From Bacteroidota bacterium (GTDB lineage Bacteria; Bacteroidota; Ignavibacteria; Kryptoniales; JAKASW01): a DNA stretch of 64,000 nucleotides. A program made the position numbers and the translations under genes. Location: positions 6,620 to 70,619 of the forward strand of contig JAJYRM010000005.1 in the NCBI GenBank assembly GCA_021794075.1, read 5' to 3'. Under the pieces are notes generated by a model. The model had not been told where the DNA came from. It saw nothing but the letters and a program-made list of their open reading frames with translations, and ran no database searches. Shown here piece after piece: positions 1 through 64,000 of the stretch (positions are counted from its first letter, which is position 1; every line of letters starts with the position of its first letter).

Positions 1-690
1 ATCGCCGATGCCGACATGATGCGGGACGCATTCATAGATTTGCTGAGAAGTAAAGGCTACTCAATACCTGAAATAGCGATCGGAAGCGACGCTATCGCGG
101 CTCTCGAGGGGGCATTCTCCGGCCGTCCTGGCATGATACTCATCTCAGGTACGGGTTCCATTCTTTTCGCCAAAGATCGTTTGGATCGCATCCACCGTGC
201 CGGAGGCTGGGGGCGTGTCATAGGGGATGAAGGAAGCGGATACTCAATCGGACAAGCCTGCCTGTCGGCAATCGCGCGCCAACTTGACGGGAGAGAGAAA
301 GTGACTTCTATGTGGCCTCTGTTTCAAGAGAGGCTAAGAATTCAAAGTTCGCAAGATTTAATAGCCGCTGTTTACCAGAATAAACTCGACATCGCGTCGC
401 TCGCCCTAATCGTAATTGAAGCAGCCGAACGCGGCGACGAAGTGGCTGGAGAAATTCTGTCAAAGGCTTCAATTGATCTATGTGACCTCATCGATGCGGT
501 TCTCAGGCAGTTAGACGTACCGGTTCCGCTTGTGCTATGCGGGAGTTTGCTGGAATCCGATAATTCATTTTCACAAAAACTGAAACTCAGTATCAAAACT
601 AGATTTACACATTTAAAGATACAGGAACCGGATCACTCACCAGCAGTTGGTGCGGCTCTCTTAGCCGTCAAGAAAATAGGACCATCATGA
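1..690 (+). CDS. BadF/BadG/BcrA/BcrD-type ATPase, N-acetylglucosamine-kinase-like (5' end lies outside window)
   Basis: The frame is open from base 1; track ORF 16..690 begins at the first in-window Met. ASKHA-fold sugar-kinase motifs ILISGTGSI and GGWGRVIGDEGSGYSIG are present. The stop overlaps the next start as ATGA (687-690). Confidence 0.75.
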   Translation: MADADMMRDAFIDLLRSKGYSIPEIAIGSDAIAALEGAFSGRPGMILISGTGSILFAKDRLDRIHRAGGWGRVIGDEGSGYSIGQACLSAIARQLDGREKVTSMWPLFQERLRIQSSQDLIAAVYQNKLDIASLALIVIEAAERGDEVAGEILSKASIDLCDLIDAVLRQLDVPVPLVLCGSLLESDNSFSQKLKLSIKTRFTHLKIQEPDHSPAVGAALLAVKKIGPS

Positions 691-3600
691 AACGTCTCTT
701 GCCAATACTCCTCGCATCCGTCCTTCTCATGTCATGCTCTTCAGGTCATTACCAGACCAAGAACGATGGAAAGCTCCCTTCATCTTCCGCCGGATCGGCG
801 CAGCAGGTCAATTCCGGTTACATACTTCAACAGCCGACAGGCACAGACTATAAATGGATCGCTGATACCGCATGGGTGGACAGTACCCTCAGCTCTCTTT
901 CGCTTCGCGAAGAAGTGGGTCAGATGATCGTGCCATTTACATACGCGAAATATATGAGCGACAACAGCAACTCTTACGACGAGCTCGCGCACCTGGTGAA
1001 GGAATTCCACGTGGGTGGTTTCGTCATGTCGATAGGGAATGTCTACGAAGAGGCAATGCTCATCAACAGGCTTCAGAAAATATCAAAGATCCCCCTTCTC
1101 TTCGCATCCGATTTTGAATATGGTCTTGGAATGCGTTTGAGAGACGCTGTCTCATTCCCAATGAACATGGCGCTCGGCGCGACACGCGACACGACTCTGG
1201 CGTTCAAGATCGGGCACGCGGTCGGCGACGAGGCGCGGGCGATAGGAGTGCTTCAGGTATACGCGCCCGTCTCAGACGTGAACGATAACCCCTCTAATCC
1301 GATAATCAACGTGAGATCTTTCGGAGAGAACCCTCAGCTTGTCGGACGGATGGCATCCGCCTGGGCAACCGGAGCACAGGAAGCGGGCGTGGTCGCAACC
1401 GCCAAACATTTTCCCGGCCACGGCGACACGCAGGTCGATTCCCACACGCAACTTCCGACGATCAACTATCCCTATTCAAGGCTCGACACGCTGGAACTTG
1501 TCCCGTTCCGTGACGACATAGCGGCCGGAATAAAGTCTGTCATGGTGGCACACATCGCTTTCCCGTTGTTCCAGCATGAAGTCGGCGTTCCCGCGACTTT
1601 GTCGCGGCAGATCACCACGGGTATGCTCCGGGATTCGCTCGGGTTCCACGGCCTTATAGTTACCGATGCCCTGACGATGGGCGGGGTTACGAAAGATTAC
1701 TCGACGGCGGAAGCCGCTATTAGAGCAGTAAACGCCGGAGCGGACATTCTTCTTATGCCGCCGGATGACAGGACAGCCGTCGATGCAATTGTCAAGGCAG
1801 TCCATGCAGGCGTGATCGCTCACGCAACTATTGACCGTGCCGTCAAGAAGATATTAACCGTAAAGTCCGAACTAGGTCTGGAAAAGCGACGATTCGTCAA
1901 CGTCGACAACATCGATAAAGTGATCGGTTCCATGAGTCATGAACTCCTCGCTCAGAAAGCGGCGAGGAGATCGATAACAATCGTAAGAAATATCGGGAAT
2001 TACCTTCCCCTTCAGTATCATCAGCCGCAGCAACTCCTCTGCCTCACGGTCGCCGACGACGGTGATCCATCAGTCGGACAGCGGTTCAGGAATGAGCTGG
2101 CAGAGCGGTGCGATAACATCGCTTACGCCCAGATCAATCCGACCTCGAATCAGATGAACTTCGACGATGTTTACAAGGAGGCGGAACAGTCGAACATCAT
2201 CGTCATCGCTTGCTATGTTCAGTGGGGAGCCGGCCAGGGAACCGTAGACTTCACTCCGCAGATTAAGGATTTTCTCAACAAAGTCGCTGCGCTCAACAAG
2301 CCGTGCATCATGGTCTCCTTCGGCAATCCGTATCTGCTAAGAAGCGTGCCGATTGTTCCCGCTTATGTCTGCGCTTACAGCTCGTCGAGGTACAGCGTCA
2401 ACGCTGCGGTGCAAGCATTGTTCGGCGAGATTAACGTGACCGGTAAGCTTCCGGTTACGATACCGAACGCTGCCAACTACGGCGACGGCGTCATGCTACC
2501 CAAGACAAGCCTGCAGTACTCCCCGCCGCAAGAGGCGGGTTTCAACCCCGTGAGACTCGACAGGCTCGACTCGATCATGAATTATTGGGTTGCGAAGGGC
2601 GCCTTCCCTGGCGCGCAACTACTTGTCGCGAGACACGGCATGATTGCATACGACAAGTGCTTTGGGACTCTGGACACATCGCTCTACTCCAGACGCGTCA
2701 CGCCTAACACGATGTTTGATTTAGCTTCGCTCACGAAAGTTATCGCAACAACATTCGCGGCGATGAAGCTGTACGACGAAGGAAAGCTCGACCTGGATGC
2801 GCCCGTTGCGAGATACATCCCGCAATTCGCGCAAAACGGGAAATCAGAAGTCACTATACGCAACCTGCTGGTACACGATTCAGGACTACCGCCGGATCCG
2901 CCGCATTTCCTCTGGGAGACGAGCGCAATCCCGCAAAGCCAGCTTGAGAGACTCCTGAAAGATCCTCACGCCTTCGTGTACGCCGACTCGTTCGGAAGCA
3001 ACTTTCATCTCGCACACCAGGCAATGTACGACAGCATCTACGCCATGCCGCTCTCATACAAGACCGGGACGAAGATGGTGTACAGTGATATCAACTTCAT
3101 CGTGCTTGGAAAGGTCATCGAGAGTATCACTGGAATGCCGCTCGATCAGTACGTGGAGCAAAATTTCTACAAGCCTCTAGGTATGACGCGCACCATGTAC
3201 AATCCGCCCAGCAATTTGTGGAAAGATTGCGCGGCGACCGAATACGATTCCGTCGCCGGTTATCTACTTCAGGGAGTTGTGCACGATGAAAACGCCCGTT
3301 CACTTGGAGGCGTGTCGGGGCACGCTGGACTCTTTTCTACAAGCGAGGACCTCGCGGTGTATGCTCAGATGCTTCTCAATGGCGGCATTTACGACGGGCG
3401 ACGATATCTGAAGGCCTCGACGATTTCACTCTTCACCAGAAAGCAGTCCGATCTCAGTACTCGAGCGCTAGGCTGGGATACTAAATCTCCCGAACACTCA
3501 ACCGCGGGAAGATATTTTTCGCCGACTTCCTTTGGCCACCTTGGTTTCACAGGCACGATGATCTGGGTCGACCCTGTAAGGAAGCTCTTCGTCATTCTAC

Positions 3601-3704
3601 TGACGAACCGAGTGTGCCCGACGAGAAAGAACGAAGAGATCCAGATAGTCAGACCCACGGTATGCAATGCCGTCATAGAAGCTTTGTCTTCCGACAAAAG
3701 ATGA
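687..3704 (+). CDS. Lipoprotein fusion enzyme: GH3 beta-N-acetylhexosaminidase (NagZ-like) plus serine beta-lactamase-fold hydrolase
   Basis: Lipoprotein-type signal LLASVLLMSCSS. GH3 motifs KHFPGHGDTQVDSH and GLIVTDALTMGG in the N-terminal ~600 aa. The C-terminal ~380 aa has the serine-hydrolase SxxK motif (FDLASLTKVIATT) and a YSD(IN) motif typical of the class C beta-lactamase/AmpH fold. Confidence 0.85.
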   Translation: MKRLLPILLASVLLMSCSSGHYQTKNDGKLPSSSAGSAQQVNSGYILQQPTGTDYKWIADTAWVDSTLSSLSLREEVGQMIVPFTYAKYMSDNSNSYDELAHLVKEFHVGGFVMSIGNVYEEAMLINRLQKISKIPLLFASDFEYGLGMRLRDAVSFPMNMALGATRDTTLAFKIGHAVGDEARAIGVLQVYAPVSDVNDNPSNPIINVRSFGENPQLVGRMASAWATGAQEAGVVATAKHFPGHGDTQVDSHTQLPTINYPYSRLDTLELVPFRDDIAAGIKSVMVAHIAFPLFQHEVGVPATLSRQITTGMLRDSLGFHGLIVTDALTMGGVTKDYSTAEAAIRAVNAGADILLMPPDDRTAVDAIVKAVHAGVIAHATIDRAVKKILTVKSELGLEKRRFVNVDNIDKVIGSMSHELLAQKAARRSITIVRNIGNYLPLQYHQPQQLLCLTVADDGDPSVGQRFRNELAERCDNIAYAQINPTSNQMNFDDVYKEAEQSNIIVIACYVQWGAGQGTVDFTPQIKDFLNKVAALNKPCIMVSFGNPYLLRSVPIVPAYVCAYSSSRYSVNAAVQALFGEINVTGKLPVTIPNAANYGDGVMLPKTSLQYSPPQEAGFNPVRLDRLDSIMNYWVAKGAFPGAQLLVARHGMIAYDKCFGTLDTSLYSRRVTPNTMFDLASLTKVIATTFAAMKLYDEGKLDLDAPVARYIPQFAQNGKSEVTIRNLLVHDSGLPPDPPHFLWETSAIPQSQLERLLKDPHAFVYADSFGSNFHLAHQAMYDSIYAMPLSYKTGTKMVYSDINFIVLGKVIESITGMPLDQYVEQNFYKPLGMTRTMYNPPSNLWKDCAATEYDSVAGYLLQGVVHDENARSLGGVSGHAGLFSTSEDLAVYAQMLLNGGIYDGRRYLKASTISLFTRKQSDLSTRALGWDTKSPEHSTAGRYFSPTSFGHLGFTGTMIWVDPVRKLFVILLTNRVCPTRKNEEIQIVRPTVCNAVIEALSSDKR

Positions 3705-3737
3705 GGCCATCGACGAGTAGAAAGATTTTCTTGAACC

Positions 3738-3762
3738 GCGGCCGCCGATCCTGGGTGGCCGC
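3738..3762 (+). terminator. GC-rich stem-loop between the GH3 fusion gene and the response regulator gene (no T-tract)
   Basis: GCGGCCGCC-gatcctg-GGTGGCCGC forms a 9-bp stem with one G-U pair, 34 nt after the stop. It is followed directly by AGGAG and the ATG at 3778. No U-run follows, so intrinsic termination is uncertain. Confidence 0.3.
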
Positions 3763-3777
3763 AGGAGTATAATTGAA

Positions 3778-4461
3778 ATGAGAATCCTGGTAGTTGAAGA
3801 CGAAAAAAAAGTTGCGTCGTTCATTAAGAAAGGGCTCGAAGAGCAATCCTACGCGGTAGATACTGCATTCGACGGCCTCGAGGGTGAACTTATGGCTTCT
3901 CAGACTCCCTATGATGCTATCATTCTGGATGTCCTTTTGCCGAAACAGGACGGCATCGTCACGTGCCAGAAGATACGGTATAAGGGAGTCAGCACACCGG
4001 TCCTCATGCTCACCGCGCTCGGGGAGACCGACGACAAGGTGCGCGGCCTCGACTCAGGCGCCGACGATTATCTAACGAAGCCTTTTCACTTCGAGGAACT
4101 TCTGGCAAGAGTTCGGGCGCTTCTGAGAAGGAAGAGTCAGGACAAATCCGCGCTTCTGCAAGCTGGCGGGCTGGTGCTCGACCCAGTGACGAGAAAGGTA
4201 GAACGCGAAGGAAAACAGATCCGCCTCACGAGCAGAGAATTCGCGCTGCTTGAATACTTCATGAGAAACAAAGGGCAGATACTATCGCGAGCAAATCTTG
4301 CCCAGCATGTTTGGAACGTCTCCTTTGACATGGAATCCAACGTAATAGACGTTTACGTCAAGCTTCTGCGACAGAAGATCGACAAGGGATTCGAGAACCC
4401 GATGCTGCAAACAATAGTTGGAGCTGGTTACGTTTTGAAAGACACGGATGAGAACGATTAG
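3778..4461 (+). CDS. OmpR/PhoB-family response regulator
   Basis: Receiver domain (MRILVVEDEKK, AIILDVLLP, TKPF) plus winged helix (LTSREFALLEYFMRNKGQILSR ... GAGYVL). AGGAG lies upstream of the ATG. Confidence 0.9.
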   Translation: MRILVVEDEKKVASFIKKGLEEQSYAVDTAFDGLEGELMASQTPYDAIILDVLLPKQDGIVTCQKIRYKGVSTPVLMLTALGETDDKVRGLDSGADDYLTKPFHFEELLARVRALLRRKSQDKSALLQAGGLVLDPVTRKVEREGKQIRLTSREFALLEYFMRNKGQILSRANLAQHVWNVSFDMESNVIDVYVKLLRQKIDKGFENPMLQTIVGAGYVLKDTDEND

Positions 4462-5923
4462 AGCAAAAATAATTGTCCTCTTCGTCGTAATCTTCGGGCT
4501 TACGCTGTCTGCCTTCTCGGGTGTGCTGTATTACCTTTACGCCAGACAGAGTGCCCAGAATTTCGATCTGAGTCTAAGCAATGACGCTCTTGCGATCGTC
4601 GGCATGGTCAAGGGAAACAGCTTCCTGGAACAGGAGATACTCTCAGGTATCATACAGCAGCCACTCCAAGCTAATTTCGGACCGAACAGATATGTCCAGG
4701 TACTCTCTATAAATGGCAATATCATCATCAGGTCGTCGGATCTTAAGGATGTCACGCTTCCCGTCAGCCCCGACGTTCTTGCCCTCGCGTTAAGTCAACA
4801 CCAGGTCTTCGAGACGCTGAACGGCAAAACGGCCGGTAAGCTGATTGGTACAGGCCGATTGAGAATGGTGACGTATCCCGTGTTTGAGGATGGAATGCCG
4901 AGATACCTCGTGCAAGTCGCATCAAACACTGAACCGCTTGATGAAAACATGTTGCAATTGCGACTCCTCCTTTTCATATCGGTACCATTAGCGATTTTGG
5001 CTGCCGCGTTGGGAGGGCTTTTTATTGCCAAGAAGGCATTCGACCCGATCGATAAGATTATCAGGACGGCGCAATCAATTTCCGCTGAGCATTTGGACAA
5101 GAGGCTCGAAATGGGAAAGATAGACGACGAGGTGTCGCGCCTATCAAAAACACTGAACGCAATGTTCGACCGCATAGAAGAGGCCTTCAGACTTCAGAAG
5201 CAGTTCACTGCCGACGCCTCCCATGAGCTTAAGACGCCCCTAACGATATTGCTCGGCGAAATGGAGGTCACGCTAGCTAACCCACGGACAGCCAAAGAGT
5301 ATGTCGAGACCCTCGGAAGCGCCGTCGAGGAGATTCGTCGGATAACCAAGATCGTCGACGAACTCTTGACTATTGCCCGCTTGGAAAGCGGACAGCTGGC
5401 GATGCAAAAACAACCGGTACGACTCGATGAGCTTCTCCTGGATGCCGTTTCAAAGACTTCCGCCTACGCTTCAAGGAGATCTATAAAGATCAACTTTGAA
5501 GTGCACGACCGCCCTACCGAGGAGAGCGAGGAGGTCTTAATTTCGGGAGACGAGGACAAGCTCCTCAGCGTTTTCATCAATCTGCTTGACAACGCCATCA
5601 AGTACTCAAACGACGACACAACAATCAGAGTGTCGCTCACCGTCTCCGGAGGATTCGCCGCCGTCGATATAATCGATAAAGGAATAGGTATCGACGCAGA
5701 CGATCTTCCGCACGTGTTCGACAGATTCTACCGGGCCGATAAATCGAGATCTTCGGAGGGAGCAAGGCGCGGAACCGGATTAGGCCTGTCAATTTCAAAG
5801 TATCTCGTCGAAGCTCACGGCGGAAGCATCAGCGTCGCCAGCACCAAGGGAGCCGGCACAACCGTATCGGTAAGACTTCCCATTTGTGAGCCTGCAGTTG
5901 AGCTCAAAGTACCTCAGGCATAA
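4448..5923 (+). CDS. Sensor histidine kinase (2 TM, periplasmic loop, HAMP, HisKA, HATPase)
   Basis: H-box FTADASHELKTPLT, N-box LLDNAIKYS, G-boxes DKGIGI and GTGLGLSISK. The start overlaps the response regulator gene by 14 nt. Confidence 0.9.
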   Translation: MRTIRAKIIVLFVVIFGLTLSAFSGVLYYLYARQSAQNFDLSLSNDALAIVGMVKGNSFLEQEILSGIIQQPLQANFGPNRYVQVLSINGNIIIRSSDLKDVTLPVSPDVLALALSQHQVFETLNGKTAGKLIGTGRLRMVTYPVFEDGMPRYLVQVASNTEPLDENMLQLRLLLFISVPLAILAAALGGLFIAKKAFDPIDKIIRTAQSISAEHLDKRLEMGKIDDEVSRLSKTLNAMFDRIEEAFRLQKQFTADASHELKTPLTILLGEMEVTLANPRTAKEYVETLGSAVEEIRRITKIVDELLTIARLESGQLAMQKQPVRLDELLLDAVSKTSAYASRRSIKINFEVHDRPTEESEEVLISGDEDKLLSVFINLLDNAIKYSNDDTTIRVSLTVSGGFAAVDIIDKGIGIDADDLPHVFDRFYRADKSRSSEGARRGTGLGLSISKYLVEAHGGSISVASTKGAGTTVSVRLPICEPAVELKVPQA

Positions 5924-5963
5924 ATACTAAAGTCCGCCGCCTCCCGAGAGTCCAACTGCACGC

Positions 5964-5989
5964 AAAAAAAAGAGCGGCTCTTGCCGCTC
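5964..5989 (-). terminator. Rho-independent terminator of frr
   Basis: On the minus strand, GAGCGGC-AAGA-GCCGCTC is followed by T8, about 29 nt downstream of the frr stop. Confidence 0.8.
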
Positions 5990-6017
5990 ATAAAAGGCAT
6001 TTGATTGTCCAGAGACC

Positions 6018-6587
6018 TCAAACTTCCATAATCTCTTTCTCTTTCCCTGAAAGAATATCGTCCAGTTGCTTTATGAATTTGTCTGTAAGCTTCTGGACCT
6101 CCCCCTCGCCGTGCTTCCGTTCATCTTCCGAAACGTGCGCTTCCTTCTCGGCTTTCTTCAAATGTTCATTCGCGTCCCGGCGGACGTTACGCACCGTTAT
6201 CTTTCCATCCTCGGCAAATTTTTTCGCAACTTTCACAAGCTCTTTTCTTCTTTCTTCCGTGAGCGGGGGAACTGGAAGCCGGATGATTGTACCGTCGTTA
6301 GTCGGCGTCAAGCCGATATTGGCGGCAAGTATGGCTTTCTCGATCTCCTGGAGGACAGATTTATCCCACGGTTGTATGGTAATCAGATGAGCGTCAGGCG
6401 CGCTGATCGAAGCTGTCTGAGCTATCGGCATCTTCTGACCGTAATAGTCGATCCTGATATCGTCGAGTATAGCGACAGTCGCCTTCCCCGACCGGAGCTT
6501 GGAAAGTTCCTGTCTCGTAAATTCTACGGCCTTCTTCATTTTGTCATCTGTCTCGTGGATAATCTTGTCCAGCATAAATTTCTCCAA
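6018..6587 (-). CDS. frr: Ribosome recycling factor
   Basis: 189 aa with full-length resemblance to Frr (RSGKATVAILDDIRIDYYG, LTEERRKELVK, VRNVRRDANE). Confidence 0.95.
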   Translation of the reverse strand: MEKFMLDKIIHETDDKMKKAVEFTRQELSKLRSGKATVAILDDIRIDYYGQKMPIAQTASISAPDAHLITIQPWDKSVLQEIEKAILAANIGLTPTNDGTIIRLPVPPLTEERRKELVKVAKKFAEDGKITVRNVRRDANEHLKKAEKEAHVSEDERKHGEGEVQKLTDKFIKQLDDILSGKEKEIMEV

Positions 6588-6606
6588 ATTAATGATCGAT
6601 TAGTTG

Positions 6607-7320
6607 TTACTGCTGTACGGTCGATCCAACCTCTTCACCTGTCACAATTCTCTTGAGGTTTCCCGGTACGTTCATATTGAAAACGACAATGGGGAGTTTG
6701 TTCTCCCGGCAGAGAGTGATCGCGGTAAGGTCCATGACCTTCAAATCTTTTTTAAGTACGTCCATGTACGAAATTTCAGGAAATTTAATCGCGGCAGGAT
6801 TCTTCTCGGGATCGGAATCATATATTCCGTCCACGCGCGTGCCCTTCACGATTACGTCCGCCTTGATCTCGACAGCTCTAAGGGCTGCGGCCGTATCAGT
6901 TGTAAAGTATGGGTTCCCCGTCCCCGCGCCGAATATTACGACTCTGCCTTTCTCGAGATGTCTAATCGCCCGCCTTCTTATGTAAGGCTCCGCCATTTCT
7001 TCCATCGAGATCGCACTCATCAGCCTCGTGTACGTTCCGTTCTTCTCAAGCACGTTCTGAAGAGCGAGGGCGTTGATAACCGTTGCGAGCATTCCCATCT
7101 GGTCGCCGACAACCTTATCGACCCCGTCGGCAGCCGCGGCAATGCCGCGATAGATATTCCCCCCGCCGATCACTATTCCAATTTCAACGCCGAGCGAGCG
7201 GACCGCAGCGACCTCAGTCGAAAAGTGCTCCATCACGGCAGGGTCGATACCATAGCCTTTGTCGCCCATGAGAGCCTCGCCGCTGAGCTTCAAAAGAATT
7301 CTGTGATATTTAATATCCAC
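6607..7320 (-). CDS. pyrH: UMP kinase
   Basis: [20 protein letters not shown] and [20 protein letters not shown]. It lies 19 nt upstream of frr. Confidence 0.95.
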
Positions 7321-7365
7321 GCTCGCTCCTTCTCAAGGTTAATGTAACAAGTTACAAAAAAAAGC

Positions 7366-7404
7366 TGCACTTCCGAATAACTCAAGTGCAGCTTCAATGG
7401 CTTA
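7366..7404 (-). terminator. Rho-independent terminator of tsf
   Basis: On the minus strand, AAGCTGCACTT-(11-nt loop)-AAGTGCAGCTT is followed by T8, about 44 nt downstream of the tsf stop. Confidence 0.8.
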
Positions 7405-7447
7405 GGCTGATATGCCTATATGGCAATCAACGGGTCGACAAAGCCGT

Positions 7448-8053
7448 TCACTTAGTTCCATCGATCCCGAGCTCAAATCTCTGGAATCTGCGGATGGAGA
7501 CGTTCTCTCCAGTTTTCGCAGTCATGTCCATGATGAGATCCTTGATCATTCTCTGAGGGTCCTTAATAAAGGCCTGTTCTGTGAGTACCACTTCCTGGTA
7601 ATACTTTTCGAGTCTTCCTTCGGCGATCTTGTCAGCTATCTGCTCGTTCTTTCCTTCCGAGATAGCCTGTTCGCGAGATTCCTTTCGTTCCTTTTCAACA
7701 AGCTCGCTCGGCAATTCTGCGCGCTCGACAACCATCGGGTTCATCGCGGCAATTTGCATCGCGATGTCGCGAGCTAGAAGTTTAAACTCGTCGGTTCGTG
7801 CCACAAAGTCCGTCTCGCAATTAATTTCGACCATCGCGCCGATTCTGCCGCCAGCGTGAATGTAAGCCTCGACGACGCCCTGTTTCGCTTCACGTCCCGC
7901 ACGCTTCTCGGCTACCTGCGCGCCACGGGCGCGGAGAATCTTTTTCGCCTGTTCGACATCCCCGTTCGCTTCCTGTAGCGCTTTCTTGCACTCCATCATC
8001 CCCGCCCCTGTCACTTCGCGGAGAGATTTTACCATTTCGACGTTAATTTCCAT
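7448..8053 (-). CDS. tsf: Elongation factor Ts (short ~200-aa form)
   Basis: N-terminal EF-Ts signature VKSLREVTGAGMMECKKALQEANGDVEQA. It lies 2 nt downstream of rpsB. Confidence 0.9.
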   Translation of the reverse strand: MEINVEMVKSLREVTGAGMMECKKALQEANGDVEQAKKILRARGAQVAEKRAGREAKQGVVEAYIHAGGRIGAMVEINCETDFVARTDEFKLLARDIAMQIAAMNPMVVERAELPSELVEKERKESREQAISEGKNEQIADKIAEGRLEKYYQEVVLTEQAFIKDPQRMIKDLIMDMTAKTGENVSIRRFQRFELGIDGTK

Positions 8054-8055
8054 TT

Positions 8056-8820
8056 TTACTTTTCGCTTTCTCCTTTTGCTGACGCGCCAGCCGTGTTCGC
8101 CGACTGCTCCATCATAGCTTCCACTTTAAGTTCCTTAGTGCGCTGACTACCTTCGATATACGCGTCGGTGAGCGCTGCAGTGATCACTTCGATCGCCTTC
8201 ACAGCGTCGTCATTCGAGGGAATCACATAGTTTATCGGATCCGGATCGCAGTTGGTATCGACCATCGCGAAGATCGGGATGCCCAGTCGCTCTGCTTCCT
8301 TGATCGCTATATGCTCTTTCTTAATATCCACCACGAAGAGAGCGCCGGGAAGTTTGTTCATGTCTCTCACGCCTGACAAAATCTTATCGAGCTTCTGCTT
8401 CTCTCGCGCGAGGTGCAGCCCCTCTTTCTTCGTCATGTTTTCGATGGTGTTGTCGGTCTCCATTTTCTCAATGTGCTGGAGGCGCCGGACGCTCTTACGT
8501 ATGGTGCTGAAGTTAGTCAACATTCCACCAAGCCATCGCTCAGTCACATAATGAACGCTGGCACGCTCAGCCTGTTTGCGTATGATATCTCTTGCCTGCT
8601 TCTTAGTGCCGACATAAAGGATCTTCTTCCCTTCTGCGGCCAGGTTCGCTATCGCGTCGCAGGCCTCTTCCAGAAGCTGCTGTGTCTGTCTAAGATCGAT
8701 GATATGAATGCCGTTTCGTTCCATGAAGATGTAAGGCTTCATCTTTGGATCCCAGCGGCGGGTGAGATGTCCGAAATGAGCACCCGATGAGAGGAGTGCT
8801 TCTACACTTGCTCTTGGCAT
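8056..8820 (-). CDS. rpsB: 30S ribosomal protein S2
   Basis: I placed the start at ATG 8820 ([18 protein letters not shown]), which is preceded by AAAGGAG. The 33 extra N-terminal codons of the track ORF do not resemble S2. Confidence 0.95.
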
Positions 8821-8998
8821 TTTAGCTCCTTTGGTTTTTCTTCTACTTTCTTCGTCTTCACGCGGAATCCCTTCGCTCGATTTTCGAGCCGGGACACCAC
8901 CGCGCAAATTCCCGCCCACTTAACCGCGGCGGGAGGCCGCACTCACAAGGCGTGAGCAGTCGGCACGGAAAGTATGCTTGTTGTTATTTGTAAGATGA

Positions 8999-9400
8999 TT
9001 AACGCTTTGTCCACTGGAAGGATTTGCGAGCCTTCCGCCGGCCATACTTCTTTCGCTCGACCATTCTCGGGTCACGCGTCAGCACTCCGGCTGCCCGAAG
9101 TCGCGGGCGCATTTCTTCCCCTTCCTTAAGAAGGGCCCTGGCTATCGCCAGCTTCAACGCGCCTGCCTGTCCCGACAGACCACCGCCGTCTACTATGGCG
9201 TAAACGTCGTACTTACCCTGCGTCTCAGTTGCCTCGAACGGCCTGAAGAGCTCGTTCTGAACAGACACGACGGGAAAATATTCGTAATGGGGCTGGTCGT
9301 TCACAAAAATCTTTCCGGTTCCCGGGACCAGTTTCGCTCTGGCAGTGGAAGTTTTCCTTCTACCTACGGCAACATTTGCATTTTGAACCGATGCCATCAA
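8999..9400 (-). CDS. rpsI: 30S ribosomal protein S9
   Basis: 133 aa with GGGLSGQAGALKLAIARAL and the basic C-terminus KKYGRRKARKSFQWTKR. Confidence 0.95.
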   Translation of the reverse strand: MMASVQNANVAVGRRKTSTARAKLVPGTGKIFVNDQPHYEYFPVVSVQNELFRPFEATETQGKYDVYAIVDGGGLSGQAGALKLAIARALLKEGEEMRPRLRAAGVLTRDPRMVERKKYGRRKARKSFQWTKR

Positions 9401-9409
9401 AACTCCTGA

Positions 9410-9850
9410 TTATAATTCTATTACTGTTGGCTTCTGTGCGGTGTGCGGATGATCTGAACCCGCATAGACCTTCAGCTTCGTGAAGAGCCTCGCACCGAGC
9501 CGGTTCTTCGGGAGCATTCCCTTCACCGCGTGCTCGATCACAACTTCCGGCTTCTCCTCGATCAGCTCTTTGTACTTGGTGTAGGTAGCACCGGTTGGAT
9601 ACCCCGTATGATGGAAGTATACCTTGGTCTCAGCCTTCTTTCCGGTCACTCTCACCTTGCTGGCATTCACCACTACCACAAAATCGCCGGTATCGGTGTG
9701 CGGGGTGAACTTCGCGCTGTTCTTTCCCCTCAGAATGCTCGCCACTTTCGTAGCCAACCTTCCGAGCGTCTTGCCGTTAGCGTCGACAACGTACCATTTT
9801 TGCGGTACGTCTTCCCTTGTAAAACTCTTTGTTGAATATTCAGGTGACAA
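9410..9850 (-). CDS. rplM: 50S ribosomal protein L13
   Basis: [26 protein letters not shown]. The track ORF starts at TTG 9883. A second in-frame TTG at 9850 is preceded by GGAGATACAA and gives a typical 146 aa, so the start is uncertain by 11 codons. Confidence 0.9.
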
Positions 9851-10500
9851 TTGTATCTCCAATTTTGCCGAGTAATATAGCAACTGGAGGTAAATCAGTC
9901 AAGACACCGCGAAAATCCCCTGCTATCGAGCCACCCAAGCGCCCCCGCGATAATTTGGCCCATCCAACTCTCTGCCAAATGCTGAACAGATTCAGCAAGA
10001 CACCGACGAGGAAAAGTGAGAGACAGCGACAGATGAAATTGCACACCGCGTCGCTTCTTGAAATTATCAAAGATAAGCAACATCCACCTGCCAGCCAGGA
10101 GCAAGACAATTGGACGGACCGCCATAGAGAAAGAAAAGAGAGATATGCAAAGAAAAAAAAGCACTCGTAACTTCACTCTCGGGTCAAGCCTCTTCTCTTT
10201 CGTCGAATAGAAGCTTGCTCAGTTTGATATGGCTGTATTTGCCTTCAGATACTAACAGGGGCGTAGCTTTCCTCCTCAGCGAGCAAAATATGAATAGCAT
10301 GGCGCCACACGAATCGAAAGATGAGCCTCGAAGATCCTCGAAACCAAACCGAGAAGAACCACACAAAGAATAGAGTGTATCGCGCTTCCCAAGAATTCCG
10401 ACCATTGATAATCCGCAGCTTAAGAATGAAAGGATATACCCAATTTATCGTTTGCCTTACGATGCGAGGCTGATAAATTGTAAAAAAAATAGGAGCAGTG

Positions 10501-11241
10501 ATGCCAAAATGGTCATGGCGAGGAAGAGTACTGAACGGTAAGAAATTAACCTCACACACTGAGGCGGTCCACACACCGGGTGGTAGCATCGTCCGCGAGC
10601 TCGTCTTCGGCGCCAACGACGGCCTTGTAGCGGCGTTCGCTGTGGCCTCAGGTGTCAACGGTGCGGGTGTCCAAAGCAAAGTCATACTCATAGCAGGCCT
10701 GGCAGAGCTTATTGGCGGCACAATCTCAATGGCACTTGGCGCCTACCTTTCGACGAAATCCCAGATAGAATATTACGGCGGAGAGATGAGCCGGGAAGCA
10801 TACGAGGTCGATAATTTCCCAGATATTGAGAGACAGGAGATCCGAGAGATCTATGCGTCTAAAGGCTTCAGCGGAGAGATACTTGACCGGATCATCGCGC
10901 ACATAACTTCGGACAAGAAGCGGTGGATAAACATAATGATGCAGGAAGAACTTGGTTTGTCGCTGGATCAGACAGTTTCCCCTCTCAAGTCGGGGATCGC
11001 CACAGGTGGGGCGTACGCCTTCGGCGCTCTTATGCCCGTTCTCCCCTATTTGCTCATGCAGCCGGGGCCCGGCCTGATAGCAAGCGCCATCCTGACGCTT
11101 TCCGTCCTCTTCGGTGTCGGAGCGGCAAAGACGATCGTCACCGGCAAGAATGCCTGGCGAAGCGGATTCGAAAGCATGGCAATCGGCGGACTTGCCGCCG
11201 CGGCGACTTTCTTCGCGGGCAAACTTTTTTCAAGATTGTAG
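10501..11241 (+). CDS. VIT1/CCC1-family iron/manganese transporter
   Basis: ELVFGANDGLVAAFAVASGV signature plus C-terminal TM helices. AGGAG lies 5 nt upstream of ATG 10501; the track ORF begins one codon earlier at GTG. Confidence 0.85.
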   Translation: MPKWSWRGRVLNGKKLTSHTEAVHTPGGSIVRELVFGANDGLVAAFAVASGVNGAGVQSKVILIAGLAELIGGTISMALGAYLSTKSQIEYYGGEMSREAYEVDNFPDIERQEIREIYASKGFSGEILDRIIAHITSDKKRWINIMMQEELGLSLDQTVSPLKSGIATGGAYAFGALMPVLPYLLMQPGPGLIASAILTLSVLFGVGAAKTIVTGKNAWRSGFESMAIGGLAAAATFFAGKLFSRL

Positions 11242-11245
11242 AGTA

Positions 11246-11872
11246 TTAGAGTGTTCCGAATATCCTGTCGCCAGCATCCCCCAAACCAGGGAGTATATAA
11301 CCGTTGTCGTTGAGTCTCTCGTCGAGTACCGCCGCATATATCTTGACATCCGGATGCTCTTTCTCAAGTAGAGAAACTCCCTCAGGTGCCGCCACGACGC
11401 AGCTAAGCCTGATGTTGACCGCCTCCTTTTTCTTGAGATAGGTTATCGCCGCCGCAGCGCTTCCCCCAGTTGCCAACATGGGATCGACCAGGATCACAAC
11501 ACTCTTGGAAATGTTGGGCGGAAATTTCGCATAGTAGTCAACGGGCTTTAGAGTTGTCTCATCACGATATAGACCGATGTGCCCGACTCTGGCGTCCGGG
11601 ATGAGCGAAAGATAGGCTTCAACCATACCAAGTCCGGCCCGCAAGACAGGAACAAGTATCACCTGATCCGCGCCAACGTAACCCTCCGTCTTTGCGAGAG
11701 GCGTCTCAATCGCTTTGGTAACCATCCTAAGGTCACGAGTCACTTCGAATACCATTAACGACGTGAGCCGCCTCAGCACTATTCTGAAATCCTCGCTCGT
11801 GGTTCTTCTGTCCCGCAGGATGCTGATATCCCTTTTGATAAGTGGGTGATCAATCACTTGAATGTTTTTCAT
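11246..11872 (-). CDS. upp: Uracil phosphoribosyltransferase
   Basis: 208 aa with PRPP loop VILVDPMLATGGSA and C-terminal YILPGLGDAGDRIFGT. Confidence 0.95.
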   Translation of the reverse strand: MKNIQVIDHPLIKRDISILRDRRTTSEDFRIVLRRLTSLMVFEVTRDLRMVTKAIETPLAKTEGYVGADQVILVPVLRAGLGMVEAYLSLIPDARVGHIGLYRDETTLKPVDYYAKFPPNISKSVVILVDPMLATGGSAAAAITYLKKKEAVNIRLSCVVAAPEGVSLLEKEHPDVKIYAAVLDERLNDNGYILPGLGDAGDRIFGTL

Positions 11873-11962
11873 AGGCCCTAAATTAAGATTGTTTTGGAAA
11901 TTGATTCTGTACTCTCTGATCGGCAGACCGAAAGAATCTAAGCGGACGAGGCCAAGCGCTCG

Positions 11963-12772
11963 TCATGTGAGGCTTTCCACAAGTTCCTTGACAGTTTCAA
12001 AAGTCCAGTCAGGGACAATGCCATGATGTTCGCTGTACGAATCGTTATACTTACCTGTCTTCACGAGTATCCCAATAAGCCCGGCGTCAGCGGCGCCTCT
12101 TATGTCGGCTTCTACATCGTCTCCCACGAAAGCAAAATCCGCGGAGAGCCATCTCTCCCCGGCCTCCACACGTATATCGTGCACTGCCAGGTTGAAGAAC
12201 TGACGGGAAGGTTTTCCGATGATCTTCGCCTGTTTTCCCGAAGCATATTCAAGAGCGTCAACAAAAGCGCCCGCGTCAATTTGTAAACCGTTCGCGCCCC
12301 GAGAATACCTTCTCTTCTGCAAAGCGATCAACTCCGCTCCGCCCATCACCAATTGGAATGCCTTATTGAGAAGATCGTAGTTCATCCCTTTTCCCAAATC
12401 GCCAACCACAACATAATCCGGATTCGTTTCGGACATCTCAATTCCCTGGAACTCTTCCAGGATATTTTCAGTGACTTGGAAGTAACACATCACGCCGTCA
12501 AACGATCTAAGCAGCTGTGCCACCGCCGATGCAGCCGTAAAAATCTCCTCTGGCTTTATATCGAGCCCAAGCTTTGCCGCGTGCTCGGAGATCTGTTTCC
12601 TCGTCAGGGTTGAGGTATTAGACACGAATCGATAATGCTTCCGCTCCTCGCGCAGCCAACGAATGAAGTCCGTGGCTCCAGGTACTAGCGTGTCGCCGAT
12701 ATATAGAGTCCCGTCCAAATCGACGAGCCAGCCCTTTATCTCGTCGAGTCTCTTTACTTTCTGATCGATCAA
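11963..12772 (-). CDS. HAD-superfamily subfamily IIA hydrolase (NagD-like phosphatase)
   Basis: Motif I LVDLDGTLY, motif II FVSNTS, motif IV FVGDDVEADIRGA. Confidence 0.8.
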   Translation of the reverse strand: MIDQKVKRLDEIKGWLVDLDGTLYIGDTLVPGATDFIRWLREERKHYRFVSNTSTLTRKQISEHAAKLGLDIKPEEIFTAASAVAQLLRSFDGVMCYFQVTENILEEFQGIEMSETNPDYVVVGDLGKGMNYDLLNKAFQLVMGGAELIALQKRRYSRGANGLQIDAGAFVDALEYASGKQAKIIGKPSRQFFNLAVHDIRVEAGERWLSADFAFVGDDVEADIRGAADAGLIGILVKTGKYNDSYSEHHGIVPDWTFETVKELVESLT

Positions 12773-12937
12773 ATCTTTTCGACTTCTTTTAAGCTTGTGA
12801 TTAAGAAATTAAAAATAGCCTAACTCTTTGTAATAATGCAAAAGATTTGTTCGGACAGTTTGGGCACCAGCATGACAATCGGACCCGTTTGCCAGAGACA
12901 AAAACAATCGTCGCTACTTATTTCATGACATAGACAA

Positions 12938-12972
12938 GCCGACGAGGCCGTCACGGACGGCGCGTCGTCGGC
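12938..12972 (-). terminator. Long GC-rich hairpin downstream of the cytochrome operon
   Basis: The outer stem is GCCGACGA/TCGTCGGC and the inner stem is GCCGTC/GACGGC, about 65 nt after the last cytochrome stop. Only a weak T-run (TTGTCTATG) follows on the minus strand. Confidence 0.45.
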
Positions 12973-13036
12973 TTTCAATAAACATGGCCAAGCGTTTACG
13001 GACGATTAGTTGTGACATTCGTCCGCAGCGCTCAAG

Positions 13037-13729
13037 CTACCAGGCCGATACTACTTTTCCGTATAGAACAAGCTTCCCTGTCACGTGCATACTGTTTTCC
13101 AATATGACCCCGTCCGGACCAATCATGGGAGAGTGACAATAGTAGCATGTCTGAAGGGTTATGCCCTTCCCGTTATGCGTCGCATCGTTAGGAGGAAGAC
13201 CGTGACAGCTTCCGCAAGAGTCCTGGCTCGAGTTAACGACGTTCCATGTCGGTGAAGAGTTGTTCCCGCCCTTGAAGTTTCCGTGGCAGTAAGTGTTGGA
13301 ACACTTCAGAGTCTTCGCGTTGAACGAAGGTTGAGGCGTTACCGTGGCGAGGGTGCTGTCATAGAATCGTGTACCCGGTGTATTCGTCTCCGTCATCGCG
13401 ACACCCGAGAAAGTCACGAGAGTCGCGGACGATATGCCGCCCGGATGAATTCCGGGACCAATTGAGGTGGGCACAATGTGACAGGTCGAGCATTCCACCG
13501 TCGAGGCGAACGCGCTCCCGTTTAGATGCACCTGGTGGGCTCCCACGAAAGGAGATGCGGTGCTGGTGTCACCCGCCGCGTCAGGAGGAGGGGCCGGGTT
13601 CATCACGCTTCCGTGGCACGAACTGCAATTCGCCGTCGCAAGGACGCCTGTGTTTTGAAGTTTGCTGCACGATGCCAGCGTCAGTCCTGCAGCAATTATG
13701 AATACTAATCCAAATCGTGTTTTCATCAT
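13037..13729 (-). CDS. Lipoprotein c-type cytochrome (4 CXXCH + 1 CX4CH)
   Basis: I took the start at ATG 13729 (MMKTRFGLVFIIAAGLTLASCS, lipobox LASC). Haem motifs are CSSCH, CSTCH, CSNTYCH, CGSCH and CYYCH. The unit CSNTYCHG...W...CGSCHGLPP resembles the Geobacter CxxxxCH...CXXCH repeat family (TIGR01904, recalled from memory). The start overlaps the upstream stop as TAATG. Confidence 0.85.
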   Translation of the reverse strand: MMKTRFGLVFIIAAGLTLASCSKLQNTGVLATANCSSCHGSVMNPAPPPDAAGDTSTASPFVGAHQVHLNGSAFASTVECSTCHIVPTSIGPGIHPGGISSATLVTFSGVAMTETNTPGTRFYDSTLATVTPQPSFNAKTLKCSNTYCHGNFKGGNNSSPTWNVVNSSQDSCGSCHGLPPNDATHNGKGITLQTCYYCHSPMIGPDGVILENSMHVTGKLVLYGKVVSAW

Positions 13730-14991
13730 TATCTCCCCGGATTGCTCCCATGACAGTAACCGCAAAAGCCGATGCCCGGTTGACCGCCCGGATGGGCGTT
13801 AGGATCGGTATGACACACATAACAAACAGCACCGGGGTCAGTATGCCAGTTCCCATTGACATCATGCATGTACATCGGCGGATGTGTCCTCGGATTGTCA
13901 CCCTGGACTCCATCGGGATCGCTGTGGCATGTAACGCAAACCGGATCGCCACCCTGTATGTCATGACACGCCGCGCAGCTCTCTATATCTCTCCTCGCAT
14001 AGATGGCGTGTCGTCCCCCGCCGGTTCCGACACCATTCGTAACGAAATCGCCGCCGAAGTGCCACACCGGCTCTATCATAGCGCCATTAGCTTCCGAATT
14101 ATGGCATTTCACGCAGAAGTTACGCTCGTCGTGGCATGTATAGCACGTGCTCTCGCGTCCGCTCGCCATTATCCCGTGCGTATAACGGAAATCGGGTGGG
14201 TGAACTTTCTGGGCTGTCGTATTCTTATTGCTGGGCAGCGGAGAAAGAGACGGCGTGAAAGGTACGTATGGCTGACCGGGGGTTAGATCGACAGCAAGGT
14301 TTGCCGCATCGTGGCACTCCTGGCAGCTCGCCTCCGTGTGGCATGACTTGCAGCTATTCTGCGGTCCGGCCATACCCACCAACTGCTGATGGGTCTTGAG
14401 GAAGTTAGGCTGCTGATGTGATTCAGGCACAAGCTTCACCAGATCCTTATGACATTCTTCGCAAGCTCCAGGAGCGGCTGTTATCGGGTGATCCACTTTC
14501 TTAGCGGTGAAATTCGTCTCGCCCTGGCCGTGGCAAGTCATGCACACTTGCATCTTCGGAAGCCCCTTGTTCGGGGCGTTCTCGGCATACGTCACTTTCG
14601 AAATACCTTGATGGCAAGTCTCGCATTTGAGTTTCAGCGAATCTGTGTGCTGGGCATGCGAGAAGCTTACAGGGCTGGGTATCAACGCGAGCTTCCGGTA
14701 AGTCGTCGTGTCCGTCGAAGTATGGCAGAAAGTACATTTCGTCGATGACTGATCATGGCACATGAAACATGTAGACATCGACGGAAGGAGATCTTGTTTA
14801 ATGCTGGCGCTTGTCTTGACATTAGTATGACAATCAGTACACGAAGCGCCAACGTCATTGATATGCTTGCTATGAGAAAACTTTATGAGCGATGAATTGT
14901 CGACCGGCGGAGCCTTCTTGCTCGCAAACAGGGTTGAAATGGACAGAAGCGCTACGATACCGACAATCCCGAAGATTCTAGTCTTTTTCAT
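13729..14991 (-). CDS. Secreted multihaem c-type cytochrome (14 CXXCH)
   Basis: Start at ATG 14991 (MKKTRIFGIVGIVALLSISTLFA), preceded by GGAGG 5 nt upstream. I counted 14 CXXCH motifs and no CXXCK. The track ORF begins 5 codons earlier at TTG. Confidence 0.9.
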   Translation of the reverse strand: MKKTRIFGIVGIVALLSISTLFASKKAPPVDNSSLIKFSHSKHINDVGASCTDCHTNVKTSASIKQDLLPSMSTCFMCHDQSSTKCTFCHTSTDTTTYRKLALIPSPVSFSHAQHTDSLKLKCETCHQGISKVTYAENAPNKGLPKMQVCMTCHGQGETNFTAKKVDHPITAAPGACEECHKDLVKLVPESHQQPNFLKTHQQLVGMAGPQNSCKSCHTEASCQECHDAANLAVDLTPGQPYVPFTPSLSPLPSNKNTTAQKVHPPDFRYTHGIMASGRESTCYTCHDERNFCVKCHNSEANGAMIEPVWHFGGDFVTNGVGTGGGRHAIYARRDIESCAACHDIQGGDPVCVTCHSDPDGVQGDNPRTHPPMYMHDVNGNWHTDPGAVCYVCHTDPNAHPGGQPGIGFCGYCHGSNPGR

Positions 14992-15002
14992 TTGCGCCTC
15001 CG

Positions 15003-16481
15003 TCAATTGCCGCTAAAATTCTTGAAGAAATAGTAATTCACCTGCAGATATCCCCTTAGATCATTTTTGAACACGGGATCTTGATAGTACTGTCCCTGCA
15101 GCGTTATCGCCAGAAGCTTTAACGGACGGTAAGTTACACCGAGCGCTCCGTTATAGAGACGATTTGCCGAAGTAAGCTGTTGAAGGACCTTGTAATCCGT
15201 CGCGGAGGCCGAAGCTATCAAGACGAATCTCTGATTCATGAACGGATATATTACCTGCGCGTTCACGCCGTTCAGATTGCCGGCGAACCCATCGTTATGT
15301 GAGAAACTTAGGGTGAAAAGATATATGTTGGTGCCGACAGTAAATTGATTTGAATTGGCGCCCGTGTAAAAGATTCTGTCATACGAACCGAACGCGCTAA
15401 TATCCTGCGTGAAGAGATAGCTTGCTCCCAGGTCAAGTTCGTCGGTCCCACTGTGATCAAACACAGAAAAAATAGAGTTGTATGGAAGATTTGACGTTCG
15501 ATGATAGTACCCGACATTCGCCGAGAAAGAGGCGAAGGGGGAATATCGGAACGACACTATAGTTCTGTCTATGTCGTAGAGATTCAGGTCATAATCAAGA
15601 CGAAAGTACCCCGATAGGTTGTCGGTAAAGTAAGAAAGATCTCCGGATACGAACCGGTTGGCAATGGCGTCAGGGCTAATGAGAATGCTGTCCTGGGCCC
15701 CAGGGGTGTTGAACGATTCAGACAACCGGTAAGCATAGTAACTTGGCGGCTTGAAGTTTTTGTTAACGTAGGCGCCTCCAATCCGAAAGTTATCGAATGG
15801 AGAATAGTAAGCCTCACCCCCGTAGAGCATGTTATCTTTCAGGTCGGTGTTCAGCTCGATTCTTTCATTCATCGGTGGAAGCGCGCCTCCAAAAGCGAAG
15901 AGAGAGATCTTATCGTCAAAGAGCTTTGCACCGGCGCTTAGTCCGTCAAACGACGACACCCCAACTCTCGAGAAAACCGGCTGCCTGCCGAGTTTCAAGT
16001 CAAAGATTTTTGCAATGTTCCTCGCCTCGAAGTATAGGTTTGCGGCACGAAGGAGCGGGTCGTTCGGCAGTTGAGTCATGAAATCGTTAGTAGCCAGAAG
16101 ATAAGTATGCAGCTGATAATTGCCTGAACCGAAATTCAGCTGCATCGCTTCAAACCCGCGCAGGCTCAACTTGGCATTGTTGGAAGTATCATACTGTTGA
16201 TACGAATAGAACGTAGTCATGAATCTTCCGCTTACCATTTGAGCACGCGCGTTCCTTACGCCGAACGGGTTCGCGAGGATAAGGAAGACTGCGATAAGTA
16301 ATCCCGGAAGTATTGTCGGGAGAAAGAATCGAGCGGGGAGCGCCCTTTCAGGCGGCCCCGCGCTGGGCCAGACTCGTCGTACGGGTCCAGCCTTATCTTT
16401 TCTGTTTCGAAATCTGCAGTTGATATACGGATGCTTCCGTGCGCTGCATCTTTCTGACGCTATTTCCGGGATACCTTTCAC
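15003..16481 (-). CDS. Predicted outer-membrane beta-barrel protein (porin-like) of the cytochrome operon
   Basis: GTG 16481 (preceded by AAGGAAGG) is the only canonical start that retains the hydrophobic signal segment LPGLLIAVFLILA, with predicted cleavage at ARA/Q. The mature protein is ~410 aa of alternating aromatic/aliphatic strand patterns with Gly/Asn/Asp turns, and has an aromatic C-terminus (YLQVNYYFFKNFSGN). It has no haem motif. Confidence 0.7.
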   Translation of the reverse strand: MKGIPEIASERCSARKHPYINCRFRNRKDKAGPVRRVWPSAGPPERALPARFFLPTILPGLLIAVFLILANPFGVRNARAQMVSGRFMTTFYSYQQYDTSNNAKLSLRGFEAMQLNFGSGNYQLHTYLLATNDFMTQLPNDPLLRAANLYFEARNIAKIFDLKLGRQPVFSRVGVSSFDGLSAGAKLFDDKISLFAFGGALPPMNERIELNTDLKDNMLYGGEAYYSPFDNFRIGGAYVNKNFKPPSYYAYRLSESFNTPGAQDSILISPDAIANRFVSGDLSYFTDNLSGYFRLDYDLNLYDIDRTIVSFRYSPFASFSANVGYYHRTSNLPYNSIFSVFDHSGTDELDLGASYLFTQDISAFGSYDRIFYTGANSNQFTVGTNIYLFTLSFSHNDGFAGNLNGVNAQVIYPFMNQRFVLIASASATDYKVLQQLTSANRLYNGALGVTYRPLKLLAITLQGQYYQDPVFKNDLRGYLQVNYYFFKNFSGN

Positions 16482-16536
16482 AACCCACCTTCCTTTATGA
16501 ACAAAAAAATGAACGAACCCGACGACTGCGCGAGCC

Positions 16537-17088
16537 TTACTGCTGAGGAACTGGGTGAGCTATCTTAGCCCACATAGTTTTGAAGTCGAATCCCTTGAAG
16601 GTCGGGCTCTTCTTGTTATGGCAGGTTTCGCAGAATTTCTCCGCGCTGCCGTCTTTAACCGAGAGGAGCGTAAGACCGTGGGCGACAGCTTCTTTCTCGT
16701 TCTTCATAATGTCCATCTTCATATAGTCCTTGCCGGGGCCGTGGCACGTTTCGCACTGCACGCCGTCTTCTTTGCTGAATCTCGGACCGAGCTGAGAAGC
16801 GGGAGCGTTGTACGCTGTTTCATGGCACTGCACGCACTCAGGTGCATCGGCAGGGCTACCCTTTATTCCTCTCGCTTCGGCGATCTTCTTAGCTTCCGGG
16901 GTCAAGAGGGTTTTATAAGCCTGAGAGTGCTTGCTCGCTTCCCATTTCTGGAATTGCTCGCCACTCTTCGGGGTTCTGTGGCACATGGCGCATACCTTCA
17001 CTCCGACGTACTGGTGGCTGGGTTCAGCGGCCAGCGAAACGGCAGAGGTCAGGGCAAGCGCCATAACCACTAGTGTTAGTGTTTTCAT
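16537..17088 (-). CDS. Secreted tetrahaem c-type cytochrome (cytochrome c554-like family)
   Basis: Start at ATG 17088 (MKTLTLVVMALALTSAVSLAA), preceded by GGAGG. Haem motifs are CAMCH, CVQCH and CETCH x2. The N-terminal pattern CAMCH...W..SKHSQAY is typical of the c554-type multihaem family (PF13435, recalled). Confidence 0.85.
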   Translation of the reverse strand: MKTLTLVVMALALTSAVSLAAEPSHQYVGVKVCAMCHRTPKSGEQFQKWEASKHSQAYKTLLTPEAKKIAEARGIKGSPADAPECVQCHETAYNAPASQLGPRFSKEDGVQCETCHGPGKDYMKMDIMKNEKEAVAHGLTLLSVKDGSAEKFCETCHNKKSPTFKGFDFKTMWAKIAHPVPQQ

Positions 17089-17109
17089 TTGGATACCTCC
17101 ATTTTGATT

Positions 17110-17121
17110 TGGTATATACCA
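17110..17121. promoter_or_regulatory. Perfect 12-bp palindrome TGGTATATACCA in the largest intergenic gap of the cytochrome operon
   Basis: It lies 22 nt upstream of the tetrahaem cytochrome ATG, within the 96-nt gap 17089-17184. Its function is unknown; it could be an operator or an internal promoter element. Confidence 0.3.
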
Positions 17122-17184
17122 GGTAACGTTACAGACGAGACGACCTGAACCGGCCGCTCGCACTTGCATCTTCCTAATATCAAC

Positions 17185-17523
17185 TCAGTTTTTCTTTCCG
17201 CACGCATCGCAATATGTTCTTGTCAAGGCTTTTTCTAACTCCTTCTTGCCGATGAAGGCGGAGCACCGTTCGCAATAACCATAGGTCCCGCTTTTCAACC
17301 TTTGAAGGGCCAACTCAAGCTCCTTGAATTCCGTTTCCATCTTCCTGGCGAGCTCACATCTGTAATCGGGCTCAACTTCGCATCTCTTGTGCTGAATGTC
17401 GCAAACGCTGCATATGTACGCTTCCCCGCTTTCCAAATCGACAAGGTCATCGGGTTTCATATACATCATTTGGAGAACCACGCTAATCCTGTTCCTGATC
17501 AAATTGTTAAAGTGCTCCGTCAT
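17185..17523 (-). CDS. DksA/TraR-family C4 zinc-finger protein (paralogue A)
   Basis: The C-terminal YGYCERCSAFIGKKELEKALTRTYCDAC is CxxC-x17-CxxC, the DksA/TraR spacing. I took the start at ATG 17523 (MTEHFNNL), 8 nt after the upstream stop. The track ORF extends 16 codons further and would overlap the cytochrome gene. Confidence 0.75.
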   Translation of the reverse strand: MTEHFNNLIRNRISVVLQMMYMKPDDLVDLESGEAYICSVCDIQHKRCEVEPDYRCELARKMETEFKELELALQRLKSGTYGYCERCSAFIGKKELEKALTRTYCDACGKKN

Positions 17524-17530
17524 CTGTCGA

Positions 17531-20239
17531 TCAGCTCTCCCTGTCTTTATCTTTGTCTTTCTCATCGTCATCGCTCCCTTTGGGATTTTCTCCGTTCTCT
17601 ACAACGATGTCTCCTGCCTTTTCTTCTTCGCTTAGTATCCTGTCTAATTCCACCGGATGCTCTTCTTCCATCTCCTCTTCGGTGATCGTTCCGAACAGCC
17701 AGGAAAGGTTCATTGGATAGACATCAGGGTTAAAGATTGAGAAGTACATATGCCACACGAGAATCGCGAGGGTCGCTAGAATCGCTTCATAATAATGCAC
17801 GAGTGTCGCTACATCGATCCCGAGAAGAGTGAATCTCCCTACAGTGAAGGTATTGAACCAGAGAAGAAGTCCGGTAAGGACCATCACGGTTGTCCCCCAG
17901 ATGAGCGCCCAGTATTCCGCTTTCTCGATGTAGCTGAACCTATCGAATCGCGGTCGCTTATCGGAAATTCCGAGGTAATACTTCACCGCGTCCCTGACGT
18001 CGGCCGCGTCTTTCAAATTCGGGAGCATGTCTTTGATAAACTGCCTCCCGCGTTGAGTGAAGATTACATAGTACACGTGGTATAACGCCGTCACAATCAT
18101 GATGACTGCGCTGATGCGGTGGATCAGACCACGCAACTCAAACACTCTCTCGCCTCCGCCTCCGATTTCACGGATTAGTCTCACCCACCATGAATCCGGG
18201 AATTTCAACATAAACCCCGTGAAGACAAGAAGAGTGAAGCTCACGAGCAGCCCCCAATGCTGCAGACGTTCGGCCTTGGTCATCCTCACATAGAGTTTCT
18301 TTCCAACATGCTTAAGTTCGGCGGACGGATCTCTTCTGAGTTTCAGTTTCGCCTTCGACTTCTTCACGAAATCGAATACGTTGTGTATCAGCATCATACC
18401 GATAACGCCGAAGATGAGCACCGCGTAGATCTGTGAAATCCAGAAGAGCAGCGGCTGATTGGTCGGCGTGGGAGCGATGTGTACAGGGAACGAAGCAAAT
18501 TTAGCATCGGCTCCAGGATGACACTTACCACATGTCTTGGCAATATTCGCTTTGTTAATTGGAGAATTAGGATCGGACGAAGGTAGTATTTCATGAGCGC
18601 CGTGGCAGCTCGCGCAATTGGCAACGGTCGTCATTCCCCCCTGTTTCGCAAGTCCGTGATAGCTGTCGAGATAACTTCCCACTGCGTGAGCGGGAAGGCC
18701 GTATCTGCTGGTGAGCCTGACTGAACCGTGGCAATGCGAACATGTCTGGACGATGTTGTTCTTGGAAACCGTCGATTGAGGATTGTTCGGAGCAAGTATC
18801 TGATGGTCGCCGTGGCAACTGGTGCACACGGGAGCGCTGTTGTTGCCGTTTTCCATGGCCTTGCCGTGAATCCCGGCCATGTAACGCTTCTCGATCCCAG
18901 AGTGACACCCGCTTTGACCGCAAGTAGCAGGGATATTATTCCTGAATATTCTGGATTTCGGATTTCCCGCGGGAAGCATACTGTGGGCGCCGTGACAATC
19001 GCTGCACGTGGCAGCCTTTAGATTTCCCTTTTCGAGCGCGACGAGATGGACGCTATATTTAATGCTCTCAAGGAACGGACGCGACACACCCACCATCTTA
19101 AAGACAGTCTTGTTATCCAAATGGCAACGCAGACATGTCTTGGGCTCATTCTGCCTGCTCACCGGCGATTCGGGATTGCTGACGGAAACAACGTTGTGAT
19201 CGTTATGACAATCCGTGCAAACCGGAGCAACCGCGAGCCTTTCCTTGTAAGCTTTTCCATGGGAAGACTCCAGGTAGTCAGCCGCTTGCTTCTGGTGACA
19301 TTTGGCACAAGTCGATACAATATTCAACCTGTTGACTGGCGAAGCTGTGTCGCTGGCCGCAAGCATGGAGTGCGAACCATGACAGTCCACACAGGTCGCC
19401 CCCTTGCCGGTTTTCCTGAGCGACTCAACATGAATGCTGTGTTCGTAGGAGTCGACAAATGACGTCATAGGCTTGCCGTTGGCCGCCTTCATCCCCTGGA
19501 AGAGCTTCGGATTAGAGTGACACTTGTAGCAAGCTTCCGAAACATTCTTCTTGGATACATGGGGATCGTGAGCGCTATGGCATGAAACACAAGTCACCGT
19601 GCCTTCGTCAAAAGCCTTCTTATGCACGCTATGGTTAAGATCAGAGGCAACACCTTTGTGGCACTGCATGCAAAGCGAGTCGATCTTCACTCCCTGCAAC
19701 GAAGCGACAGTCTTCACGTCATGAGCCTTGCCATGGCACGTCACGCACGTGAACGGCTCCTTGCCGACGGTTGCCTTCGCATGCGCCGACTGGAGAAACA
19801 CCTTCTTTGAAGCGTGACACGATATACACTTTGCGTCTACTACGATTTTGCTGGCAGGCTTGATATCATGCGTGCCGTGACAGCTCCAGCATTTCACCGA
19901 AGAATGCGCCAAATGGTAATTCGCGCCCTTGGGCGCTAGAAGATTGACGCTGTGACACTGGTCGCAGTCAACGTTTGGAGAGGTCTGTTTGTGAGGCACA
20001 TCATCGGCGCTGAATCCTTGATGACAGTCCGTGCAAGCGACCCCCGCGTCTCCGTGTACCGAGGAACTGAAGATGGCAGGATTGACGTACAGACTGATTG
20101 TCTTCCCATCCTTCTGCATTGTCAAAGTGGAATCGGAGTGACACGCAAGGCAATCGTCGTTTGAGCTGGCAAAAATAGGTCGTGCGAAAAGCGAATTTAA
20201 AAGAATAATGGTAAGTAATGAGAGTAATCTAATTTTCAT
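17531..20239 (-). CDS. Multihaem c-type cytochrome (18 CXXCH + 1 CX4CH) fused to an FdnI/HydC-type cytochrome b membrane domain (CbcL-like quinol oxidoreductase candidate)
   Basis: Signal peptide MKIRLLSLLTIILLNSLFARPIFA. I counted 19 haem motifs, including five tandem paired-CXXCH modules. The C-terminal ~300 aa has 5 hydrophobic helices with ERLQHWGLLVSFTLLVFTG, LIHRISAV..LYHVYY and LVHYYEAI..VWHMY, the His pattern of PF01292-type dihaem b. Confidence 0.85.
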   Translation of the reverse strand: MKIRLLSLLTIILLNSLFARPIFASSNDDCLACHSDSTLTMQKDGKTISLYVNPAIFSSSVHGDAGVACTDCHQGFSADDVPHKQTSPNVDCDQCHSVNLLAPKGANYHLAHSSVKCWSCHGTHDIKPASKIVVDAKCISCHASKKVFLQSAHAKATVGKEPFTCVTCHGKAHDVKTVASLQGVKIDSLCMQCHKGVASDLNHSVHKKAFDEGTVTCVSCHSAHDPHVSKKNVSEACYKCHSNPKLFQGMKAANGKPMTSFVDSYEHSIHVESLRKTGKGATCVDCHGSHSMLAASDTASPVNRLNIVSTCAKCHQKQAADYLESSHGKAYKERLAVAPVCTDCHNDHNVVSVSNPESPVSRQNEPKTCLRCHLDNKTVFKMVGVSRPFLESIKYSVHLVALEKGNLKAATCSDCHGAHSMLPAGNPKSRIFRNNIPATCGQSGCHSGIEKRYMAGIHGKAMENGNNSAPVCTSCHGDHQILAPNNPQSTVSKNNIVQTCSHCHGSVRLTSRYGLPAHAVGSYLDSYHGLAKQGGMTTVANCASCHGAHEILPSSDPNSPINKANIAKTCGKCHPGADAKFASFPVHIAPTPTNQPLLFWISQIYAVLIFGVIGMMLIHNVFDFVKKSKAKLKLRRDPSAELKHVGKKLYVRMTKAERLQHWGLLVSFTLLVFTGFMLKFPDSWWVRLIREIGGGGERVFELRGLIHRISAVIMIVTALYHVYYVIFTQRGRQFIKDMLPNLKDAADVRDAVKYYLGISDKRPRFDRFSYIEKAEYWALIWGTTVMVLTGLLLWFNTFTVGRFTLLGIDVATLVHYYEAILATLAILVWHMYFSIFNPDVYPMNLSWLFGTITEEEMEEEHPVELDRILSEEEKAGDIVVENGENPKGSDDDEKDKDKDRES

Positions 20240-20595
20240 CTGGCGGTGTCACTCTTTTCGTGTATCGCGGTCTGACATGACGGACATAATCTAGCCGTGA
20301 GATTTGATTCTAGAACTTCGGAGGGGATCTCATGCCTGCATATAACACATTGCCCGTAGATACCTTTCTCTATTCGCCGAAGAGCAAAGGCGATCTCGTT
20401 TAGCTCAGGGCAGTCAAACCTCGCTGCTTCCTGGAGAACGAGTTCCTTTCCCCCATCGACAGAGACTCCATGCTTTGCCAAGAGAATGTCGCGAAGCTTC
20501 TGAACCACAAGCTTTTCGTATTTGGAAAGTTCTTCTGATTTCATTTTAGAATGTCTGTGTTCAAGCTGTGTGCCGATTGCTTCAAAAAGAGGCAT
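20236..20595 (-). CDS. DksA/TraR-family C4 zinc-finger protein (paralogue B)
   Basis: YGQCVICRHEIPSEVLESNLTARLCPSC is CxxC-x17-CxxC. The stop overlaps the start of the 902-aa cytochrome as ATGA (20236-20239). The start is ATG 20595; the track ORF begins one codon earlier at TTG. Confidence 0.75.
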   Translation of the reverse strand: MPLFEAIGTQLEHRHSKMKSEELSKYEKLVVQKLRDILLAKHGVSVDGGKELVLQEAARFDCPELNEIAFALRRIEKGIYGQCVICRHEIPSEVLESNLTARLCPSCQTAIHEKSDTAR

Positions 20596-20600
20596 CAAAG

Positions 20601-20619
20601 ATAGCCTAAATCAGGCTAT
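20601..20619. promoter_or_regulatory. Inverted repeat ATAGCCT-N5-AGGCTAT immediately upstream of the first gene of the cytochrome operon
   Basis: It has perfect 7-bp arms and lies 6 nt upstream of the start codon. It could be an operator or a 5'-UTR hairpin. Confidence 0.3.
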
Positions 20620-20952
20620 ATTGGCCCAATTCAACAATCGAGGAAGTCAGGCTTCAAAATTCTGTGGTTTTATGGCCCATCGTGAGCAAAGTTTCCACAC
20701 CCGTAAAAAGGAGGCTGCCGCCAGGCAACTTTTGAAATCGTCTGGCAGCAGCAGGAGGAGGAAAGAGGAGATCTTTCTCTTGAAACAAAGAAAATTTTTG
20801 GGCTGCCGAGATATGGCAGTGCCTTCCCCTGAGCGAGTAGCATTTAAATAAATCAGCAGCCCAAAACCATTTTGCTCTATAGCAAGCTCGCAGTAACCAC
20901 GTTGCAACTACCGCATGAGCAACGTCGGCACGCTGGGAAGAATAAAACCTAT

Positions 20953-21351
20953 TCAGGCAGGTTGGTCTTCCAACCCATTATCCATGGGCTGAATGGACCG
21001 ACGAGTCTTCTCAAGCGTCTGCTTTATAGTGTTGCTCAATTGCCTGAGGTTCAGCGGGCGATCCTTCACCAGAACAGCCTCAGTTTCCACATCCGCATAA
21101 TCCTCATCGCAACACTGCACAATAAGCACAGCAGGTTTTGTCCTTTTCAAATTGTCAAACCATTTTCTCGACCGACTCGGATTTCTTGTCGGTGCAAGTA
21201 TAATGAGAGCAAGGTCGCCTGAATCGGAACTGTCAGATAAAACTCGTCTCGTCTCATAACCTTCTTTGTCGAGGAATTTGTCAAGCAACTCGTACATAGC
21301 CTCTTCATCCGTGACTATTCCGACAGGTACCTTTTGTTCTTCTTTTCTCAT
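20953..21351 (-). CDS. Stand-alone receiver-like (pseudo-receiver) protein
   Basis: Receiver-fold pattern is present (VGIVTDEE / DLALIILAP / PAVLIVQCC / VLVKDRP). The position of the phospho-acceptor Asp reads IILAP, with no Asp. The family assignment is by eye only. Confidence 0.45.
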   Translation of the reverse strand: MRKEEQKVPVGIVTDEEAMYELLDKFLDKEGYETRRVLSDSSDSGDLALIILAPTRNPSRSRKWFDNLKRTKPAVLIVQCCDEDYADVETEAVLVKDRPLNLRQLSNTIKQTLEKTRRSIQPMDNGLEDQPA

Positions 21352-21365
21352 TATGCATACTATTA

Positions 21366-21381
21366 GTCAATCATCGTGCCG
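21366..21381 (-). promoter_or_regulatory. Sigma54-like -24/-12 element CGGCACG-ATGA-TTGAC (imperfect)
   Basis: The minus strand reads CGGCACGATGATTGAC. The GG-N10 spacing is correct, but the -12 dinucleotide is GA rather than GC and a C replaces the T 5' of the GG. It ends 14 nt before ATG 21351, which would give a near-leaderless mRNA. Confidence 0.3.
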
Positions 21382-21831
21382 ACTGAAAAGTCAGGCGAGG
21401 GAGCAAAAATGCTTTTAACTTCAAACGAATTTGAGGCACGACCGAATTAGATGGTTTGAATTGCGTCATTTTACCTGAACCTCATGGAGGAATAATTCCG
21501 CATTTCTTCGAAAGCCGCCCCCGCGAGGATGAGGATGCCCGGGTGACAGATTTCAAAGAGTATTTGAAGTGCGGCATGAGGACTCTACTTCAAAAGCAGC
21601 GCGCCTTTCCGGCCGATAAGCATTCGTGGTATGGCGACAAACCTTGATGTCAGATTGAGGATTCGTTCGCTTCGCCTGGTGACCAGATCTCTCGCGCAAT
21701 ACCACCCTGCGCTAGAGTACTGCGAATCAGAATGCGGTTTGTGCCCCAACTTACGTTTGAGAAATCCCCCATAACATTGAAAATTACTCCACAGTTTGTA
21801 AACTTAAGTAGATAAGAGACAATTCAATCGC

Positions 21832-23700
21832 ATGTTCAGCACACTTAGAGCAAAGGTAGCGGCGGGCTTTACAGTCCTCGTGATAATAAACGTCATCGTG
21901 AGCGTATGGTCGATCTACAATTTCGACCAGCTTACGCAGGCGATCACAAAGATGATCAAACAGAACTACCAGAACGTCATAGCGACCCAGAACATGCTTA
22001 TGGACCTCGAACGCGACAATAGCGCGCAGCTCGTGATGCTAAACGGTTACGTCGATCTAGGATACAAACAGTTCCAGGATAACCACAGCGACTTCTTCAT
22101 TTGGTACCAGCAGGCTGTGAACTCGAACGTGTCCCAGCGGGGCATGCAGATCTTAAATAATATTAAGAAAAACTACGCCGAGTTCGCCGCTGCCACCGAT
22201 TCATTGCGTGATGTCCTGATGACCCACGGCCAGGTGTATGCGCAGGATTTCCACTATCGGAACGTTCTACCTCTCTCAAACCAGATCAAGGACGGCTGCT
22301 TCCAACTCCTGGACATGAATCACAACGCGATGGTGGCCACGGACACGAAAGCGAGCGACATTTCCAACCAAGCCACCGTAGCAGTACTCGGGGCGGCTCT
22401 CCTGGCTATTGTCCTGAGCATCGTCGCAAGCTGGCAATTTTCACAATATATTCTGGAGCCCGCCGAGAAACTCACCGATACCGTTAGAAAACTCGGAAGG
22501 GGTTACCTCGACGTGCGGGCCACCATCAACTCCAACGACGAGATCGGAGAACTCGCCCGCGAATTCAATCGTATGGCGGAACGTCTTAAGAAATACGACG
22601 AGCTAAATATCGAGAAGCTCATTTCCGAAAAGCGGAAATCCGAAGCTATCGTCGGGACAATTTCAGATCCAATTGTGGTTGCGGACCGTGACGGCAAGAT
22701 CGTATTGATGAACCAACTTGCCGAAAACATTTTCGACGTGTCAGAGGAGGCTTCAATTGGAGAGCAGTTCCAGAGTGTCATCAAGAACACCGACCTCAAC
22801 AAGTACGTAAAGCGTTACCTTGACGGCGAAAACTCAGTGAACATCCCACCTTATTTCCAGCTCCGCTTCAACGGCGAAGACAGGTACTTCAGGATAAAAT
22901 TGAATTCGTCAACGGACGCGGCGGGCAAGGTCGCCGGCGTCATACTCATTCTCCAGGATGTGACCCAGTTCAAAGAACTTGACAAGATGAAATCGGATTT
23001 CATGGCGAGAGTCTCGCATGAATTCAGGACCCCGCTTACTTCGATTAACATGACGCTCGATATTTTGAAAGACGCACACATAGGTCATGTCAACAAAAGG
23101 CAACACGAACTCCTCGTTGCCGCAAAGCAAGACGCTGAGAGATTGACTAAGCTCGTTCGGGAATTACTGGAGCTTTCCCGCCTCGAGTCAGGAAAGATCC
23201 AGCTCAAGGAAGACAAGATAGACACAAAGTCGCTGATCGATTTTTCAGTTCAGCCTGTACTCCTCCAATTCACCGATAAGAGCGTGCAACTCGTAGTAAA
23301 CGCGGACGACACGATCCCGGAATTTGTCGCCGATTTTCAGCAGCTCTCTTGGGTGGTTTCAAACCTTGTGACAAACGCGCTCAGGTTCACGGACCCCGGC
23401 GGCAGTGTCACCGTTGATGCCACGAGCGACGGAGAAGATCTCATCGTTGCCGTCAGAGACACAGGTTGCGGCATAGAACCTGCCGAGATGGAAAAAGTAT
23501 TCGACAAATTCGTACAGGTCCAGGACTCCTCCAACCCTTCGCCCGGCTCGGTCGGCCTCGGTCTTTCGATAGCTAAGGAGATTGTCGAGCTTTATGGCGG
23601 TAGAATATGGGTCGACAGCAGGGTTGGCTCCGGAAGCGTGTTCACGTTCTCCATTCCCATCAAAAAGCGTATGTATCACGAAAGAGCAATTTCCGCATGA
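21832..23700 (+). CDS. Sensor histidine kinase (TM, four-helix-bundle-type periplasmic sensor, TM, HAMP, PAS, HisKA, HATPase)
   Basis: HAMP NDEIGELAREFNRMAERL, PAS segment ISDPIVVADRDGKIVLMNQLAENIF, H-box VSHEFRTPLTSI, G-box GSVGLGLSIAKEIV. Confidence 0.9.
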   Translation: MFSTLRAKVAAGFTVLVIINVIVSVWSIYNFDQLTQAITKMIKQNYQNVIATQNMLMDLERDNSAQLVMLNGYVDLGYKQFQDNHSDFFIWYQQAVNSNVSQRGMQILNNIKKNYAEFAAATDSLRDVLMTHGQVYAQDFHYRNVLPLSNQIKDGCFQLLDMNHNAMVATDTKASDISNQATVAVLGAALLAIVLSIVASWQFSQYILEPAEKLTDTVRKLGRGYLDVRATINSNDEIGELAREFNRMAERLKKYDELNIEKLISEKRKSEAIVGTISDPIVVADRDGKIVLMNQLAENIFDVSEEASIGEQFQSVIKNTDLNKYVKRYLDGENSVNIPPYFQLRFNGEDRYFRIKLNSSTDAAGKVAGVILILQDVTQFKELDKMKSDFMARVSHEFRTPLTSINMTLDILKDAHIGHVNKRQHELLVAAKQDAERLTKLVRELLELSRLESGKIQLKEDKIDTKSLIDFSVQPVLLQFTDKSVQLVVNADDTIPEFVADFQQLSWVVSNLVTNALRFTDPGGSVTVDATSDGEDLIVAVRDTGCGIEPAEMEKVFDKFVQVQDSSNPSPGSVGLGLSIAKEIVELYGGRIWVDSRVGSGSVFTFSIPIKKRMYHERAISA

Positions 23701-25010
23701 AAGCCAACGTCCTTCTCGTAGATGACGAGCAAAATATACTTCGTACCGTAACAATCTGTCTCGAGTCCATCGGGCTCGAGGTGACCGCAACTCCAAAACC
23801 TGAGGAAGCGTTAAAGCTCGCCTCCGAGAGACATTTCGATATTGCTTTCTTCGACCTTAAGATGTATCCGGTGGACGGCCTTGAACTCCTCGCCCACATG
23901 AAGAGGTATTCGCCCGATACGATAGTTGTCATCGTGACTGCTCACGGATCTGTGGATACTGCCGTGCAGGCTATCAAACAGGGCGCGTATGACTATCTTC
24001 AGAAGCCTTTCGATTTTCAGGAACTCCAGCACTTCGCCCAGAAAGTGTATGACCATTTCCTTCTTCAGAAGCAGCTGAAAGACCTGAAAGAGGAGCTTCA
24101 TAAATACCAGGCGGCAGAAGAGATAATAACCGCGGACCCTCAGGTGCTTTCCCTTCTCAATCTCGCGAGAGAGGTGGCCGATACCAACATCAGCGTGTTG
24201 ATTGAAGGAGAGAGCGGAACGGGAAAAGAACTACTCGCGAAGTACATTCACAAGTCGAGCGCTCGTGCAGACGCACCATTTGTTACCGTCAACTGTGCCG
24301 CTCTCTCCGAAAGCCTTCTCGAGAGCGAACTATTCGGCCACGTCAAGGGCTCTTTTACAGGCGCGGTCAGAGACAGACAAGGGAGGTTTGAGATGGCCGA
24401 TACTGGGACGGTTTTCCTCGACGAGATAACCGAGATCCCGACCACGACGCAGGCCAAGCTGCTTCGCTTCCTGCAAGGGCGGGAATTCGAGCGCGTCGGC
24501 GACTCTCAGACCATGAAGGTCGATGTCAGATTCATTGCGGCGACAAACCGCGATCTAAAAGCTTCCCTCTCATCCGGAACGTTCAGGGATGACCTGTATT
24601 ACAGAATAAACGGCGTGACCATAAAACTCCCTCCCCTTAGAGAACGCCCGGACGACATTCCACTTCTCATCAAGCACTTCATACAAAAGTTCGGCGGGGA
24701 GAATCCTCCTGAGATTGGGCCCGACGCCTTCGGAATACTGGCCAATTACCGTTGGCCTGGTAATATCCGGCAGTTGGAGAATGTGATAGAGCGTTCGGTT
24801 CTTCTGGCTCACGGAAAGAAAATAGAGGTACACCATCTTCCGGAAGAGATCCGGCAGCTTGAGGGTAAGCGCCTCGTTTCGCTCGAAGAGCTGGAGAAGG
24901 AACATATCTCAAGGGTAATTCAGCAAACCGCTACTGTCGATGAGGCCTCGCACGTGCTCGGGATAGACCCGGCGACTCTCTGGCGAAAACGGAAGAAGTA
25001 CGGGCTTTAA
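23697..25010 (+). CDS. Sigma54-dependent response regulator (NtrC family: REC + AAA+ + Fis HTH)
   Basis: Start ATG 23697 (MKANVLLVDDEQN) is in an ATGA overlap with the kinase stop. Motifs are Walker A GESGTGKE, GAFTGA variant KGSFTGAV, and C-terminal HTH ASHVLGIDPATLWRKRKKYGL. Confidence 0.9.
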   Translation: MKANVLLVDDEQNILRTVTICLESIGLEVTATPKPEEALKLASERHFDIAFFDLKMYPVDGLELLAHMKRYSPDTIVVIVTAHGSVDTAVQAIKQGAYDYLQKPFDFQELQHFAQKVYDHFLLQKQLKDLKEELHKYQAAEEIITADPQVLSLLNLAREVADTNISVLIEGESGTGKELLAKYIHKSSARADAPFVTVNCAALSESLLESELFGHVKGSFTGAVRDRQGRFEMADTGTVFLDEITEIPTTTQAKLLRFLQGREFERVGDSQTMKVDVRFIAATNRDLKASLSSGTFRDDLYYRINGVTIKLPPLRERPDDIPLLIKHFIQKFGGENPPEIGPDAFGILANYRWPGNIRQLENVIERSVLLAHGKKIEVHHLPEEIRQLEGKRLVSLEELEKEHISRVIQQTATVDEASHVLGIDPATLWRKRKKYGL

Positions 25011-25079
25011 CAGGACAACATATTTCGACAGACGCATTGATCGTTAAATTAGGCGTCGAAGAAATTTGAGACGCTATCC

Positions 25080-26228
25080 TCAGCCTCCAGGTGTGACGCA
25101 CGATGTTCCGAAAGTAAATGAGTATGCCGCAAGTGCATCCGATGAGGGGACAAGCGTCAAAATATGCCTGCCATACTTTCTGCACTTGACGAGATCATAC
25201 ATGCCGGGATTGGTCACCGTGAAGAAAGTCTTTCCCAACCTATTCATCCTCATGCCGGCAGGCCGATCCCTTATCGGAACCGGCAGACTATCCAGATAGA
25301 CATACACACGAACCGGACCTCGTTTCTCATCAGGAGATAGCGACTTGAAATCCGATCTCAGCACGAGATTTACAGAAGCAGCAGCGTAGTTCAAAAGTAT
25401 CTTACCGCCAGCTTCTTCCCCAGCGTATCGCGCGTATTGACCCCGGACTTTCCACTTTCCTACCAGATAAAACCTGTTTTTCTTTATGGACTTCGGCGGA
25501 CGATAATCCGCAATGCGGTCGTCGGTGTATCCCTGACTGTTGCCGATGTGCCCCCTTTTATATCCCAGGTAAGTCTCAGAGGTTGGAAGGTAACAGACAG
25601 CGCCCGGTACGTCTGTGGGTCGAAGAGGCCGCATCAGAGGAGGGAATTTCAGTTTGTGATTCCCCTTCCGGAGTAGCTTCCTGATCATCTGCTCCGAATT
25701 TCCGTACTCGCCTTCCCCGACGTGAACATAGCAAAGAATGCCTCGACGATTAAAGAGATATTCTTCGGGCCATGACTGATTGCCGAATTCCCTCCAGAGC
25801 GCGAAATTGTTGTCCATGACGATCGGATACTTCAAGCCGAATTGCTCAACTGCCTTCTCGAGATTAGCCCGCTTTCGGGCAAAGAGGAATTCAGGTGAGT
25901 GTATCCCGATGATGACGAGGCCGTCTTTCGCGTAACGCTTGTACCATTCTTTCAGGTATGGAAGTGTCCTGATACAGTTGACGCATGTATAATCCCAGAA
26001 ATCCACCAGTACAACCTTCCCCCGAAGGTTGTCTACTATGTCGGGAGAAGCGTTAAGCCAGTCCGTAGCCGGCAATTCAGGCAAAGAAGGCATTTTGACT
26101 TGCAGATATTCAATATCCCCGGGCGCGTAATCAGGATTCGTATACACTTTCGTCCCTCCGACGAACGCGCAACCGCTCAGGAACGATGTAGCGGTGATTA
26201 TGGTGACAATTATGAAGCGGCGTTTCAT
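25080..26228 (-). CDS. Thioredoxin-fold (TlpA/redoxin, DipZ-like) lipoprotein with a C-terminal beta-rich domain
   Basis: Lipobox FLSGCA. Redox motif VLVDFWDYTCVNCIRTLPYLKEWY (CxxC). Confidence 0.8.
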   Translation of the reverse strand: MKRRFIIVTIITATSFLSGCAFVGGTKVYTNPDYAPGDIEYLQVKMPSLPELPATDWLNASPDIVDNLRGKVVLVDFWDYTCVNCIRTLPYLKEWYKRYAKDGLVIIGIHSPEFLFARKRANLEKAVEQFGLKYPIVMDNNFALWREFGNQSWPEEYLFNRRGILCYVHVGEGEYGNSEQMIRKLLRKGNHKLKFPPLMRPLRPTDVPGAVCYLPTSETYLGYKRGHIGNSQGYTDDRIADYRPPKSIKKNRFYLVGKWKVRGQYARYAGEEAGGKILLNYAAASVNLVLRSDFKSLSPDEKRGPVRVYVYLDSLPVPIRDRPAGMRMNRLGKTFFTVTNPGMYDLVKCRKYGRHILTLVPSSDALAAYSFTFGTSCVTPGG

Positions 26229-26336
26229 TCATCCTCCTCGTTGTGTACATCCATCAATTAGCAGGTGCGCAAGGTGCGTTTCGGGTAACCTGCCCGTTGT
26301 ACACAACTAACAACCTTCAGAGCGAAAGTTGTTCCC

Positions 26337-26807
26337 TCAGGGGACGACGAATTCGTGCTCGTGGGGACGGATGGTAAGCACCGGGCAAGGAGCCTTCCTC
26401 ACCACCTTATCTGCGGTGCTTCCAAAGAGAACATGATCCATGCCTGTTCTGCCATGCGAAGAAATGACTATGAGGTCTGTGTTTTCAGACTTTGCTACTT
26501 CGACGATTTCGATGAATGGTTTGCCAATTCTGATGATTGGAGTGGCCTTGATACCGGTTGGAATTTCTCTCGCGACGAGTTCGGTCAGCTGCTCCTCGCT
26601 ATGTTTCCTGATTTCTTCTTCCATTGCCGGAATGCTTACCTGCCCGAAGCTGAAATCGGCAGGATAGACTATCGGTTCGACGATGTGAAGGACAATCAGC
26701 TCCGATTTGAAGAGCTCCGCGAAAGTCACGGCATACTTCAGCGCATGAAGGGAATATTCTGAGAAATCCTGCGGCACAAGGATCTTTTTTAGACTAACGG
26801 TCGACAT
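26337..26807 (-). CDS. Universal stress protein (UspA family)
   Basis: KKILVPQDFSEYS, DLIVISSHGRTG and GSTADKVVRKAPCPVLTI. Confidence 0.9.
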   Translation of the reverse strand: MSTVSLKKILVPQDFSEYSLHALKYAVTFAELFKSELIVLHIVEPIVYPADFSFGQVSIPAMEEEIRKHSEEQLTELVAREIPTGIKATPIIRIGKPFIEIVEVAKSENTDLIVISSHGRTGMDHVLFGSTADKVVRKAPCPVLTIRPHEHEFVVP

Positions 26808-27363
26808 CTTCTTTTCCCCCTACGTTTTTCTCTAACCTTTCGAGATTGGCGCTCGCGTTACCGAGTTGCTCATTCGTTATCCTCAGACGCGTCCCGATTA
26901 CCTCGCCGAGTTTGAAGAGAATCTTCGTACCGGATTTCGGAGAACGGTTGAGGAGATCTATAAGATCAGGCCTGAAAAATCCTATGATGCGGGAATGTCC
27001 TTTGGCGATAGCAGATGCGCTTCGTGGGGATTCATCGAGGAGAGACAGCTCCCCAAAAAAATCGCCTGTCTTGAGAACCGCCAGCGTCTTCTGAACACCA
27101 GCCTGGTCGGTAAACATTATCTCTACCTGGCCATCCTGGACCACGTACATGCCGAGTCCCGGATCTCCCTGACTAAAAACAAATTCGTTGGACGTGTATT
27201 CCCTTTTGTGAACTATGGCCGCCAGCTTACGAAGTTCCCTGGCCGTCAGTTGGGAAAAGATGGGAACGCTCGCAAGCAGAGCCTCGAGCGAGTTATCTTC
27301 TTCCGACCTCTTCCTGAAGAAGTTAGACCATAAGCTATTTTGACCCAGTATCTCCTGTGCCAT
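26794..27363 (-). CDS. Stand-alone cyclic-nucleotide-binding domain protein
   Basis: cNMP-binding barrel motif GDFFGELSLLDESPRSASAIA with no recognisable output domain. It overlaps the usp start by 14 nt. Confidence 0.85.
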   Translation of the reverse strand: MAQEILGQNSLWSNFFRKRSEEDNSLEALLASVPIFSQLTARELRKLAAIVHKREYTSNEFVFSQGDPGLGMYVVQDGQVEIMFTDQAGVQKTLAVLKTGDFFGELSLLDESPRSASAIAKGHSRIIGFFRPDLIDLLNRSPKSGTKILFKLGEVIGTRLRITNEQLGNASANLERLEKNVGGKEDVDR

Positions 27364-27374
27364 CGCCCGCAGAG

Positions 27375-28298
27375 TTAGTCATAAACGAAAGTAAGCCAAT
27401 CGTGCTTGTCTTCTCCGTCCTTCACTACTTTGAAGAACCGTTTCTGCATCTCGCGAGTAACGGGCCCCGGTTTTCCTGTGCCCACTTTTATTTTATCGAC
27501 GGACCTTATCGGGGTAATTTCGGCGGCCGTTCCGGCAAAGAACACTTCGTCGGCGAGATAGAGTATCTCGCGAAGCATGGTTTCTTCTCTTACTTCGATG
27601 CCTGCTTCCTTCGCCAGTTCCATGATAGTGACTCTGGTAATCCCGGGGAGTATAGCAGACTTGACAGGACTGGTAAACATCACTCCGTCATGCACGACAA
27701 AAACATTTTCACCGCTTCCTTCGCTGATATACCCCTCCGCGTCGAGGGCAATTCCTTCCGAGTAACCGTTCGCAATCGCCTCGAGCTTTATGAGCTGCGA
27801 GTTCATGTAATTGCCGCCGGTCTTTGCCATCGTCGGGAAGGTGTCTGGCATTGGACGTCTCCAGCTGGAGACGCAAACATCGATGCCGTTATCGAGCGCT
27901 TCCGAACCTAGATACTGTCCCCATTCCCAAACGGCCACTACCGTATCGACCGGATTATTCGCAGGGTTAACGCCGACGTCGCCGTAACCTCTGAAAGCTA
28001 TCGGACGGACATAACACGACTTCATCTTGTTGGCACGTATCGTGTCGAGCACGGCGGCTTTCATTTGTTCGCGGGTATAAGGGATTTCAGTACGATAAAT
28101 CTTTGCAGAGTTCTCGAGACGTTTCAAATGCTCTTCCAGCCTGAACACGCCTGCGCCTCTGGCGGTGTCGTAGCAGCGTATTCCCTCGAACCAGCTTGTC
28201 CCATAATGGACCACGTGTGAAAGGACATGTATCTTCGCATCGTCCCAATTAACCAGCTTCCCGTTCATCCAAATCTTATCTACTTTCTTAACTGCCAT
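27375..28298 (-). CDS. ilvE: Branched-chain-amino-acid aminotransferase (class IV)
   Basis: 307 aa with HVVHYGTSWFEGIRCY, RGYGDVGVNP and AAEITPIRSVD. Confidence 0.9.
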   Translation of the reverse strand: MAVKKVDKIWMNGKLVNWDDAKIHVLSHVVHYGTSWFEGIRCYDTARGAGVFRLEEHLKRLENSAKIYRTEIPYTREQMKAAVLDTIRANKMKSCYVRPIAFRGYGDVGVNPANNPVDTVVAVWEWGQYLGSEALDNGIDVCVSSWRRPMPDTFPTMAKTGGNYMNSQLIKLEAIANGYSEGIALDAEGYISEGSGENVFVVHDGVMFTSPVKSAILPGITRVTIMELAKEAGIEVREETMLREILYLADEVFFAGTAAEITPIRSVDKIKVGTGKPGPVTREMQKRFFKVVKDGEDKHDWLTFVYD

Positions 28299-28317
28299 TT
28301 TACTCGATGTCCTCCGC

Positions 28318-29436
28318 TTAAAATTCTTTCTTATATACTCGATAAGTCTTATAGCGCTCCGCGTTCATCAGGTCGGCGCTCCGGTTCATCATCAGGTTAT
28401 CCTCGAGCACCCACGAGGCTTCTCCGTCAAAGTATCCGCGTGCTATACCTCTCTTCGCCGTTTCGTGGAACAATACCGCGGCTATTCCGGTCTGCTGATA
28501 ACTATGGATTACGCCGAGCACCATAATCCTTAGCCAGTGTATATCTTTCTTCTTCGTAAGCAGATGATACACACCGGGAAGAATATGTCCTTTTTTGTTG
28601 AACTTCAACGCATAATTGATATCCGGAAGCGAGAGGGCAAATCCAACCGGCTTCCCCTTTGCCAAAGCGAATATCGCGAGGTCAGGGACCACTACCTGCT
28701 TGAGATCTTCCGCGAGGAAGTCAAACTCTTCATCCGTCATCGGTACGAAGCCCCAGTTTTTACTCCACGCTTCGTTGTAGACTTCTTTGACGAGCTTTAT
28801 TTCATCGTTGATATTCTTCATGTTAATGCTTCTGAATGTGAGCTCTTCCTTATGAGTCACCATCCTCGAAACACGTTCAAGCTTTTCAGTGAATACCCTG
28901 TCCTTTGACACGTGATAAGCGTAAAGATCTTTTTCCTTCTTCAATCCATAGTTCGTGAACAAATCCAAATAGTACTTAGGATTATATGTCATAAGGACCA
29001 GCGGACTGCTGTCGAACCCTTCCACGAGAAGACCGACCTCGTCGTTTGTTGACGGGTTCATCGGACCGCGCATCGAGGAGAAGCCTTTCTTCACGATCCA
29101 ATCTTTGGCTGTGTCGAGAAGACTATTCGCGACCTGCTGATCGTTTATCGACTCGAAAAATCCGAAGAAGCCGATTTCCTCATTATGGAACTTGTTGTGA
29201 TTGTAATTAATTATGGCCGCGATCCTCCCTACAAGCTCGCCATCCTTTCTCGCCAGAAACATTTCCATATCGGAGTGCTTGTAGAAGGGATTTTTCTTTG
29301 TATTCAAGAGTTTTTTTCGGTCCATGAGCAGCGGAGGAACCCAGTAAGGATCCCCCTTATAAATCTTCCACTGAAGTTTTATAAAAGCCATGAGGTCCTT
29401 GTCGGTGCGAACGGGTTCGACGGTAATATTGCTCAT
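28318..29436 (-). CDS. GNAT-like acyltransferase-fold protein of unknown specificity
   Basis: Start at ATG 29436 (MSNITVEPVRTD), preceded by GAGGA. Features are LVGRIAAIINYNHNKFHNEEIGFFGFFE and a second half with GIAAVLFHETAKRGIARGY (acyl-CoA-binding-like). The family assignment is tentative. Confidence 0.55.
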   Translation of the reverse strand: MSNITVEPVRTDKDLMAFIKLQWKIYKGDPYWVPPLLMDRKKLLNTKKNPFYKHSDMEMFLARKDGELVGRIAAIINYNHNKFHNEEIGFFGFFESINDQQVANSLLDTAKDWIVKKGFSSMRGPMNPSTNDEVGLLVEGFDSSPLVLMTYNPKYYLDLFTNYGLKKEKDLYAYHVSKDRVFTEKLERVSRMVTHKEELTFRSINMKNINDEIKLVKEVYNEAWSKNWGFVPMTDEEFDFLAEDLKQVVVPDLAIFALAKGKPVGFALSLPDINYALKFNKKGHILPGVYHLLTKKKDIHWLRIMVLGVIHSYQQTGIAAVLFHETAKRGIARGYFDGEASWVLEDNLMMNRSADLMNAERYKTYRVYKKEF

Positions 29437-29491
29437 CTGGTTTCCTCTGTTTAGTGCTACACTAGTAGAATTAAGGTTTAAAGCCTGATCT

Positions 29492-30727
29492 TCAGGCAAT
29501 GACTCCAAGCTCTTTGCCGATGACTCCAAAAAGCTCCACAATCTTATCGAGATGCTCCTTTTCATGAGTCGCCATGTAACTGGTCCTCAACAACTCACCT
29601 CCAGGAGGCACGCCGGGCCGGACAAAAGCGTTCGCATAGACGCCGGCATCGAAGAGCTTCTTCCAGAAAAGGAGAGTCTTCATGGTCTCGCCGATAATCA
29701 CGGGAACGATCGCCGTCTTGTTCTCATACACTTTGAAACCGAGCTGCTTCAACCCTTGTCTGACTCTATCTGCATTACTTATGAGCCTGTCCACGCGCTC
29801 CGGCTCTTCTTCAAGTATCTTCAGCGCTTCGATCGTCGCCGCGACAGATGCAGGCGTCGGACTCGCGCTGAAAATATAGGCCGGAGAGTTGTGCCTTAGG
29901 TAGTTTATGACAGCCTTACTACCAACTACAAACCCGCCAAGCGAGGCGAAAGTCTTCGAAAACGTTCCCATCACAAGGTCGACATCGTTGTCGAGTCCGA
30001 AATAGCTCGCCGTTCCTCGTCCGCCCTTCCCTATCACACCCACGGAGTGAGCGTCGTCTAGCATTATTCTCGCGTTGTACTTCTTCGCGACCTTAACCAT
30101 CCCCGGCAAATCAACTATATCCCCGCTGGTCGAGAATACTCCGTCCGAGACGATCAGTTTCGGAGCCTCCAGCGGAAGACGTGATACGACGCTTTCAAGG
30201 TTCTGCACGTCGTTGTGCTTGTACCTTACCAGCTCAGCGGTCTGCCCTTTTGATATGAGCGTGCCGAGGACAATGCAGGCATGGTTATCACGATCCGAGA
30301 TTACATATTCACCGTGCCCAACAAGCGTCGAAATGACGCCGAGCGCGGTCTGGAAACCAGTGGAATAAGTAAGGCACGCCTCCTTGCCCATGAACTTCGC
30401 GAGGCGTTCTTCAAGCTCGATATGGAGATCGACAGTGCCGGTCAGATACCGGGAGCCCGAGCATCCGGTCCCATACTTCTCGATAGCCTTCTTGGCCGCT
30501 TCCTGGACTCTCGGGTGGGTCGTCAGGCCGAGGTAATTGTTGGATCCGGCCATTACGACTTTCCTGCCGCCGATCATGACTACCGGTCCCTCGTTTTCCT
30601 GGAACGCATGTGAATATGGATAGAGTCCCTGCTTCTTTACCTCGTCTGCAAGCGTGTAATCATTGCACTTCTGAAATATGTCCAATCGAGTTTGCCTCCT
30701 ATTAGTGGATGTGGAAACTGTTTCCAT
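29492..30727 (-). CDS. PLP-dependent alpha-oxoamine synthase (serine palmitoyltransferase / KBL / BioF family)
   Basis: [31 protein letters not shown] and the Schiff-base lysine in [12 protein letters not shown]. Confidence 0.85.
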
Positions 30728-30838
30728 CGTTTTTTAAATATATATTTCAGGTCAGAAAAATGCTAACCGAGGCTCTTCGGCACGTTTTCATGTCGAAGTT
30801 CATCTTACCCAAACTTTTCCCCATGCCCTCCTCCCAAT

Positions 30839-32029
30839 TCATTCCTCCGGATTTGCTTCGCACTTCTCAATGTCTTTTGCCTTCCCACTCCCGCCGATGC
30901 TGAGGACGAGATAAGGAACACAAAAAATAAAATATCCGACGTCGAACCTGTTTCTCAGGAACACGCCCTGCCAACCGACGTCAACTACTCTCGCGACAAA
31001 TGCCCAGAGGACAAGAAGGAAAAGCAGGATACCCGCATAGAAGAAAATATCTTCTATGTCTTTTGACGATAATCCGATAACAATCGAAAGCACGAGCGAT
31101 ACGCCCATCATCCAGAACGGCACATAGCCGAACTGCACAGCGAATGGTCCGTCTAACATAAACTCACGGGAGTTCCAAATAATGAACGGAAGGAATGTCG
31201 CGAAAAAAACGGCAATCACCGTCAGTGAAAAAATGAGCCCGTTGAAAAGACTCTTTTTCAGGAATTTGAACACGACGTACGGAGAATAAAGGAGCGCCAC
31301 TATGCTTCTCGTTGAAAGAGCCAGTCCCAGCAGTATAGCAGTGAAGAAAAAGTTTGAGTCTCGCTTTGATGGATCGACACGTTCATCAGCCACAAGCATG
31401 AGAACGGCAATTAAAGACATGTTAAAGAGTAACTCGCTTCTTGTAACAAGCTCGTAATAGGTTGTGGGTAGAAGCATCATGATCATCAACTGCATCTTAG
31501 CCCTTTGAGAGTCACGACCGCTTAAGATCAGCGCGGAAATCCCGAATAACAATATTCCAGCGGCTTCCAGCAGCCCCGTATTCCCCAGGAGATAGAACGG
31601 GCTCGCTGCAAAGAAAAGGCCCGGAAACGCGGACGGATTCAGCGAAGTACCGTACGGATAATGCCCACTGAAAAGGGCATTGAGCCATGCGGTGATGGCG
31701 GGGAGTCTGCTCACATCACTTCTATCCGGCAAAACTACCACCGCGATTATTGAAGCCAGGGTCATGAAAGATATTAGCAGTAACGCGTTAAGATGAAATT
31801 TCTGAAGGATCCTTTTTCTATCCGCTTCCGTCAACCCCCAAACCGCGACGAGGAAGACCGCGACATAAAGAATACCATCTATCCAGCCGTGAGACATGTG
31901 CCGCCCGGCATACTTCAAGACAAAAACCCCGCCGACAAAGCTGAGGATCGCGGCGGCTAAGAAGCTACGCGGATTGTAAGAAGCTTTTCCCAAAGGAGTT
32001 GATATTGATTCGTTGTGGAGTGCGCTCAC
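30839..32029 (-). CDS. Polytopic integral membrane protein (~10 TM), family not recognised
   Basis: Hydrophobic helices are spread over the whole 396 aa with no soluble domain. The topology resembles GT-C or O-antigen-polymerase-like proteins, but I recognised no diagnostic motif. Confidence 0.6.
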   Translation of the reverse strand: MSALHNESISTPLGKASYNPRSFLAAAILSFVGGVFVLKYAGRHMSHGWIDGILYVAVFLVAVWGLTEADRKRILQKFHLNALLLISFMTLASIIAVVVLPDRSDVSRLPAITAWLNALFSGHYPYGTSLNPSAFPGLFFAASPFYLLGNTGLLEAAGILLFGISALILSGRDSQRAKMQLMIMMLLPTTYYELVTRSELLFNMSLIAVLMLVADERVDPSKRDSNFFFTAILLGLALSTRSIVALLYSPYVVFKFLKKSLFNGLIFSLTVIAVFFATFLPFIIWNSREFMLDGPFAVQFGYVPFWMMGVSLVLSIVIGLSSKDIEDIFFYAGILLFLLVLWAFVARVVDVGWQGVFLRNRFDVGYFIFCVPYLVLSIGGSGKAKDIEKCEANPEE

Positions 32030-32120
32030 AGAGGGAGAACCGGTTGAGAATATGATCTTAGAAGATTAGAATACGGCGCCGTCGGGTGAGTGACGTCAAA
32101 GGGAAAATACAGACGGGCCT

Positions 32121-34361
32121 CTACTTGTGAATCAACGCGATCTTTGTGACAGAACTTTGGCTGCCGTCAGAACTATAGGCCACGACAATATAAACTCCTG
32201 TAGGCAGAATATTCCCAGATTGATCGGTGCCGTTCCAGTAAGCGACATTTCCTCCCTGGGCTTGGAACTGGTCAACCAACTTACCGTCGATGCTGAATAT
32301 TTTTATCTCGCTGTTGGCGACCAGCCCTTCGATGTGGATTGGCTGTGAAATCGGAAGAACCGCCGGATCAGGGAAAACTTTTAGCTTCGCGAAACTCTGC
32401 AGAGGGAGTTTGACTCCGGTCTTCAGCTCGGTAATTCCATATTCGGTTGCCATGTAAACTATTCCGTCCTTCCTGTCGCAGGCGATCGAAACAACTTTGT
32501 CGCTTGGGAGAGGACTATTAGCAGTGTTGTAACTTGCTACCGATGTGTTGCCATCATTGGAAATGACATACACGCCAGTGTTGGTTGCCACCCATTTTTG
32601 GTCGAGCGCATCATAATCAATGGAGTTTATGAACTGGTCGTATAACGAATAAATCGTACTTATATAAAAAACGTTTGCTGGGTCCGGGTCATATATGGCC
32701 ATAAGCCCAAGTGACGTTCCGATCCAAACCTGGTCGTCGTTGTCCACGACGACGGAGTTAACCTGGTTGCTCAGCAGGCTTGAGTTGTTAGTGGTGAAGA
32801 GGTATGACTGATCATCCGAGAGATTATCAAGCGTCCCGTTATCGTTATAATAGAAAAGGCCGCCGTAACCGATCCCCGATGCCTGGCCGAAGGCATCTCC
32901 CGTCCAGACGCCGTTGTAAGCGTCGATCGCGATCGGAATGAAGGCAGAAGTCTGTCCCAAGCCATTATGAAATGAATGCCACGTAGAGTCCGAGGGTGAA
33001 TATACATCGAGGGAGTTGCCGTTGTATGCAAGAGGGTTGGTAATCCATATGTTGCCGGACTGATCACACGCCGCATTGCCAACGAGAACATAGTTCGCGC
33101 TATTCGGCTCCCCCACTAAAGTAGAGTTGGTGTTACCGTAGTACTTGGTCGTATCTCCCGACATCATCAGCATGCCGAATCCCCATGTCCCCAGTATGAT
33201 TTTGTTTCCGCAAACCGCGCTCACGTATTTCACGTTCTGGTTTGACTTCAACTGAGGGAGGTTGCTCTGATAATAATTCTTCCAGTTCGTGCCGTTGAAT
33301 TCCATGAAGGCTACACCGGCGGGATCACCATTATTTGCAGCGCACCAGAGATTGCCGGACGAATCCACAGCAAGATCAGATATTGTATTCGTGGCAGGCC
33401 CGGGCGGAAGCAAAAACTGGCTTGATGCTCCGACGACTAACATCCCGTTTGCGGTCGCAGCAAACATGAGCGTATCTGAATACTGCGCCACCCCGTTAAG
33501 CTGAGTACCTCCGGAATAGAGCGTTTTAAAGGAACCATCAGTCGAGCTCAAGCTATACAAGCCAGAAGCAGCATTCACGAGGAGATCCGAAGATGTCGGC
33601 GTCAATGTGTGGATACCGCCGCTCGGCGATCCTGTGACAAGCTGGAATGTAAATCCATCGCTCGTATAATAGAGTCCGCCCTTCGTCGCGACGAACAATT
33701 TCCCATCGAAAACTTCAAGGTCATTTACGCCGTTGGCAAGTCCGAGCGTATCCGCGAGCCGCCACAAGTCGGGGGCGGCGAGGTTGATCGCCGACGTCGG
33801 CGCATATGAAAGGCCGAATTGGCTTCCCACATAAATTCTTCCGCCGAAAACTGCGACGGCGTTCGACTGTATTGAACCCTGCTTGGGATCGAAATGGGAA
33901 TACGTATCCAACACATTGAAACTCTTGCGCGAGATCAGGACTACTCCAAACGGGGTACTCGCGAAGATCGTATCGCCGGCAATGGAGAGCGACGTAATTT
34001 CTTTGGTAAGGGCGGAGAAATCAACGATGCCTCGCTGCGACCTGATAACCCTTCCCGTAGAATCCAGCTCATCAATGGCGCCGTTCACCTCACCGACAAT
34101 CAAACGCCCCGAAGAATCGGAGCATATCGCAGTCGCCTGTATGTTTGAGAGTCCTTCTGTGGTCGTGAATTCAGAAAAAGCTCCAGTCGAGGGAGCATAT
34201 GAGAATACGCCACCGGTAGTGGCCGCCCACACTTTCCCGCCTGAAACGGCAATCCCGCTTATGTCGTACATGCTCGTGTAGTTCTTCCACGTCAAGGTTT
34301 GCGAAAATGCGGAACCGGCAACCGCCAGCGAGAAAAAAAAGAGAGAGAGTCTTCGGATCAT
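32121..34361 (-). CDS. Secreted beta-propeller repeat protein (two-component-regulator-propeller type) with a T9SS C-terminal sorting domain
   Basis: Signal peptide with cleavage at AFS/QT. Repeated propeller blades are present. The last ~80 aa (KVFPDPA...IKIFSIDGKLV...GVYIVVAYS...IALIHK) fit the Por secretion tail pattern. Confidence 0.8.
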   Translation of the reverse strand: MIRRLSLFFFSLAVAGSAFSQTLTWKNYTSMYDISGIAVSGGKVWAATTGGVFSYAPSTGAFSEFTTTEGLSNIQATAICSDSSGRLIVGEVNGAIDELDSTGRVIRSQRGIVDFSALTKEITSLSIAGDTIFASTPFGVVLISRKSFNVLDTYSHFDPKQGSIQSNAVAVFGGRIYVGSQFGLSYAPTSAINLAAPDLWRLADTLGLANGVNDLEVFDGKLFVATKGGLYYTSDGFTFQLVTGSPSGGIHTLTPTSSDLLVNAASGLYSLSSTDGSFKTLYSGGTQLNGVAQYSDTLMFAATANGMLVVGASSQFLLPPGPATNTISDLAVDSSGNLWCAANNGDPAGVAFMEFNGTNWKNYYQSNLPQLKSNQNVKYVSAVCGNKIILGTWGFGMLMMSGDTTKYYGNTNSTLVGEPNSANYVLVGNAACDQSGNIWITNPLAYNGNSLDVYSPSDSTWHSFHNGLGQTSAFIPIAIDAYNGVWTGDAFGQASGIGYGGLFYYNDNGTLDNLSDDQSYLFTTNNSSLLSNQVNSVVVDNDDQVWIGTSLGLMAIYDPDPANVFYISTIYSLYDQFINSIDYDALDQKWVATNTGVYVISNDGNTSVASYNTANSPLPSDKVVSIACDRKDGIVYMATEYGITELKTGVKLPLQSFAKLKVFPDPAVLPISQPIHIEGLVANSEIKIFSIDGKLVDQFQAQGGNVAYWNGTDQSGNILPTGVYIVVAYSSDGSQSSVTKIALIHK

Positions 34362-34368
34362 TCGGCCA

Positions 34369-34830
34369 TCAAATATGTTTGAAAAGATTTACCATCTCGA
34401 TTGCATCTGCCGCGGCATCGAAACCTTTGTTTCCAGATTTGCCTCCGGCGCGATCGACGGCCTGTTCCAAAGAATCGGTTGTCAAGACACCGTAAACGAC
34501 AGGCACCTGCGCTGCCAACGAAAGCTGGCCGACACCTTTGGCCGATTCGCCAGCGACGTAATCAAAGTGAGGGGTCTCACCACGAATTACCGCGCCGAGA
34601 CATATTACTACGTCATGTTTCTTCGAGTCAATGACTCTTTTCGCGACGGACGGGATCTCGAATGCCCCCGGACATTTGTAAATATCTATGTCGTTTTCCG
34701 AAACCCCGCGTCGCACCAAACCATCTAGCGCTCCTGACAGCAGCCGGTCAGTGACCACACTATTAAATCTGCTCACGATAATCGCGATCTTCAGCCCTTT
34801 TCCGTCGAGTGCCCCTTCATGATTTACCAA
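34369..34830 (-). CDS. ribH: 6,7-dimethyl-8-ribityllumazine synthase
   Basis: KIAIIVSRFNSVVTDRLLSGALD, CPGAFEIP and GAVIRGETPHFDYV. Confidence 0.95.
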   Translation of the reverse strand: MVNHEGALDGKGLKIAIIVSRFNSVVTDRLLSGALDGLVRRGVSENDIDIYKCPGAFEIPSVAKRVIDSKKHDVVICLGAVIRGETPHFDYVAGESAKGVGQLSLAAQVPVVYGVLTTDSLEQAVDRAGGKSGNKGFDAAADAIEMVNLFKHI

Positions 34831-34864
34831 CTTTATTTCCTCCGTTCTGAAATGAATGCAAGCA

Positions 34865-35716
34865 TTATAATTCTAATTTCTCCAACATTGCGTTGGCCCA
34901 TTCATGGTCAATCAGATATCTGCCGAGATTCGCCTCGTCATGTTTGAGTCCGCCGTGAAAGTCGCTTCCACCCGATTTGAGGATCGAGTTATCATCGGCG
35001 AACTTCGAGTAGTAGAGCGTCTCCTCCGGGGAGTGAGAAGGGTGCACTACTTCGACTCCGTGCAATCCGCTTTTCAAGAGATACCCCAGAAGCCCTTCGT
35101 TGACGTAGTGAGACGGATGAGCCAGGAAACTCAAGCCACCGGCGGCGGTTATCATTTCTATCGCCTTTTCTGGAAGGAAAGGATAATTCGCCTCATAAGC
35201 GGGACGACCTATCCCGATGTACTTCTCAAAAACTTCGTCGTAAGTGCTGGCAAAACCTTCCTCGACCATCGTATTAGCTATATGAGGCCGACCTACCGCT
35301 CCGTTTTCTCCGGCCCTTTCAAACACAGATTCGAATTTCAAAGGTATCTTTATGTCGTTCAGTTTTGCGATGATGCGTTTCGCGCGCTGAATGCGTCCCT
35401 CCCGGAGCTCGATCAGGCCGCCGAGAAATTTCCTGTCCGCGTAGTCGATGAAGTAACCGAGTATGTGTAGCTGGAACCGTTTGTACCTCGTGGTGACCTC
35501 AATCCCCGGAACAACCGTAACAGACATTTCACTCGAAAGACGGAATGCCTCATCAAGCGACAACACGGTATCATGGTCGCAAATCCCAAGCGTTGTAATT
35601 CCGGCATCTGCAGCCTTTGCCATCAAATCACGTACACTTAATGCCCCGTCGGACGAATCTGTGTGAGTATGAAAGTCTATCTTATCTGATTTCGTTCTTT
35701 TATCCACAAAGCACAT
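34865..35716 (-). CDS. PHP-domain phosphoesterase (TrpH/YciV-like)
   Basis: IDFHTHTDSSDGALSVRDL and ICDHDTV, with C-terminal GGSDFHG. The start shares one base with the upstream stop (TGATG). Confidence 0.85.
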   Translation of the reverse strand: MCFVDKRTKSDKIDFHTHTDSSDGALSVRDLMAKAADAGITTLGICDHDTVLSLDEAFRLSSEMSVTVVPGIEVTTRYKRFQLHILGYFIDYADRKFLGGLIELREGRIQRAKRIIAKLNDIKIPLKFESVFERAGENGAVGRPHIANTMVEEGFASTYDEVFEKYIGIGRPAYEANYPFLPEKAIEMITAAGGLSFLAHPSHYVNEGLLGYLLKSGLHGVEVVHPSHSPEETLYYSKFADDNSILKSGGSDFHGGLKHDEANLGRYLIDHEWANAMLEKLEL

Positions 35717-36399
35717 CAGGTGAATTTCTGCCTGAACAAATCGTAATCCAATATCGTTACGGCATTACCTTCCACGTGGAGAAGTTTCAGCTTCTCCATT
35801 TTGCTGAAAGTGCGCGAGACGGTCTCTCGCGTAGTTCCCGCCATGTTCGCGATTTCTTGCTGGACAGGGAGGTTGTCGATCTCGACCTTACCCTGCTTAA
35901 TTCTGCCTCTCTCATCGGCGAACTGAAGGAGGACGTAACCCACGCGGTGGTACGCGTCTTTTAGCGAAAGACTTTTTATCAAAGCGTCCGCTCTTCTGAG
36001 CCGCTGCGTCAGATGCTTGAGCAACGAAATAGCAATGCTCGGATATTCGTGCAGAAGCCCGAGGAAGTCCTTCCGATGAATCACAAAAAGCTCTGCATCG
36101 TCAAGCGCGACGACGCTTGCCGACCTCGCTTCGCCGTCGAGCAATGCCATCTCTCCAAAAATATCGCTCGGGCCGAGAATGCTAAGTATCACTTCACGCC
36201 CGTCTTCTCCAATTCTTACGACCTTAACCTCTCCGCTGACGATTACAAACAGCGCCGATCCCGATTCTTCCTCCATCAGGATAACTTCCCCCTTCTTGTA
36301 GCTCTTCCTTACGCCACAAGCGCTTACACGCGCAAAATCTCTTTCTTCCAGCTCCTCGAAAATTGGAGCATTCCTCAGAAACTCCATTGCTTCTCTCAT
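35716..36399 (-). CDS. Crp/Fnr-family transcriptional regulator
   Basis: cNMP-binding-like barrel (FGEMALLDGEARSASVVA) plus C-terminal HTH (QQEIANMAGTTRETVSRTFSKM). It has no N-terminal Cys cluster. Confidence 0.9.
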   Translation of the reverse strand: MREAMEFLRNAPIFEELEERDFARVSACGVRKSYKKGEVILMEEESGSALFVIVSGEVKVVRIGEDGREVILSILGPSDIFGEMALLDGEARSASVVALDDAELFVIHRKDFLGLLHEYPSIAISLLKHLTQRLRRADALIKSLSLKDAYHRVGYVLLQFADERGRIKQGKVEIDNLPVQQEIANMAGTTRETVSRTFSKMEKLKLLHVEGNAVTILDYDLFRQKFT

Positions 36400-36612
36400 G
36401 CCAAGGCTCCCACGTTTCTTTAGCGATAGCTGCCAGGATTTCTAAATAAAAATATAGAAGCACCCCGACATAAAGTCAACGTCAGTTGGTGAGCCTCCAT
36501 GCCCGGCCAAATGCTTACGATAGACTGTGCGACAAAGGAGGTCTAACTCGAACTAAATCTTACTCCGATGAGTTTTATATTCAGTTATGAATAAAGATTC
36601 ACGGACGGAAGG

Positions 36613-37794
36613 ATGAAAAGAATATATCTCGATTACACGGCTACGACTCCCATGGATAAACGCGTCGTCCAGGCGATGGTTCCCTTTTTTACCGACACGT
36701 TCGGAAACGGGTCAAGCATACATTCGTTCGGAAGAGAGGCGAAGGCCGCCCTCGAGACTGCGCGCGAGTCAATAGCGTCTCTGATCGGCGCCCGACCTTC
36801 GGAGCTTCTCTTCATGAGCGGAGGAACCGAGTCTGACAATTCCGCGCTGAGGGGAATTGCTTCGGCGCATTCCGGAATCGGAAAGAAGCACTTAATCATC
36901 TCTTCGATTGAGCATCACGCCGTCTTGCACACAGCCAAGTTCCTGGAACAGGAAGGTTTTGAAGTTACTCTCCTTCCGGTTGATGCGAAGGGATATGTAT
37001 CGCCGGATGAGCTCACAAGGGCCATCACCGATAAGACGCTTCTCGTGAGCATCATACACGCGAACAATGAGATCGGTTCGACGCAGGATCTAAAGGCAAT
37101 CGCGGAAATCGTACACGCTGCCGGAGCTCTTTTTCACACGGACGCGGTACAATCGTTCGGCAAAATCCCTCTCGACGTATCCGAATCCGGCGTCGACCTC
37201 GCGTCGTTCACTGCGCACAAGATTTACGGCCCTAAGGGAATCGGCGCTCTGTACATAAGACGAGGGCTCGAATTCCAACCCACTTTTCACGGAGGCTCAC
37301 AGGAACGGAACAGGCGACCAGGCACAGAGAGCGTTCCGCTTGCAGTCGGCTTTGCGAAGGCGGCTGAGTTGGCCTCGCAAGAGATGAAGGAAGAGCTTGA
37401 AAGGTTAGCCGGCCTCAACGGGCTTCTCAGAAGTCGAATCAGTAACGAGATCGCTGGCGCCGTATTCAACTCACCCGTAGATCGCGCGATCCCGAACATC
37501 CTGAGCGTGTCGTTAAACAGCGACGAGATTGAAATTGACGGAGACGCGCTTATCATAAATTTCGACTTGGAAGGGATAGCGGTCACGAGCGGATCCGCGT
37601 GCTCTTCAGGCAGCCTTCAGCCTTCGCATGTAATAAAAGCCCTGGGAAGAAACGACTCGACGACAAGAGCGACGGTGCGGTTCTCATTCGGAAGATTCAC
37701 AAGTGAGGAAGACATTCACATCGCCGCCGATGCCTTTGTCCGCATCGTGAACCGGATCGGCAAGCGCAAGAAGTTCAGCTCAGCCGTTTCATAA
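36613..37794 (+). CDS. Cysteine desulfurase (NifS/IscS class)
   Basis: IYLDYTATTP, SSIEHHAV, and FTAHKIYGPKGIGALY with the PLP lysine. The catalytic Cys loop is SGSACSSGS. Confidence 0.9.
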   Translation: MKRIYLDYTATTPMDKRVVQAMVPFFTDTFGNGSSIHSFGREAKAALETARESIASLIGARPSELLFMSGGTESDNSALRGIASAHSGIGKKHLIISSIEHHAVLHTAKFLEQEGFEVTLLPVDAKGYVSPDELTRAITDKTLLVSIIHANNEIGSTQDLKAIAEIVHAAGALFHTDAVQSFGKIPLDVSESGVDLASFTAHKIYGPKGIGALYIRRGLEFQPTFHGGSQERNRRPGTESVPLAVGFAKAAELASQEMKEELERLAGLNGLLRSRISNEIAGAVFNSPVDRAIPNILSVSLNSDEIEIDGDALIINFDLEGIAVTSGSACSSGSLQPSHVIKALGRNDSTTRATVRFSFGRFTSEEDIHIAADAFVRIVNRIGKRKKFSSAVS

Positions 37795-39088
37795 CAGCCC
37801 CAAAGAAACCGTCCATATTATGGCGGTGAGGATAAGTCGTAAGAAATCCGTTCTCAATCAGCCGGTTAAATCTTTCCCCCGGCAGATAGTTCGCGGCATC
37901 CTCCCGCTGGAATCCGCCATTAGCTTCCAGGAAAGAATTCACGACCTCGATGTTTTCCTCGGCGAAGATGCTACAAGTCGAGTAGACTAACACGCCGCCA
38001 ACCCTAACGAGCCTCGCGTAGCGTTCAAGGATTTCCTTTTGATAACGAGCGTGACTCGCTACCGATTCCTTCGTGAGCCTGAATTTCTTGTCGGGATTTC
38101 GTCTGATCGTCCCGCTTCCGGAACATGGGGCGTCCACTACGACCTTGTCCGCGACACCTAACAATTTCCCTGCCTCTCCAAGATCGCGTTCTGTCACTTT
38201 TATGGGGGAAATATTCGTGTACCCGTTTCTGTTCGCTCGCGTGACCAAATTTCGGAGCCGCGCGTCGTCAACGTCCAGCGCGAACACTTTGCATTTCCCA
38301 GCGGCCAAGGCCGCAATCTCCAGGCTCTTTCCTCCCGCACCTGCACACGCGTCTACGATAGTCTCGTCTTCGCGCGGATTAACGAGAAACCCCACGAGTT
38401 GGCTCGCTTCCTCCTGGACTTCGATGATACCGGTTTTATAAAGTGCATCATTATTCAGATTCAATCTCTTCGACAAATTCAGCCCAAGAGGAGAATACTC
38501 CGTCGCTTCAACAGAATTGCCCTCCGCTATAAATTTTCCGGCAACATCCTCGCGCGACATCTTGTTGATGTCGACACGGATACAAACCCTCGCTTCGCGG
38601 TTTAGGGCGGCCATCACCGGAATCACTTCATTTCTGACATCATCCGTCAGAAGCTCCGGAAAGAAATCCGGAAAAGAATAAAGCAATGGCTCTTCGCGAT
38701 GGTTTTCGGCAAGGTCATTCCATGCCGACTTCACACACGATTCCCACGCGGCCAGGTCTAACTTCTCGCCAGACATCCGGTACGACTCGATCAGCGTCGG
38801 GTAGGCGCCTTCCAGTTGCGCCGCATTCGTTCCATCTGATATAATTTCCCGCGCGAGGAAGACGTAAAGCGGGCTGGCCTGACCGACACATTTTTCCGAT
38901 ATGGTTCGAAGCAGAAGAAAATTTCTGATAATGTCATAGATCTTATCGCTGATCCATCGCCTGTCGTGAGAGCCGAGATAACGCCTTTCCCTGAAGAAGT
39001 CCTGAATTACCCTGTCTGATGGGAGGGTGCTCCTCACCACCCTGTCGAGGAGCTCGACAGTATGCCCGGCAAGAGAAGAAGGATTCAT
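37775..39088 (-). CDS. rsmB: 16S rRNA (cytosine-C5)-methyltransferase, RsmB/Sun family
   Basis: NusB-like N-terminus. SAM motif DACAGAGGKS and catalytic Cys motifs DAPCSGSGTIRRNPD and YSTCSIFAEEN. Confidence 0.85.
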   Translation of the reverse strand: MNPSSLAGHTVELLDRVVRSTLPSDRVIQDFFRERRYLGSHDRRWISDKIYDIIRNFLLLRTISEKCVGQASPLYVFLAREIISDGTNAAQLEGAYPTLIESYRMSGEKLDLAAWESCVKSAWNDLAENHREEPLLYSFPDFFPELLTDDVRNEVIPVMAALNREARVCIRVDINKMSREDVAGKFIAEGNSVEATEYSPLGLNLSKRLNLNNDALYKTGIIEVQEEASQLVGFLVNPREDETIVDACAGAGGKSLEIAALAAGKCKVFALDVDDARLRNLVTRANRNGYTNISPIKVTERDLGEAGKLLGVADKVVVDAPCSGSGTIRRNPDKKFRLTKESVASHARYQKEILERYARLVRVGGVLVYSTCSIFAEENIEVVNSFLEANGGFQREDAANYLPGERFNRLIENGFLTTYPHRHNMDGFFGAVMKRLS

Positions 39089-40011
39089 CGCCCCGAAGAT
39101 TGCATATGCTTGTAGAGCAGATAGCCGTAGCGAAGGCCGCGGTCCGTGGATAGGAACTCACTTACTCCGGCGGCTTCAATGGCTTTCTCGAGAATCAGCG
39201 TACCAGCTAATATCACATCTTCCCTTCCCTCGGCGGCCTCGGTAAGCTTGCGGATTTCGTCGGGTGTCTTCCACCTCAATCGACCGAAAACATCCTTAAG
39301 AACAGTCGTAGACATCCGGTAATTGTTTACCGCCTCCGGCGCAAACTCATATCTTTCCTGCGCGATCAGGGCGATCGTCGTAGCGGTCCCTGCTACCGCG
39401 AATACTCGGTCAGGCGATATCTCAAAAAAGGGAAAATTCTTCAGTGCGTCTTCGATGTATTTTTCAGCTTTCTGAATCTCATCATCCAAGGGAGGAACAT
39501 GCTTGAAAAACATCTCCGTGATGCGGACCGCCCCAACATTGATACTCTGGAAATGGGATGGTTCGGACCCGCTTCCGTAACTGAACTCAGTGCTTCCGCC
39601 ACCGATGTCGATAACGAGAGATCGACGCGATTTGTCGGGCTCGCCGCTCACCGCGCCTAGGAATCCTAACTTCGCCTCCGTTTCTCCCGGAATAACCTCC
39701 ACGTTGATACCGCACAGCTCTCTCGCGGCAGATATGAACTGGTCCCGGTTGATTGCGTCCCGAACGGCGCTCGTTGCGGACGCGAAAACTCGGCTGACGT
39801 CGTAATCGTCCGCAATCCCGCGATACTTCTTAAGTATCTCAGTCGCCCTTGCGATAGAATCACTGTCAAGCATCCTGGTCGCCGAGACGCTTTTGCCGAG
39901 ACGCGGAACTGAGTAAAAGTCTTTAATCGGATTTATGGTTTCGGTCCCATCAATTGTCCCTATCAGCATCAAGATGGTGTTCGTTCCGATGTCTATCGAA
40001 GCGTATTTCAT
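39085..40011 (-). CDS. Ppx/GppA-family exopolyphosphatase / guanosine pentaphosphate phosphohydrolase
   Basis: Start ATG 40011 (MKYASIDIGTNTILML) is in an ATGA overlap with the prmA stop. LVIDIGGGSTEF is present. The stop overlaps the rsmB start as ATGA. Confidence 0.85.
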   Translation of the reverse strand: MKYASIDIGTNTILMLIGTIDGTETINPIKDFYSVPRLGKSVSATRMLDSDSIARATEILKKYRGIADDYDVSRVFASATSAVRDAINRDQFISAARELCGINVEVIPGETEAKLGFLGAVSGEPDKSRRSLVIDIGGGSTEFSYGSGSEPSHFQSINVGAVRITEMFFKHVPPLDDEIQKAEKYIEDALKNFPFFEISPDRVFAVAGTATTIALIAQERYEFAPEAVNNYRMSTTVLKDVFGRLRWKTPDEIRKLTEAAEGREDVILAGTLILEKAIEAAGVSEFLSTDRGLRYGYLLYKHMQSSGR

Positions 40012-40859
40012 TTGCTGAGCGCTATAGCCGACCATTCGGCTTCGCGTAGCGTTTCGACTACCTTGAATCCGGATTTCGTATACGATTTTACAATATCTTC
40101 CTCGTCAAGAGTGAGGAGGCCGGCCAGCAGCAACACGCCACCCGGCTTACATCGCCTCCTCAATTCGGGTTCGATGTAAAGTAGGGTGTTCCTGTTTAGG
40201 TTCGCCACCTCAAAGTCAAATTCCTCGTCACCGAGTGAAGCGATCTCGCCGCGAATTACCTCGACCTTCTCTAAAACGCCGTTCCTCCTGATATTCTCGA
40301 TCGAATTCTCGATAGACCACTCGTCGCGGTCCACCGCGATGCAGCGGTCAGCGCCAAGCTTGATAGCCGCAATGGCGAGCACGCCTGTACCGGTGCCGAC
40401 ATCGAGTATCCTCTCGCCGCCTTTGATGTATTTTTCGAGGAGCCGCACCATCATCCGCGTGGTTTCATGGTGACCGGTCCCGAACGACATCTTCGGGTCT
40501 ATTTCAATGACAATCTTCGCGCTTCCGTTGTATTCCTTCCAGCTCGGTTTGATCGCGATATTATCGGTTACCTCTATCGGCACAATTGATTCTTCCCATT
40601 TCATATTCCAATCCTGATTCATTATTTCTGAAACTTCAACGGTATATTTTCCAACCTTGCCTTCACTTCTCAGGTGCCCGAGAAATCTAACGACATCTTC
40701 TTTGTATTGGGGATTCCATTTTGATTCGGCAAAGTAGCATTTGAGTTCATTCTCCTCCTCGACGAATCCCTCGGCTCCGACATCACTCAGGAAACCTACA
40801 ACCAGATCGTTGACCGCGCCGTCGGTGGAAACTAAGAGTTCGAAATATTTATCCTGCAT
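40008..40859 (-). CDS. prmA: Ribosomal protein L11 methyltransferase
   Basis: PKMSFGTGHHETT and ILDVGTGTGVLAIAA. Confidence 0.9.
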   Translation of the reverse strand: MQDKYFELLVSTDGAVNDLVVGFLSDVGAEGFVEEENELKCYFAESKWNPQYKEDVVRFLGHLRSEGKVGKYTVEVSEIMNQDWNMKWEESIVPIEVTDNIAIKPSWKEYNGSAKIVIEIDPKMSFGTGHHETTRMMVRLLEKYIKGGERILDVGTGTGVLAIAAIKLGADRCIAVDRDEWSIENSIENIRRNGVLEKVEVIRGEIASLGDEEFDFEVANLNRNTLLYIEPELRRRCKPGGVLLLAGLLTLDEEDIVKSYTKSGFKVVETLREAEWSAIALSK

Positions 40860-41838
40860 ATCGCGTGTACGGGTAGCTGTTTAATTTTCTGTAAATCACT
40901 TCGAGCAAAACTCTTCCTACAGCATCGAGACTCTCGGGACTGCACTTGTCTGGTGTGTCTTCGAGCGTGTGCCAGTATTTATAATTGAAGTCGATCAGAT
41001 CGACGGCTTTGATTCCTATATTGTCCAGCTGGAGATGGTCGTCGTAAATATACCCGCTTGTGCTGTCGGCAAATTGCGTAACCCCCATCTCGGCAGCCGT
41101 ACTCCAGATGAGATTAACTACGTCAGGCGCATATTCTACGGAATAGGATTCCTTTGGTATGCTCAAGTCTTTCTGCCCGATCATGTCCAGGTTAATGGCA
41201 AAGAGGGGTTGATACATCGTAGGTTTTGTGGCAGCCCAGTATTTTGAACCGAGGCAGTAGTAGTTCATGTCGCCTTCCCTGCCGTAGTCCTCGCCGTCCC
41301 AGAGTATTATGTCGATGCCGACAGGTGGCGGAGATGCCTTGAAATCCCTTGCAAGTTCAAGAAGGACAGCGACTCCGCTCGCCCCATCGTCCGCGCCGGG
41401 AATCGGCTTGTCCACCGGTCCGCCTGGCTGGTGATCGGCGCGCGGACGGCTGTCCCAATGCGCGGTAAGAAGAATGTGCACCTTCGATTTCATATTGAAA
41501 TGGGCAATGACATTGGCAAGATGAAGGACGACTCCATCGTATCCTGGGACATTGAATTTCTGAAGCTGAACGGAATCAGCATAAAGACTGAATTCATGCT
41601 GGAGATATTGCAAACATTTAGCATGAGCTTCGCTGTTCGGGGCTCGCGGGCCGAAATCGACCTGCTTGACCAGATAGCTAAAAGCCTGCTGAGCGTTGAA
41701 TTTCGGCATCGGCACAGTCGGAATTATGTTCGTCCGCTCCTGGCTGTTTTGCGTTCCAAGCGCCTGCTCCTTCTTCGAATTCTTTGAACACGAAGTCAGA
41801 GTTATCGCGGCGGCAAGCAGAAGCAGTAATTTTTGCAT
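40849..41838 (-). CDS. M28-family lipoprotein, glutaminyl-peptide cyclotransferase-like
   Basis: I took the start at ATG 41838 (MQKLLLLLAAAITLTSCS, lipobox LTSC). Motifs are AFSYLVKQVDFGPRAPNSEAH, ILLTAHWDSRP and PGADDGASGVAVLLELAR. I cannot distinguish an aminopeptidase from a cyclase by eye. Confidence 0.7.
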   Translation of the reverse strand: MQKLLLLLAAAITLTSCSKNSKKEQALGTQNSQERTNIIPTVPMPKFNAQQAFSYLVKQVDFGPRAPNSEAHAKCLQYLQHEFSLYADSVQLQKFNVPGYDGVVLHLANVIAHFNMKSKVHILLTAHWDSRPRADHQPGGPVDKPIPGADDGASGVAVLLELARDFKASPPPVGIDIILWDGEDYGREGDMNYYCLGSKYWAATKPTMYQPLFAINLDMIGQKDLSIPKESYSVEYAPDVVNLIWSTAAEMGVTQFADSTSGYIYDDHLQLDNIGIKAVDLIDFNYKYWHTLEDTPDKCSPESLDAVGRVLLEVIYRKLNSYPYTRYAG

Positions 41839-42126
41839 AAAGAAGTTTAAAGATTGTGATAGGAATTTCCAAAGCATATGAAGTCGCCATCAAAGGTAAA
41901 ATCCACTTTGCTGAAGAGACGACATAGCTGATAGAGCTCGTTCCTCTCCGCGGTTCCTGGTCTAAAAACCTGTTGCTCCCGACAAAGCCCTTTTGGAATT
42001 ACTCTCCCGCGCACGATCGGATGTCCGCACTCCTTGACATTACCAGGCTTCATTTGTCGAGCCCAACTCGGCTGCGAGACGAGTGCAGGCAAGTCCTTCA
42101 TCGCCTTTATAAGCGTTTGGTTTCTC

Positions 42127-42519
42127 CTAACCGCTCTTCTTCTTCGACTCGAAGAAGTGGAGGCAAAAGCCATCCGACGGACACACCTCCACGTAGTTAC
42201 CGTATTCGCCATGTTTAATCACGAGCGGCAACGAAAGAAGTCTTTCAAGTTTCGACCGCAATTCCTCAAGTCCCTCCACCTTAAACGTGATCACAAACTT
42301 TTTCGGTTTTCCATAAGTCACCGCGAAGTCGAAACCGGAGACCTTAAACTCCGACCAATCGCCGTCAACGTGCGCCGGAGCACCGAACAAACTCGCGTAA
42401 AACTCCTTGGCAGGAGTCGGTTCTTCGAGGGCGCAATGAACATTCTCGAGCCCTTTGATATGAGAAATAATTTCAGATTGCGATGGCTGCCGATACTGCA
42501 TAGACCTCAGAAGCTCCAT
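42127..42519 (-). CDS. Small VOC/glyoxalase-fold protein (tentative)
   Basis: The N-terminal pattern ISHIKGLENVHCALEEPTPAKEFYASLFGA is typical of glyoxalase/bleomycin-resistance folds. The start is uncertain and overlaps the comF stop by 29-47 nt. Confidence 0.5.
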   Translation of the reverse strand: MELLRSMQYRQPSQSEIISHIKGLENVHCALEEPTPAKEFYASLFGAPAHVDGDWSEFKVSGFDFAVTYGKPKKFVITFKVEGLEELRSKLERLLSLPLVIKHGEYGNYVEVCPSDGFCLHFFESKKKSG

Positions 42520-43180
42520 TAGATTTGAGGGTCCTGGCGCACTCCTTGATTGTCGCGCCGGTTGTAATCACATCATCAATGAGAAGTATCTTCTTTCCAT
42601 TCACTTCATTCGCGCTAACTTTCCCGAGTCCGAAGGCTCCCTTTACGTTCTTCTTTCGTCCTTCGGCGTCGAACGAAGTCTGTGTTTGAGTCTGGCGAAC
42701 CCTAACCAGGAGACCCGGTTCGTGTGCCACCCGGAGAATTCTCCCCACGCTTCTTGCGATAAGTTCGCTTTGATTATAACCCCGTTCACGCCGCCTCGCC
42801 GGGTGAAGCGGAACAGGAGAAACTACATCACAGAGCGAAAGCATGTCGTCGTTCACTATTTTCTTCGAGATATAGAAGCCGAACCTCTCGGCGATAGCCT
42901 CCGCGCCTCCGTATTTCAGGAGGTGCACAGCTTCGCGGACGCGATTGTCCTGCTCGAAGAGGAATACGGAGTCGATCTTGTCGATGGTTTCGTCTGAAAG
43001 GAACTTGGCCTCGATCAACTGAGTGATCGTCTCGGTAGGCGCCACTCGCTCAAAGTCTTCCCAACAATTCGAACAGACATAGGCTTCGGCTCTCCCTAGT
43101 TTCCTCTCACATGTCGAGCAAACCGGTGGATAGATAAAATCAACAATCGCACCCGAGATTTTACCGATGTAAGAAATCAT
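42473..43180 (-). CDS. comF: ComF-family protein (phosphoribosyltransferase domain)
   Basis: N-terminal Cys pairs CSTCERKL...CSNCW. PRTase loop KKILLIDDVITTGATI. Confidence 0.85.
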   Translation of the reverse strand: MISYIGKISGAIVDFIYPPVCSTCERKLGRAEAYVCSNCWEDFERVAPTETITQLIEAKFLSDETIDKIDSVFLFEQDNRVREAVHLLKYGGAEAIAERFGFYISKKIVNDDMLSLCDVVSPVPLHPARRRERGYNQSELIARSVGRILRVAHEPGLLVRVRQTQTQTSFDAEGRKKNVKGAFGLGKVSANEVNGKKILLIDDVITTGATIKECARTLKSNGASEVYAVSAAIAI

Positions 43181-43262
43181 GATCTGACAAAGAAATGTGA
43201 TTATTTAATATCAAAAAATCGGCGCCCAGTCAAAGGGACCTAATTGCCGCTATTTTTCCGAA

Positions 43263-45281
43263 CTACTTCTTCTCCGACAGCCTGTGGATCTCATCGCGAA
43301 GTTCGGCTGCTTTCTCGAAATCGAGGTCCTTTGCCGCCTCATACATCTCCTTCGTCAGCCTGTCCACAAGTTCCCTTTTCTGCTGGTCGGTTAGATATCT
43401 CTGGTTAGGTTCGGCGACGCTGGCTTCCTGCAGCCGTCGCGTCTTCTCTTCTGCGTCGGAACGCACGTCCGCGATGGCGGTGGACGCCATTATTTCCTCG
43501 GCGGTTTTCACGATCGACTTCGGCTTGATGTTGTGCTCTGTATTATAACTGGTCTGTATCTTCCTGCGCCGTTCCGTTTCATCGATCATCCTTCTCATGC
43601 TCTTGGTGATAGTATCGGCGTAGAGAATGACTCTGCTCTCTATATTTCTCGCCGCCCGGCCCGCTGTCTGAATCAGACTCTTCTCCGACCGAAGGAACCC
43701 TTCTTTATCCGCGTCGAGAATGGCGACAAGCGATACTTCGGGTAGATCCAGCCCTTCGCGAAGGAGGTTGACGCCGACAAGCACATCGAACTCGCCAAGC
43801 CTCAGATCCCTGAGAATCGAGACACGTTCTAGCGAATCTATATCAGAGTGGACGTACCTCACCCTTATATTCAATCCGCGCAGATACTCGGTCAGGTCCT
43901 CCGCCATGCGTTTCGTGAGCGTCGTTACAAGAGTTCTCTCCTTTAAGGTGACACGCTCGCGAATTTCCTGGAGAAGGTCATCCATCTGATTCTTCACAGG
44001 CCTTACTTCAACTTCAGGATCCACGATGCCCGTCGGCCTGATGACCTGCTCGACGAAAACGCCGCCGCTCTTTTCGAGTTCGTACTCGTCAGGGGTCGCG
44101 CTGACATAGACCGCCTGGTTCACCATGGATTCGAACTCCTCGAACTTCAGTGGGCGGTTGTCGAGCGCCGAAGGAAGCCTGAAGCCGTACTCGACCAGCG
44201 TCATTTTGCGCGAACGGTCTCCGTGGTACATCGCGTGAAGCTGCGGCAGAGTCTGGTGAGACTCGTCGATAAACATCAGAAAGTCTTTCGGAAAATAATC
44301 GAGGAGCGTGTACGGCCGCTGCCCTGGCTCTCTACCGGTGATATGTCTCGAATAATTTTCGATCCCGCTGCAGTATCCTACCTCCTTCATCATCTCGATG
44401 TCGAATCTGGTCCGCTGCTCAAGGCGCTGCGCCTCCAGGTATTTGCCGAGCGCCCGCAACTCGGTAAGCCTGTTGACGAGTTCGGCCTCGATACCAACTA
44501 TCGCCCGCTGGAGGTTCTCCTCGCTCGTGACGAAGTGCCTTGCCGGGTAGATCGCAACCTCTTCCATATCGATTGCCGGAACTCCGGTTAGCGGATCGAA
44601 CGTCTTGATAGACTCAATCTCATCTCCAAAGAATTCCACCCTTATCGCTTCTTCGATCTCGTATGCCGGGAAAATCTCGACCACGTCCCCCCTCACCCTG
44701 AAGACGCCGCGGAGGAACTCAACATCATTGCGGGCATAGAGGCTTTCGATGAGTAGCTGCTGAAGGTGACGCCTACCCATCTTTTCGCCTTTCCGGATCA
44801 AGACCATTTCGTTCTTGTAGTCATGCGGCGAGCCTATTCCGTAGATGCAAGAGACCGAAGCTACAACCACGACGTCGCTTCGTCCGGAAAGTAGCGAGCT
44901 CGTCGCGCGGAGACGAAGCCTGTCGATCTCGTCGTTGATGGAGGAGTCCTTTTCTATATAGGTGTCCGTCTGTGGGATGTAAGCTTCAGGCTGGTAATAA
45001 TCGTAATAGGAGATGAAGAACTCGACGACGTTTTCCGGGAAGAGCTGCTTGAATTCTCCGTAAAGCTGCGCAGCGAGGGTCTTATTATGAGAAATAACCA
45101 GCGTAGGCCGGTTGATGTTCTGCATGATATGGGCCATCGTGTAAGTCTTCCCGCTCCCCGTCACTCCGAGAAGCGTCTGGTGCTTCAGCCCTTTTCTTAT
45201 CCCCTCCGTGAGCTCTTTTATGGCCTGCGGCTGATCGCCGGACGGTTTATAATCTGAAACTAATTGGAATTTATTTTGCAT
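43263..45281 (-). CDS. uvrB: Excinuclease ABC subunit B
   Basis: 672 aa with [14 protein letters not shown] and a C-terminal UVR domain ([14 protein letters not shown]). Confidence 0.97.
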
Positions 45282-45392
45282 TCGCTTCTCTCAAGTCTTA
45301 TCCTCACATAAATCTAACCCTGCAACCGAGAAAAACGAAATCGATGGAATAGCCGCCGAATACTTTCGATGGAGTTCACTCCATGCTTTTCC

Positions 45393-46295
45393 CTACTTCC
45401 CCGTCAAAACCGACTTGAACACATATCCAGCGACCTGCGGATTTTCCTTGAAACGTCTTATCGAATATGCGTACCATTGCTTCCCAAAAGGGACATACAC
45501 GCGAAGCTTGTGCCCATCTGCCACGATCCGGTCCCTTAGATCCTGTCTTACGCCATACAGCATCTGGAACTCATAACCGTCCGGCTGCAAATGATCGCGG
45601 CTCAGAAGGTCGTATGCCGCCCGTACCAGCATGTCGTCGTGAGTCGCGATTCCGATCTTGCACCCGCCTTCCATCAGCATGGTCATGAGCTTCACGTAAT
45701 TCTTTCGTATTTCATCCTTTTCCTTGAACGCGATCGACTCAGGCTCGACATAGATGCCCTTACAAAGCCTAACGCCCGCCTTCATGTCGATCAGTCGCCT
45801 GACGTCTTCCTCACTCCGGCGTAGATACGCCTGTATCACGACGCCCGTGTTTTCGAACCCGGCCTTACGAAATCTTTCGTAGGTATCGAGCGTAGCCGCA
45901 GTAACATTTGAATCTTCCATATCGATACGAACGAATATGCCGAGGCTCTTCGCCGTATCCATGACTCTTTTCACATTTTCAAAACAAAAATCCCTGTCTA
46001 TGCTGAGACCGAACTGGGTAAGCTTGATCGAAAGATTCGCGTTGAGCTTATTCTTTTCGATCATCTTCAGAACCTCGATGGCCGCATCGGAAGAGGCAGA
46101 TGCCTCCTCTTTTGTGTTCACGTTCTCACCGAGGACGTCAATCGTCGCCATCATCTTTCTGGAATTGAGTTCTTTCACCACCTTTTTCGCATCTTCGATA
46201 TACTCGCCTGCGATGTAACGCATGGCGAAACGCTTCACGAATCCTTTTGGGAAAAGCTGGAGCGTCGAAACTATGACATTGTTCAGCGGGTTCAT
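45393..46295 (-). CDS. Proline dehydrogenase (monofunctional)
   Basis: 300 aa with TIDVLGENV, VRIDMEDS, YVPFGKQWYAYSIRR and ENP. Confidence 0.85.
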   Translation of the reverse strand: MNPLNNVIVSTLQLFPKGFVKRFAMRYIAGEYIEDAKKVVKELNSRKMMATIDVLGENVNTKEEASASSDAAIEVLKMIEKNKLNANLSIKLTQFGLSIDRDFCFENVKRVMDTAKSLGIFVRIDMEDSNVTAATLDTYERFRKAGFENTGVVIQAYLRRSEEDVRRLIDMKAGVRLCKGIYVEPESIAFKEKDEIRKNYVKLMTMLMEGGCKIGIATHDDMLVRAAYDLLSRDHLQPDGYEFQMLYGVRQDLRDRIVADGHKLRVYVPFGKQWYAYSIRRFKENPQVAGYVFKSVLTGK

Positions 46296-46306
46296 TCATT
46301 CTCCAT

Positions 46307-46696
46307 TTAGAGTTGGGTTGTACTTCTTCGCCCGGCAAATCCCGAATCGATCGGGTGCCAGAACAATATGTCCTCCTCACCTAGTTTGTAACAAAGGTAG
46401 ACTTCTTCGTCATTCTCCCTGATATGCGGAAAGTCTATCAGGCCGTCATCCAGACTCTTCACGAGCACGCCTTGCTCCGTAAGTCTCCTTACGATGGTCA
46501 CAAGTTCGTCAAGCTCTTGAGGATACGTCCCGGAACCGTTGGGTCCGGCGCCGCCGAAGTAGCGGTGCCGATAAACATCATAGCCCTTAGCTCCAAGAGA
46601 GTTCTTCAGCGCGACAATTCTCGATAGATCCGGAAGGATCATACTCAAAAGCGATCGGGCCTCCCCGAGTGTGAAGTGCCTGGCATGAAGCGGCAT
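46307..46696 (-). CDS. DUF2203-like protein
   Basis: FTLGEARSLLSMILPDL and GLIDFPHIRENDEEVYLCYKLGEEDILFWHPIDSGFAGRR. The family is recalled from memory. Confidence 0.6.
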   Translation of the reverse strand: MPLHARHFTLGEARSLLSMILPDLSRIVALKNSLGAKGYDVYRHRYFGGAGPNGSGTYPQELDELVTIVRRLTEQGVLVKSLDDGLIDFPHIRENDEEVYLCYKLGEEDILFWHPIDSGFAGRRSTTQL

Positions 46697-46999
46697 GTGA
46701 AAATTTATCAGAGCTGTCCCCGAGAATCAAATCATGGATAGAACCGCGTGACCGGCGAAACTGATTTTATCTCCTGTCTTTGTTAACTTTCGGTTCATTC
46801 TCATGAACCTATTCATGGATAAGTGATGCATATGAACGAGTTCAATATTTCCCGAGAGCGGGGATCGGCCGATATCTTGTCGATGCCGCGTCGCGCAGGC
46901 TTTCATGCCCCCACGTCGCCTGAAACATACAGGCACCGAACCGTCTTGAAGCTCGGTACGCTTCATCTTCTAAAGGCGAACCGTACGCTGAAATATCTT

Positions 47000-48985
47000 A
47001 TGATCACAGCATTCGCATCTTTATCCATTCTACTCGCTTCGTGTTCTTCAGAATCTTTCGTCGACCTGGCCTCGTTGAAATCGAGTCTCAACCTGAAAAC
47101 TTTTCCGGGAAGGAAGCAATACCCGAACGCTGATGCAGTCATATTATCCAACGTTCACGATGTGCAGGCAATGATCGATCGCGACGGCGATGTCGAGACA
47201 AATGAGTCTGTCACGAAGGTGATAAAGCTCCTCCGGAACGTGGATGAACACGCTTCCGTACAATTAGAAGTTTACAGCGGCCAGAGTATTTTCGGGTTGA
47301 AGGCGAGGACGATTGAACCAGACGGCAAATCCATAGTGCTCTCCAAGCGCGACTTTCACATTATAACCGGCGCGGGAAGCGATTACATCTTCTACTCCGA
47401 CGAAAAAAAGATCCGCTTCACCTTTCCTGCTGTGCAGAAAAACTGCGTCATAGAATACCATTACGGCATACACGAAACGCATCCATTCGTGCAGGACGTA
47501 TGGCAAATTCAGAGCCGTTACCCGGAGCTGATAAATACTTACCGCCTCACAGTCCCGGTTCTTCTGCTCCTCCCTCCGGCCCGCGGCGGCTATGGATGGA
47601 ACTGGAGATACAAGATTTACAACAGCAGCCTGGGCAAGCCGGAGTACGAACAGGATGCGGATGCCGACACGCCTCCGAGCGAGCAGACCGTCACACTCAC
47701 TTGGACTAAGCGAAACATCCCGGCATTCAAGCCCGATCCTATGATGCCGCCCGCATTGGATTACATCAAGTACGTGAAATTCGCTCCTTCTGCCTGGAAA
47801 ACGTGGAATGATATATCGAGATGGTATTACGGCTACCTTTTCAAACCGCAGCTCGAGATAACGCCGGACATCGTTCAAAAGGCAAAAGACCTGACAAGGG
47901 GTTGCCATACAGACTCCCAGAGGATTGAAAAGCTCTTCGATTACGTTCAGAGCCTGAGGTACGTTGCAGTCGAGCTTGGTGAAGGTGGATATCAGCCGTC
48001 AAGACCAGAAACCGTGATGAGAAGAATGTACGGCGACTGCAAGGACAAGTCGATTCTCCTTATAAGTTTGCTTCGCAGTTTAGAAATCACGGCGAGGCCG
48101 GTCCTCGTGCTGACTTCCGATGAAGGCGAAGTGGATCCGGATTTCCCAAGCTGGATGTTCAATCACATGATAGTCAAAGCCAGAACCAGAAGCGGCAAAT
48201 CCTACTGGCTCGACGCGACAGCTGACCACTGCGCTCTCGGCGAGCTCCCGTACATGGACCAGGGAACCAACGCTCTAGTTCTCAATTACGACAACACCTC
48301 AAGAATCGAAACAATCCCTTCAAGCACATTCACGCAAAACGGGCAAAACATGGTGGCACACGTGAACGTGGACACTAGCGGAACCGCAACATTTTCGGTC
48401 GCGATACAGTTCAACGGAGAGGAGAACCTGGAAGCGAGGTCATTCCTGACGGGCAAGAGCCGAGATGAAATAGTCGCCTACTGTAAATCTCTCGTAGCCA
48501 GAAATTTCCTGAACGTGCACGTAAAGGACTACTCTTTCATCAACATCGCAAACCCTGATACCAGTCTTATAATGAGAATCCGTATCAAAGCGGCGCACGC
48601 AATGCGGGACCAGGGAGGCCTGAAAATCCTTGATATCGACCCGTTTAGAATTTCTGGCGACTGGACATGGCTGTCTGCTAACTCGAGGAAATACCCGATG
48701 GACTTCGGCTATCCGAGGCTGATCACAAAGACCATTGACGTCTCTTTGCCAAGCGGATATAGCGTTTCGGAGCTTCCGAGCAAGATAGTCTCAAACACCG
48801 CCGGGCTTTATTTCACGAAATATTACACCCTTACAGACAGCTGTCATTTCATTATCAGCGAATCGCTTGCGATCACCGGAAGAATTGTCTCACACAAAGA
48901 TTATCAGAAGGTCAGAAATTTTGCCGAGAAGATGCTCGACGCGTCGGAAACCCCCATAGCCCTTTACGAAAGGCGGCACAGATAG
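47000..48985 (+). CDS. Lipoprotein with a transglutaminase-like core (DUF3857/transglutaminase/DUF3858-type architecture)
   Basis: Start at ATG 47000 (MITAFASLSILLASCS). The catalytic Cys context is RMYGDCKDKSILLISLLRS. The upstream 59 codons of the track ORF have no signal peptide and look non-coding. Confidence 0.8.
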   Translation: MITAFASLSILLASCSSESFVDLASLKSSLNLKTFPGRKQYPNADAVILSNVHDVQAMIDRDGDVETNESVTKVIKLLRNVDEHASVQLEVYSGQSIFGLKARTIEPDGKSIVLSKRDFHIITGAGSDYIFYSDEKKIRFTFPAVQKNCVIEYHYGIHETHPFVQDVWQIQSRYPELINTYRLTVPVLLLLPPARGGYGWNWRYKIYNSSLGKPEYEQDADADTPPSEQTVTLTWTKRNIPAFKPDPMMPPALDYIKYVKFAPSAWKTWNDISRWYYGYLFKPQLEITPDIVQKAKDLTRGCHTDSQRIEKLFDYVQSLRYVAVELGEGGYQPSRPETVMRRMYGDCKDKSILLISLLRSLEITARPVLVLTSDEGEVDPDFPSWMFNHMIVKARTRSGKSYWLDATADHCALGELPYMDQGTNALVLNYDNTSRIETIPSSTFTQNGQNMVAHVNVDTSGTATFSVAIQFNGEENLEARSFLTGKSRDEIVAYCKSLVARNFLNVHVKDYSFINIANPDTSLIMRIRIKAAHAMRDQGGLKILDIDPFRISGDWTWLSANSRKYPMDFGYPRLITKTIDVSLPSGYSVSELPSKIVSNTAGLYFTKYYTLTDSCHFIISESLAITGRIVSHKDYQKVRNFAEKMLDASETPIALYERRHR

Positions 48986-49062
48986 AAGCCTCCTTCGCAC
49001 ATCCCCGGTACCTCAAATCGACTTTCCGCCTGCTACCTTCAGGACGCAATTGTCAAAAAAAA

Positions 49063-51819
49063 CTATCTGTCACCATTTGCGGACTTGTCTAGCACTTCCC
49101 TGATTTTTCTGAGCACATCGTTCGGGCTATACGGCTTTTGAATGAATCTGTCGACGCCGATTTCGAGCATCTTCTGCCGGTCCGCATCGCCTACGAATCC
49201 ACTTACCAATATCACCTTCACTTTGGGATTTAACTTCCTCATCTCCACGAACAGATCGAGCCCACCCACTTTAGGAAGCCCGATATCTGATACGACAAGC
49301 TGCACACTTCGGTCATCAAGAAACAAGGCAAGGGCTGCTTCCCCATCATCAGCCGTAAGTACCTTGTATCCATGGCTTCTCAAAATATCGGAAAGCAGCT
49401 CCCTTAGTCCGGGCTCATCTTCAACCACAAGGATACTCTCATTCCCACCCGGCGCCGCATCCGAGCGGGCGAACGCCGGATCGGATTGATGGTCAGCCCG
49501 CGCGCGCGCCGGCAGGAGAAGCGTGAATGTCGAACCCTTTCCCGGCTCGCTCTCAACTTCGATGATCCCTTCATACGAGCTGACGATCCCATAGACAGTC
49601 GACAACCCAAGCCCCGTTCCTTTTCCTCTCTCCTTAGTGGTGAAGAACGGTTCGAAAATCCTTTGTTTAGTATCTTCGCCGAAACCGACGCCGGTATCAG
49701 AAACGGCTATGAGTGCGTAAGTGTCCGCTTGCGCCATCGGGTGCCTCTGCTGAACGTCGCTGCCTTTTTCCAGCCGGGACGAGATCGTCAGCGTGCCTCC
49801 CGCCAAGACACCTGCGGGGCGATCCATCATTGCATCACGGGCGTTTACGCAGAGATTCAGAACCGCCTGGTGGATCTCCGTTTGATCGCAGTTGACTAGA
49901 AGCTCTCCATCGGCAGCAGACATCTTCATGGAGATTACTTTGGGGAAAGTTTCCTTAACCATTTTATAAACATCGTCTACGATAGAGGTGACATCGAGCG
50001 TTTGAAGGACTCGTTCCTGTTTCCTGGCGAACATCAGTAGCTGGCGGACAAGACCCACACCCCGCTCCGCCGCGGACTCGATTGAATGTACATTGCGCTC
50101 GAGGATCTTGTCTTCTTTAGCAGAGCGCAATGTGAGAGTGGCATAGCCAATTATTATCCCCAGTAAATTATTGAAGTCGTGCGCGATGCCTCCTGCGAGT
50201 GTGCCGATACTCTCCATCTTCTGAGCCTGGCGGAGCTGCTCCTCAAGCGCAACCTGAGACGTCACATCGCGGGCGATGCCAAGTATGCCGGTCGAGCCGT
50301 CCTCCATCGTAAAACGGGTAGTGCTGGCTTCCACCACGATGTAGCTTCCCGATTTGCTCCTAATTCGAAATGTCTCAAAATCCGAAAGCTCGCCATTGAT
50401 CGCCGACTGAAACAGCTTCGCTGCTGAAGGCAAATCATCCGGATGAAGCAGATCAGTAAAGCTCTTTCCGATCCACTCATCCGGTCTCCATCCGGTAATG
50501 GTTCCAAAGGCCGGATTAACACTCAATATCCTCCCTTCGCTCGATACTGCATATATGGCGTCACGCGCACCTTCCACAAGCTTGCGATACCTCTCTTCTG
50601 AACGTCGAAGTGATTCCTCGGCGCGCCACCTTTCTGTGATGTCCTGCGCGATAGTTATTGCATAACGCAGGCTCCTGTCTTCACCACGGATCGCAGAGAT
50701 GGTAAGGTGGACTCTGATGATCCTGCCGTCCTTCCTGAGATATCTCTTTTCGAACTGTACAATCTCACATTTCCCGGACTGAAGGTCGGCCATCATCTTC
50801 ATGCCTATGCCCGTGTCATCAGGGTGGGTGAAATCGTTGAAATGTCTATGCTGGAGTTCGTCGGCTTCATATCCGAGCAGTTTTGTCGCCGCAAGGTTTG
50901 CTTTCAAAATCCGCCCGTCAGGAGTCACATTGGTCATGGCGACCGGGGACGACTCAAAAATGCCTCTAAACATCTCCTCGCTTTCGCGCAGCGCTAGCTC
51001 TGTTTGCCTGGATATGGTAATGTCTCTTATCATCGCAAGGACGGATATTTCATGGTCCACTTGCATCGGCGAAAGCATAATGTCGGCGGGAAACTCACTT
51101 CCGTCCTTTCGTTTTGCCACCAGCTCGAGTCCCGAGTTCAATGCGCGGGCATGAGGGGCAATTCTGTAAGAACCCATGTGACCACGATGCATTCCTTTGA
51201 ATCTGTCAGGTATTAGAATTTCGAGCGGCTGACCGATAAGTTCGTCCTTACTATATCCGAACATATTCTCGGTGTGTACGTTCGCGAAAGTGATCAGGCC
51301 ATCGGAGTCCACAATGATTGCGGAATCTGGCGCGCAATCGAGGAGCCCCCTGAACCTGGCTTCGCTCTGTTTGAGATTTTCCAGGGCCGACTCGCGTCGC
51401 ATCTCCGACAGCTTCAACTCTTCTTTCGCTTTGGATTCAGTTATTGCTCTACGAACTGCCGGAGCCAACCTCGCCATCTTGGATTTCAACACGTAATCTG
51501 TCGCCCCTTGTAATACGCACTCGATAGCGGCGTCCTCGCCAAGAGTGCCGGAAACAAATACAAATGGAACCTCGGGAACGCACGCTTTAGTTATCGTGAG
51601 CGCTTCCCTCCCGTCAAACGAAGGAAGAGATAAATCCGAAAGGATCAGATCATATTTCCCCGTCGCTATTTCAGTTTCAAATTCCGTACGGGTCCTGACT
51701 ACATGGATGCGACAGACAATCCCAGACTCGGCAAGTGTGTCGCGGACGATTTCCGCGTCCATAGCGTTGTCTTCCACATGGAGGATCTTAAAAGCAAGTT
51801 GGTCATCCGTATCAAACAT
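49063..51819 (-). CDS. Hybrid sensor histidine kinase (REC, 3 PAS, HisKA, HATPase, REC)
   Basis: N-terminal REC (ILHVEDNAMD...LILSDLSLP). PAS repeats (e.g. SAIIVDSDGLITFANVHTENMFGY). H-box GGIAHDFNNLL, G-box GTGLGLSTVYGIV, and C-terminal REC (ILVVEDEPG...VVSDIGLP). Confidence 0.9.
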   Translation of the reverse strand: MFDTDDQLAFKILHVEDNAMDAEIVRDTLAESGIVCRIHVVRTRTEFETEIATGKYDLILSDLSLPSFDGREALTITKACVPEVPFVFVSGTLGEDAAIECVLQGATDYVLKSKMARLAPAVRRAITESKAKEELKLSEMRRESALENLKQSEARFRGLLDCAPDSAIIVDSDGLITFANVHTENMFGYSKDELIGQPLEILIPDRFKGMHRGHMGSYRIAPHARALNSGLELVAKRKDGSEFPADIMLSPMQVDHEISVLAMIRDITISRQTELALRESEEMFRGIFESSPVAMTNVTPDGRILKANLAATKLLGYEADELQHRHFNDFTHPDDTGIGMKMMADLQSGKCEIVQFEKRYLRKDGRIIRVHLTISAIRGEDRSLRYAITIAQDITERWRAEESLRRSEERYRKLVEGARDAIYAVSSEGRILSVNPAFGTITGWRPDEWIGKSFTDLLHPDDLPSAAKLFQSAINGELSDFETFRIRSKSGSYIVVEASTTRFTMEDGSTGILGIARDVTSQVALEEQLRQAQKMESIGTLAGGIAHDFNNLLGIIIGYATLTLRSAKEDKILERNVHSIESAAERGVGLVRQLLMFARKQERVLQTLDVTSIVDDVYKMVKETFPKVISMKMSAADGELLVNCDQTEIHQAVLNLCVNARDAMMDRPAGVLAGGTLTISSRLEKGSDVQQRHPMAQADTYALIAVSDTGVGFGEDTKQRIFEPFFTTKERGKGTGLGLSTVYGIVSSYEGIIEVESEPGKGSTFTLLLPARARADHQSDPAFARSDAAPGGNESILVVEDEPGLRELLSDILRSHGYKVLTADDGEAALALFLDDRSVQLVVSDIGLPKVGGLDLFVEMRKLNPKVKVILVSGFVGDADRQKMLEIGVDRFIQKPYSPNDVLRKIREVLDKSANGDR

Positions 51820-52522
51820 TTGACTTCTCGTCCTTTAGCATAACGTACAATGCGCCGCCAAATGCCATTATCTCCAGTTTAATCAATTGGTTGAACGCAT
51901 CGCCCATTCATTCTTCGAACATTCATATTCTTCTGTTTTCTGACTTGGGTTCCGCCCTCCGATAATCGCTAATTGGAAACGGCTTGTCATAAGTATTCCG
52001 CCTCGGCAACAAGAGAAGATGCTTCACGTCGTCTCGCTTGGAAATGTCCCGGACGACTTTGGACTGCGGCGTTCTCGTCTCATAGATAACAAACGATTCT
52101 TCGGAAGGTCTGGTCCATATAGCTTCAGTTTGATGCTTGTTCATCAAAGCATTCCAGAAATCCACCTCCTTCTTAACCCAATCCGACCTGCAACGACAAG
52201 TGGCTAACACGAATCGTCATCAAAACTTCTCCGTAAAAGAGTCGGCATCAGGACCGACCCGACAAAGCTTCAAGTCTCCGGCCATCCCGGGAAACAACGT
52301 AAACCGCCGGTCGGCCAGACAAGCCTTATGCTCCCGTGAACATGCTGAATGAGTACTACTTTTGAGTTAACAGGATTGCCAAGGACGAGGTTCCTATTTC
52401 GATAACACTACCGACACTTCCATGCAGGAGCTACGGGATCCACGCGACGTGTGACGGTGTTGAGCTCCGATCCTATTCGTGAATTGGCAAAGATGACATC
52501 GCCGCATCAGGCCCCTAGTAGA

Positions 52523-55027
52523 TTAATTAAGAGAAACGATGCGTCCTCTATGAGACAGCACCTGACGAATTCTGACAGCCAATTCATTGAGGTCAAATGG
52601 CTTTTGAATGAAATCCAGTGGTCGGACGCCGTTCGATCCCTCTTCGAATCTATCTAAACTGTATTCAAACATGAAAAGCGTCTTCAGCCCTTCCCTCTGT
52701 CTGGAAATCTTCTTGCTCAGATCCTTCCCGCTCATCTCCGGCATAACTGCGTTCGTCACCAGAAGATGTATCTCTCCTGAATATGACTCCACCAGAACTT
52801 CGGCGTCGACCGGGCTTGAAGAAGCGATGACATTGTATCCGCACTCCTCCAAAAATGTCTTCATCAGAGTCAGCAGATCGGCTTGGGCTTCAACGACAAG
52901 CACGGTCTCAGTACCCCGCATCGATTCATTGGCGGAACGCAGTTCGACATTTTGAACGGCGCCGACGAATCTTGGGATGTAAACCGTAAAACCGCTTCCC
53001 TTCCCGAGTTCGCTCTTCACTTCGATAGTACCACCGCTCTGCTTGAGAATTCCGTAGACCGTCGAGAGCCCTAATCCCGTGCCGTGCCCTTTAGGTTTAG
53101 TAGTGAAGAAAGGTTCAAAGAGACGCTTCAAAGTCTTCTCGTCCATCCCACGGCCATCGTCCTCAAATTCTACGGTAACGTACTCACCCGGAGCAAGGCG
53201 CAATCCTGTAGGAATATCTTCTCTTGTGAACTTCCTATTGAAAGTTTTTACGGTAATCGTCCCTTCGCCTTCGATCGCATCTTTAGCGTTAGTCACCAGG
53301 TTAACGACAATCTGGTCAAACTGAGTCGGATCAATCTTCACGTTCCAGAGCCCGCTTTCAGGAACAAAGACCAGCCGGATCTTCTCTCCGATAATTCTAT
53401 GCAACATGTTTACTATCGAGTCGATGGAAGAGTTTATGTTTATTACTTTGGGAGAGACAATATCTTTCCTTGCGAAGGCGAGGAGTTGCCTGGTCAGGTC
53501 GGCTCCGCGCTTAGCCGCGGCAAGTATGGATTCTATCGGCTTCCTGGCAGGATCGTCATCCGTGAGTTTTCGTCTCAAGAGGTCGCTATAACCCACCACG
53601 ACATTCAGGATGTTGTTGTAATCGTGCGCCACTCCGCCAGCGAGCTGCCCGATTGCCTCAAGCTTCTTGGATTGGAGAAGCTGTTCCTCCAAAAGCTTGC
53701 GAGCAGTAATGTCCTGCTTGACGGCGACGAAGTTCGTGATCTCCCCGCGATCGTTTCGCACCGGAGTGATGGTCATTGACTCGTCATAGAGAGATCCGTC
53801 TTTGCGTCTGTTCACGAGCTCTCCGTGCCAAACGTTCCCGGACAGAATCGAATCCCACATGTCCTTGTAGAAAGTCAGCTTTTGCTTTCCTGAGCTCACC
53901 AGCTCTTTTGGGCTCTTGCCGGTTACCTCATCGAGCGAGTAACCGCTTAGCGCCTCGAAGGCCGGGTTCGCCCAGACTATGTTGCCCTCCCTGTCAGTAA
54001 TGATAACAGCGTTCCCTGCCGAGTTCAGTGCCGTAATGCGAAGATGAATCTCTTCCCGCAGCTCCCGCAGTTGTGTTACATCTTTCACGATCGTCTGAAC
54101 CGCGGACTCGCCTCTGAAAACAACCGGCATGCTGGATATTTCGACAAATGCAACTGACCCGTCAAGTTTCAGTAACTTCCCTTCGGTGGGCCGCGACGAA
54201 ATTCCTTCTTCACCAGGTTTTGCCAGGAGAGTCGAAACGAGTTCTCGCGAATCGGGATGAACAAATGTCATTATTGACTTCCCAAGAAGCTGCTCCGATG
54301 AATCAGCCTTCAGCAACTTCAATGAAGCCGGGTTAAGATGCAGGAATCTCGCGCGAGCGTGGATCACGATCGCGTCCGGTGAGGCATCAATGAATGAGAT
54401 GTAACGCGATTCGTTTTCTTGCGCGAATTCTTCGGACCTTCGCATATCGTCGCGCTCTTCTTCCGCCACCCGCAGTGCCAGTCGCACCCGCCGAGTCGCA
54501 AAAATCGAGACCGACGCCGCCAAAAAAAGGAAGAAGATATGCGGCAGGAGCATGCCCAACGAAAGTCCTCTCGATAAGGAATGGATTAATCCGTCCCTGA
54601 TTAGAAGCGCAAAGATAATTTCCGTCACGGCACAAACAGCTGCCGCAAAATATCCAGCCCGCTTTCCGAAAAGAAGTCCCGCCGTAACGACAACCAAAAG
54701 GTATCGATTGTTGTCGAGAGGTATCCGGTTTGAATAAAGAACACCGACAAGCGTCAAAACTCCCCACGCAGTTATGAGTAGAAGAATAATTGCGGGCCTT
54801 GTTCTTCCGCTTGAGTTCATCTTAAGACCGACACAAAACGCAGCTGTCATAGGAAGGAAGAAAGTCATCCACACGATAGAATTAGCCGGATGAACAATCG
54901 TGAGTGCTGCCCAAAGCAGCGTCAAAGCACCGGTCGATAGCCAAATATAGTAGTAGAAGTCCCACGCGAGTGAGCCCGTCTTAGGATCGCCCACAGTGGC
55001 AGGCTTGAATGGCAAATTCATATTCAT
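52523..55027 (-). CDS. Membrane-bound hybrid sensor histidine kinase (~6 TM, 2 PAS, HisKA, HATPase, REC)
   Basis: Hydrophobic N-terminal ~190 aa. PAS (DAIVIHARARFLHLNPASLKLL; NAVIITDREGNIVWANPAFEALSGY). H-box GGVAHDYNNIL, G-box GTGLGLSTVYGIL, and C-terminal REC. Confidence 0.9.
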   Translation of the reverse strand: MNMNLPFKPATVGDPKTGSLAWDFYYYIWLSTGALTLLWAALTIVHPANSIVWMTFFLPMTAAFCVGLKMNSSGRTRPAIILLLITAWGVLTLVGVLYSNRIPLDNNRYLLVVVTAGLLFGKRAGYFAAAVCAVTEIIFALLIRDGLIHSLSRGLSLGMLLPHIFFLFLAASVSIFATRRVRLALRVAEEERDDMRRSEEFAQENESRYISFIDASPDAIVIHARARFLHLNPASLKLLKADSSEQLLGKSIMTFVHPDSRELVSTLLAKPGEEGISSRPTEGKLLKLDGSVAFVEISSMPVVFRGESAVQTIVKDVTQLRELREEIHLRITALNSAGNAVIITDREGNIVWANPAFEALSGYSLDEVTGKSPKELVSSGKQKLTFYKDMWDSILSGNVWHGELVNRRKDGSLYDESMTITPVRNDRGEITNFVAVKQDITARKLLEEQLLQSKKLEAIGQLAGGVAHDYNNILNVVVGYSDLLRRKLTDDDPARKPIESILAAAKRGADLTRQLLAFARKDIVSPKVININSSIDSIVNMLHRIIGEKIRLVFVPESGLWNVKIDPTQFDQIVVNLVTNAKDAIEGEGTITVKTFNRKFTREDIPTGLRLAPGEYVTVEFEDDGRGMDEKTLKRLFEPFFTTKPKGHGTGLGLSTVYGILKQSGGTIEVKSELGKGSGFTVYIPRFVGAVQNVELRSANESMRGTETVLVVEAQADLLTLMKTFLEECGYNVIASSSPVDAEVLVESYSGEIHLLVTNAVMPEMSGKDLSKKISRQREGLKTLFMFEYSLDRFEEGSNGVRPLDFIQKPFDLNELAVRIRQVLSHRGRIVSLN

Positions 55028-55280
55028 CTAAAAGGTTCGTCCTGCCGAATTAATAGAAGGCCTGTTGAATCGCTCATCATCATAAACTATTGTGCAGCTC
55101 CGTAAATGTTCATGTCTTTTTCGATACAGTATTCTACAATGATACTTCGGAATTTTCAGCGCATTCTAAAATCTCGGTCAGGCGGCGATCTGATTCCCGA
55201 AGAAGGTTAAATACCAAACAACAGCATTCTGCCGCACGGTTCCCTGCGAAATTAAGATTCAGCATTCGTTTCAAATCGCC

Positions 55281-55307
55281 GTCGGACGGAATTGAATTCC
55301 GCCCGAC
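55281..55307 (-). terminator. Hairpin downstream of the PQQ-propeller gene
   Basis: GTCGGGCGGAATT/AATTCCGTCCGAC forms a 13-bp stem with one mismatch, 15 nt after the stop. Only a weak T-run follows. Confidence 0.45.
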
Positions 55308-55321
55308 AGTTCATGATCCTA

Positions 55322-56770
55322 TCAATGCATGGATGGCTCGGCCGCAATTTTCTCTTCGGGCAGAATCTCCGAAATCGGCATGGCCATAAGCCAGCCATAT
55401 ATATTTGAGACATAAAGGGTCCCGCCTACTACGACAGGCGAGGATGGACCGAAGGCTCCTCCGATATGCTTGTTCGCAAGAAGAGAGCCGTTCGAAGCCT
55501 CTATGGCCGCAATGTCACCAGACTTGTATGGAACGTAAAGGATTCCTTTATCCAGCACCGCACCGGCGCGGATCTGTGCGCCGAGGTGAACTTTCCAGAG
55601 CTCGCGGCCATTCTTCAGGTCGAGCGCGTAGTAATTTCCGGTCACCGGACTTCCCTCAAAAACATTGCCGTCAGCAATCATCGGAGTTGCCGTCTTCATC
55701 GCCGGTGGAATCACCCCTTGGGAAAACTCTTTCTTCCATACAACTCTCCCGGACGCGGCATCGAGCGCGAGTAAAACATTCGCAACAGGCATTCGTGGAT
55801 CGCCGCTTTGCACGGTCGCTTGCTGTACCACGATGCCATCCGAATAAGCCGGTGTGCAATCTCCCATGCCTGTGGCCACCAGCTTAGGTAGAGTCATCCT
55901 CCAGACCACTTTGCCGGTCCTCTTATCGAGGGCATAGAAGAAATTCGGGTGGGTACCGCCGACAAAAAGGTAATTCCCGCCGAGAACCGGCGAAGACATG
56001 CTTACAAACGAAACGATGTCCGAAATCCATTTCGGCTTCCCGGTCGCCGCGTTCAGCTTGTAGACGTGCCCGTCGCCTGTGCCGATGTATAGATAACCGT
56101 CTTCGTATGCCGCGGTCGGCATCGCCTCGCCCGCGAAGTGATAGACCCAGAGCTTCTTCCCTGTCCTCGCGTCAAGAGCGTAAAGCGAATTGAGCCCAGG
56201 GCCGCGAGTCGGGCGCTTCCCCTGGACGTACAACATGGTATTCGCGTAGTTGAAATAAGCACTACCGGTCGAGACGAACACGCGTCCATCGACGACGATC
56301 GGATTGCTCATATTCATGTTCCATCCGTAATGAGCCCAGATTAACTTCCCAGTAAGCGCGTTCAGCGCGTACGTGTAACCGTTATCGCTCCCGATGTATG
56401 CGATCCCCGCGACGACCGAAGCACCCACGGGCATGCCGACACCGTAAGCGGTAGTGATGATGCTGTTGTTCAGTGGTGCGCCCTCTAGAGGAAGTGCACC
56501 CGCGCCTGCGAACTCCCACTTGACTCCCGCACGCAAGATTTCCGGAACGTCTTTAGTCAGAGGGAAGTCTGCATTTCGACCTGGATTGGAGGAATATGTA
56601 GTCCAGACGGAGGGAAAGTATTTCATGTAATTTACTTCCGGCTGGTTCTGGGGAAAATATTGATCAGGAAATTCAGCCTCGACGGGATTGTCGTTCCTGT
56701 TTTGAGCAAATGCCGGCGCAAATTGCAGAACGGCCATTATGACCAATGTCATGAAAATTCGTGTAAACAC
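55322..56770 (-). CDS. Secreted PQQ-like/BamB-like beta-propeller repeat protein
   Basis: Signal peptide with cleavage at AFA/QN. Repeated blades are YALNALTGKLIW, YALDARTGKKLW, YKLNAATGKPKW, YALDKRTGKVVW, LALDAASGRVVW and YALDLKNGRELW. Confidence 0.85.
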   Translation of the reverse strand: MFTRIFMTLVIMAVLQFAPAFAQNRNDNPVEAEFPDQYFPQNQPEVNYMKYFPSVWTTYSSNPGRNADFPLTKDVPEILRAGVKWEFAGAGALPLEGAPLNNSIITTAYGVGMPVGASVVAGIAYIGSDNGYTYALNALTGKLIWAHYGWNMNMSNPIVVDGRVFVSTGSAYFNYANTMLYVQGKRPTRGPGLNSLYALDARTGKKLWVYHFAGEAMPTAAYEDGYLYIGTGDGHVYKLNAATGKPKWISDIVSFVSMSSPVLGGNYLFVGGTHPNFFYALDKRTGKVVWRMTLPKLVATGMGDCTPAYSDGIVVQQATVQSGDPRMPVANVLLALDAASGRVVWKKEFSQGVIPPAMKTATPMIADGNVFEGSPVTGNYYALDLKNGRELWKVHLGAQIRAGAVLDKGILYVPYKSGDIAAIEASNGSLLANKHIGGAFGPSSPVVVGGTLYVSNIYGWLMAMPISEILPEEKIAAEPSMH

Positions 56771-56854
56771 TTTTTTCTCCTTGAGAATTGTCTTGAAGGA
56801 TATGGCGGCACGTTGCCACGTGGATAGTGGTAAGCCGATTGTAACTACGATGAA

Positions 56855-57316
56855 TTAAAGGCAATAGAAAGGAGGTGCGCGTCCTGCGTAGGATGAGACT
56901 GGACTTGACTGCTCAGAGAAGCTTTCGGCATCCGGAAGAACTGTGTAAGGATTGGGTACAAAAAGACTCACGGTAACTACAGCGGGGCTTACGGCGGTTT
57001 GAGCGAAGAGCTGCGCGGGGCATGTGTGCGCTCTCGGTGCCAGAATGAGTGCGCATGAAAACGGGTTTAACTCAGGCTGGCGATTCACGCTTTCGAAAGG
57101 AAGTGAGCCGAACCGCCCAAGCTGGAATGAGCCGACCACTACAAAATAAATCACCAGAACGTAGCCGGCGACGCTTCTTCGACTGTCCGCTGACATTCGT
57201 TTCCCGTCTCTCATGAATATAGTGACGCTATCGGCGGCGAATAAGTTCCTGAGAAGCCATTCGACATCGAAGGACTCGACTATTCCCTCCCTATCCCTGT
57301 CCGGACATGGTGACAC
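56855..57316 (-). CDS. Hypothetical protein with one predicted TM helix
   Basis: The ORF fills the gap between the acetate-kinase paralogue and the propeller gene on the same strand. The hydrophobic segment is VAGYVLVIYFVVVGSF. The start is GTG and I recognised no family. Confidence 0.35.
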   Translation of the reverse strand: MSPCPDRDREGIVESFDVEWLLRNLFAADSVTIFMRDGKRMSADSRRSVAGYVLVIYFVVVGSFQLGRFGSLPFESVNRQPELNPFSCALILAPRAHTCPAQLFAQTAVSPAVVTVSLFVPNPYTVLPDAESFSEQSSPVSSYAGRAPPFYCL

Positions 57317-57354
57317 AGCTTAATGCCTCTGTGGCCTCAACGCGGGAAATGGAA

Positions 57355-58455
57355 TCAGAAAGTCATCGTCGTCGCAAGCCTAGAGCGACAGTAGCTTTCC
57401 GCTATCAGTCGGTCGAGCGTATCCTGCATAAAGAAGAGCGCTGGATGGAATGGCGCGGAAGATGCTCCGATTAATTTCGGGATAAGGCGTCCTGCAAGTC
57501 TATCTGCCGCTTCGACATATCTCCCCGAGAACGCGACAGTATCGAACCCGCCCATGACGCTCATCGCCGCTCCGCAGCTCAGGAGAATTCTGTACTCAAG
57601 CAAGTCGCTCGCCTTTTCAAAATCTCTCCCTCCGCGGAGCACTTCAGCTATGGTCGCGTTTCTGCCAACGAGGGCCGTGACCCCACTTTTCCTGGAGAGC
57701 ATCTCGTTAATCCTCTCGGGGCCCCATTTCTTTTTCTCCTCGAGGAGCAGAATAATCCCAGGATCGAGTTCTCCACAGGTCGAGTTACCAGGCAGCCCCT
57801 CGAGTGGAGTGGATCCGCCCGAGACAGTCACCGGCTTCCCGTCATAGATACCCGCCACCTCCGGAATCGGCTCGAGACATATCGACAATATTTTTCTCGC
57901 ATCGATTCCTCTCTCCTTGATTTTGCCGGCAAGCGCGCCGTGGAACAGTCCGTGATAGCCATAACGTCGAATGTCCCCAAGACCTTCGCCGTAGGCTTCA
58001 GAGAGATTCCCATCGATGGCGTAAGTTCTTTCGCCGAGCGGCAGGTTGGCGAAGAACGCGGTTTCAAAGAAAAGGTAAATCTCCGGCGTGGGAACGATTC
58101 GCTCCAGCGCCTTAAGCAATCTGACCGAGGGGGGAATGTGTAACGGGGACCGCGCCGCAAGCGATTCGAGTCGTTCGAGTATCGACCTGTCATAAATCTG
58201 CGTTCTCTTGAATTCCTCACCGCCGTATAGAATTCGTACGGCAATTGCCTCGGGGGAATATTTTCCTATAAGCTTGCGAAGCTCTTCCAGTGACAGGCCC
58301 TCGCCTCTGAACCTAATCTTTCCCGTCCACTCTAAACTGCAGGCTTCCCATGGTTTTGTGGCGTGACCGTCCGTCGCCACCGAGTCTGACTCGACAGAAT
58401 AGACATGGTACTCTATGAAATAACCTTCAGGAATTAATACAATCAACCTGCTCAT
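57355..58455 (-). CDS. Acetate-kinase-fold paralogue with degenerate catalytic motifs (pseudo-kinase candidate)
   Basis: It is collinear with the adjacent AckA. LIVLIPEGYFIEY corresponds to FVLNCGSSSLKY, FFETAFFANLP to VLDTAFHSTIP, RRYGYHGLFHG to RKYGFHGISHQ, GNSTCGELDP to MSTRCGDLDP, and FSGRYVE to FTDTIGE. Confidence 0.7.
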   Translation of the reverse strand: MSRLIVLIPEGYFIEYHVYSVESDSVATDGHATKPWEACSLEWTGKIRFRGEGLSLEELRKLIGKYSPEAIAVRILYGGEEFKRTQIYDRSILERLESLAARSPLHIPPSVRLLKALERIVPTPEIYLFFETAFFANLPLGERTYAIDGNLSEAYGEGLGDIRRYGYHGLFHGALAGKIKERGIDARKILSICLEPIPEVAGIYDGKPVTVSGGSTPLEGLPGNSTCGELDPGIILLLEEKKKWGPERINEMLSRKSGVTALVGRNATIAEVLRGGRDFEKASDLLEYRILLSCGAAMSVMGGFDTVAFSGRYVEAADRLAGRLIPKLIGASSAPFHPALFFMQDTLDRLIAESYCRSRLATTMTF

Positions 58456-59689
58456 CTAAACTTTCTCCTTCCTCAGAACCCGATGAATCACGTTCCTGCG
58501 AGACAAAAAGCTCGTAGGAGTTCTTAGCGATTGCCAGCTCTTCATTCGTCTTTACAACAATTATGCGTACCCGGCTGTCCTTCGCCGCAATGTCAGTCGG
58601 GAATTGTGAGACTTTCTTATTCTTCCACTCGTCGAGTTTTACCCCGAAGAATTCCAAATTTCTGCAGACGGCTTCCCGGACGTACGGAACGGACTCGCCT
58701 ATAGTATCAGTGAAGACTATGGCGTCCGCATGTCCCACCACCGTCAGATACGCTCCCATGTATTTTCTTATTCGCCATAGGTAGACATCGAGCGTCATCT
58801 GGGATCTCTCATCGTCAGTCTTCGTCGCGCGAGAGATAACATCCCTAATATCCGATGAAATGCTTGACATGCCCAGGACGCCGCTCTTCTTGTTGAGGAG
58901 GTCATTTACCTTCGAGTAGTTTCCTCCGGAATACGCGATCAACTTCAGGATGAGTGCCGGATCCAAATCCCCGCATCTTGTACTCATGACCAATCCCTGG
59001 AGGGGTGAGAATCCCATCGTATTGTCCACGGACTTCCCCCCAACCACCGCGCAGATGCTGGCGCCTCCCGAACCTAGATGACAGCTGACCGCATTTAGTT
59101 CCTGGAGCGGAATGTGTAAATAGTCCGACGCCGCGCGAGTGACGTATTGATGACTGATCCCATGGAATCCATATTTCCTAATCCCAAGCTGGCCCGCTAT
59201 ATCCGAAGGAATCGGATATGTGTACGCATAGCTCGGTATAGTCGAATGAAACGCCGTGTCGAGGACTACGGCCTGAGGAATCCCAGGATAACCCCTCTTG
59301 CACTCTTCGATAATCTCGACGACCGGCGGATTGTGTATTGGAGCGAGGCCCTTAATAAGTTCGAGAGCCTCAAAGTCGTCGTCCCTTATGATACTGTTGG
59401 AGGGAAACTCCGTCCCACCCTGGACGAGACGGTGAGCAAAGATATCCGGAGACGCGCCGGACTCGCCTGCCAGGAGCTTCATGACTTCGGAGAAAGCTTC
59501 CCTGTAACCCTTCACGCTGACGCGGCGCACGATTTCGCCTCTCGAGTCGTGATGGACTATTCTCGATGACTCCGCTGTCTTGGCCCCGATCCGCTGCACT
59601 TCTCCGCCCAAAATCTCTTCCTCTGAAGGCATGGATATCATCCTGTACTTCAAAGAAGAACTTCCGCAATTCAAAACGAATATGTTCAT
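58427..59689 (-). CDS. ackA: Acetate kinase
   Basis: MNIFVLNCGSSSLKY, HRLVQGG, APIHNPP, VLDTAFH, KYGFHGISHQY, HLGSGGASICAV, STRCGDLDP and FTDTIGES. Confidence 0.92.
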   Translation of the reverse strand: MNIFVLNCGSSSLKYRMISMPSEEEILGGEVQRIGAKTAESSRIVHHDSRGEIVRRVSVKGYREAFSEVMKLLAGESGASPDIFAHRLVQGGTEFPSNSIIRDDDFEALELIKGLAPIHNPPVVEIIEECKRGYPGIPQAVVLDTAFHSTIPSYAYTYPIPSDIAGQLGIRKYGFHGISHQYVTRAASDYLHIPLQELNAVSCHLGSGGASICAVVGGKSVDNTMGFSPLQGLVMSTRCGDLDPALILKLIAYSGGNYSKVNDLLNKKSGVLGMSSISSDIRDVISRATKTDDERSQMTLDVYLWRIRKYMGAYLTVVGHADAIVFTDTIGESVPYVREAVCRNLEFFGVKLDEWKNKKVSQFPTDIAAKDSRVRIIVVKTNEELAIAKNSYELFVSQERDSSGSEEGESLDEQVDCINS

Positions 59690-59780
59690 GTGTCTTTCGT
59701 AATAAATCTTTCAAATGTCTTCAATCGTAATGCTGTTTCAGACAATTACACATCATCCGATAATTACACCTTGCCGTTAC

Positions 59781-61010
59781 TCATATTTCAAGATCCGACG
59801 TCCAGCCGAACACCGGCACGCCGACGAGACTGTGGACGATAGAAGAAGTTCCTAGGATCGCTTCGGTGATTTTGTCCGTCTCTACGTATTCATTTTCAGA
59901 ATGGGCAGCTTCTTCGAGTCCGGGACCGTAACCGACCGTGGGTATATTGAACCGCTTTGTTAGGATGCTTCCCGCGGTGCCCATTCCGAGATGCGGAAGC
60001 TTCCATTTGCCAGGTTGGTTCTTGCAACCGGCCAAAGCGAGGGCTTCGCGCGCGCGATCCATTAGAGGTGAGAATGGATTCGTCTCCCACGCGTTGCTGA
60101 GGAAGCGAACTTGCACCGTCTGCCCACTCTGCAATCTCTGAACTTCTTCCCTTACCTTGATATCGAACTTCAGGTTGTGTTCAGGAGAAATATTCTGCAG
60201 GCTGTAGTCACGAATTCGCTCAGCGAGTTTATCCGTGTCATCATCCGGAAAGAGCCTGCGGTTGAAACTTATCAGGACATTCCCTGATTCAGTGGCAAAC
60301 TTCGGCTTTTCAACGTTCATAAGTTCCAGGTAGCCTGGTAGGCCCTTCAGTTCACTCGCGTTCAACAGATTTTGAAAGACAACTTTCGCGGCGTCCTGGA
60401 GATAGTTTGGATTCGGCGAATCCATGCCTATTCTAAATTCCACCCATCCGTCGTGCCCGTAGAAAAGACCAAGCCCAGTCGGCTCTCCGAGGATCGCGTA
60501 ATCCACCTTGATATTCATTTCAGCAAGCGTCTTGGAAATCAGATGCTGCACTCCGAGACTTAACCCGTTTTCTTCAGACACCGTTGCGGCTACAATCAAA
60601 GTCCCTCGCAGCGGAAGCATTATACGCTTAAGGAGGTATCCGGCGTAGATTTGCGCGGCAAGTCCCCCTTTACAGTCAGAGCTCCCAACACCATGGAGCT
60701 TTCCCCCCGCCAGCTCGCCGGAATACGGAGGCACTTCCCACAAACCTTCCTTCTCGTTTGGAGCGACAGTGTCCATGTGGCTGTTGAGGAGTACGACCGG
60801 TGATGGATCGATTCCATAAATAATTCCGAACACGTTTCCGAAGTCATCCACGATGACTTTGTCATAGCCTAACTGATACATCCTTTTCTCGACGAGCCTG
60901 GCGACGCTGTTCTCGCAGAGACTTGGACTTGGTGTTCTGACGAGATCTGACGCAAACTCCGCGGCTTGCTTGGCAAGGTAGTTCGCGTGTTCTTTCAGAA
61001 GTGTGTACAT
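59781..61010 (-). CDS. M20-family metallohydrolase (ArgE/DapE/YgeY-like)
   Basis: Start at ATG 61010 (MYTLLKEHANYL). Metal-ligand motifs are LLNSHMDTVAP, GVGSSDCKGGLAAQ and TVSEENG, with C-terminal AHSENEYV. Confidence 0.85.
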   Translation of the reverse strand: MYTLLKEHANYLAKQAAEFASDLVRTPSPSLCENSVARLVEKRMYQLGYDKVIVDDFGNVFGIIYGIDPSPVVLLNSHMDTVAPNEKEGLWEVPPYSGELAGGKLHGVGSSDCKGGLAAQIYAGYLLKRIMLPLRGTLIVAATVSEENGLSLGVQHLISKTLAEMNIKVDYAILGEPTGLGLFYGHDGWVEFRIGMDSPNPNYLQDAAKVVFQNLLNASELKGLPGYLELMNVEKPKFATESGNVLISFNRRLFPDDDTDKLAERIRDYSLQNISPEHNLKFDIKVREEVQRLQSGQTVQVRFLSNAWETNPFSPLMDRAREALALAGCKNQPGKWKLPHLGMGTAGSILTKRFNIPTVGYGPGLEEAAHSENEYVETDKITEAILGTSSIVHSLVGVPVFGWTSDLEI

Positions 61011-61044
61011 CGTATTTCCCTTTCTTGGTTTCACCCACATGAGG

Positions 61045-61060
61045 GTCAATGGGCATGCCG
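61045..61060 (-). promoter_or_regulatory. Sigma54-like -24/-12 element CGGCATG-CCCA-TTGAC (imperfect) upstream of the M20/ackA operon
   Basis: The minus strand reads CGGCATGCCCATTGAC with correct GG-N10 spacing and GA instead of GC at -12. The predicted TSS lies about 24 nt upstream of ATG 61010. An A/T tract lies immediately upstream, and an inverted repeat is centred about 80 bp further up. Confidence 0.4.
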
Positions 61061-61129
61061 AATAAAAAGGGCTCCAGGTTCAAAGATTCGCGCTGTTTTG
61101 CATTGTTGCTGAAGGCAAGGCTTTGTATT

Positions 61130-61149
61130 TTGCAATGGTTGCATTGCAA
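61130..61149. promoter_or_regulatory. Perfect inverted repeat TTGCAATG-N4-CATTGCAA (candidate enhancer/UAS for the adjacent XylR-type activator)
   Basis: It has 8-bp perfect arms and lies in the divergent intergenic region, about 105 bp upstream of the predicted sigma54-type transcription start. Confidence 0.45.
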
Positions 61150-61218
61150 TTGGAAATGCCGAATGGATCGAACCAGTGCCCAAGTCAAATCCAAATTGGA
61201 GAACTAAATATCCGAACT

Positions 61219-62862
61219 ATGAGAGCTGAAGACTTAAGGCTAGACGAGATAGTAAATTTTTCGGAAGGGACCCTTACTCTTCGCGGGCGAGAGGTAGTGC
61301 TCCACAGCCTTCACGCGTTCGCGCAGATAAGGAAAGATCTCATAGACACTGCCGGTCTCGAACACGCGAGGAGCATTCTTTCGAGATTCGGCTATTTCCA
61401 GGGACAGGCAGATGCTTCCGACCTCATGAACAATTTCAAGTGGGATGACAAGGAAGAATTAATTCGCGCGGGATGCAAGCTTCACTCGCTGGAGGGGATC
61501 GCGAGAGATATTGTAAACACGCTAGAATACGACCCGGACTCCGGGCACTTCAGGATGGAAATAAGCTGGTACGATTCCAAGGAAGCGCAGGAACATCTTT
61601 ACACGATCGGTCAATCAAGCGAACCTATTTGCTGGATACTCACCGGCTATTTCACGGGTTTCGTCTCGTTAAGTCTTGGCATGGATGTCTATTTCATCGA
61701 GCAATCCTGCAAGGCACAAGGGCAAAATGTTTGCCACGCCACAGGTAAAGACCTCGCTTCATGGGGCGATGCCATCAAGCCGTTTGTCGACTACCTTAAA
61801 ACCCATGACATAAAGTTGAGGATCGAAAAGCTCACGGAGCAACTTAAGCAGAAATCTTCCCTCTTGAAGAAATACGAGAAAGAGATCGCCGCGCTGGGTA
61901 CCGCAGCAAAGCCGTCGTTCATAGAGATTCACAGCAAAGCCTACAAACAAGTCCTTCTCATCGCCAACAAAGTAGCGCGTTATGATTCAACAGTCCTCAT
62001 AACAGGAGAGACCGGCGCGGGAAAGGAAGTCCTCGCGAAGTACATTCACAGGATGTCGCCGCGCTCCAAAGAATCTTTCGTTGCGGTAAACTGCGGAGCA
62101 CTTCCGGAATCTCTTCTCGAAAGCGAATTGTTCGGACACAAGGCCGGCGCTTTCACCGGCGCTGTAAAAGACAGGATCGGCTTATTCGAGGAAGCGGACA
62201 AAGGGACCATATTCCTGGATGAGATTGGCGACATTAGCGAGGCAATGCAGTTGAAGATACTCAGGGTGCTCCAGGAGCGCGAGATCATGAGGGTCGGGGA
62301 AAGCGCGGCTAGGAAAGTCGACATCAGGATAATCGCCGCCACTAACAAAGACCTGCAAGACATGATCACGCACGAGAAGTTCAGGGAGGACCTCTACTAC
62401 AGGCTTAGCGTCATGGAACTGAAGGTTCCGCCGCTTCGCGAGCGCAAGGAGGACATACTCCCTCTTACACGATTCTTCATAGACAGGATATCGAAGAAGC
62501 TCCATATCCGAAACCTGCATATAGACTCCTCGTGCATCGACTATCTGCAGGATTACGGCTGGCCTGGAAACGTGAGGGAGCTAGAAAACGTGATAGAGCG
62601 GGCCGCGATACTGAGTCCTGACGGAAATATTCTGCCGCAGCACCTCCCCCCTTCCGTCGTCAACATGAGCAAGAAGTCATTCAATGCTGTCCTCGATACC
62701 AATCCGTCGCTTGATGAAATGGAGCGGGCTTATATCGAACGCGTGCTGAACCTCACGAACGGGAACAAGTCGAAGGCGGCTCGCATTCTCGGTATAGACG
62801 TCTCCACGCTATGGAGAAAGCTTAAGTCAGGCGCGTCCCACCAGGTGGGCGGCGGGAAATGA
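61219..62862 (+). CDS. Sigma54-dependent transcriptional activator with an XylR-N/V4R-type sensory domain
   Basis: Start at ATG 61219 (MRAEDLRLDEIVNFSEGTL). The N-terminal ~200 aa resembles XylR/DmpR-type V4R sensors. AAA+ motifs are GETGAGKE, HKAGAFTGAV and ESELFGH. The C-terminal HTH is AARILGIDVSTLWRKL. Confidence 0.88.
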   Translation: MRAEDLRLDEIVNFSEGTLTLRGREVVLHSLHAFAQIRKDLIDTAGLEHARSILSRFGYFQGQADASDLMNNFKWDDKEELIRAGCKLHSLEGIARDIVNTLEYDPDSGHFRMEISWYDSKEAQEHLYTIGQSSEPICWILTGYFTGFVSLSLGMDVYFIEQSCKAQGQNVCHATGKDLASWGDAIKPFVDYLKTHDIKLRIEKLTEQLKQKSSLLKKYEKEIAALGTAAKPSFIEIHSKAYKQVLLIANKVARYDSTVLITGETGAGKEVLAKYIHRMSPRSKESFVAVNCGALPESLLESELFGHKAGAFTGAVKDRIGLFEEADKGTIFLDEIGDISEAMQLKILRVLQEREIMRVGESAARKVDIRIIAATNKDLQDMITHEKFREDLYYRLSVMELKVPPLRERKEDILPLTRFFIDRISKKLHIRNLHIDSSCIDYLQDYGWPGNVRELENVIERAAILSPDGNILPQHLPPSVVNMSKKSFNAVLDTNPSLDEMERAYIERVLNLTNGNKSKAARILGIDVSTLWRKLKSGASHQVGGGK

Positions 62863-63040
62863 AGATAAAGCGCGGACTCGAACCGTGAAATCGCCCGATC
62901 ACACTTCGTTTTAGGAGCGCATCATTTACTTCTTGGATTGTAGAGCAACCGTGAAAAGGGGGACACAAAACATCGCGCCCTCACGAATCTGTTTCTGACG
63001 CGAAACCAGCCGTGAGAGCGCGACGCTCGTTTAAGTCAAC

Positions 63041-64000
63041 TCAATATGAGCCTAGTTGCGTCGAAGAGCCACTTCCGTAAGCTGTAAGCTCACCGGCGTA
63101 ATAGTCTTTGTCCTGACCGACCATCTCATACTTGACAACGCCGCCTGGAACGTTCGCCGCCCTGAAGAGACGCAGAGTCATGCCAGGCGCGACCCCGAAC
63201 TCAAGCTGATCGCACGAGAATGTGCCAGCAGGGACTTTTACCTCTACGCCCTTCTTAACGACAGCGCCCTCGATCGATTCAGGAGTAAGCTGAGTGGGGC
63301 TCGTGTACCACCCTTCCGAGACCGGCACTTCTTTGGGGGCGTCGCCGCCGAATTTCTGTCTCATGCGCCTGATAGATTCATGCTTGGCGCTGAAGAGGAC
63401 CTCCATCATCATGGAATCCTTATCCGGAGATACAAAATCAACCTGCCACCATTCCTGCCCGTTGGGGAGCTTGGTGAGGAAGGCTTTTCTGGTAGCATAT
63501 TCCTTGTCACCGTTTGACGAGATTTGCCATTGCGTAAACTGGCCCTGGTCGTATGCTCCTAAATCCAAACTGTAGCCGTACGCGTTGAATACGTATTGGA
63601 ACAGTATCGGATAGAGCCTCGCGCCCATCATAGCAAACGAATTGCCGCTTCCGCTCGCCGGAGCGGCGCCTTCACTGGCTACGCTTCCGCCGGCCGGTGG
63701 CGCTGCTGCCGCCGCGTAGTTTGCAGTAAGCGTCTTGCCTCCGTCGGCAGGCATCGACACATTATACGACGCTATCATGTTGTCCTGGTACCTAACCATG
63801 ATGTAATACGGCCCGACATCGGAAAAATTTAACTTTGCTATGCCTGTCGAGTCGACGGTTACGGTTTCGCCGCTGCTGCAGCTGACCACCGCGCCGATAA
63901 GCGGAGTATTGCTTGGACCACGCACTTCGATGTTCATCGAAAACAAGTGCAGGCCCATCATGTTCATGCCGAAACATCCACCGCAACCTGACGTCGTAGC
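63041..64000 (-). CDS. Hypothetical exported protein (5' end outside window): beta-sandwich N-domain, Ala/Gly/Pro/Ser linker, unknown C-domain
   Basis: The frame stays open upstream of Met 63967 to the window edge (…ATTSGCGGCFG MNMM…), so a lipobox-like TSGC may belong to the signal peptide. I recognised no family. Confidence 0.55.
   Translation of the reverse strand, partial: ATTSGCGGCFGMNMMGLHLFSMNIEVRGPSNTPLIGAVVSCSSGETVTVDSTGIAKLNFSDVGPYYIMVRYQDNMIASYNVSMPADGGKTLTANYAAAAAPPAGGSVASEGAAPASGSGNSFAMMGARLYPILFQYVFNAYGYSLDLGAYDQGQFTQWQISSNGDKEYATRKAFLTKLPNGQEWWQVDFVSPDKDSMMMEVLFSAKHESIRRMRQKFGGDAPKEVPVSEGWYTSPTQLTPESIEGAVVKKGVEVKVPAGTFSCDQLEFGVAPGMTLRLFRAANVPGGVVKYEMVGQDKDYYAGELTAYGSGSSTQLGSY

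Follow-up and report, generated by a model that had tools for sequence, protein, structure and literature searches.

Shi, Fredrickson & Zachara 2014 published the I. album Pcc cluster IALB_1840/1839/1838/1837. Besides a porin-like protein, it encodes three cytochromes, of which one is periplasmic with 400 aa and 14 haems, one belongs to the outer membrane and has an atypical motif, and the third is an additional periplasmic cytochrome (PMC4245776). According to Shi et al., IALB_1839 and IALB_1838 are distant from all five Pcc phylogenetic groups (PMC4245776). For I. album itself, no reduction of Fe(III) or Mn(IV) oxides is known (PMC4245776). Pcc clusters of the OmbB-like type have been noted repeatedly in Ignavibacteria and Melioribacter (PMC7399161, PMC6137239). 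In the literature, we found no experiments on an I. album-type conduit for any organism, and IALB_1838 was mentioned in Shi et al. 2014 only. A second group of described proteins is the CbcL/MtrH/MtoC family, whose homologues were catalogued at identities of at least 28.6% to G. sulfurreducens CbcL, have 3-23 haem motifs and 416-1034 aa, and include proteins from Bacteroidetes and Ignavibacteriae (Zhong & Shi 2018; PMC6295460).

Layout of the cluster and its closest counterpart

An ORF scan of the window, i.e. the whole 64-kb stretch of DNA that was analysed, revealed seven co-directional minus-strand ORFs at 13037-20598, as described in an initial annotation of this DNA. Gene starts were fixed by comparison with homologues and by an independent gene call, which gave the following genes:

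20236..20544, minus strand: g1, DksA/TraR-like zinc-finger protein, 102 aa (probable start; ORF open to 20598)
17531..20239, minus strand: g2, candidate inner-membrane protein of the CbcL/MtrH/MtoC type, 902 aa
17185..17571, minus strand: g3, second DksA-fold protein (conserved part from 17523)
16537..17088, minus strand: g4, secreted tetrahaem cytochrome (c554-like), 183 aa; counterpart of IALB_1840
15003..16481, minus strand: g5, predicted outer-membrane beta-barrel, 492 aa; counterpart of IALB_1839
13729..14991, minus strand: g6, secreted 14-haem cytochrome, 420 aa; counterpart of IALB_1838
13037..13729, minus strand: g7, lipoprotein cytochrome, 230 aa; counterpart of IALB_1837

The start of g1 is probably at 20544, because the longer ORF would take in a conserved promoter motif. 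Two modules, g1-g2 and g3-g7, can be distinguished, each headed by a DksA-fold zinc-finger paralogue. Our recount of the haem motifs (19 in g2, 4 in g4, 14 in g6 and 5 in g7) yielded the total of 42 given in the initial annotation. Both overlaps it had listed, ATGA at 20236-20239 (g1 stop/g2 start) and TAATG at 13727-13731 (g6/g7 junction), are present as well. Its range of −4 to +96 nt for the intergenic gaps holds with the revised starts, but not if g3 begins at its first ATG, where the distance becomes −41. The sorting signals were recovered, with N-terminal hydrophobic signal segments in g2, g4, g5 and g6 and a lipobox in g7. Within the 64 kb, ORFs with at least two CXXCH are confined to the cytochrome genes of the cluster, and a motif scan of these cytochromes detected no CXXCK. 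The nearest relatives of the source genome are Kryptoniota/Kryptonia MAGs, which agrees with the FCB/Ignavibacteria-like character ascribed to it.

The genes g4-g7 show the same order as the I. album Pcc cluster, namely a tetrahaem cytochrome, a porin-like barrel, a 14-haem cytochrome of ~400 aa and an outer-membrane cytochrome whose CX(n)CH motif is atypical. The match to IALB_1840-1837 rests on the name of the organism, on the gene order and on the description of a 400-aa cytochrome with 14 haems. In two I. album MAG loci (L049 and L062), proteins of 178/424/400 (14 haems)/423 aa are encoded in this order and are 31-44% identical to g4-g7. Lengths and haem counts are similar in these loci except for g7, which is shorter here and contains 5 motifs compared with 9 in L049. 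In contrast to the I. album cluster, the core is joined here in one unit with a 19-haem CbcL-type gene and two DksA-fold genes, and a 132-aa gene, sigma54-type promoters and a structured RNA are also present.

The initial annotation had regarded the locus as an undescribed system. This view is not tenable, since g4-g7 match the published I. album cluster and g2 fits the CbcL/MtrH/MtoC family. For the four-gene core, the gene order already belongs to a named system, although not to a characterised one. The combination of a quinol oxidase with a conduit in one cluster, also put forward as a novelty, was known from Dester_0351/Theam_0871 in pcc and from MtrH/MtoC in mtr clusters (PMC4245776), and is found in some Melioribacteraceae loci. 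The four-gene core was predicted earlier (Ignavibacterium, 2014); the new elements are the lineage-specific regulatory features in Kryptoniota.

The quinol oxidase candidate and the predicted conduit core

The product of g2 consists of a signal peptide, a periplasmic domain with 19 haem motifs (18 CXXCH and one CX4CH, residues 30-575), one TM helix, a four-helix FdnI-like dihaem b domain and an acidic cytoplasmic tail with 22 D/E among the final 52 residues. Five transmembrane segments are located behind the haem domain. The C-terminal cytochrome b bundle, suspected from the outset, is recognized by Pfam (PF01292, E 1.9e-16, 60.8 bits at a cutoff of 30.1) and by the FdnI-gamma model TIGR01583 of NCBIfam (E 2e-15). 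In the alignment with FdnI (1kqf_C), all four haem-b ligands H18/H57/H155/H169 are kept and correspond to H661/H707/H815/H830 of g2. On the sequence level, the N-terminal haem chain resembles NrfB and, weakly (E 1.2e-6), 6r2q_A. We take PDB 6R2Q to be Shewanella MtrCAB.

CbcL is reportedly an inner-membrane quinol oxidase, as Zacharoff et al. are said to have found in 2016. Judged on domains, length and haem number, the assignment of g2 to the published CbcL/MtrH/MtoC family is well supported. These proteins combine a multihaem c domain, which is N-terminal and periplasmic, with a dihaem b domain of the HydC/FdnI type at the C-terminus; the number of C-terminal TM helices in g2 lies within the 4-6 of this family, and both its 902 aa and its 19 haems are inside the published ranges. 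On the other hand, g2 has about twice as many haems as G. sulfurreducens CbcL with 9, carries the acidic cytoplasmic tail and is translationally coupled to a DksA-like gene.

A Pcc conduit is defined by an outer-membrane beta-sheet protein, an adjacent secreted non-lipoprotein multihaem cytochrome and at least one outer-membrane redox lipoprotein, all three acting as a complex that moves electrons through a membrane (Shi et al. 2014; Jimenez Otero et al. 2018). In the cluster, these three parts correspond to the modelled barrel g5, to g6 with 14 CXXCH and a signal segment but without lipobox, and to g7 as the predicted lipoprotein. The AF2 model of g5 is all-beta with ~22 strands spanning residues 82-488 and of medium confidence (pLDDT 74.6, pTM 0.62). 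When this model was compared with the PDB by Foldseek, 324 matches were obtained at E<=1e-3, the best 50 of which were all outer-membrane barrels, with 24-strand usher pores leading. These matches are generic (TM 0.3-0.5), but together with the model they argue for the barrel character initially attributed to the 492-aa protein. No NCBIfam match was found for g5 and, one spurious match aside, no Pfam match at E<=0.1. Its family is uncurated, occurs throughout the FCB group, including Zixibacteria, Marinimicrobia and Bacteroidota, and has 510 representatives.

g4 contains four CXXCH and matches PF13435 (E 7e-19). g7 contains four CXXCH and one CX4CH, possesses the lipobox LTLAS|C and scores 54.4 bits with the CxxxxCH/CxxCH domain TIGR01904 (cutoff 27). 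An obvious acidic surface-export signal behind the lipid-modified Cys was not found by eye, and hence the surface exposure of g7 is assumed.

Among the Geobacter conduits (OmaB/OmbB/OmcB, ExtABCD/ExtEFG; PMC6148476), ExtC/ExtF are pentahaem lipoproteins like g7, and the TIGR01904 domain is likewise shared. In both systems, the periplasmic part is conserved and the surface component is the most variable (PMC6148476). For the barrel g5 and for g6, family membership at the sequence level was not demonstrated, and the counts differ: Geobacter conduits have 8-12 haems compared with 14 in g6 and 18-21 predicted strands compared with ~22 in g5. With Shewanella MtrCAB the cluster would share the working principle of a haem wire in a large barrel with a surface lipoprotein cytochrome as cap. 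By sequence criteria, it is not a member of the MtrCAB family. An MtrB/PioB barrel was rejected for g5, which does not match PF11854, in line with the initial annotation, and has ~22 strands in the model instead of 26. DmsE/MtrA was rejected for g6 (TIGR03508, 14.5 bits at a cutoff of 192) and so was OmcA/MtrC (TIGR03507, 34.6 bits at a cutoff of 209); g7, with 12.7 bits, is far under these cutoffs as well. Hallmarks of catalytic multihaem enzymes, already reported as missing, were not detected either: CXXCK does not occur, and no Pfam or NCBIfam threshold for NrfA, HAO, OTR or MccA was reached. Models of the electron-transfer subunits NrfB and NrfH gave weak scores under their cutoffs.

For the conservation of gene order, 80 species-level genomes were compared. 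The order g4-g5-g6-g7 is kept in nearly all of them, and the core proteins are 31-88% identical. g4 is located directly upstream of the barrel gene in 73/76 loci that have room for it, g6 adjoins it in 74/76 loci and g7 is present in 72/72. The four genes are strictly co-inherited, and linkage of barrel and cytochromes in relatives is obligate. Exactly 14 haems occur in 73 of 74 g6 orthologues, while those of g7 vary from 2 to 15.

Putative regulatory features of the Kryptoniota loci

Upstream of g1, a two-component system and several putative regulatory elements were located:

23697..25010, plus strand: sigma54-dependent response regulator with REC, AAA+ sigma54-interaction domain and Fis-type HTH, 437 aa (independent gene call)
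21832..23700, plus strand: sensor histidine kinase, HAMP-PAS-HisKA-HATPase (Pfam), synteny kept; predicted partner of the sigma54 activator
21367..21380, minus strand: sigma54-type −24/−12 motif GGCACGATGATTGA, ~16 nt ahead of the ATG of the 132-aa gene
20953..21351, minus strand: 132-aa gene, first gene of the unit in every Kryptoniota locus covering the region
20790..20870, minus strand: structured RNA element of 81 nt, nearly invariant loop closed by a 13-bp stem
20703..20765, minus strand: CU-rich tract (UCUCCUCUUUCCUCCUCC), 13-bp hairpin and U run, located between the 132-aa gene and g1; putative attenuator or intrinsic terminator
20561..20574, minus strand: second sigma54-type motif GGCACACAGCTTGA, ~16 nt ahead of the g1 ATG at 20544

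The response regulator (PF00158, E 3.3e-70; PF00072; PF02954) is conserved in Kryptoniota loci at 70-93% identity, where it is encoded divergently from the cluster, and likely activates the cluster promoters. In 17/17 loci of relatives as well as in the window, a motif of the GGCACGATGATTGA type precedes the 132-aa gene at −28 to −30 relative to its ATG. The second motif occurs at the same distance in 12 of the 17, compared with a background of 0.013 per region. In these sigma54-type motifs the −12 element reads TTGA instead of the canonical TTGC. The 132-aa protein has no Pfam match even at E<=10; as its gene is always the first of the unit, it is a probable eighth member of the cluster.

The structure of the RNA element is backed by compensatory changes (RNAalifold and pair counts) and a fold z-score of −4.2. 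With a covariance model, the operon strand scored 100-110 bits, compared with 30-39 bits for its complement. By this model, each Kryptoniota locus contains a single copy and the Ignavibacteriota loci contain none. A search of Rfam gave no match, and 8/8 metagenome matches lie in the same gene context. A terminator-like site was also detected between the 132-aa gene and g1, and in its hairpin 6 of 13 pairs have changed on both sides with pairing kept.

The presence of DksA/TraR-like zinc fingers was borne out by C4 ribbons in both g1 and g3, whose CxxC...CxxC pattern aligns with DksA structures 2kq9 and 1tjl. g1 is a paralogue of g3 found in Kryptoniota loci only; it matches NCBIfam DksA_like under the cutoff (E 1.9e-9) and PDB DksA 2kq9 (E 6e-4). 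The g3 family consists of 48 clusters, all from the Kryptoniota lineage. With the AF2 model of g3, the best eight Foldseek matches were DksA2, DksA or Dks (DksA2 4ijj, TM 0.72-0.74), pointing to a DksA fold with the helical hairpin of this family. The curated DksA/TraR score was not reached (NF033459, 36-38 bits at a cutoff of 105; PF01258, 14 at 24.9). Members of this family, such as E. coli DksA and P. aeruginosa DksA2, are RNA-polymerase secondary-channel factors with acidic tip residues that extend to the active site of the enzyme; in DksA, the hairpin tip bears a DxxDxA motif. Invariant Cys residues of g3 are C38/C41/C48/C56 and C84/C87/C105/C108, and four of them are extra residues of the loop that forms the hairpin tip. 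This Cys4 loop takes the place of the DxxDxA tip of DksA. The proteins further differ from the DksA/TraR family by a short hairpin and by the embedding of their genes in a cytochrome operon.

Tentatively, the RNA, CU-rich tract and terminator may form a riboswitch-like attenuator or small RNA gating read-through on a redox or iron signal, with the DksA-fold paralogues acting as metal- or redox-sensing secondary-channel factors of RNA polymerase; we consider this combination doubtful. As formulated, the read-through would proceed from the 132-aa gene to the cytochrome genes, and one DksA-fold paralogue would have a Cys4 metal site at the tip.

Proposed electron path and alternative explanations

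Most probably, the cluster encodes a Pcc-type pathway for extracellular electron transfer along with a quinol oxidase of its own, and we assign a probability of roughly 0.78 to this reading. It retains the logic proposed initially, an Mtr/Pcc-like conduit with a CbcL-type oxidase and one redox component per envelope layer, which fits every test run. In the inner membrane, g2 would oxidize menaquinol at its FdnI-like dihaem b domain, from where the electrons would enter the 19-haem periplasmic chain of the same protein. The periplasm would be crossed via the soluble tetrahaem cytochrome g4 or by direct contact, and the outer membrane via the 14-haem wire g6 lodged in the ~22-strand barrel g5. 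On the outer face, g7 may act as terminal reductase of an extracellular acceptor such as Fe(III)/Mn(IV) minerals, humics, an electrode or a partner cell. Expression might be controlled by the histidine kinase and the sigma54 activator on the two sigma54-type promoters before the 132-aa gene and before g1. The structured RNA and terminator between both promoters could serve as attenuator or small RNA, and the two DksA-fold proteins specific to the lineage are probable modulators of RNA polymerase.

In the alternative that survives best, the cluster would encode a reductase working across the outer membrane on a non-metal acceptor (elemental sulfur/polysulfide, selenite/tellurite, humic substances or DMSO). 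Shi et al. 2014 favour such an acceptor for the clusters of I. album and D. alkaliphilus on the grounds that solid Fe(III)/Mn(IV) is reduced by neither organism (PMC4245776), and the ExtI cluster of Geobacter serves selenite and tellurite reduction (PMC6148476). However, a non-haem catalytic subunit (molybdopterin, rhodanese or Fe-S) was not found in or beside the cluster, and the terminal protein g7 is a plain multihaem lipoprotein like those of metal-reducing conduits, which makes this explanation rather unlikely. Its mechanism is the same as that of the preferred explanation and only the substrate differs.

Electrons might also flow inwards, as was suggested for MtoAB/MtoC and PioAB; the quinone pool would then be supplied by Fe(II), a cathode or a syntrophic partner. 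No sequence feature fixes the direction, and CbcL/MtrH/MtoC homologues occur in Fe(III) reducers and Fe(II) oxidizers alike and were proposed to be bidirectional (PMC6295460). This possibility is nevertheless less probable still: no pcc cluster had turned up in a known Fe(II) oxidizer (PMC4245776), while M. roseus, an Fe(III) reducer, and anode-enriched bacteria are among the relatives in which the core cluster occurs (PMC7399161). In addition, a surface lipoprotein cytochrome is predicted here, whereas the 'mto-like' class of Fortney et al. comprises clusters without one (PMC6137239). An ordinary porin g5 next to cytochromes for periplasmic electron storage or a periplasmic reductase chain would suit the generic structural matches of g5 but is highly improbable, given that the same cytochrome genes flank the barrel gene in nearly all 80 genomes, that g5 falls outside every general porin family of Pfam and NCBIfam, that a 22-strand barrel far exceeds a diffusion porin in size and that a lipoprotein cytochrome is hard to explain in a purely periplasmic chain.

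With the outward Pcc-type pathway as the preferred explanation, the predicted I. album-type conduit is extended from Ignavibacteria to Kryptoniota. If functional, it could enable many uncultured FCB-group bacteria of sediments, soils and hot springs to respire minerals, humics or partner cells, and such conduits may be underestimated by current HMM surveys that start from the porins of Geobacter and Shewanella. In the Kryptoniota layout, the putative oxidase, shuttle, barrel, wire and surface reductase are under one promoter set, which makes it a candidate for reconstituting a complete pathway, in compact form, in a heterologous host. Testable leads on the control of extracellular respiration outside Proteobacteria and Desulfuromonadota come from the DksA-fold genes and the conserved RNA. 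In most Ignavibacteriota loci, the CbcL-type gene, the DksA-fold genes, the 132-aa gene, the sigma54-type promoters and the RNA are absent within 10 kb of the core. Finally, Melioribacteraceae loci independently carry a homologue of the sigma54 activator directly 3′ of g7.

Gene content and genomic setting

The seven minus-strand ORFs of the initial annotation (g1 to g7, 13037-20598) were all found in the window, and its count of 42 haem motifs was confirmed, with 19 in g2, 4 in g4, 14 in g6 and 5 in g7. Motif counts revealed no CXXCK in the cluster cytochromes, and two or more CXXCH motifs were not found in any other ORF of the whole 64-kb window. In agreement with the earlier reading, none of these cytochromes attains the score threshold of a family of catalytic multihaem enzymes. 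Gene starts were refined by comparison with homologues and with an independent gene prediction for the identical contig in the public record.

Cytochrome genes of the cluster (minus strand): ORF lengths, haem motifs and refined starts
g2, CbcL-type cytochrome: 902 aa; 18 CXXCH and one CX4CH
g4, tetrahaem cytochrome: ORF of 210 aa; 4 CXXCH; refined to 16537-17088 (-), 183 aa
g6, 14-haem cytochrome: ORF of 425 aa; 14 CXXCH; refined start 14991 (-), 420 aa
g7, lipoprotein cytochrome: ORF of 242 aa; 4 CXXCH and one CX4CH; refined start 13729 (-), 230 aa, which yields a TAATG overlap

When the DksA-like gene g3 is read from its first ATG, it overlaps the end of g2 by 41 nt.

The cluster is flanked by rpsB, tsf, upp and genes for a HAD hydrolase and a VIT1 transporter, and these flanks are syntenic throughout the lineage. 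Because the GC content is uniform over the cluster and the flanking genes are housekeeping genes, we rejected a genomic island and assign the cluster to the core genome. The VIT1-family gene (Fe2+/Mn2+ transporter; 10498-11241, plus strand) lies three genes downstream of the cluster and keeps this position throughout the Kryptoniota loci, which may reflect coincidental synteny or a link to iron handling. Unrelated to the cluster, glycoside hydrolase family 3 domains and a beta-lactamase-family domain are joined in a 1005-aa ORF at 687-3704 (plus strand).

The proposed outer-membrane conduit and its distribution

The g4 gene encodes a secreted tetrahaem cytochrome of the c554-like type (PF13435, E 7e-19). 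No Pfam or NCBIfam match was obtained for g5. Its AlphaFold2 model (23 homologues; pLDDT 74.6, pTM 0.62) consists of a signal-peptide helix followed by approximately 22 long antiparallel strands, and a Foldseek comparison with the PDB gave outer-membrane barrels as all of its best matches, the 24-strand usher pores FimD/PapC ranking first and the TM-scores lying at only 0.3-0.5. The secreted 14-haem protein g6 is similar in its N-terminal part to the pentahaem ActA of alternative complex III. In g7, a lipobox reads LTLAS|C, and TIGR01904, a CxxxxCH/CxxCH domain of Geobacter type, scores 54.4 bits (cutoff 27). The g5 ORF begins with a GTG preceded by a good Shine-Dalgarno sequence, and its first ~50 codons (16330-16481, minus strand) encode poorly conserved residues ahead of the signal-peptide core. 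In relatives, the g5 N-terminus ranges from a canonical 20-residue signal peptide (locus L019) to extensions of a length similar to that in the window; the first ~10 codons (MKGIPEIASE) are kept among the closest relatives.

Hundreds of g5 homologues were found, the close ones (55-88% identity) in Kryptonia/Kryptoniota MAGs and a large set at 31-38% identity in Ignavibacteria. A g5 profile scan of one genome per species matched at least 300 genomes, from which 80 loci were retained; synteny was counted by script, with the loci having room for the gene in question as denominators. The tetrahaem gene g4 is located directly upstream of the barrel gene in 73/76 loci, g6 directly downstream in 74/76, and g7 downstream in all 72. 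Exactly 14 CXXCH motifs are present in 73 of the 74 g6 orthologues, whereas g7 orthologues carry between 2 and 15 haems. The same asymmetry is known from Geobacter conduits, in which the periplasmic component is conserved and the surface lipoprotein changes fast (Jimenez Otero et al., PMC6148476). When 1.84 billion representatives were searched exhaustively with an HMM, the g5 family comprised 510 members, of which 325 reach E≤1e-10 and 143 reach E≤1e-30; the distant ones bear no annotation other than 'hypothetical protein' and come from Zixibacteria, Marinimicrobia and Bacteroidota.

A pcc (porin-cytochrome) cluster of Ignavibacterium album had already been listed by Shi, Fredrickson & Zachara (2014; PMC4245776), with IALB_1839 as porin-like protein, IALB_1838 as 400-aa periplasmic cytochrome with 14 haems, IALB_1837 as outer-membrane cytochrome with an atypical haem motif and IALB_1840 as associated periplasmic cytochrome. 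The locus of an I. album MAG in our set (L049) encodes proteins of 178, 424, 400 and 423 aa, with 4 haems in the first, 14 in the third and 9 in the fourth; their order is that of g4-g7, to which they are 34-43% identical. No IALB tags were retrieved for these MAG proteins by exact-sequence cluster look-up, the entries reading just 'hypothetical protein'. Pcc clusters in Ignavibacteria and Melioribacter were noted again in later surveys (PMC7399161, PMC6137239); the M. roseus multi-omics paper mentions neither multihaem cytochromes nor porins nor iron reduction (PMC5492636). Our literature search yielded no experiments on this conduit type ('IALB_1838' occurs only in the 2014 survey), no link between Kryptonia and multihaem cytochromes and no report of DksA within an operon for extracellular electron transfer.

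The predicted quinol oxidase and the proposed electron path

The g2 protein is composed of a signal peptide, a haem-rich domain of ~560 residues, one transmembrane helix (595-626), a Lys/Arg-rich loop and a cytochrome b domain of four helices (PF01292, E 1.9e-16), and it also matches TIGR01583 (formate dehydrogenase gamma subunit, E 2e-15). Aligned with E. coli FdnI (1kqf_C), g2 has H661/H707/H815/H830 at the positions of the haem-b ligands H18/H57/H155/H169. The haem domain shows weak similarity to NrfB and to 6r2q_A, a chain of the MtrCAB complex of Shewanella baltica; the label 'Cystathionine beta-synthase' of 6r2q_A in the PDB sequence table looks wrong for a multihaem match. The C-terminus of g2 (17531-17686, minus strand) forms a strongly acidic cytoplasmic tail, with Asp/Glu at 22 of the last 52 residues.

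By its architecture g2 is a probable member of the CbcL/MtrH/MtoC family and agrees exactly with the published description of 3-23 N-terminal CXXCH, 4-6 C-terminal helices and 416-1034 aa; this family spans 15 phyla including Bacteroidetes and Ignavibacteriae (Zhong & Shi, PMC6295460). Nor is it novel that the quinol oxidase shares a cluster with the conduit: CbcL-like genes were described within mtr clusters as well as within pcc clusters of Thermovibrio and Desulfurobacterium (Shi et al., PMC4245776), and in seven Ignavibacteriota loci a g2-like gene lies directly upstream of the conduit, as one fused gene (807-875 aa, 16-18 haems) or as separate cytochrome c and cytochrome b genes. Some Kryptoniota loci contain extra modules, located between g2 and g3 in L004 (4314-8874), L008, L009 and L012 and upstream of g1 in L007 (2140-5100). 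In these modules, two cytochromes b (233 and ~298 aa) accompany a 9-haem cytochrome and an 18-haem one of the NapC/NirT-like type, or else there is a split pair of 19-haem cytochrome c and cytochrome b. The modules suggest that several alternative quinol oxidases feed one outer-membrane conduit. Geobacter also has several quinol oxidases (ImcH, CbcL and others).

The initial annotation was accurate in what it observed, and its functional reading was sound. Parts list, sorting signals, cofactor ligands, barrel fold and the obligate co-inheritance of g4-g7 were established in this analysis. In the proposed path, the cytochrome b domain of g2 would oxidise menaquinol, electrons would pass from the 19-haem chain of g2 via g4 to the 14-haem g6 inside the g5 barrel, and the lipoprotein g7 would hand them on to an extracellular acceptor. 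Complex assembly as well as the direction and acceptor of electron flow are inferred by analogy with MtrCAB and the Geobacter Pcc complexes; inward electron uptake and non-metal acceptors are live alternatives.

The claim that the system as a whole is undescribed has to be withdrawn, as its four-gene core is the predicted Ignavibacteria-type Pcc conduit, joined by a known CbcL-type quinol oxidase. New here is the Kryptoniota arrangement, in which eight genes, two DksA-fold paralogues among them, are combined with sigma54-type promoters and with a structured RNA that is unclassified. As a lead, the RNA element, just beyond the interval 13037-20598, is the most original, together with the DksA-like proteins tipped by four cysteines.

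Putative regulators and promoters, and a structured RNA

The upstream region of the cluster contains the following features, listed from 5′ to 3′ on the operon strand.

21367-21380 (-), sigma54-type -24/-12 motif GGCAC-N5-TTGA of the 132-aa gene
20953-21351 (-), 132-aa ORF
20790-20870 (-), 81-nt stem-loop RNA element (20703-20870 with the CU-rich tract and the intrinsic terminator, a 13-bp hairpin with U run, that follow)
20660-20700 (-), conserved block GGTGTGGAAACTTTGCTCACGATGGGCCATAAAACCACAG
20561-20574 (-), sigma54-type -24/-12 motif GGCAC-N5-TTGA of g1

In every relative the unit begins with the 132-aa ORF (29-86% identity), which is probably the eighth member of the system. It had no Pfam match even at E≤10, and a likeness to receiver domains seen by eye was dropped as unsupported.

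The genes that adjoin the cluster in divergent orientation, and are conserved in this place, encode a sigma54-dependent response regulator and a histidine kinase. The GGCAC-N5-TTGA motif occurs 28-30 nt 5′ of the ATG of the 132-aa gene in 17/17 relatives and ~26 nt 5′ of the g1 ATG in 12 of 17, at a background frequency of 0.013 per region. It emerged, with TTGA at -12, only from the comparative alignment; the canonical consensus TGGCAC-N5-TTGCW (up to two mismatches) was rejected, its matches being no commoner than chance across the window. Both motifs imply 5′ leaders of only ~6 nt. The most likely start of g1 is the ATG at 20544 (102 aa); the second motif falls within the longer g1 ORF of the initial annotation and the gene caller. 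The block GGTGTGGAAACTTTGCTCACGATGGGCCATAAAACCACAG, which precedes the promoter motif of g1 by ~90-130 nt, contains an inverted repeat TGTGG...CCACA and may serve the sigma54 activator as an enhancer site. The block is missing from L014 and L018, both of which also lack the second promoter motif.

The DksA-like genes g1 and g3 form a paralogous pair, present in 20/20 Kryptoniota loci covering the region and in 0/59 Ignavibacteriota loci. Both products contain the DksA/TraR C4 zinc ribbon. The g3 model (pLDDT 71) shows a helical hairpin plus zinc ribbon, and DksA2, DksA and Dks make up the eight closest matches to it in the PDB (TM up to 0.74). At the hairpin tip, a low-confidence loop carries four further invariant cysteines (C38, C41, C48 and C56). 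The family of g3 comprises no more than 48 clusters, which share at least 63% identity and are restricted to this lineage. Since the extra cytochrome b and c genes of L004, L008, L009 and L012 are inserted between g2 and g3, the cluster is made up of a [g1-g2] module and a [g3-g4-g5-g6-g7] module, with one of the paralogues at the head of each. A regulatory role of g1 and g3 is consistent with the Melioribacteraceae locus L040, where an Rrf2-family (Fe-S type) regulator (5297-5722) lies directly upstream of the g2-like gene, which is the equivalent position. Melioribacteraceae possess the same conduit with different regulators attached, and in six of their loci (L039, L043, L046, L050, L061 and L068; ~13450-13550) a homologue of the sigma54 activator, 41-48% identical to that of the window, is independently found immediately 3′ of g7.

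The RNA element, which in all cases separates the 132-aa gene from the first gene of the cytochrome cluster (g1 in the window), is near-invariant across genomes whose proteins are 50-86% identical. Pairing was maintained in 97.6% of the alignment cells (RNAalifold and explicit pair counts), and the fold z-score was -4.2. Compensatory changes on both sides were observed for eight pairs, compared with 2.0 ± 0.9 in shuffles (0/500) and at most three in slid-partner controls; this covariation supports the outer stem and the terminator. An inner helix (alignment columns 29-36/43-51) is not claimed, as it is without covariation and broken in L019. Conserved G·U pairs and the covariance-model scores (100-110 bits for the operon strand, 30-39 bits for the other strand) place the RNA on the operon strand. 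The leader region belongs to no Rfam family, the sole match being a lncRNA at E 0.93, which is not meaningful. With the covariance model, one copy per locus was detected in 18 Kryptoniota loci and one in the window; the element is absent from the Ignavibacteriota loci and from the rest of the window. All eight exact-core matches in JGI metagenomes were in the same context.

In L014 and L018, g1 starts ~45 nt 3′ of the terminator and the second promoter motif is absent, and in L007 and L085 the element lies directly 5′ of a cytochrome gene. Given these arrangements, the element is more probably an attenuator, acting in cis on read-through into the cytochrome genes, than a 3′-UTR element or a small RNA. 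By eye, GGGGAAGG in the loop could pair with CUUUCCUC of the CU-rich tract, and such pairing could provide an anti-terminator or anti-SD logic.

What the first reader, a model, noticed from the sequence alone, without database searches (positions are those of the whole stretch)
17185..20598. Two divergent DksA/TraR-type zinc-finger paralogues bracket the giant cytochrome gene
The ORFs at 20236-20595 and 17185-17523 both end in CxxC-x17-CxxC (CVIC...CPSC and CERC...CDAC), preceded by a shared A-L-x-R-(I/L)-x2-G-x-YG-x-C context. That is the DksA/TraR C4 finger spacing. One overlaps the cytochrome start as ATGA, and the other begins 8 nt after its stop. I do not see the DxxDxA coiled-coil tip motif of canonical RNAP-binding DksA. 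Cytoplasmic zinc-finger proteins co-translated with a 19-haem membrane cytochrome are not part of any electron-transfer operon I know. Possible roles are an autoregulatory transcription factor pair, a redox/metal-sensing switch, or a dedicated assembly/targeting factor.
Basis: partly seen in the sequence, partly recalled or inferred. Interest (0 to 1): 0.65.

Follow-up and report, generated by a model that had tools for sequence, protein, structure and literature searches.

The report
DksA-like zinc-finger genes in cytochrome operon
Two small, strongly conserved DksA-fold metal-binding proteins are built into an electron-export cytochrome operon of Kryptoniota bacteria; they are probably operon-embedded regulators rather than classical DksA, and one carries an undescribed second four-cysteine site at its coiled-coil tip.

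Summary
Two small minus-strand genes flank the 902-aa, 19-haem cytochrome c/b fusion. Both end in CxxC-x17-CxxC, both are under strong purifying selection, and both fold like DksA.

- The upstream gene most likely starts at 20544 (102 aa).
- The downstream gene probably starts upstream of 17523.
- The downstream protein has four further invariant cysteines (CxxC-x6-C-x7-C) exactly where DksA has its DxxDxA tip.
- The two are only distant superfamily relatives, not sister paralogues.

In more than 30 Kryptoniota loci the upstream gene always directly precedes the cytochrome. The downstream gene always directly precedes the periplasmic-cytochrome/porin/outer-cytochrome module, even where extra genes separate it from the giant cytochrome. 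So each one leads a module.

Homologous clusters in other phyla lack both genes, and one has an Rrf2 regulator at the same position. The 8-Cys type also occurs in Ignavibacteria-like genomes, outside cytochrome operons.

Best reading: operon-embedded, possibly redox- or metal-gated regulators that associate with RNA polymerase. This is not proven. It is a new variant of a known kind.

The parts
21367..21380 (-). Sigma-54-type -24/-12 motif GGCACGATGATTGA, 29 nt upstream of the orf132 ATG
   Evidence: One of only two GGCAC-N5-TTG[AC] sites on either strand of the 64-kb window. The same site is present at the same place in most Kryptoniota loci.
20953..21351 (-). orf132: conserved small protein of unknown function, apparently its own sigma-54 transcription unit
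   Evidence: Present upstream of ZnFup in all complete loci. No Pfam or PDB match.
20714..20729 (-). Terminator-like hairpin plus T-run between orf132 and the ZnFup promoter motif
   Evidence: A similar hairpin is visible in L025 upstream sequence.
20561..20574 (-). Sigma-54-type -24/-12 motif GGCACACAGCTTGA, 30 nt upstream of the ZnFup ATG at 20544
   Evidence: Exact motif lies 29-32 nt upstream of the ATG in 19 of 28 loci, within otherwise unconserved intergenic DNA.
20236..20544 (-). ZnFup: 102-aa DksA-fold protein with one C4 site (CVIC-x17-CPSC). Its stop overlaps the cytochrome start (ATGA).
17531..20239 (-). 902-aa inner-membrane fusion of a 19-haem cytochrome c with cytochrome b (Ni_hydr_CYTB), CbcL-like
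17185..17571 (-). ZnFdn: 112-128-aa DksA-fold protein with 8 invariant Cys (CxxC-x6-C-x7-C at the coiled-coil tip plus CxxC-x17-CxxC). Start is uncertain: 17571, 17565 or 17523.
16537..17088 (-). 183-aa tetrahaem periplasmic cytochrome (c554-like), first gene of the outer-membrane module
15003..16481 (-). 492-aa protein with no family match, at the porin position of a porin-cytochrome module
   Evidence: The porin role is inferred from position only.
13729..15006 (-). 425-aa cytochrome with 14 CxxCH sites
13037..13765 (-). About 230-242-aa multihaem cytochrome, last gene of the cluster
21832..23700 (+). Divergently transcribed HAMP/PAS histidine kinase
23697..25010 (+). Sigma-54-dependent response regulator (enhancer-binding protein, 437 aa)
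   Evidence: Response_reg, Sigma54_activat, HTH_8.

Best explanation
The two ORFs are real, expressed cytoplasmic metal-binding proteins with the DksA fold: a helical hairpin plus a C4 zinc ribbon. They are built into a sigma-54-dependent extracellular-electron-transfer operon of Kryptoniota.

ZnFup is the first gene of the operon, with a very short leader. It is translationally coupled to the inner-membrane 19-haem cytochrome c/b. ZnFdn is the leader gene of the periplasmic-cytochrome/porin/outer-cytochrome module.

Most likely they act as operon-embedded regulators that associate with RNA polymerase, the only activity known for this fold. Being made beside the transcribing polymerase, they would feed back on or assist expression of this long operon. 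They cannot act like canonical DksA. ZnFup has a short, unconserved hairpin tip. ZnFdn replaces the DxxDxA tip with an invariant second Cys4 metal site, which probably makes its activity depend on metal or thiol redox state.

Shown: gene reality, fold, cysteine pattern, operon position, conservation.
Inferred: RNA polymerase binding, redox gating, feedback.
For: - Fold and homology: profile hits to solved DksA proteins. The top 7-8 Foldseek hits for both models are DksA or DksA2 with prob 1.00 and TM up to 0.67-0.70. NCBIfam DksA_like gives E around 1e-9. PF01258 matches 15/36 and 15/37 orthologues.
- Selection: dN/dS about 0.07-0.1.
- Position: the order orf132-ZnFup-cytochrome-ZnFdn-cyt-porin-cyt is kept in 24 genome loci and 9 metagenome loci. 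When genes are inserted, ZnFup stays with the cytochrome and ZnFdn stays with the outer module.
- Sigma-54 context: a conserved GGCAC-N5-TTGA motif lies 29-32 nt before the ATG, next to a divergent kinase and sigma-54 activator.
- Regulator analogy: a 43%-identical cluster (L033) has an Rrf2-family regulator directly upstream of the cytochrome and no zinc-finger genes.
- Second metal site: the 8 Cys are the only invariant columns across relatives of 21-45% identity.
- Literature: DksA Cys4 sites act as thiol redox sensors (PMC4850274), and DksA/TraR members are RNA polymerase binders (PMC4010833).
Against: - No DxxDxA. PMC4010833 treats that motif as the indicator of DksA-like function.
- ZnFup's best solved match is Atu0905 (2kq9). 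This belongs to the short family members that include RSP0166, which did not complement a dksA mutant and may not bind RNA polymerase (PMC4010833).
- ZnFup's hairpin is about 23 residues per helix and its tip is its least conserved part.
- ZnFdn lacks a C-terminal helix, and its tip is modelled with pLDDT < 50.
- No binding partner was or could be tested here.
- Strict gene adjacency would also fit a protein partner within the operon.
Confidence: 0.42

Rival explanations
1. They are regulators that act on the dedicated two-component system rather than on RNA polymerase. In this reading they work as an anti-activator or co-activator of the sigma-54 enhancer-binding protein, or as a redox input to the kinase. 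This would resemble PspA-PspF-type feedback, where the first gene of a sigma-54 operon controls its own activator.
For: ZnFup is the first gene behind a conserved sigma-54-type motif, with the kinase and activator divergently encoded. The whole block orf132/kinase/activator/ZnFup co-occurs in every locus. The invariant cysteines suit a redox input.
Against: No member of the DksA/TraR superfamily is known to bind an enhancer-binding protein (own knowledge). Cytochrome homologues in Calditrichota-like and other loci keep the kinase and sigma-54 activator without any zinc-finger gene. 8-Cys relatives occur away from any sigma-54 system.
Confidence: 0.15
2. They are cytoplasmic assembly, targeting or quality-control factors for the cytochromes they precede. 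For example, they could hold the nascent apo-protein or couple translation to export.
For: The ATGA overlap, or a 0-3 nt spacing, with the cytochrome gene is kept in all loci. Each zinc-finger gene stays with 'its' structural module after rearrangements.
Against: The same cytochrome and porin-cytochrome modules in other phyla work without such genes. The 8-Cys family sits beside malic enzyme or 2-oxoacid:ferredoxin oxidoreductase genes in other lineages, with no cytochrome partner. No chaperone role is known for this fold.
Confidence: 0.13
3. They are RNA-binding zinc-ribbon proteins that act on the operon mRNA, affecting translational coupling or stability of the leaderless or short-leader transcript.
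For: There is a very short predicted leader. The ZnFdn N-terminus is lysine/arginine-rich. A weak NCBIfam hit to a Zn-ribbon RNA-binding model has E 0.018.
Against: The hit is not significant. The fold matches DksA over the whole length, not an RNA-binding ribbon. No conserved RNA element was identified.
Confidence: 0.07
4. The ORFs are not genes. They would be chance ORFs or remnants in the intergenic regions of a cytochrome operon.
For: They are small, the window copies have no Pfam hit above threshold, and most sources give them no name.
Against: Orthologues of 50-87% identity exist in more than 30 loci with invariant cysteines. Non-synonymous change is far below saturated synonymous change. 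The ZnFup model is confident, with pLDDT 90.9.
Confidence: 0.01

Closest known systems
Short DksA/TraR-family proteins of unknown function (Agrobacterium Atu0905, PDB 2KQ9; Rhodobacter sphaeroides RSP0166)
   Same: They are about 100-112 aa, with a short helical hairpin plus a CxxC-x17-CxxC ribbon. This is the best solved-structure match of the ZnFup profile (E 6.7e-8). RSP0166 is induced anaerobically and shows no canonical DksA activity (PMC4010833).
   Different: Atu0905 still carries a DxxDxA in a loop and RSP0166 a DxxExA variant, whereas ZnFup has none. Those genes are not reported inside respiratory operons. ZnFup has a predicted C-terminal helix.
Canonical DksA (E. coli DksA, PDB 1TJL/5VSW/7KHI; P. 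aeruginosa DksA2, 4IJJ)
   Same: Same overall fold, the same C4 spacing, and the same A-L-x-R-I-x2-G-x-YG-x-C lead-in to the finger.
   Different: There is no DxxDxA tip and the coiled coils are shorter. ZnFdn has a Cys4 insertion of about 18-23 residues at the tip and no C-terminal helix. Both are far below the curated equivalog cut-offs (about 37 bits against 105).
Redox-sensing by the DksA zinc finger (Salmonella DksA thiol switch)
   Same: A Cys4 metal site in a DksA-fold protein is used as an oxidative or nitrosative stress sensor (PMC4850274, PMC6294903). This is a plausible model for how 4- and 8-Cys versions could report redox state.
   Different: That sensor is the global DksA with an intact tip. 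Here the proteins are operon-specific, and ZnFdn has a second site at the tip. No redox chemistry has been shown.
Regulator genes embedded in electron-transfer cytochrome clusters (Rrf2 upstream of the homologous cytochrome in L033; sigma-54 control of Geobacter cbcBA by BccR, from own knowledge)
   Same: A small cytoplasmic regulator sits directly upstream of a CbcL-like cytochrome. The sigma-54 activator association with these cytochromes recurs across phyla.
   Different: Rrf2 is a DNA-binding winged-helix protein. DksA-fold proteins do not bind DNA.

Membership tests
DksA/TraR superfamily (Pfam PF01258 zf-dskA_traR) | C4 zinc ribbon with CxxC-x17-CxxC spacing | tested here: met
   CVIC-x17-CPSC and CERC-x17-CDAC. 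All four Cys are invariant in 37 and 36 orthologues.
DksA/TraR superfamily (Pfam PF01258 zf-dskA_traR) | Score above the Pfam gathering threshold (24.9 bits) | tested here: not met
   Window ZnFup scores 14.0 bits (E 0.051) and ZnFdn has no hit. 15/37 and 15/36 orthologues match at E <= 0.01, with best values 8.8e-5 and 1.6e-5.
DksA/TraR superfamily (Pfam PF01258 zf-dskA_traR) | Significant sequence or fold similarity to solved DksA-family structures over hairpin plus ribbon | tested here: met
   Profile searches: 1tjl 1.2e-6, 2kq9 3.5e-6 and 6.7e-8. Foldseek top hits are 4ijj, 7khi, 1tjl, 2kq9 and 6ptg, prob 1.00.
Functional DksA (RNA polymerase secondary-channel factor acting with ppGpp) | DxxDxA motif at the coiled-coil tip | tested here: not met
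   Absent from both. The ZnFup tip is variable. ZnFdn has (D/E)-L-V-D-L-E followed by a Cys4 insertion.
Functional DksA (RNA polymerase secondary-channel factor acting with ppGpp) | Long coiled coil (residues 35-109 in E. coli) able to reach the active site | tested here: inconclusive
   Predicted helices are 23 and 28 residues in ZnFup (pLDDT 91) and 29 and 22 residues in ZnFdn (tip pLDDT < 50). They are shorter than in DksA, and their reach was not modelled.
Functional DksA (RNA polymerase secondary-channel factor acting with ppGpp) | C-terminal alpha-helix after the zinc ribbon | tested here: inconclusive
   ZnFup has a predicted helix at 88-100. ZnFdn ends 4 residues after the last Cys.
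Functional DksA (RNA polymerase secondary-channel factor acting with ppGpp) | Curated equivalog score (NF033459 cut-off 105; TIGR02420 cut-off 115.5) | tested here: not met
   Scores are 37.8 and 36.4 bits, and 28.0 and 26.6 bits.
Functional DksA (RNA polymerase secondary-channel factor acting with ppGpp) | Binding to RNA polymerase and an effect on transcription | not testable with these tools
   Needs biochemistry or complex modelling.
Sigma-54-dependent operon | -24 GG / -12 element with fixed spacing upstream of the first gene, plus a cognate enhancer-binding protein | tested here: inconclusive
   GGCAC-N5-TTGA lies 29-32 nt before the ATG in 19/28 loci and again before orf132. The activator gene is adjacent. 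The -12 element reads TTGA, not the canonical TTGC. No transcript data.
Porin-cytochrome extracellular electron-transfer cluster | Inner-membrane quinol-linked cytochrome, periplasmic multihaem cytochrome, outer-membrane beta-barrel and outer multihaem cytochrome in one cluster | tested here: inconclusive
   The cytochromes are confirmed. The 492-aa 'porin' has no family match, and its barrel nature was not tested.

The most novel reading that the evidence does not exclude
ZnFdn would represent an undescribed family of DksA-fold proteins, found in Kryptoniota, Ignavibacteria-like and other FCB lineages. In this family the DxxDxA tip is replaced by a redox-active metal centre (rubredoxin-like Fe(Cys)4 or an Fe-S cluster). 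The cell's redox or iron state would then be read directly at, or in, the RNA polymerase secondary channel. In Kryptoniota, one copy together with the tip-less ZnFup has been wired into the electron-export operon as an autoregulatory pair.
Probability: 0.12. Interest if true: 0.8.

Novelty: new variant of a known kind. Interest (0 to 1): 0.5.

Why it matters
How bacteria outside Geobacter and Shewanella control extracellular electron transfer is largely unknown, and Kryptoniota are uncultured. A pair of DksA-fold proteins hard-wired into a sigma-54 operon gives a concrete regulatory handle to test. One of them has a second, invariant Cys4 site where DksA normally contacts the polymerase active-site region. 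It also adds a structurally distinct branch to a family whose short members still have no assigned function. If the tip site is redox-active, it would link respiratory state directly to RNA polymerase.

Tried and rejected
- **Chance-ORF or artefact reading:** rejected on conservation and dN/dS.
- **Canonical DksA:** rejected because there is no DxxDxA and the scores are far below the equivalog cut-offs.
- **Recent tandem paralogues:** rejected because ZnFup scores lower against the ZnFdn profile than hundreds of unrelated DksA-family clusters do.
- **General association of DksA-like genes with CbcL-like cytochromes:** rejected. Six homologous loci from other lineages have none, even when scanned with both profiles and with a C4 regular expression.
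- **General association of the 8-Cys family with cytochromes:** rejected on four contexts.
- **Context scans of the distant 8-Cys family in metagenome contigs:** failed because the alignments had no stretch conserved enough.
- **The afdb50 fold library:** unavailable.
- **P0218 context:** came without DNA.
- **Literature searches:** nothing was found on Kryptoniota electron-transfer clusters or on DksA-like genes in cytochrome operons. The one DksA mention (PMC13194489) is only a list of mutated regulator families.
- **Consensus sigma-54 search (TGGCAC-N5-TTGCW, 2 mismatches):** not enriched in the window, 16 hits against 23 expected. Only the lineage-specific form GGCAC-N5-TTGA is informative.
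- **orf132:** gave no Pfam or PDB match.
Full report
**Anatomy**

The region is a minus-strand gene cluster. In order it contains:
- orf132 (21351-20953)
- ZnFup (ORF 20598-20236)
- a 902-aa cytochrome (20239-17531)
- ZnFdn (17571-17185)
- a tetrahaem c554-like cytochrome (17088-16537)
- a 492-aa protein with no family match, at the porin position (16481-15003)
- a cytochrome with 14 CxxCH sites (15006-13729)
- a smaller multihaem cytochrome (13765-13037)

The 902-aa protein has 18 CxxCH sites plus one longer-spaced site. It also has a C-terminal Ni_hydr_CYTB cytochrome b domain, so it is a CbcL-like inner-membrane cytochrome. A HAMP/PAS histidine kinase and a sigma-54-dependent response regulator are transcribed divergently (21832-25010).

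**Checking the observation**

The ZnFup stop overlaps the cytochrome ATG as ATGA. An ATG lies 8 nt after the cytochrome stop.

Both are genuine genes:
- The database holds 41 ZnFup and 48 ZnFdn homologues at roughly 50-87% identity. All named ones come from Candidatus Kryptoniota or 'Bacteroidetes bacterium' MAGs.
- The zinc-finger cysteines are invariant.
- ZnFup has dN/dS of about 0.07-0.1 in the least saturated pairs.
- ZnFdn shows 7% non-synonymous difference against saturated synonymous sites.

Three corrections are needed.

1. ZnFup start. About 30 of the 41 ZnFup homologues are 102 aa and begin at the Met equivalent to ATG 20544. The 17 upstream codons of the window ORF contain a conserved promoter-like element (see below). 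The gene is therefore 20544-20236.
2. ZnFdn start. The Met at 17523 is replaced by Leu or Gln in several orthologues, which are 122-130 aa long. The start is more likely 17571 or 17565, overlapping the cytochrome's 3' end.
3. A second cysteine cluster.

**Family assignment**

The evidence at Pfam and NCBIfam level is weak for the window copies:
- PF01258 is not reached (14 bits against 24.9 for ZnFup; no hit for ZnFdn).
- 15/37 and 15/36 orthologues do match PF01258 at E <= 0.01.
- NCBIfam DksA_like gives E 2e-9 and 5e-9, but far below the curated cut-offs.

The structural evidence is stronger:
- Family profiles hit solved DksA proteins. The ZnFup profile hits 2kq9 at 6.7e-8 and 1tjl at 0.0025. 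The ZnFdn profile hits 1tjl at 1.2e-6, 2kq9 at 3.5e-6 and DksA2 4ijj at 0.0012.
- The AlphaFold model of ZnFup is confident (pLDDT 90.9). It shows helices 3-25, 33-41 and 46-60, a ribbon, and helices 75-80 and 88-100.
- The ZnFdn model is moderate (pLDDT 69). It has confident helices 15-43 and 73-94 and a confident ribbon, but a low-confidence tip at 44-71.
- For both models the top seven or eight Foldseek hits in the PDB are DksA, DksA2, Atu0905 and Chlamydia DksA, with probability 1.00 and TM up to 0.67-0.70.

So both have the DksA fold.

They are homologous to each other (hhalign 96.5%, E 8e-10), and ZnFdn carries a 23-residue insertion at the hairpin tip. They are not close paralogues, though. 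ZnFup scores 29 bits against the ZnFdn profile. In the search of 1.84 billion cluster representatives, the 150th hit still scores 39 bits, and 690 proteins reach E <= 0.001.

**What distinguishes them from DksA**

Neither has DxxDxA. PMC4010833 describes this motif as essential and as the indicator of DksA-like function.
- In ZnFup the hairpin tip (residues about 22-40) is the least conserved part of the protein, while the ribbon region is almost invariant.
- In ZnFdn the tip is the most conserved part. It reads P-D-(D/E)-L-V-D-L-E-S-G-E-x-Y-I-C-x-x-C-D-x-x-x-K-R-C-E-x-E-P-x-Y-R-C-E.
- The first CxxC resembles a rubredoxin knuckle, but that PDB match is not significant (E about 0.6).

ZnFup's best solved relative, Atu0905 (2kq9), belongs to the short DksA/TraR proteins. 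[quoted passage not shown]

**A wider 8-Cys family**

The exhaustive search with the ZnFdn profile found about 20 further cluster representatives (E 2e-26 to 6e-8) that match over the full length. In an alignment of 24 such sequences, at 21-45% identity, the only invariant columns are the eight cysteines. A second metal site is therefore very likely.

Named members come from 'Bacteroidota bacterium' and 'Ignavibacteriales bacterium' MAGs. No Pfam or NCBIfam model covers the N-terminal Cys4, and only the C-terminal ribbon matches generic DksA/YteA/TraR models.

Their gene contexts are not cytochrome operons:
- In two Ignavibacteria-like lineages the gene lies between a DUF2279 gene and a malic enzyme/GGDEF block.
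- In one genome it overlaps the start of a 2-oxoacid:ferredoxin oxidoreductase gamma-subunit gene.
- A fourth context is unrelated to cytochromes.

**Conservation of the operon arrangement**

A genome scan found 24 loci in 23 species-level MAGs, all of them Kryptoniota. My ORF and phmmer maps of these loci show the same order in nearly all: kinase/activator (divergent), orf132, ZnFup, cytochrome, ZnFdn, tetrahaem cytochrome, porin-like, two cytochromes.

The rearranged loci are the informative ones:
- In L020, L023, L026 and L028 (and in the partial loci L008 and L012), three or four extra cytochrome genes lie between the giant cytochrome and ZnFdn. ZnFdn nevertheless remains immediately upstream of the tetrahaem/porin/cytochrome module.
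- In L011, two extra cytochrome genes lie between orf132 and ZnFup, and ZnFup remains attached to the giant cytochrome.
- Nine further metagenome loci all show orf132-ZnFup-cytochrome.
- Stop-start spacing between ZnFup and the cytochrome is -4 to +3 nt throughout.

'Bracketing' is thus incidental. Each small gene leads its own module.

**Outside Kryptoniota**

The giant cytochrome has homologues at 41-49% identity annotated as Chlorobi, Ignavibacteria, Calditrichaeota and Bacteroidota. Six such loci (L029-L034) contain no ORF matching either zinc-finger profile (best E 0.24). They also contain no small non-haem ORF with a C4 pattern.

Three of them keep an adjacent kinase plus sigma-54 activator. 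L033 has the same cluster of cytochrome, tetrahaem cytochrome, porin-like protein and further cytochromes. However, it has an Rrf2-family regulator gene directly upstream of the cytochrome and only 84 nt where ZnFdn would be.

The association is lineage-specific.

**Promoter context**

The sequence GGCAC-N5-TTG[AC] occurs only twice in the 64-kb window on either strand (as GGCAC-N5-TTGA). One site is at 20574-20561, 30 nt before the ZnFup ATG. The other is at 21380-21367, 29 nt before the orf132 ATG.

The same two sites are present in most Kryptoniota loci. The ZnFup site is exact, and 29-32 nt from the ATG, in 19 of 28 loci, while the surrounding intergenic sequence is not conserved. A terminator-like hairpin lies between orf132 and this site.

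With the adjacent sigma-54 activator, I read these as -24/-12 promoters. I note that the -12 element is TTGA rather than canonical TTGC. I also note that a canonical-consensus search is not enriched in the window. If this reading is right, ZnFup is the first gene of a sigma-54 operon with a leader of only a few nucleotides.

**Interpretation**

Shown here:
- Both are real, conserved DksA-fold proteins with one (ZnFup) and two (ZnFdn) Cys4 sites.
- They hold fixed positions in a probable sigma-54 electron-transfer operon.

Inferred:
- They act as regulators, most likely through RNA polymerase, since that is the only documented activity of the fold (PMC4010833).
- This activity may be gated by the redox or metal state of the cysteine sites, as in Salmonella DksA (PMC4850274).
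- The Rrf2 gene at the equivalent position in L033 supports a regulatory role by analogy.

Against canonical DksA action:
- The DxxDxA tip is missing from both.
- The hairpins are short.
- ZnFup's tip is variable.
- ZnFdn has no C-terminal helix.

Alternatives that I cannot exclude:
- Action on the sigma-54 activator or the kinase.
- A cytochrome-specific assembly role. This is disfavoured because the same modules exist without these genes elsewhere, and because 8-Cys relatives lack cytochrome partners.
- mRNA binding.

**Limits**

- Synonymous sites are saturated for most pairs.
- The ZnFdn tip model is unreliable.
- Contexts of distant 8-Cys relatives rest on four loci.
- No transcript or protein data are available.
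- The literature library returned nothing on this arrangement. That is absence of evidence within that library only.

Noticed in passing
window 20953-21351 (-) and 21367-21380 (-): orf132 is a conserved 120-138-aa protein with no Pfam or PDB match. It has its own copy of the GGCAC-N5-TTGA motif 29 nt upstream and is present in every complete Kryptoniota locus. It may be a third small partner in the system.
   Followed up: partly
L020, L023, L026, L028 (about 5.3-10 kb in locus coordinates); partial loci L008, L012, L039: A variant cluster type carries an extra module (about 233-aa and 343-aa multihaem proteins, a cytochrome b-like protein of about 300 aa, and a protein of about 662 aa) inserted between the giant cytochrome and ZnFdn.
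   Followed up: partly
L033 5556-5987: A 43%-identical cytochrome/porin-cytochrome cluster from another lineage has an Rrf2-family regulator directly upstream of the cytochrome, and a MarR gene downstream, instead of the zinc-finger genes.
   Followed up: partly
L030, L031, L034: Cytochrome c/b homologues in Calditrichaeota-like and other genomes are also preceded by a histidine kinase plus sigma-54 activator. Sigma-54 control of this cytochrome type therefore seems older than the zinc-finger genes.
   Followed up: no
L027 (second locus of MAG MFD03726.bin.1.238; its other locus is L017): One genome has two copies of the whole cluster. In L027 the cytochrome, ZnFdn and the tetrahaem cytochrome are split or truncated. 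This is either decay of a duplicate or long-read frameshift errors.
   Followed up: no
L035 8001-8471, L037 8001-8408, L036 8001-8372: Distant 8-Cys DksA-like genes sit in a conserved DUF2279 / X / malic enzyme / GGDEF neighbourhood, or overlap the start of a 2-oxoacid:ferredoxin oxidoreductase gamma-subunit gene. These are central redox-metabolism contexts.
   Followed up: partly
window 17531-17571: The acidic, low-complexity C-terminal tail of the cytochrome (…SDDDEKDKDKDRES) is encoded by the same DNA, in another frame, as the basic N-terminus of the longest ZnFdn reading (MTMRKTKIKTGR…).
   Followed up: no

Follow-up and report, generated by a model that had tools for sequence, protein, structure and literature searches.

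Judged by its sequence, a block of genes from an uncultured Kryptoniota genome encodes the enzymes for the initial two steps of bacterial ceramide synthesis: a synthase resembling serine palmitoyltransferase (SPT, Spt) and an N-acyltransferase of the bacterial ceramide synthase (bCerS) type. The pathway itself has been described before; we consider it likely that the two genes form a module for making a bacterial (dihydro)ceramide backbone, to which a branched-chain amino-acid aminotransferase gene (ilvE) has become attached.

The stretch of DNA that we analyzed (64,000 nucleotides, hereafter “the window”) contains four consecutive ORFs on the minus strand at the coordinates given in the initial annotation. 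In the order of transcription they encode a polytopic membrane protein, probably a glycosyltransferase of the GT-C fold (30839..32029, 396 aa), an Spt-like alpha-oxoamine synthase of the Bacteroidota/CFB type (29492..30727, 411 aa), a tandem-GNAT N-acyltransferase of the YghO/CC_1154 (bCerS) family (28318..29436, 372 aa), and IlvE (27375..28298, 307 aa). Each of the four has conserved homologues elsewhere, which shows that the ORFs are genuine genes rather than accidental ones. The membrane gene and the synthase gene are separated by 111 nt, while the spacings between the synthase and GNAT genes (55 nt) and between the GNAT gene and ilvE (19 nt) are those originally described. A gene for a cNMP-binding protein (26794-27363, minus strand; Pfam cNMP_binding) follows 11 nt behind ilvE and is in turn overlapped by 14 nt by a gene for a universal stress protein (26337-26807, minus strand; Pfam Usp). 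The short gaps (55, 19, and 11 nt) point to a single transcript, and the synthase gene, the GNAT gene and ilvE (without the membrane gene) are probably transcribed together. The longest ORF for the GNAT protein (28318-29565) would specify 415 aa; the 372-aa form starts from the ATG at 29436, and more than 100 homologues of 370-375 aa align with it from residue 1. As a separate observation, among the related loci that carry ilvE, nearly all have the Usp gene behind it and roughly half the cNMP-binding gene.

The synthase matches the Pfam family Aminotran_1_2 (192 bits), and its best NCBIfam match is the model NF047600 SerpalmtaseCFB, with a score (483 bits) that lies below the equivalog cutoff of 640, so that specificity for serine is not assured. 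The models for KBL (372 bits; cutoff 460) and BioF (367 bits; cutoff 426) trail the SPT model by about 100-110 bits. Among structures in the PDB, the best match is the Sphingobacterium multivorum SPT (397 bits), ahead of BioF/KBL (285 bits) and cysteate acyltransferase (216 bits). The PLP motifs that had been attributed to the protein are indeed present in the translation: the protein has the catalytic lysine of the alpha-oxoamine synthase fold (within GTFSK) along with the motifs DDAHS and HA(S/C)I, and the motifs, GTFSKTF among them, line up with those of S. multivorum SPT, to which the synthase is 47% identical (37% to E. coli Spt). In an alignment read by eye, it also keeps both of the C-terminal arginines that we take to correspond to SPT R378 and R390 in the S. 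paucimobilis numbering. A neighbor-joining tree against SPT, BioF, and KBL references (a crude tree of 16 sequences and 383 columns, without CapB or HemA references) set the synthase apart, at 97 of 100 bootstraps, from the Kbl and BioF proteins of E. coli and from Thermus BioF/Kbl. On these sequence comparisons the synthase is Spt-like, as first proposed, and groups with the characterized Bacteroidota-type SPTs, apart from BioF/KBL. That it is simply an ordinary BioF or KBL, with the GNAT gene as an unrelated neighbor, seems to us very unlikely. One member of the synthase cluster does bear the JGI name “8-amino-7-oxononanoate synthase,” and the BioF and KBL models do give the synthase 367-372 bits; but both scores fall under the models' own cutoffs and some 110 bits beneath the SPT model, the tree places the protein elsewhere, and no bio or tdh genes turned up in the 64-kb window, either by Pfam or in the gene calls of matching contigs. 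The natural occurrence of synthase-GNAT fusions, in turn, argues against an unrelated neighbor.

These fusions (777-780 aa) are found on independent contigs, and we also found one fusion of the GNAT protein to a fatty acyl-AMP ligase (940 aa). The 372-aa protein itself matches Pfam Acetyltransf_1; AlphaFold predicts a tandem-GNAT fold for it (pLDDT 85), and the PDB structures that resemble the model most are themselves tandem-GNAT enzymes (E 1e-14 to 1e-9). The protein shares 34% identity with E. coli YghO across residues 4-372 of its 372 (E 3e-74), and a published homology table gives the ceramide N-acyltransferase gene as “aca: CC_1154, yghO ECD_02850” (PMC9386255). Linked in this way, through E. 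coli YghO and the published table, the protein can be assigned by homology to the YghO/CC_1154 (bCerS) acyltransferases, in agreement with the initial suspicion of a bCerS-type enzyme.

The arrangement recurs in other lineages. In a sample of the 80 closest related genomes, with counts taken over informative loci, the GNAT gene adjoins the synthase gene in 61 of 74; in approximately 11 of the 74 there is no synthase within 8 kb of the GNAT gene, so the GNAT family may have other uses as well. Related loci bearing the module include those of Gemmatimonadota, Bryobacteraceae, and other MAGs. Directly beside the synthase, a divergently transcribed CerR-like extended-SDR reductase is present in 48/53 informative loci, including those of sister lineages whose synthases are 65-72% identical to that of the window; a Calditrichota locus has the synthase-GNAT pair and no reductase. 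The best NCBIfam match of these reductases is HpnA (below cutoff), followed by the lipid 3-keto reductases OleD and SdmB, and the synthase-adjacent reductase of an Ignavibacteriales locus (L004) shares 29% identity with that of E. coli (E 2e-38).

No reductase was found beside the synthase in any Kryptoniota locus, the window included. Searches of the 64-kb window by tblastn with the reductases of L004 and L005 found none, neither Pfam scans nor the gene calls of matching contigs revealed an SDR/epimerase-type gene among the ORFs inspected throughout the window, and no Kryptoniota reductase was recognized among the best 120 homologues of the sister-lineage reductase. The remark that no 3-ketosphinganine/ceramide reductase is visible here was thus correct; the further suggestion drawn from it, that the product may differ from that of known pathways, has not found support. 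Since the reductase lies beside the synthase in so large a share of related loci, its absence from this position looks like a local rearrangement in Kryptoniota.

It is nevertheless conceivable, although we think it unlikely, that the synthase and the GNAT protein make a related but different N-acyl amino-lipid, using another amino acid (alanine or glycine) and, without a reductase, yielding a 3-keto N-acyl base or a 1-deoxy-type lipid. Such a product would fit with the synthase scoring under the SPT equivalog cutoff, with the lack of a reductase both in the window and at its usual position in any Kryptoniota locus, and with the divergence of the GNAT-linked synthases of related loci, which are 42-72% identical to the window synthase and only 47% identical to S. 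multivorum SPT; 1-deoxy bases formed from alanine have been reported for bacterial SPTs (PMC11334938 supplement; PMC10056535). Against it stand the close match of the catalytic motifs to those of S. multivorum SPT, the reductase carried by the sister lineages with 65-72% identical synthases, and the far lower score of the characterized cysteate acyltransferase (216 bits). The retention of both arginines, if their S. paucimobilis numbering is as we take it to be, likewise favors an SPT.

The last gene of the block that concerns us here, ilvE, scores above the equivalog cutoffs of both NF005146 (443 bits; cutoff 279) and TIGR01122 (425 bits; cutoff 246), and by these matches it is a genuine branched-chain aminotransferase, packed behind the synthase and GNAT genes just as had been noted. 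In 29 of 73 loci it immediately follows the GNAT gene, and these loci belong only to Kryptoniota and the nearest Ignavibacteria-like lineages, which marks it as a lineage-specific addition. The idea that branched-chain amino acids give rise to iso-branched long-chain bases agrees with a report that the iso-branched sphinganine of Bacteroides fragilis derives from them (PMC11961698). A role for this ilvE in lipid synthesis is plausible, on the basis of its adjacency in one clade.

For the ceramide backbone that we favor, the following route can be proposed. The synthase would form 3-ketosphinganine by condensing a long-chain acyl thioester with an amino acid (most likely L-serine), an activity predicted from its family placement. 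The tandem-GNAT protein would then N-acylate this base to an oxidized dihydroceramide, as its homology, its adjacency to the synthase and the fusions suggest, and a reductase of the CerR type, an NDUFA9-like extended SDR, would reduce the 3-keto group. In sister lineages this last enzyme is encoded beside the synthase; in Kryptoniota its gene would be displaced to a site outside the window, presumably elsewhere in the genome. IlvE, for its part, could plausibly supply branched 2-oxo acids as precursors of iso- and anteiso-acyl primers, and hence of branched long-chain bases like those of Bacteroides; just as well, it could be the housekeeping BCAT that happens to share the transcript.

The membrane protein upstream is a different matter. 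It was initially described as a protein of about 10 TM segments from an unrecognized family, and it does lack matches in Pfam and NCBIfam; 9 strongly hydrophobic segments show up in a Kyte-Doolittle scan and the model (pLDDT 81) consists of helices throughout, so that “~10 TM” is a fair description. Its top PDB fold matches, among them GPI mannosyltransferase I, PimE, and ALG3, are all GT-C enzymes, although the matches are weak (TM 0.39-0.48, E at least 1.4e-3). Only 17 homologues were found, one of which carries the UniRef name “Glycosyltransferase RgtA/B/C/D-like domain.” Invariant residues include E193 and D363, while comparison of the homologues showed no invariant acidic residue in the first external loop. 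From the modeled fold and the context of its homologues, the protein is probably a fast-evolving GT-C-fold glycosyltransferase.

The proposal that it adds a sugar head group to the ceramide (at the outer face of the inner membrane) or flips the lipid did not fare well, and we consider such a role quite improbable. The gene does immediately precede that of the synthase, in the same orientation, both in the window and in the loci L006-L008, and its fold resembles that of GT-C enzymes with lipid acceptors. On the other hand, the close Kryptoniota relatives L001-L003, which keep the rest of the block, have no such gene between PorZ and the synthase; between L008 and the window the protein is 48% identical where its neighbors are 82-89% identical (the synthase 89%); and no homologue of it occurs near the module in the 80 related loci outside Kryptoniota. 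The 111-nt gap (30728..30838, minus strand) contains a weak terminator-like hairpin and then a sigma-70-like promoter match, both read from the sequence and from consensus scans and to be taken as consensus matches only. Distant homologues adjoin GT2 genes with no synthase nearby, and the window has no GT2 partner for the protein. On this comparison of loci, the membrane protein is a neighbor and not a conserved member of the module, and would be a separately transcribed, lineage-specific, GT-C-like glycosyltransferase. It shares with GT-C enzymes (PimE, ALG3, GPI mannosyltransferase I, ArnT/RgtA-like) a polytopic, all-helical build, its best structural matches, and the pairing of distant homologues with a GT2 gene; it differs from them in having no Pfam match, TM scores of at most 0.48, no invariant acidic residue in loop 1, and no GT2 partner.

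Compared with known lipid systems, the module shares with capnine/sulfonolipid synthesis (CapB/SulA) in FCB-group bacteria an alpha-oxoamine synthase step that precedes reduction and N-acylation, but the window synthase matches the cysteate acyltransferase structure at 216 bits versus 397 for SPT, and Pfam scans and gene calls of matching contigs showed no cysteate synthase gene in the window. In Caulobacter crescentus the corresponding genes are spt CCNA_01220, bcerS CCNA_01212 (CC_1154), and cerR CCNA_01222 (CC_1164). In E. coli, yghO is surrounded by spt, an ACP gene, genes for an epimerase-type reductase and a fatty acyl-AMP ligase, and lptF/lptG paralogues; the E. coli and Caulobacter sphingolipid loci have been aligned in a 2026 preprint. 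The same three enzyme families (alpha-oxoamine synthase, YghO-type GNAT N-acyltransferase, and extended-SDR reductase) recur here, clustered in the lineages related to the window and homologous over all or most of their length to the E. coli counterparts (window synthase 37%, window GNAT protein 34%, L004 reductase 29%). The window synthase, however, falls in the Bacteroidota/delta-proteobacterial subgroup of SPTs and not in the rhodobacterial one (PMC9386255). Further differences are that genes for a dedicated ACP, an acyl-ACP synthetase, or LptFG paralogues are missing from the vicinity, that the window contains no reductase gene, and that ilvE is attached to the operon.

The closest characterized SPT is that of Sphingobacterium (S. 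multivorum, 47% identity, 397 bits). The Bacteroides pathway involves a BT_0870-type SPT and, in B. fragilis, CerS BF9343_4218 and CerR BF9343_4240. Branched-chain amino acids are reported to be tied to iso-branched sphinganine in B. fragilis (PMC11961698); but the three genes are dispersed in Bacteroidota proper (PMC11334938), whereas in the window spt and bcerS stand together in what appears to be an operon.

The pairing of a serine palmitoyltransferase (Spt)-like synthase with a GNAT-family ceramide synthase, the central idea of the initial annotation, is upheld by homology to E. coli and Caulobacter proteins, by a gene order that is kept across several phyla and by natural fusion proteins. 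The ORF listing confirms the four minus-strand genes on which that proposal was built: a 396-aa membrane protein (30839-32029), a 411-aa alpha-oxoamine synthase (29492-30727), a 372-aa GNAT-like protein (28318-29436) and ilvE (27375-28298), separated by gaps of 111, 55 and 19 nt, respectively. The longest ORF for the GNAT gene begins at 29565 and overlaps the synthase; since the 372-aa form is matched from its first residue by over 100 homologues, themselves 370-375 aa long, the shorter start and the 55-nt gap are borne out. Directly upstream of the membrane-protein gene, also on the minus strand, lies the gene for the type IX secretion system protein PorZ (32121-34361; NF052228, 351 bits, above cutoff), and 11 nt past ilvE is a cNMP-binding gene that has a 14-nt overlap with the gene for a universal stress protein. 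No RNA genes emerged from Rfam and tRNA scans of the window. The best-named homologues belong to Candidatus Kryptoniota, a candidate phylum of the FCB group.

The synthase contains all three PLP motifs, and its assignment as Spt-like stands. Among NCBIfam models the Bacteroidota-type serine palmitoyltransferase (SPT) scored best (483 bits), followed by the beta-proteobacterial SPT (379 bits), KBL (372 bits) and BioF (367 bits), each of these scores being below the curated cutoff; in the PDB, the top match was the Sphingobacterium multivorum SPT (397 bits, residues 18-403), with BioF/KBL enzymes at about 285 bits. In a crude neighbour-joining tree with S. multivorum SPT, S. wittichii SPT, E. 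coli Spt, Kbl and BioF, and Thermus BioF/Kbl as references, the synthase and its relatives grouped with S. multivorum SPT, and 97 of 100 bootstraps set them apart from Kbl/BioF. A BioF or KBL identity was rejected as the leading explanation on this split and on the NCBIfam scores, as was a CapB-type cysteate acyltransferase, since cysteate-C-fatty acyltransferase reached only 216 bits against the 397 of SPT in the PDB comparison. We infer that serine is the substrate. At JGI, a member of the synthase's 90% cluster is labelled “8-amino-7-oxononanoate synthase,” probably a misannotation of an Spt-like enzyme.

Neither NCBIfam nor PDB sequence searches gave a match for the GNAT protein. Its structural model, a confident one (pLDDT 85), has a tandem-GNAT fold resembling glucosamine N-acetyltransferase, MshD, FemX and Eis. 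The family is large: when 1.84 billion cluster representatives were searched with a profile, 2,485 clusters (50% identity) scored E <= 1e-30. A tblastn search of plasmid records aligned it over its whole length with E. coli YghO (34% identity, E 3e-74). In E. coli (for example L092, the locus of strain PN43, NZ_MG591698.1), yghO, annotated merely as “protein YghO,” neighbors genes for a fatty acyl-AMP ligase, an NAD-dependent epimerase-family protein, an acyl carrier protein, a synthase that RefSeq names “spt,” and lptG/lptF paralogues; this locus of spt, ACP, epimerase-type reductase, fatty acyl-AMP ligase, yghO and the lptF-lptG paralogues is intact in 4,068 of the 5,426 complete genomes examined. 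Published N-acyltransferase genes, termed aca, include both CC_1154 and yghO (ECD_02850), and the reductase genes, termed epi, include CC_1164 and ECD_02852 (PMC9386255). A 2026 preprint has aligned the sphingolipid loci of Caulobacter, Sphingomonas and E. coli, LptFG paralogues included. In B. fragilis, knock-out of the ceramide synthase gene BF9343_4218 is reported to cause accumulation of 3-ketosphinganine. By a two-step chain, from homology with YghO to the listing of yghO with CC_1154 in the published gene table, the GNAT protein is a predicted member of the YghO/CC_1154 family, that is, of the bacterial ceramide synthases (bCerS). An unannotated “372-aa GNAT” family is thereby tied to E. 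coli YghO and Caulobacter bCerS; in one public source the synthase is annotated as BioF and the acyltransferase as a generic GNAT.

The same coupling appears within single proteins. Three cluster representatives are synthase-GNAT fusions: P0183 (780 aa) and P0247 (777 aa), on independent contigs, and P0230 (partial). The first of them was found on three contigs of 819, 17 and 5.9 kb and has a synthase half for which the CFB-type SPT model is again best. A single further representative, P0262 (940 aa), combines the GNAT protein with a fatty acyl-AMP ligase. These natural fusions lend support, independent of gene order, to functional coupling in a shared pathway and to a fatty-acyl donor.

Gene order was surveyed by mapping the window proteins and the Ignavibacteriales reductase on the 80 closest loci listed by a genome scan, a set that does not extend to Bacteroides or Caulobacter. 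The synthase adjoins the GNAT gene in 61 of the 74 loci with sufficient flank. The initial annotation had seen no ceramide reductase gene and suggested that the product may differ from that of known pathways; this idea is not supported, as 48 of 53 related loci with a synthase and sufficient flank also encode an extended SDR of 327-330 aa that resembles CerR and is nearly always transcribed divergently from directly upstream of the synthase. The triad of reductase, synthase and GNAT gene is found in Ignavibacteria-like genomes, Melioribacter, Gemmatimonadota, Bryobacteraceae and other MAGs; carriers include Melioribacter sp. Ez-97 (L080) and a MAG assigned to Ignavibacterium album (L061). In L078, from Calditrichota, the synthase and the GNAT gene are paired and the flank examined has no reductase. 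The reductase of the triad shares 29% identity (E 2e-38) with that of the E. coli locus; among NCBIfam models it scores highest with the HpnA family (below cutoff), and next come OleD and SdmB, both lipid 3-keto reductases. NDUFA9 is an extended SDR, so that an extended-SDR reductase fits the picture of CerR. CerR itself has been described as NDUFA9-like (PMC11087976).

Five loci have a synthase but no reductase, among them every informative Kryptoniota locus of the scan (three, L012-L014), and the reductase is likewise missing at this place from two further Kryptoniota contigs (L001 and L008) and from the window. No reductase of either SDR type was found in the 64-kb window, and none of the best 120 matches to the sister-lineage reductase (all at least 57% identical) was named Kryptoniota or lay on a known Kryptoniota contig; a copy more diverged than this may exist elsewhere in the genome. 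In Kryptoniota, PorZ stands where sister lineages place the CerR-like reductase. Separately, at 11 related loci the flank examined around the GNAT gene, up to about 8 kb, contains no synthase (L038, L050, L055, L060, L063, L066, L073, L076, L079, L083 and L085, including Kapaibacteria and a Balneola MAG); perhaps the genes are dispersed in these genomes, or perhaps the GNAT family has a second use.

The ilvE product is a genuine branched-chain aminotransferase (BCAT), exceeding two equivalog cutoffs. Its gene comes directly after the GNAT gene at 29 of the 73 informative loci, usually followed by the stress protein gene and often by the cNMP-binding gene. Since this arrangement is limited to Kryptoniota and the nearest Ignavibacteria-like lineages, and is absent from Melioribacter and more distant phyla in the 80-locus survey, ilvE is a clade-specific addition to the module. 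In B. fragilis, sphinganine is reported to owe its iso-branching to branched-chain amino acids (PMC11961698) and, by analogy, a role for ilvE in precursor supply is plausible; it could equally be a housekeeping BCAT that merely shares the transcript. The linkage, confined to one clade, is a small new hint that branched-chain precursor supply and sphingoid-base synthesis may be co-regulated there. In L004, the Ignavibacteriales locus, spt-bcerS-ilvE is followed, after a few genes, by one for a fused E1 alpha/beta 2-oxoacid dehydrogenase (13650-15584; E1_dh and Transket_pyr), which might be part of branched-chain 2-oxo acid use.

The membrane protein, which had been proposed as a part of the pathway that might add or flip a head group, is better read as a neighbor of the module, outside it. 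Only 17 homologues were found in all, and its gene is flanked by those of PorZ and the synthase in the window as well as on three other contigs. Kryptoniota relatives that are 80-88% identical in their other genes lack it at this position, and where it is present it is 48% identical, against 89% for the synthase. Consensus scans of the 111-nt gap picked out a weak terminator-like hairpin and a promoter-like sequence. Each of the two most distant homologues, one of which is from Paenimyroides viscosum, has a GT2 gene as its immediate neighbor and no synthase nearby, and one of the two bears the UniRef label “Glycosyltransferase RgtA/B/C/D-like domain.” The flippase or head-group role was rejected as the leading explanation on its absence from close relatives, its faster divergence and the GT2 neighbors of its distant homologues. 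The protein has no Pfam match and no GT2 partner in the window; its structural model (pLDDT 81) gives weak top PDB matches (TM 0.39-0.48), all of GT-C fold (PIGU, GPI mannosyltransferase I, ALG3, STT3/AglB, PimE and AftB), and we read it as a putative, fast-evolving GT-C-like envelope glycosyltransferase. A bolder scenario, which we consider highly improbable, is that Kryptoniota truly lost the CerR-type reductase, that spt-bcerS-ilvE yields an iso-branched 3-keto (oxidized) ceramide or that reduction falls to a non-homologous enzyme, and that in carrier genomes the GT-C-like protein glycosylates the lipid periplasmically from a polyprenyl-phosphate sugar. We know of no such head-group route for bacterial sphingolipids.

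Elsewhere in the window, a minus-strand cluster of multihaem c-type cytochromes (13037-20239; Cytochrome_C7, MtrC/MtrF-like) has among its members a 902-aa protein with a fused cytochrome b561 domain and an ORF of 492 aa (15003-16481) without a Pfam match. A plus-strand gene (687-3704) encodes a 1005-aa protein with glycoside hydrolase family 3 domains and a beta-lactamase-family domain. Two adjacent acetate-kinase-family genes lie on the minus strand (57355-59689), the first (366 aa) covering part of the profile at 113 bits, and a 308-aa minus-strand ORF (63041-63967) has no Pfam match.

By gene content, Kryptoniota now join the likely sphingolipid producers. The shared gene cluster puts many genomes of Melioribacter and of Ignavibacteria-like lineages in that group too, along with individual genomes from other phyla. 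The spt/bcerS/cerR pathway itself became known in 2021-2022, and earlier metagenomic work traced Spt-like genes, with bCerS and CerR as neighbors, to about 40 phyla (PMC11334938). Against this background the new points are modest, namely the spt-bcerS-ilvE form of the operon, the reductase that has probably been displaced in Kryptoniota and the fusion proteins, and all of the findings here leave the known pathway unchanged.
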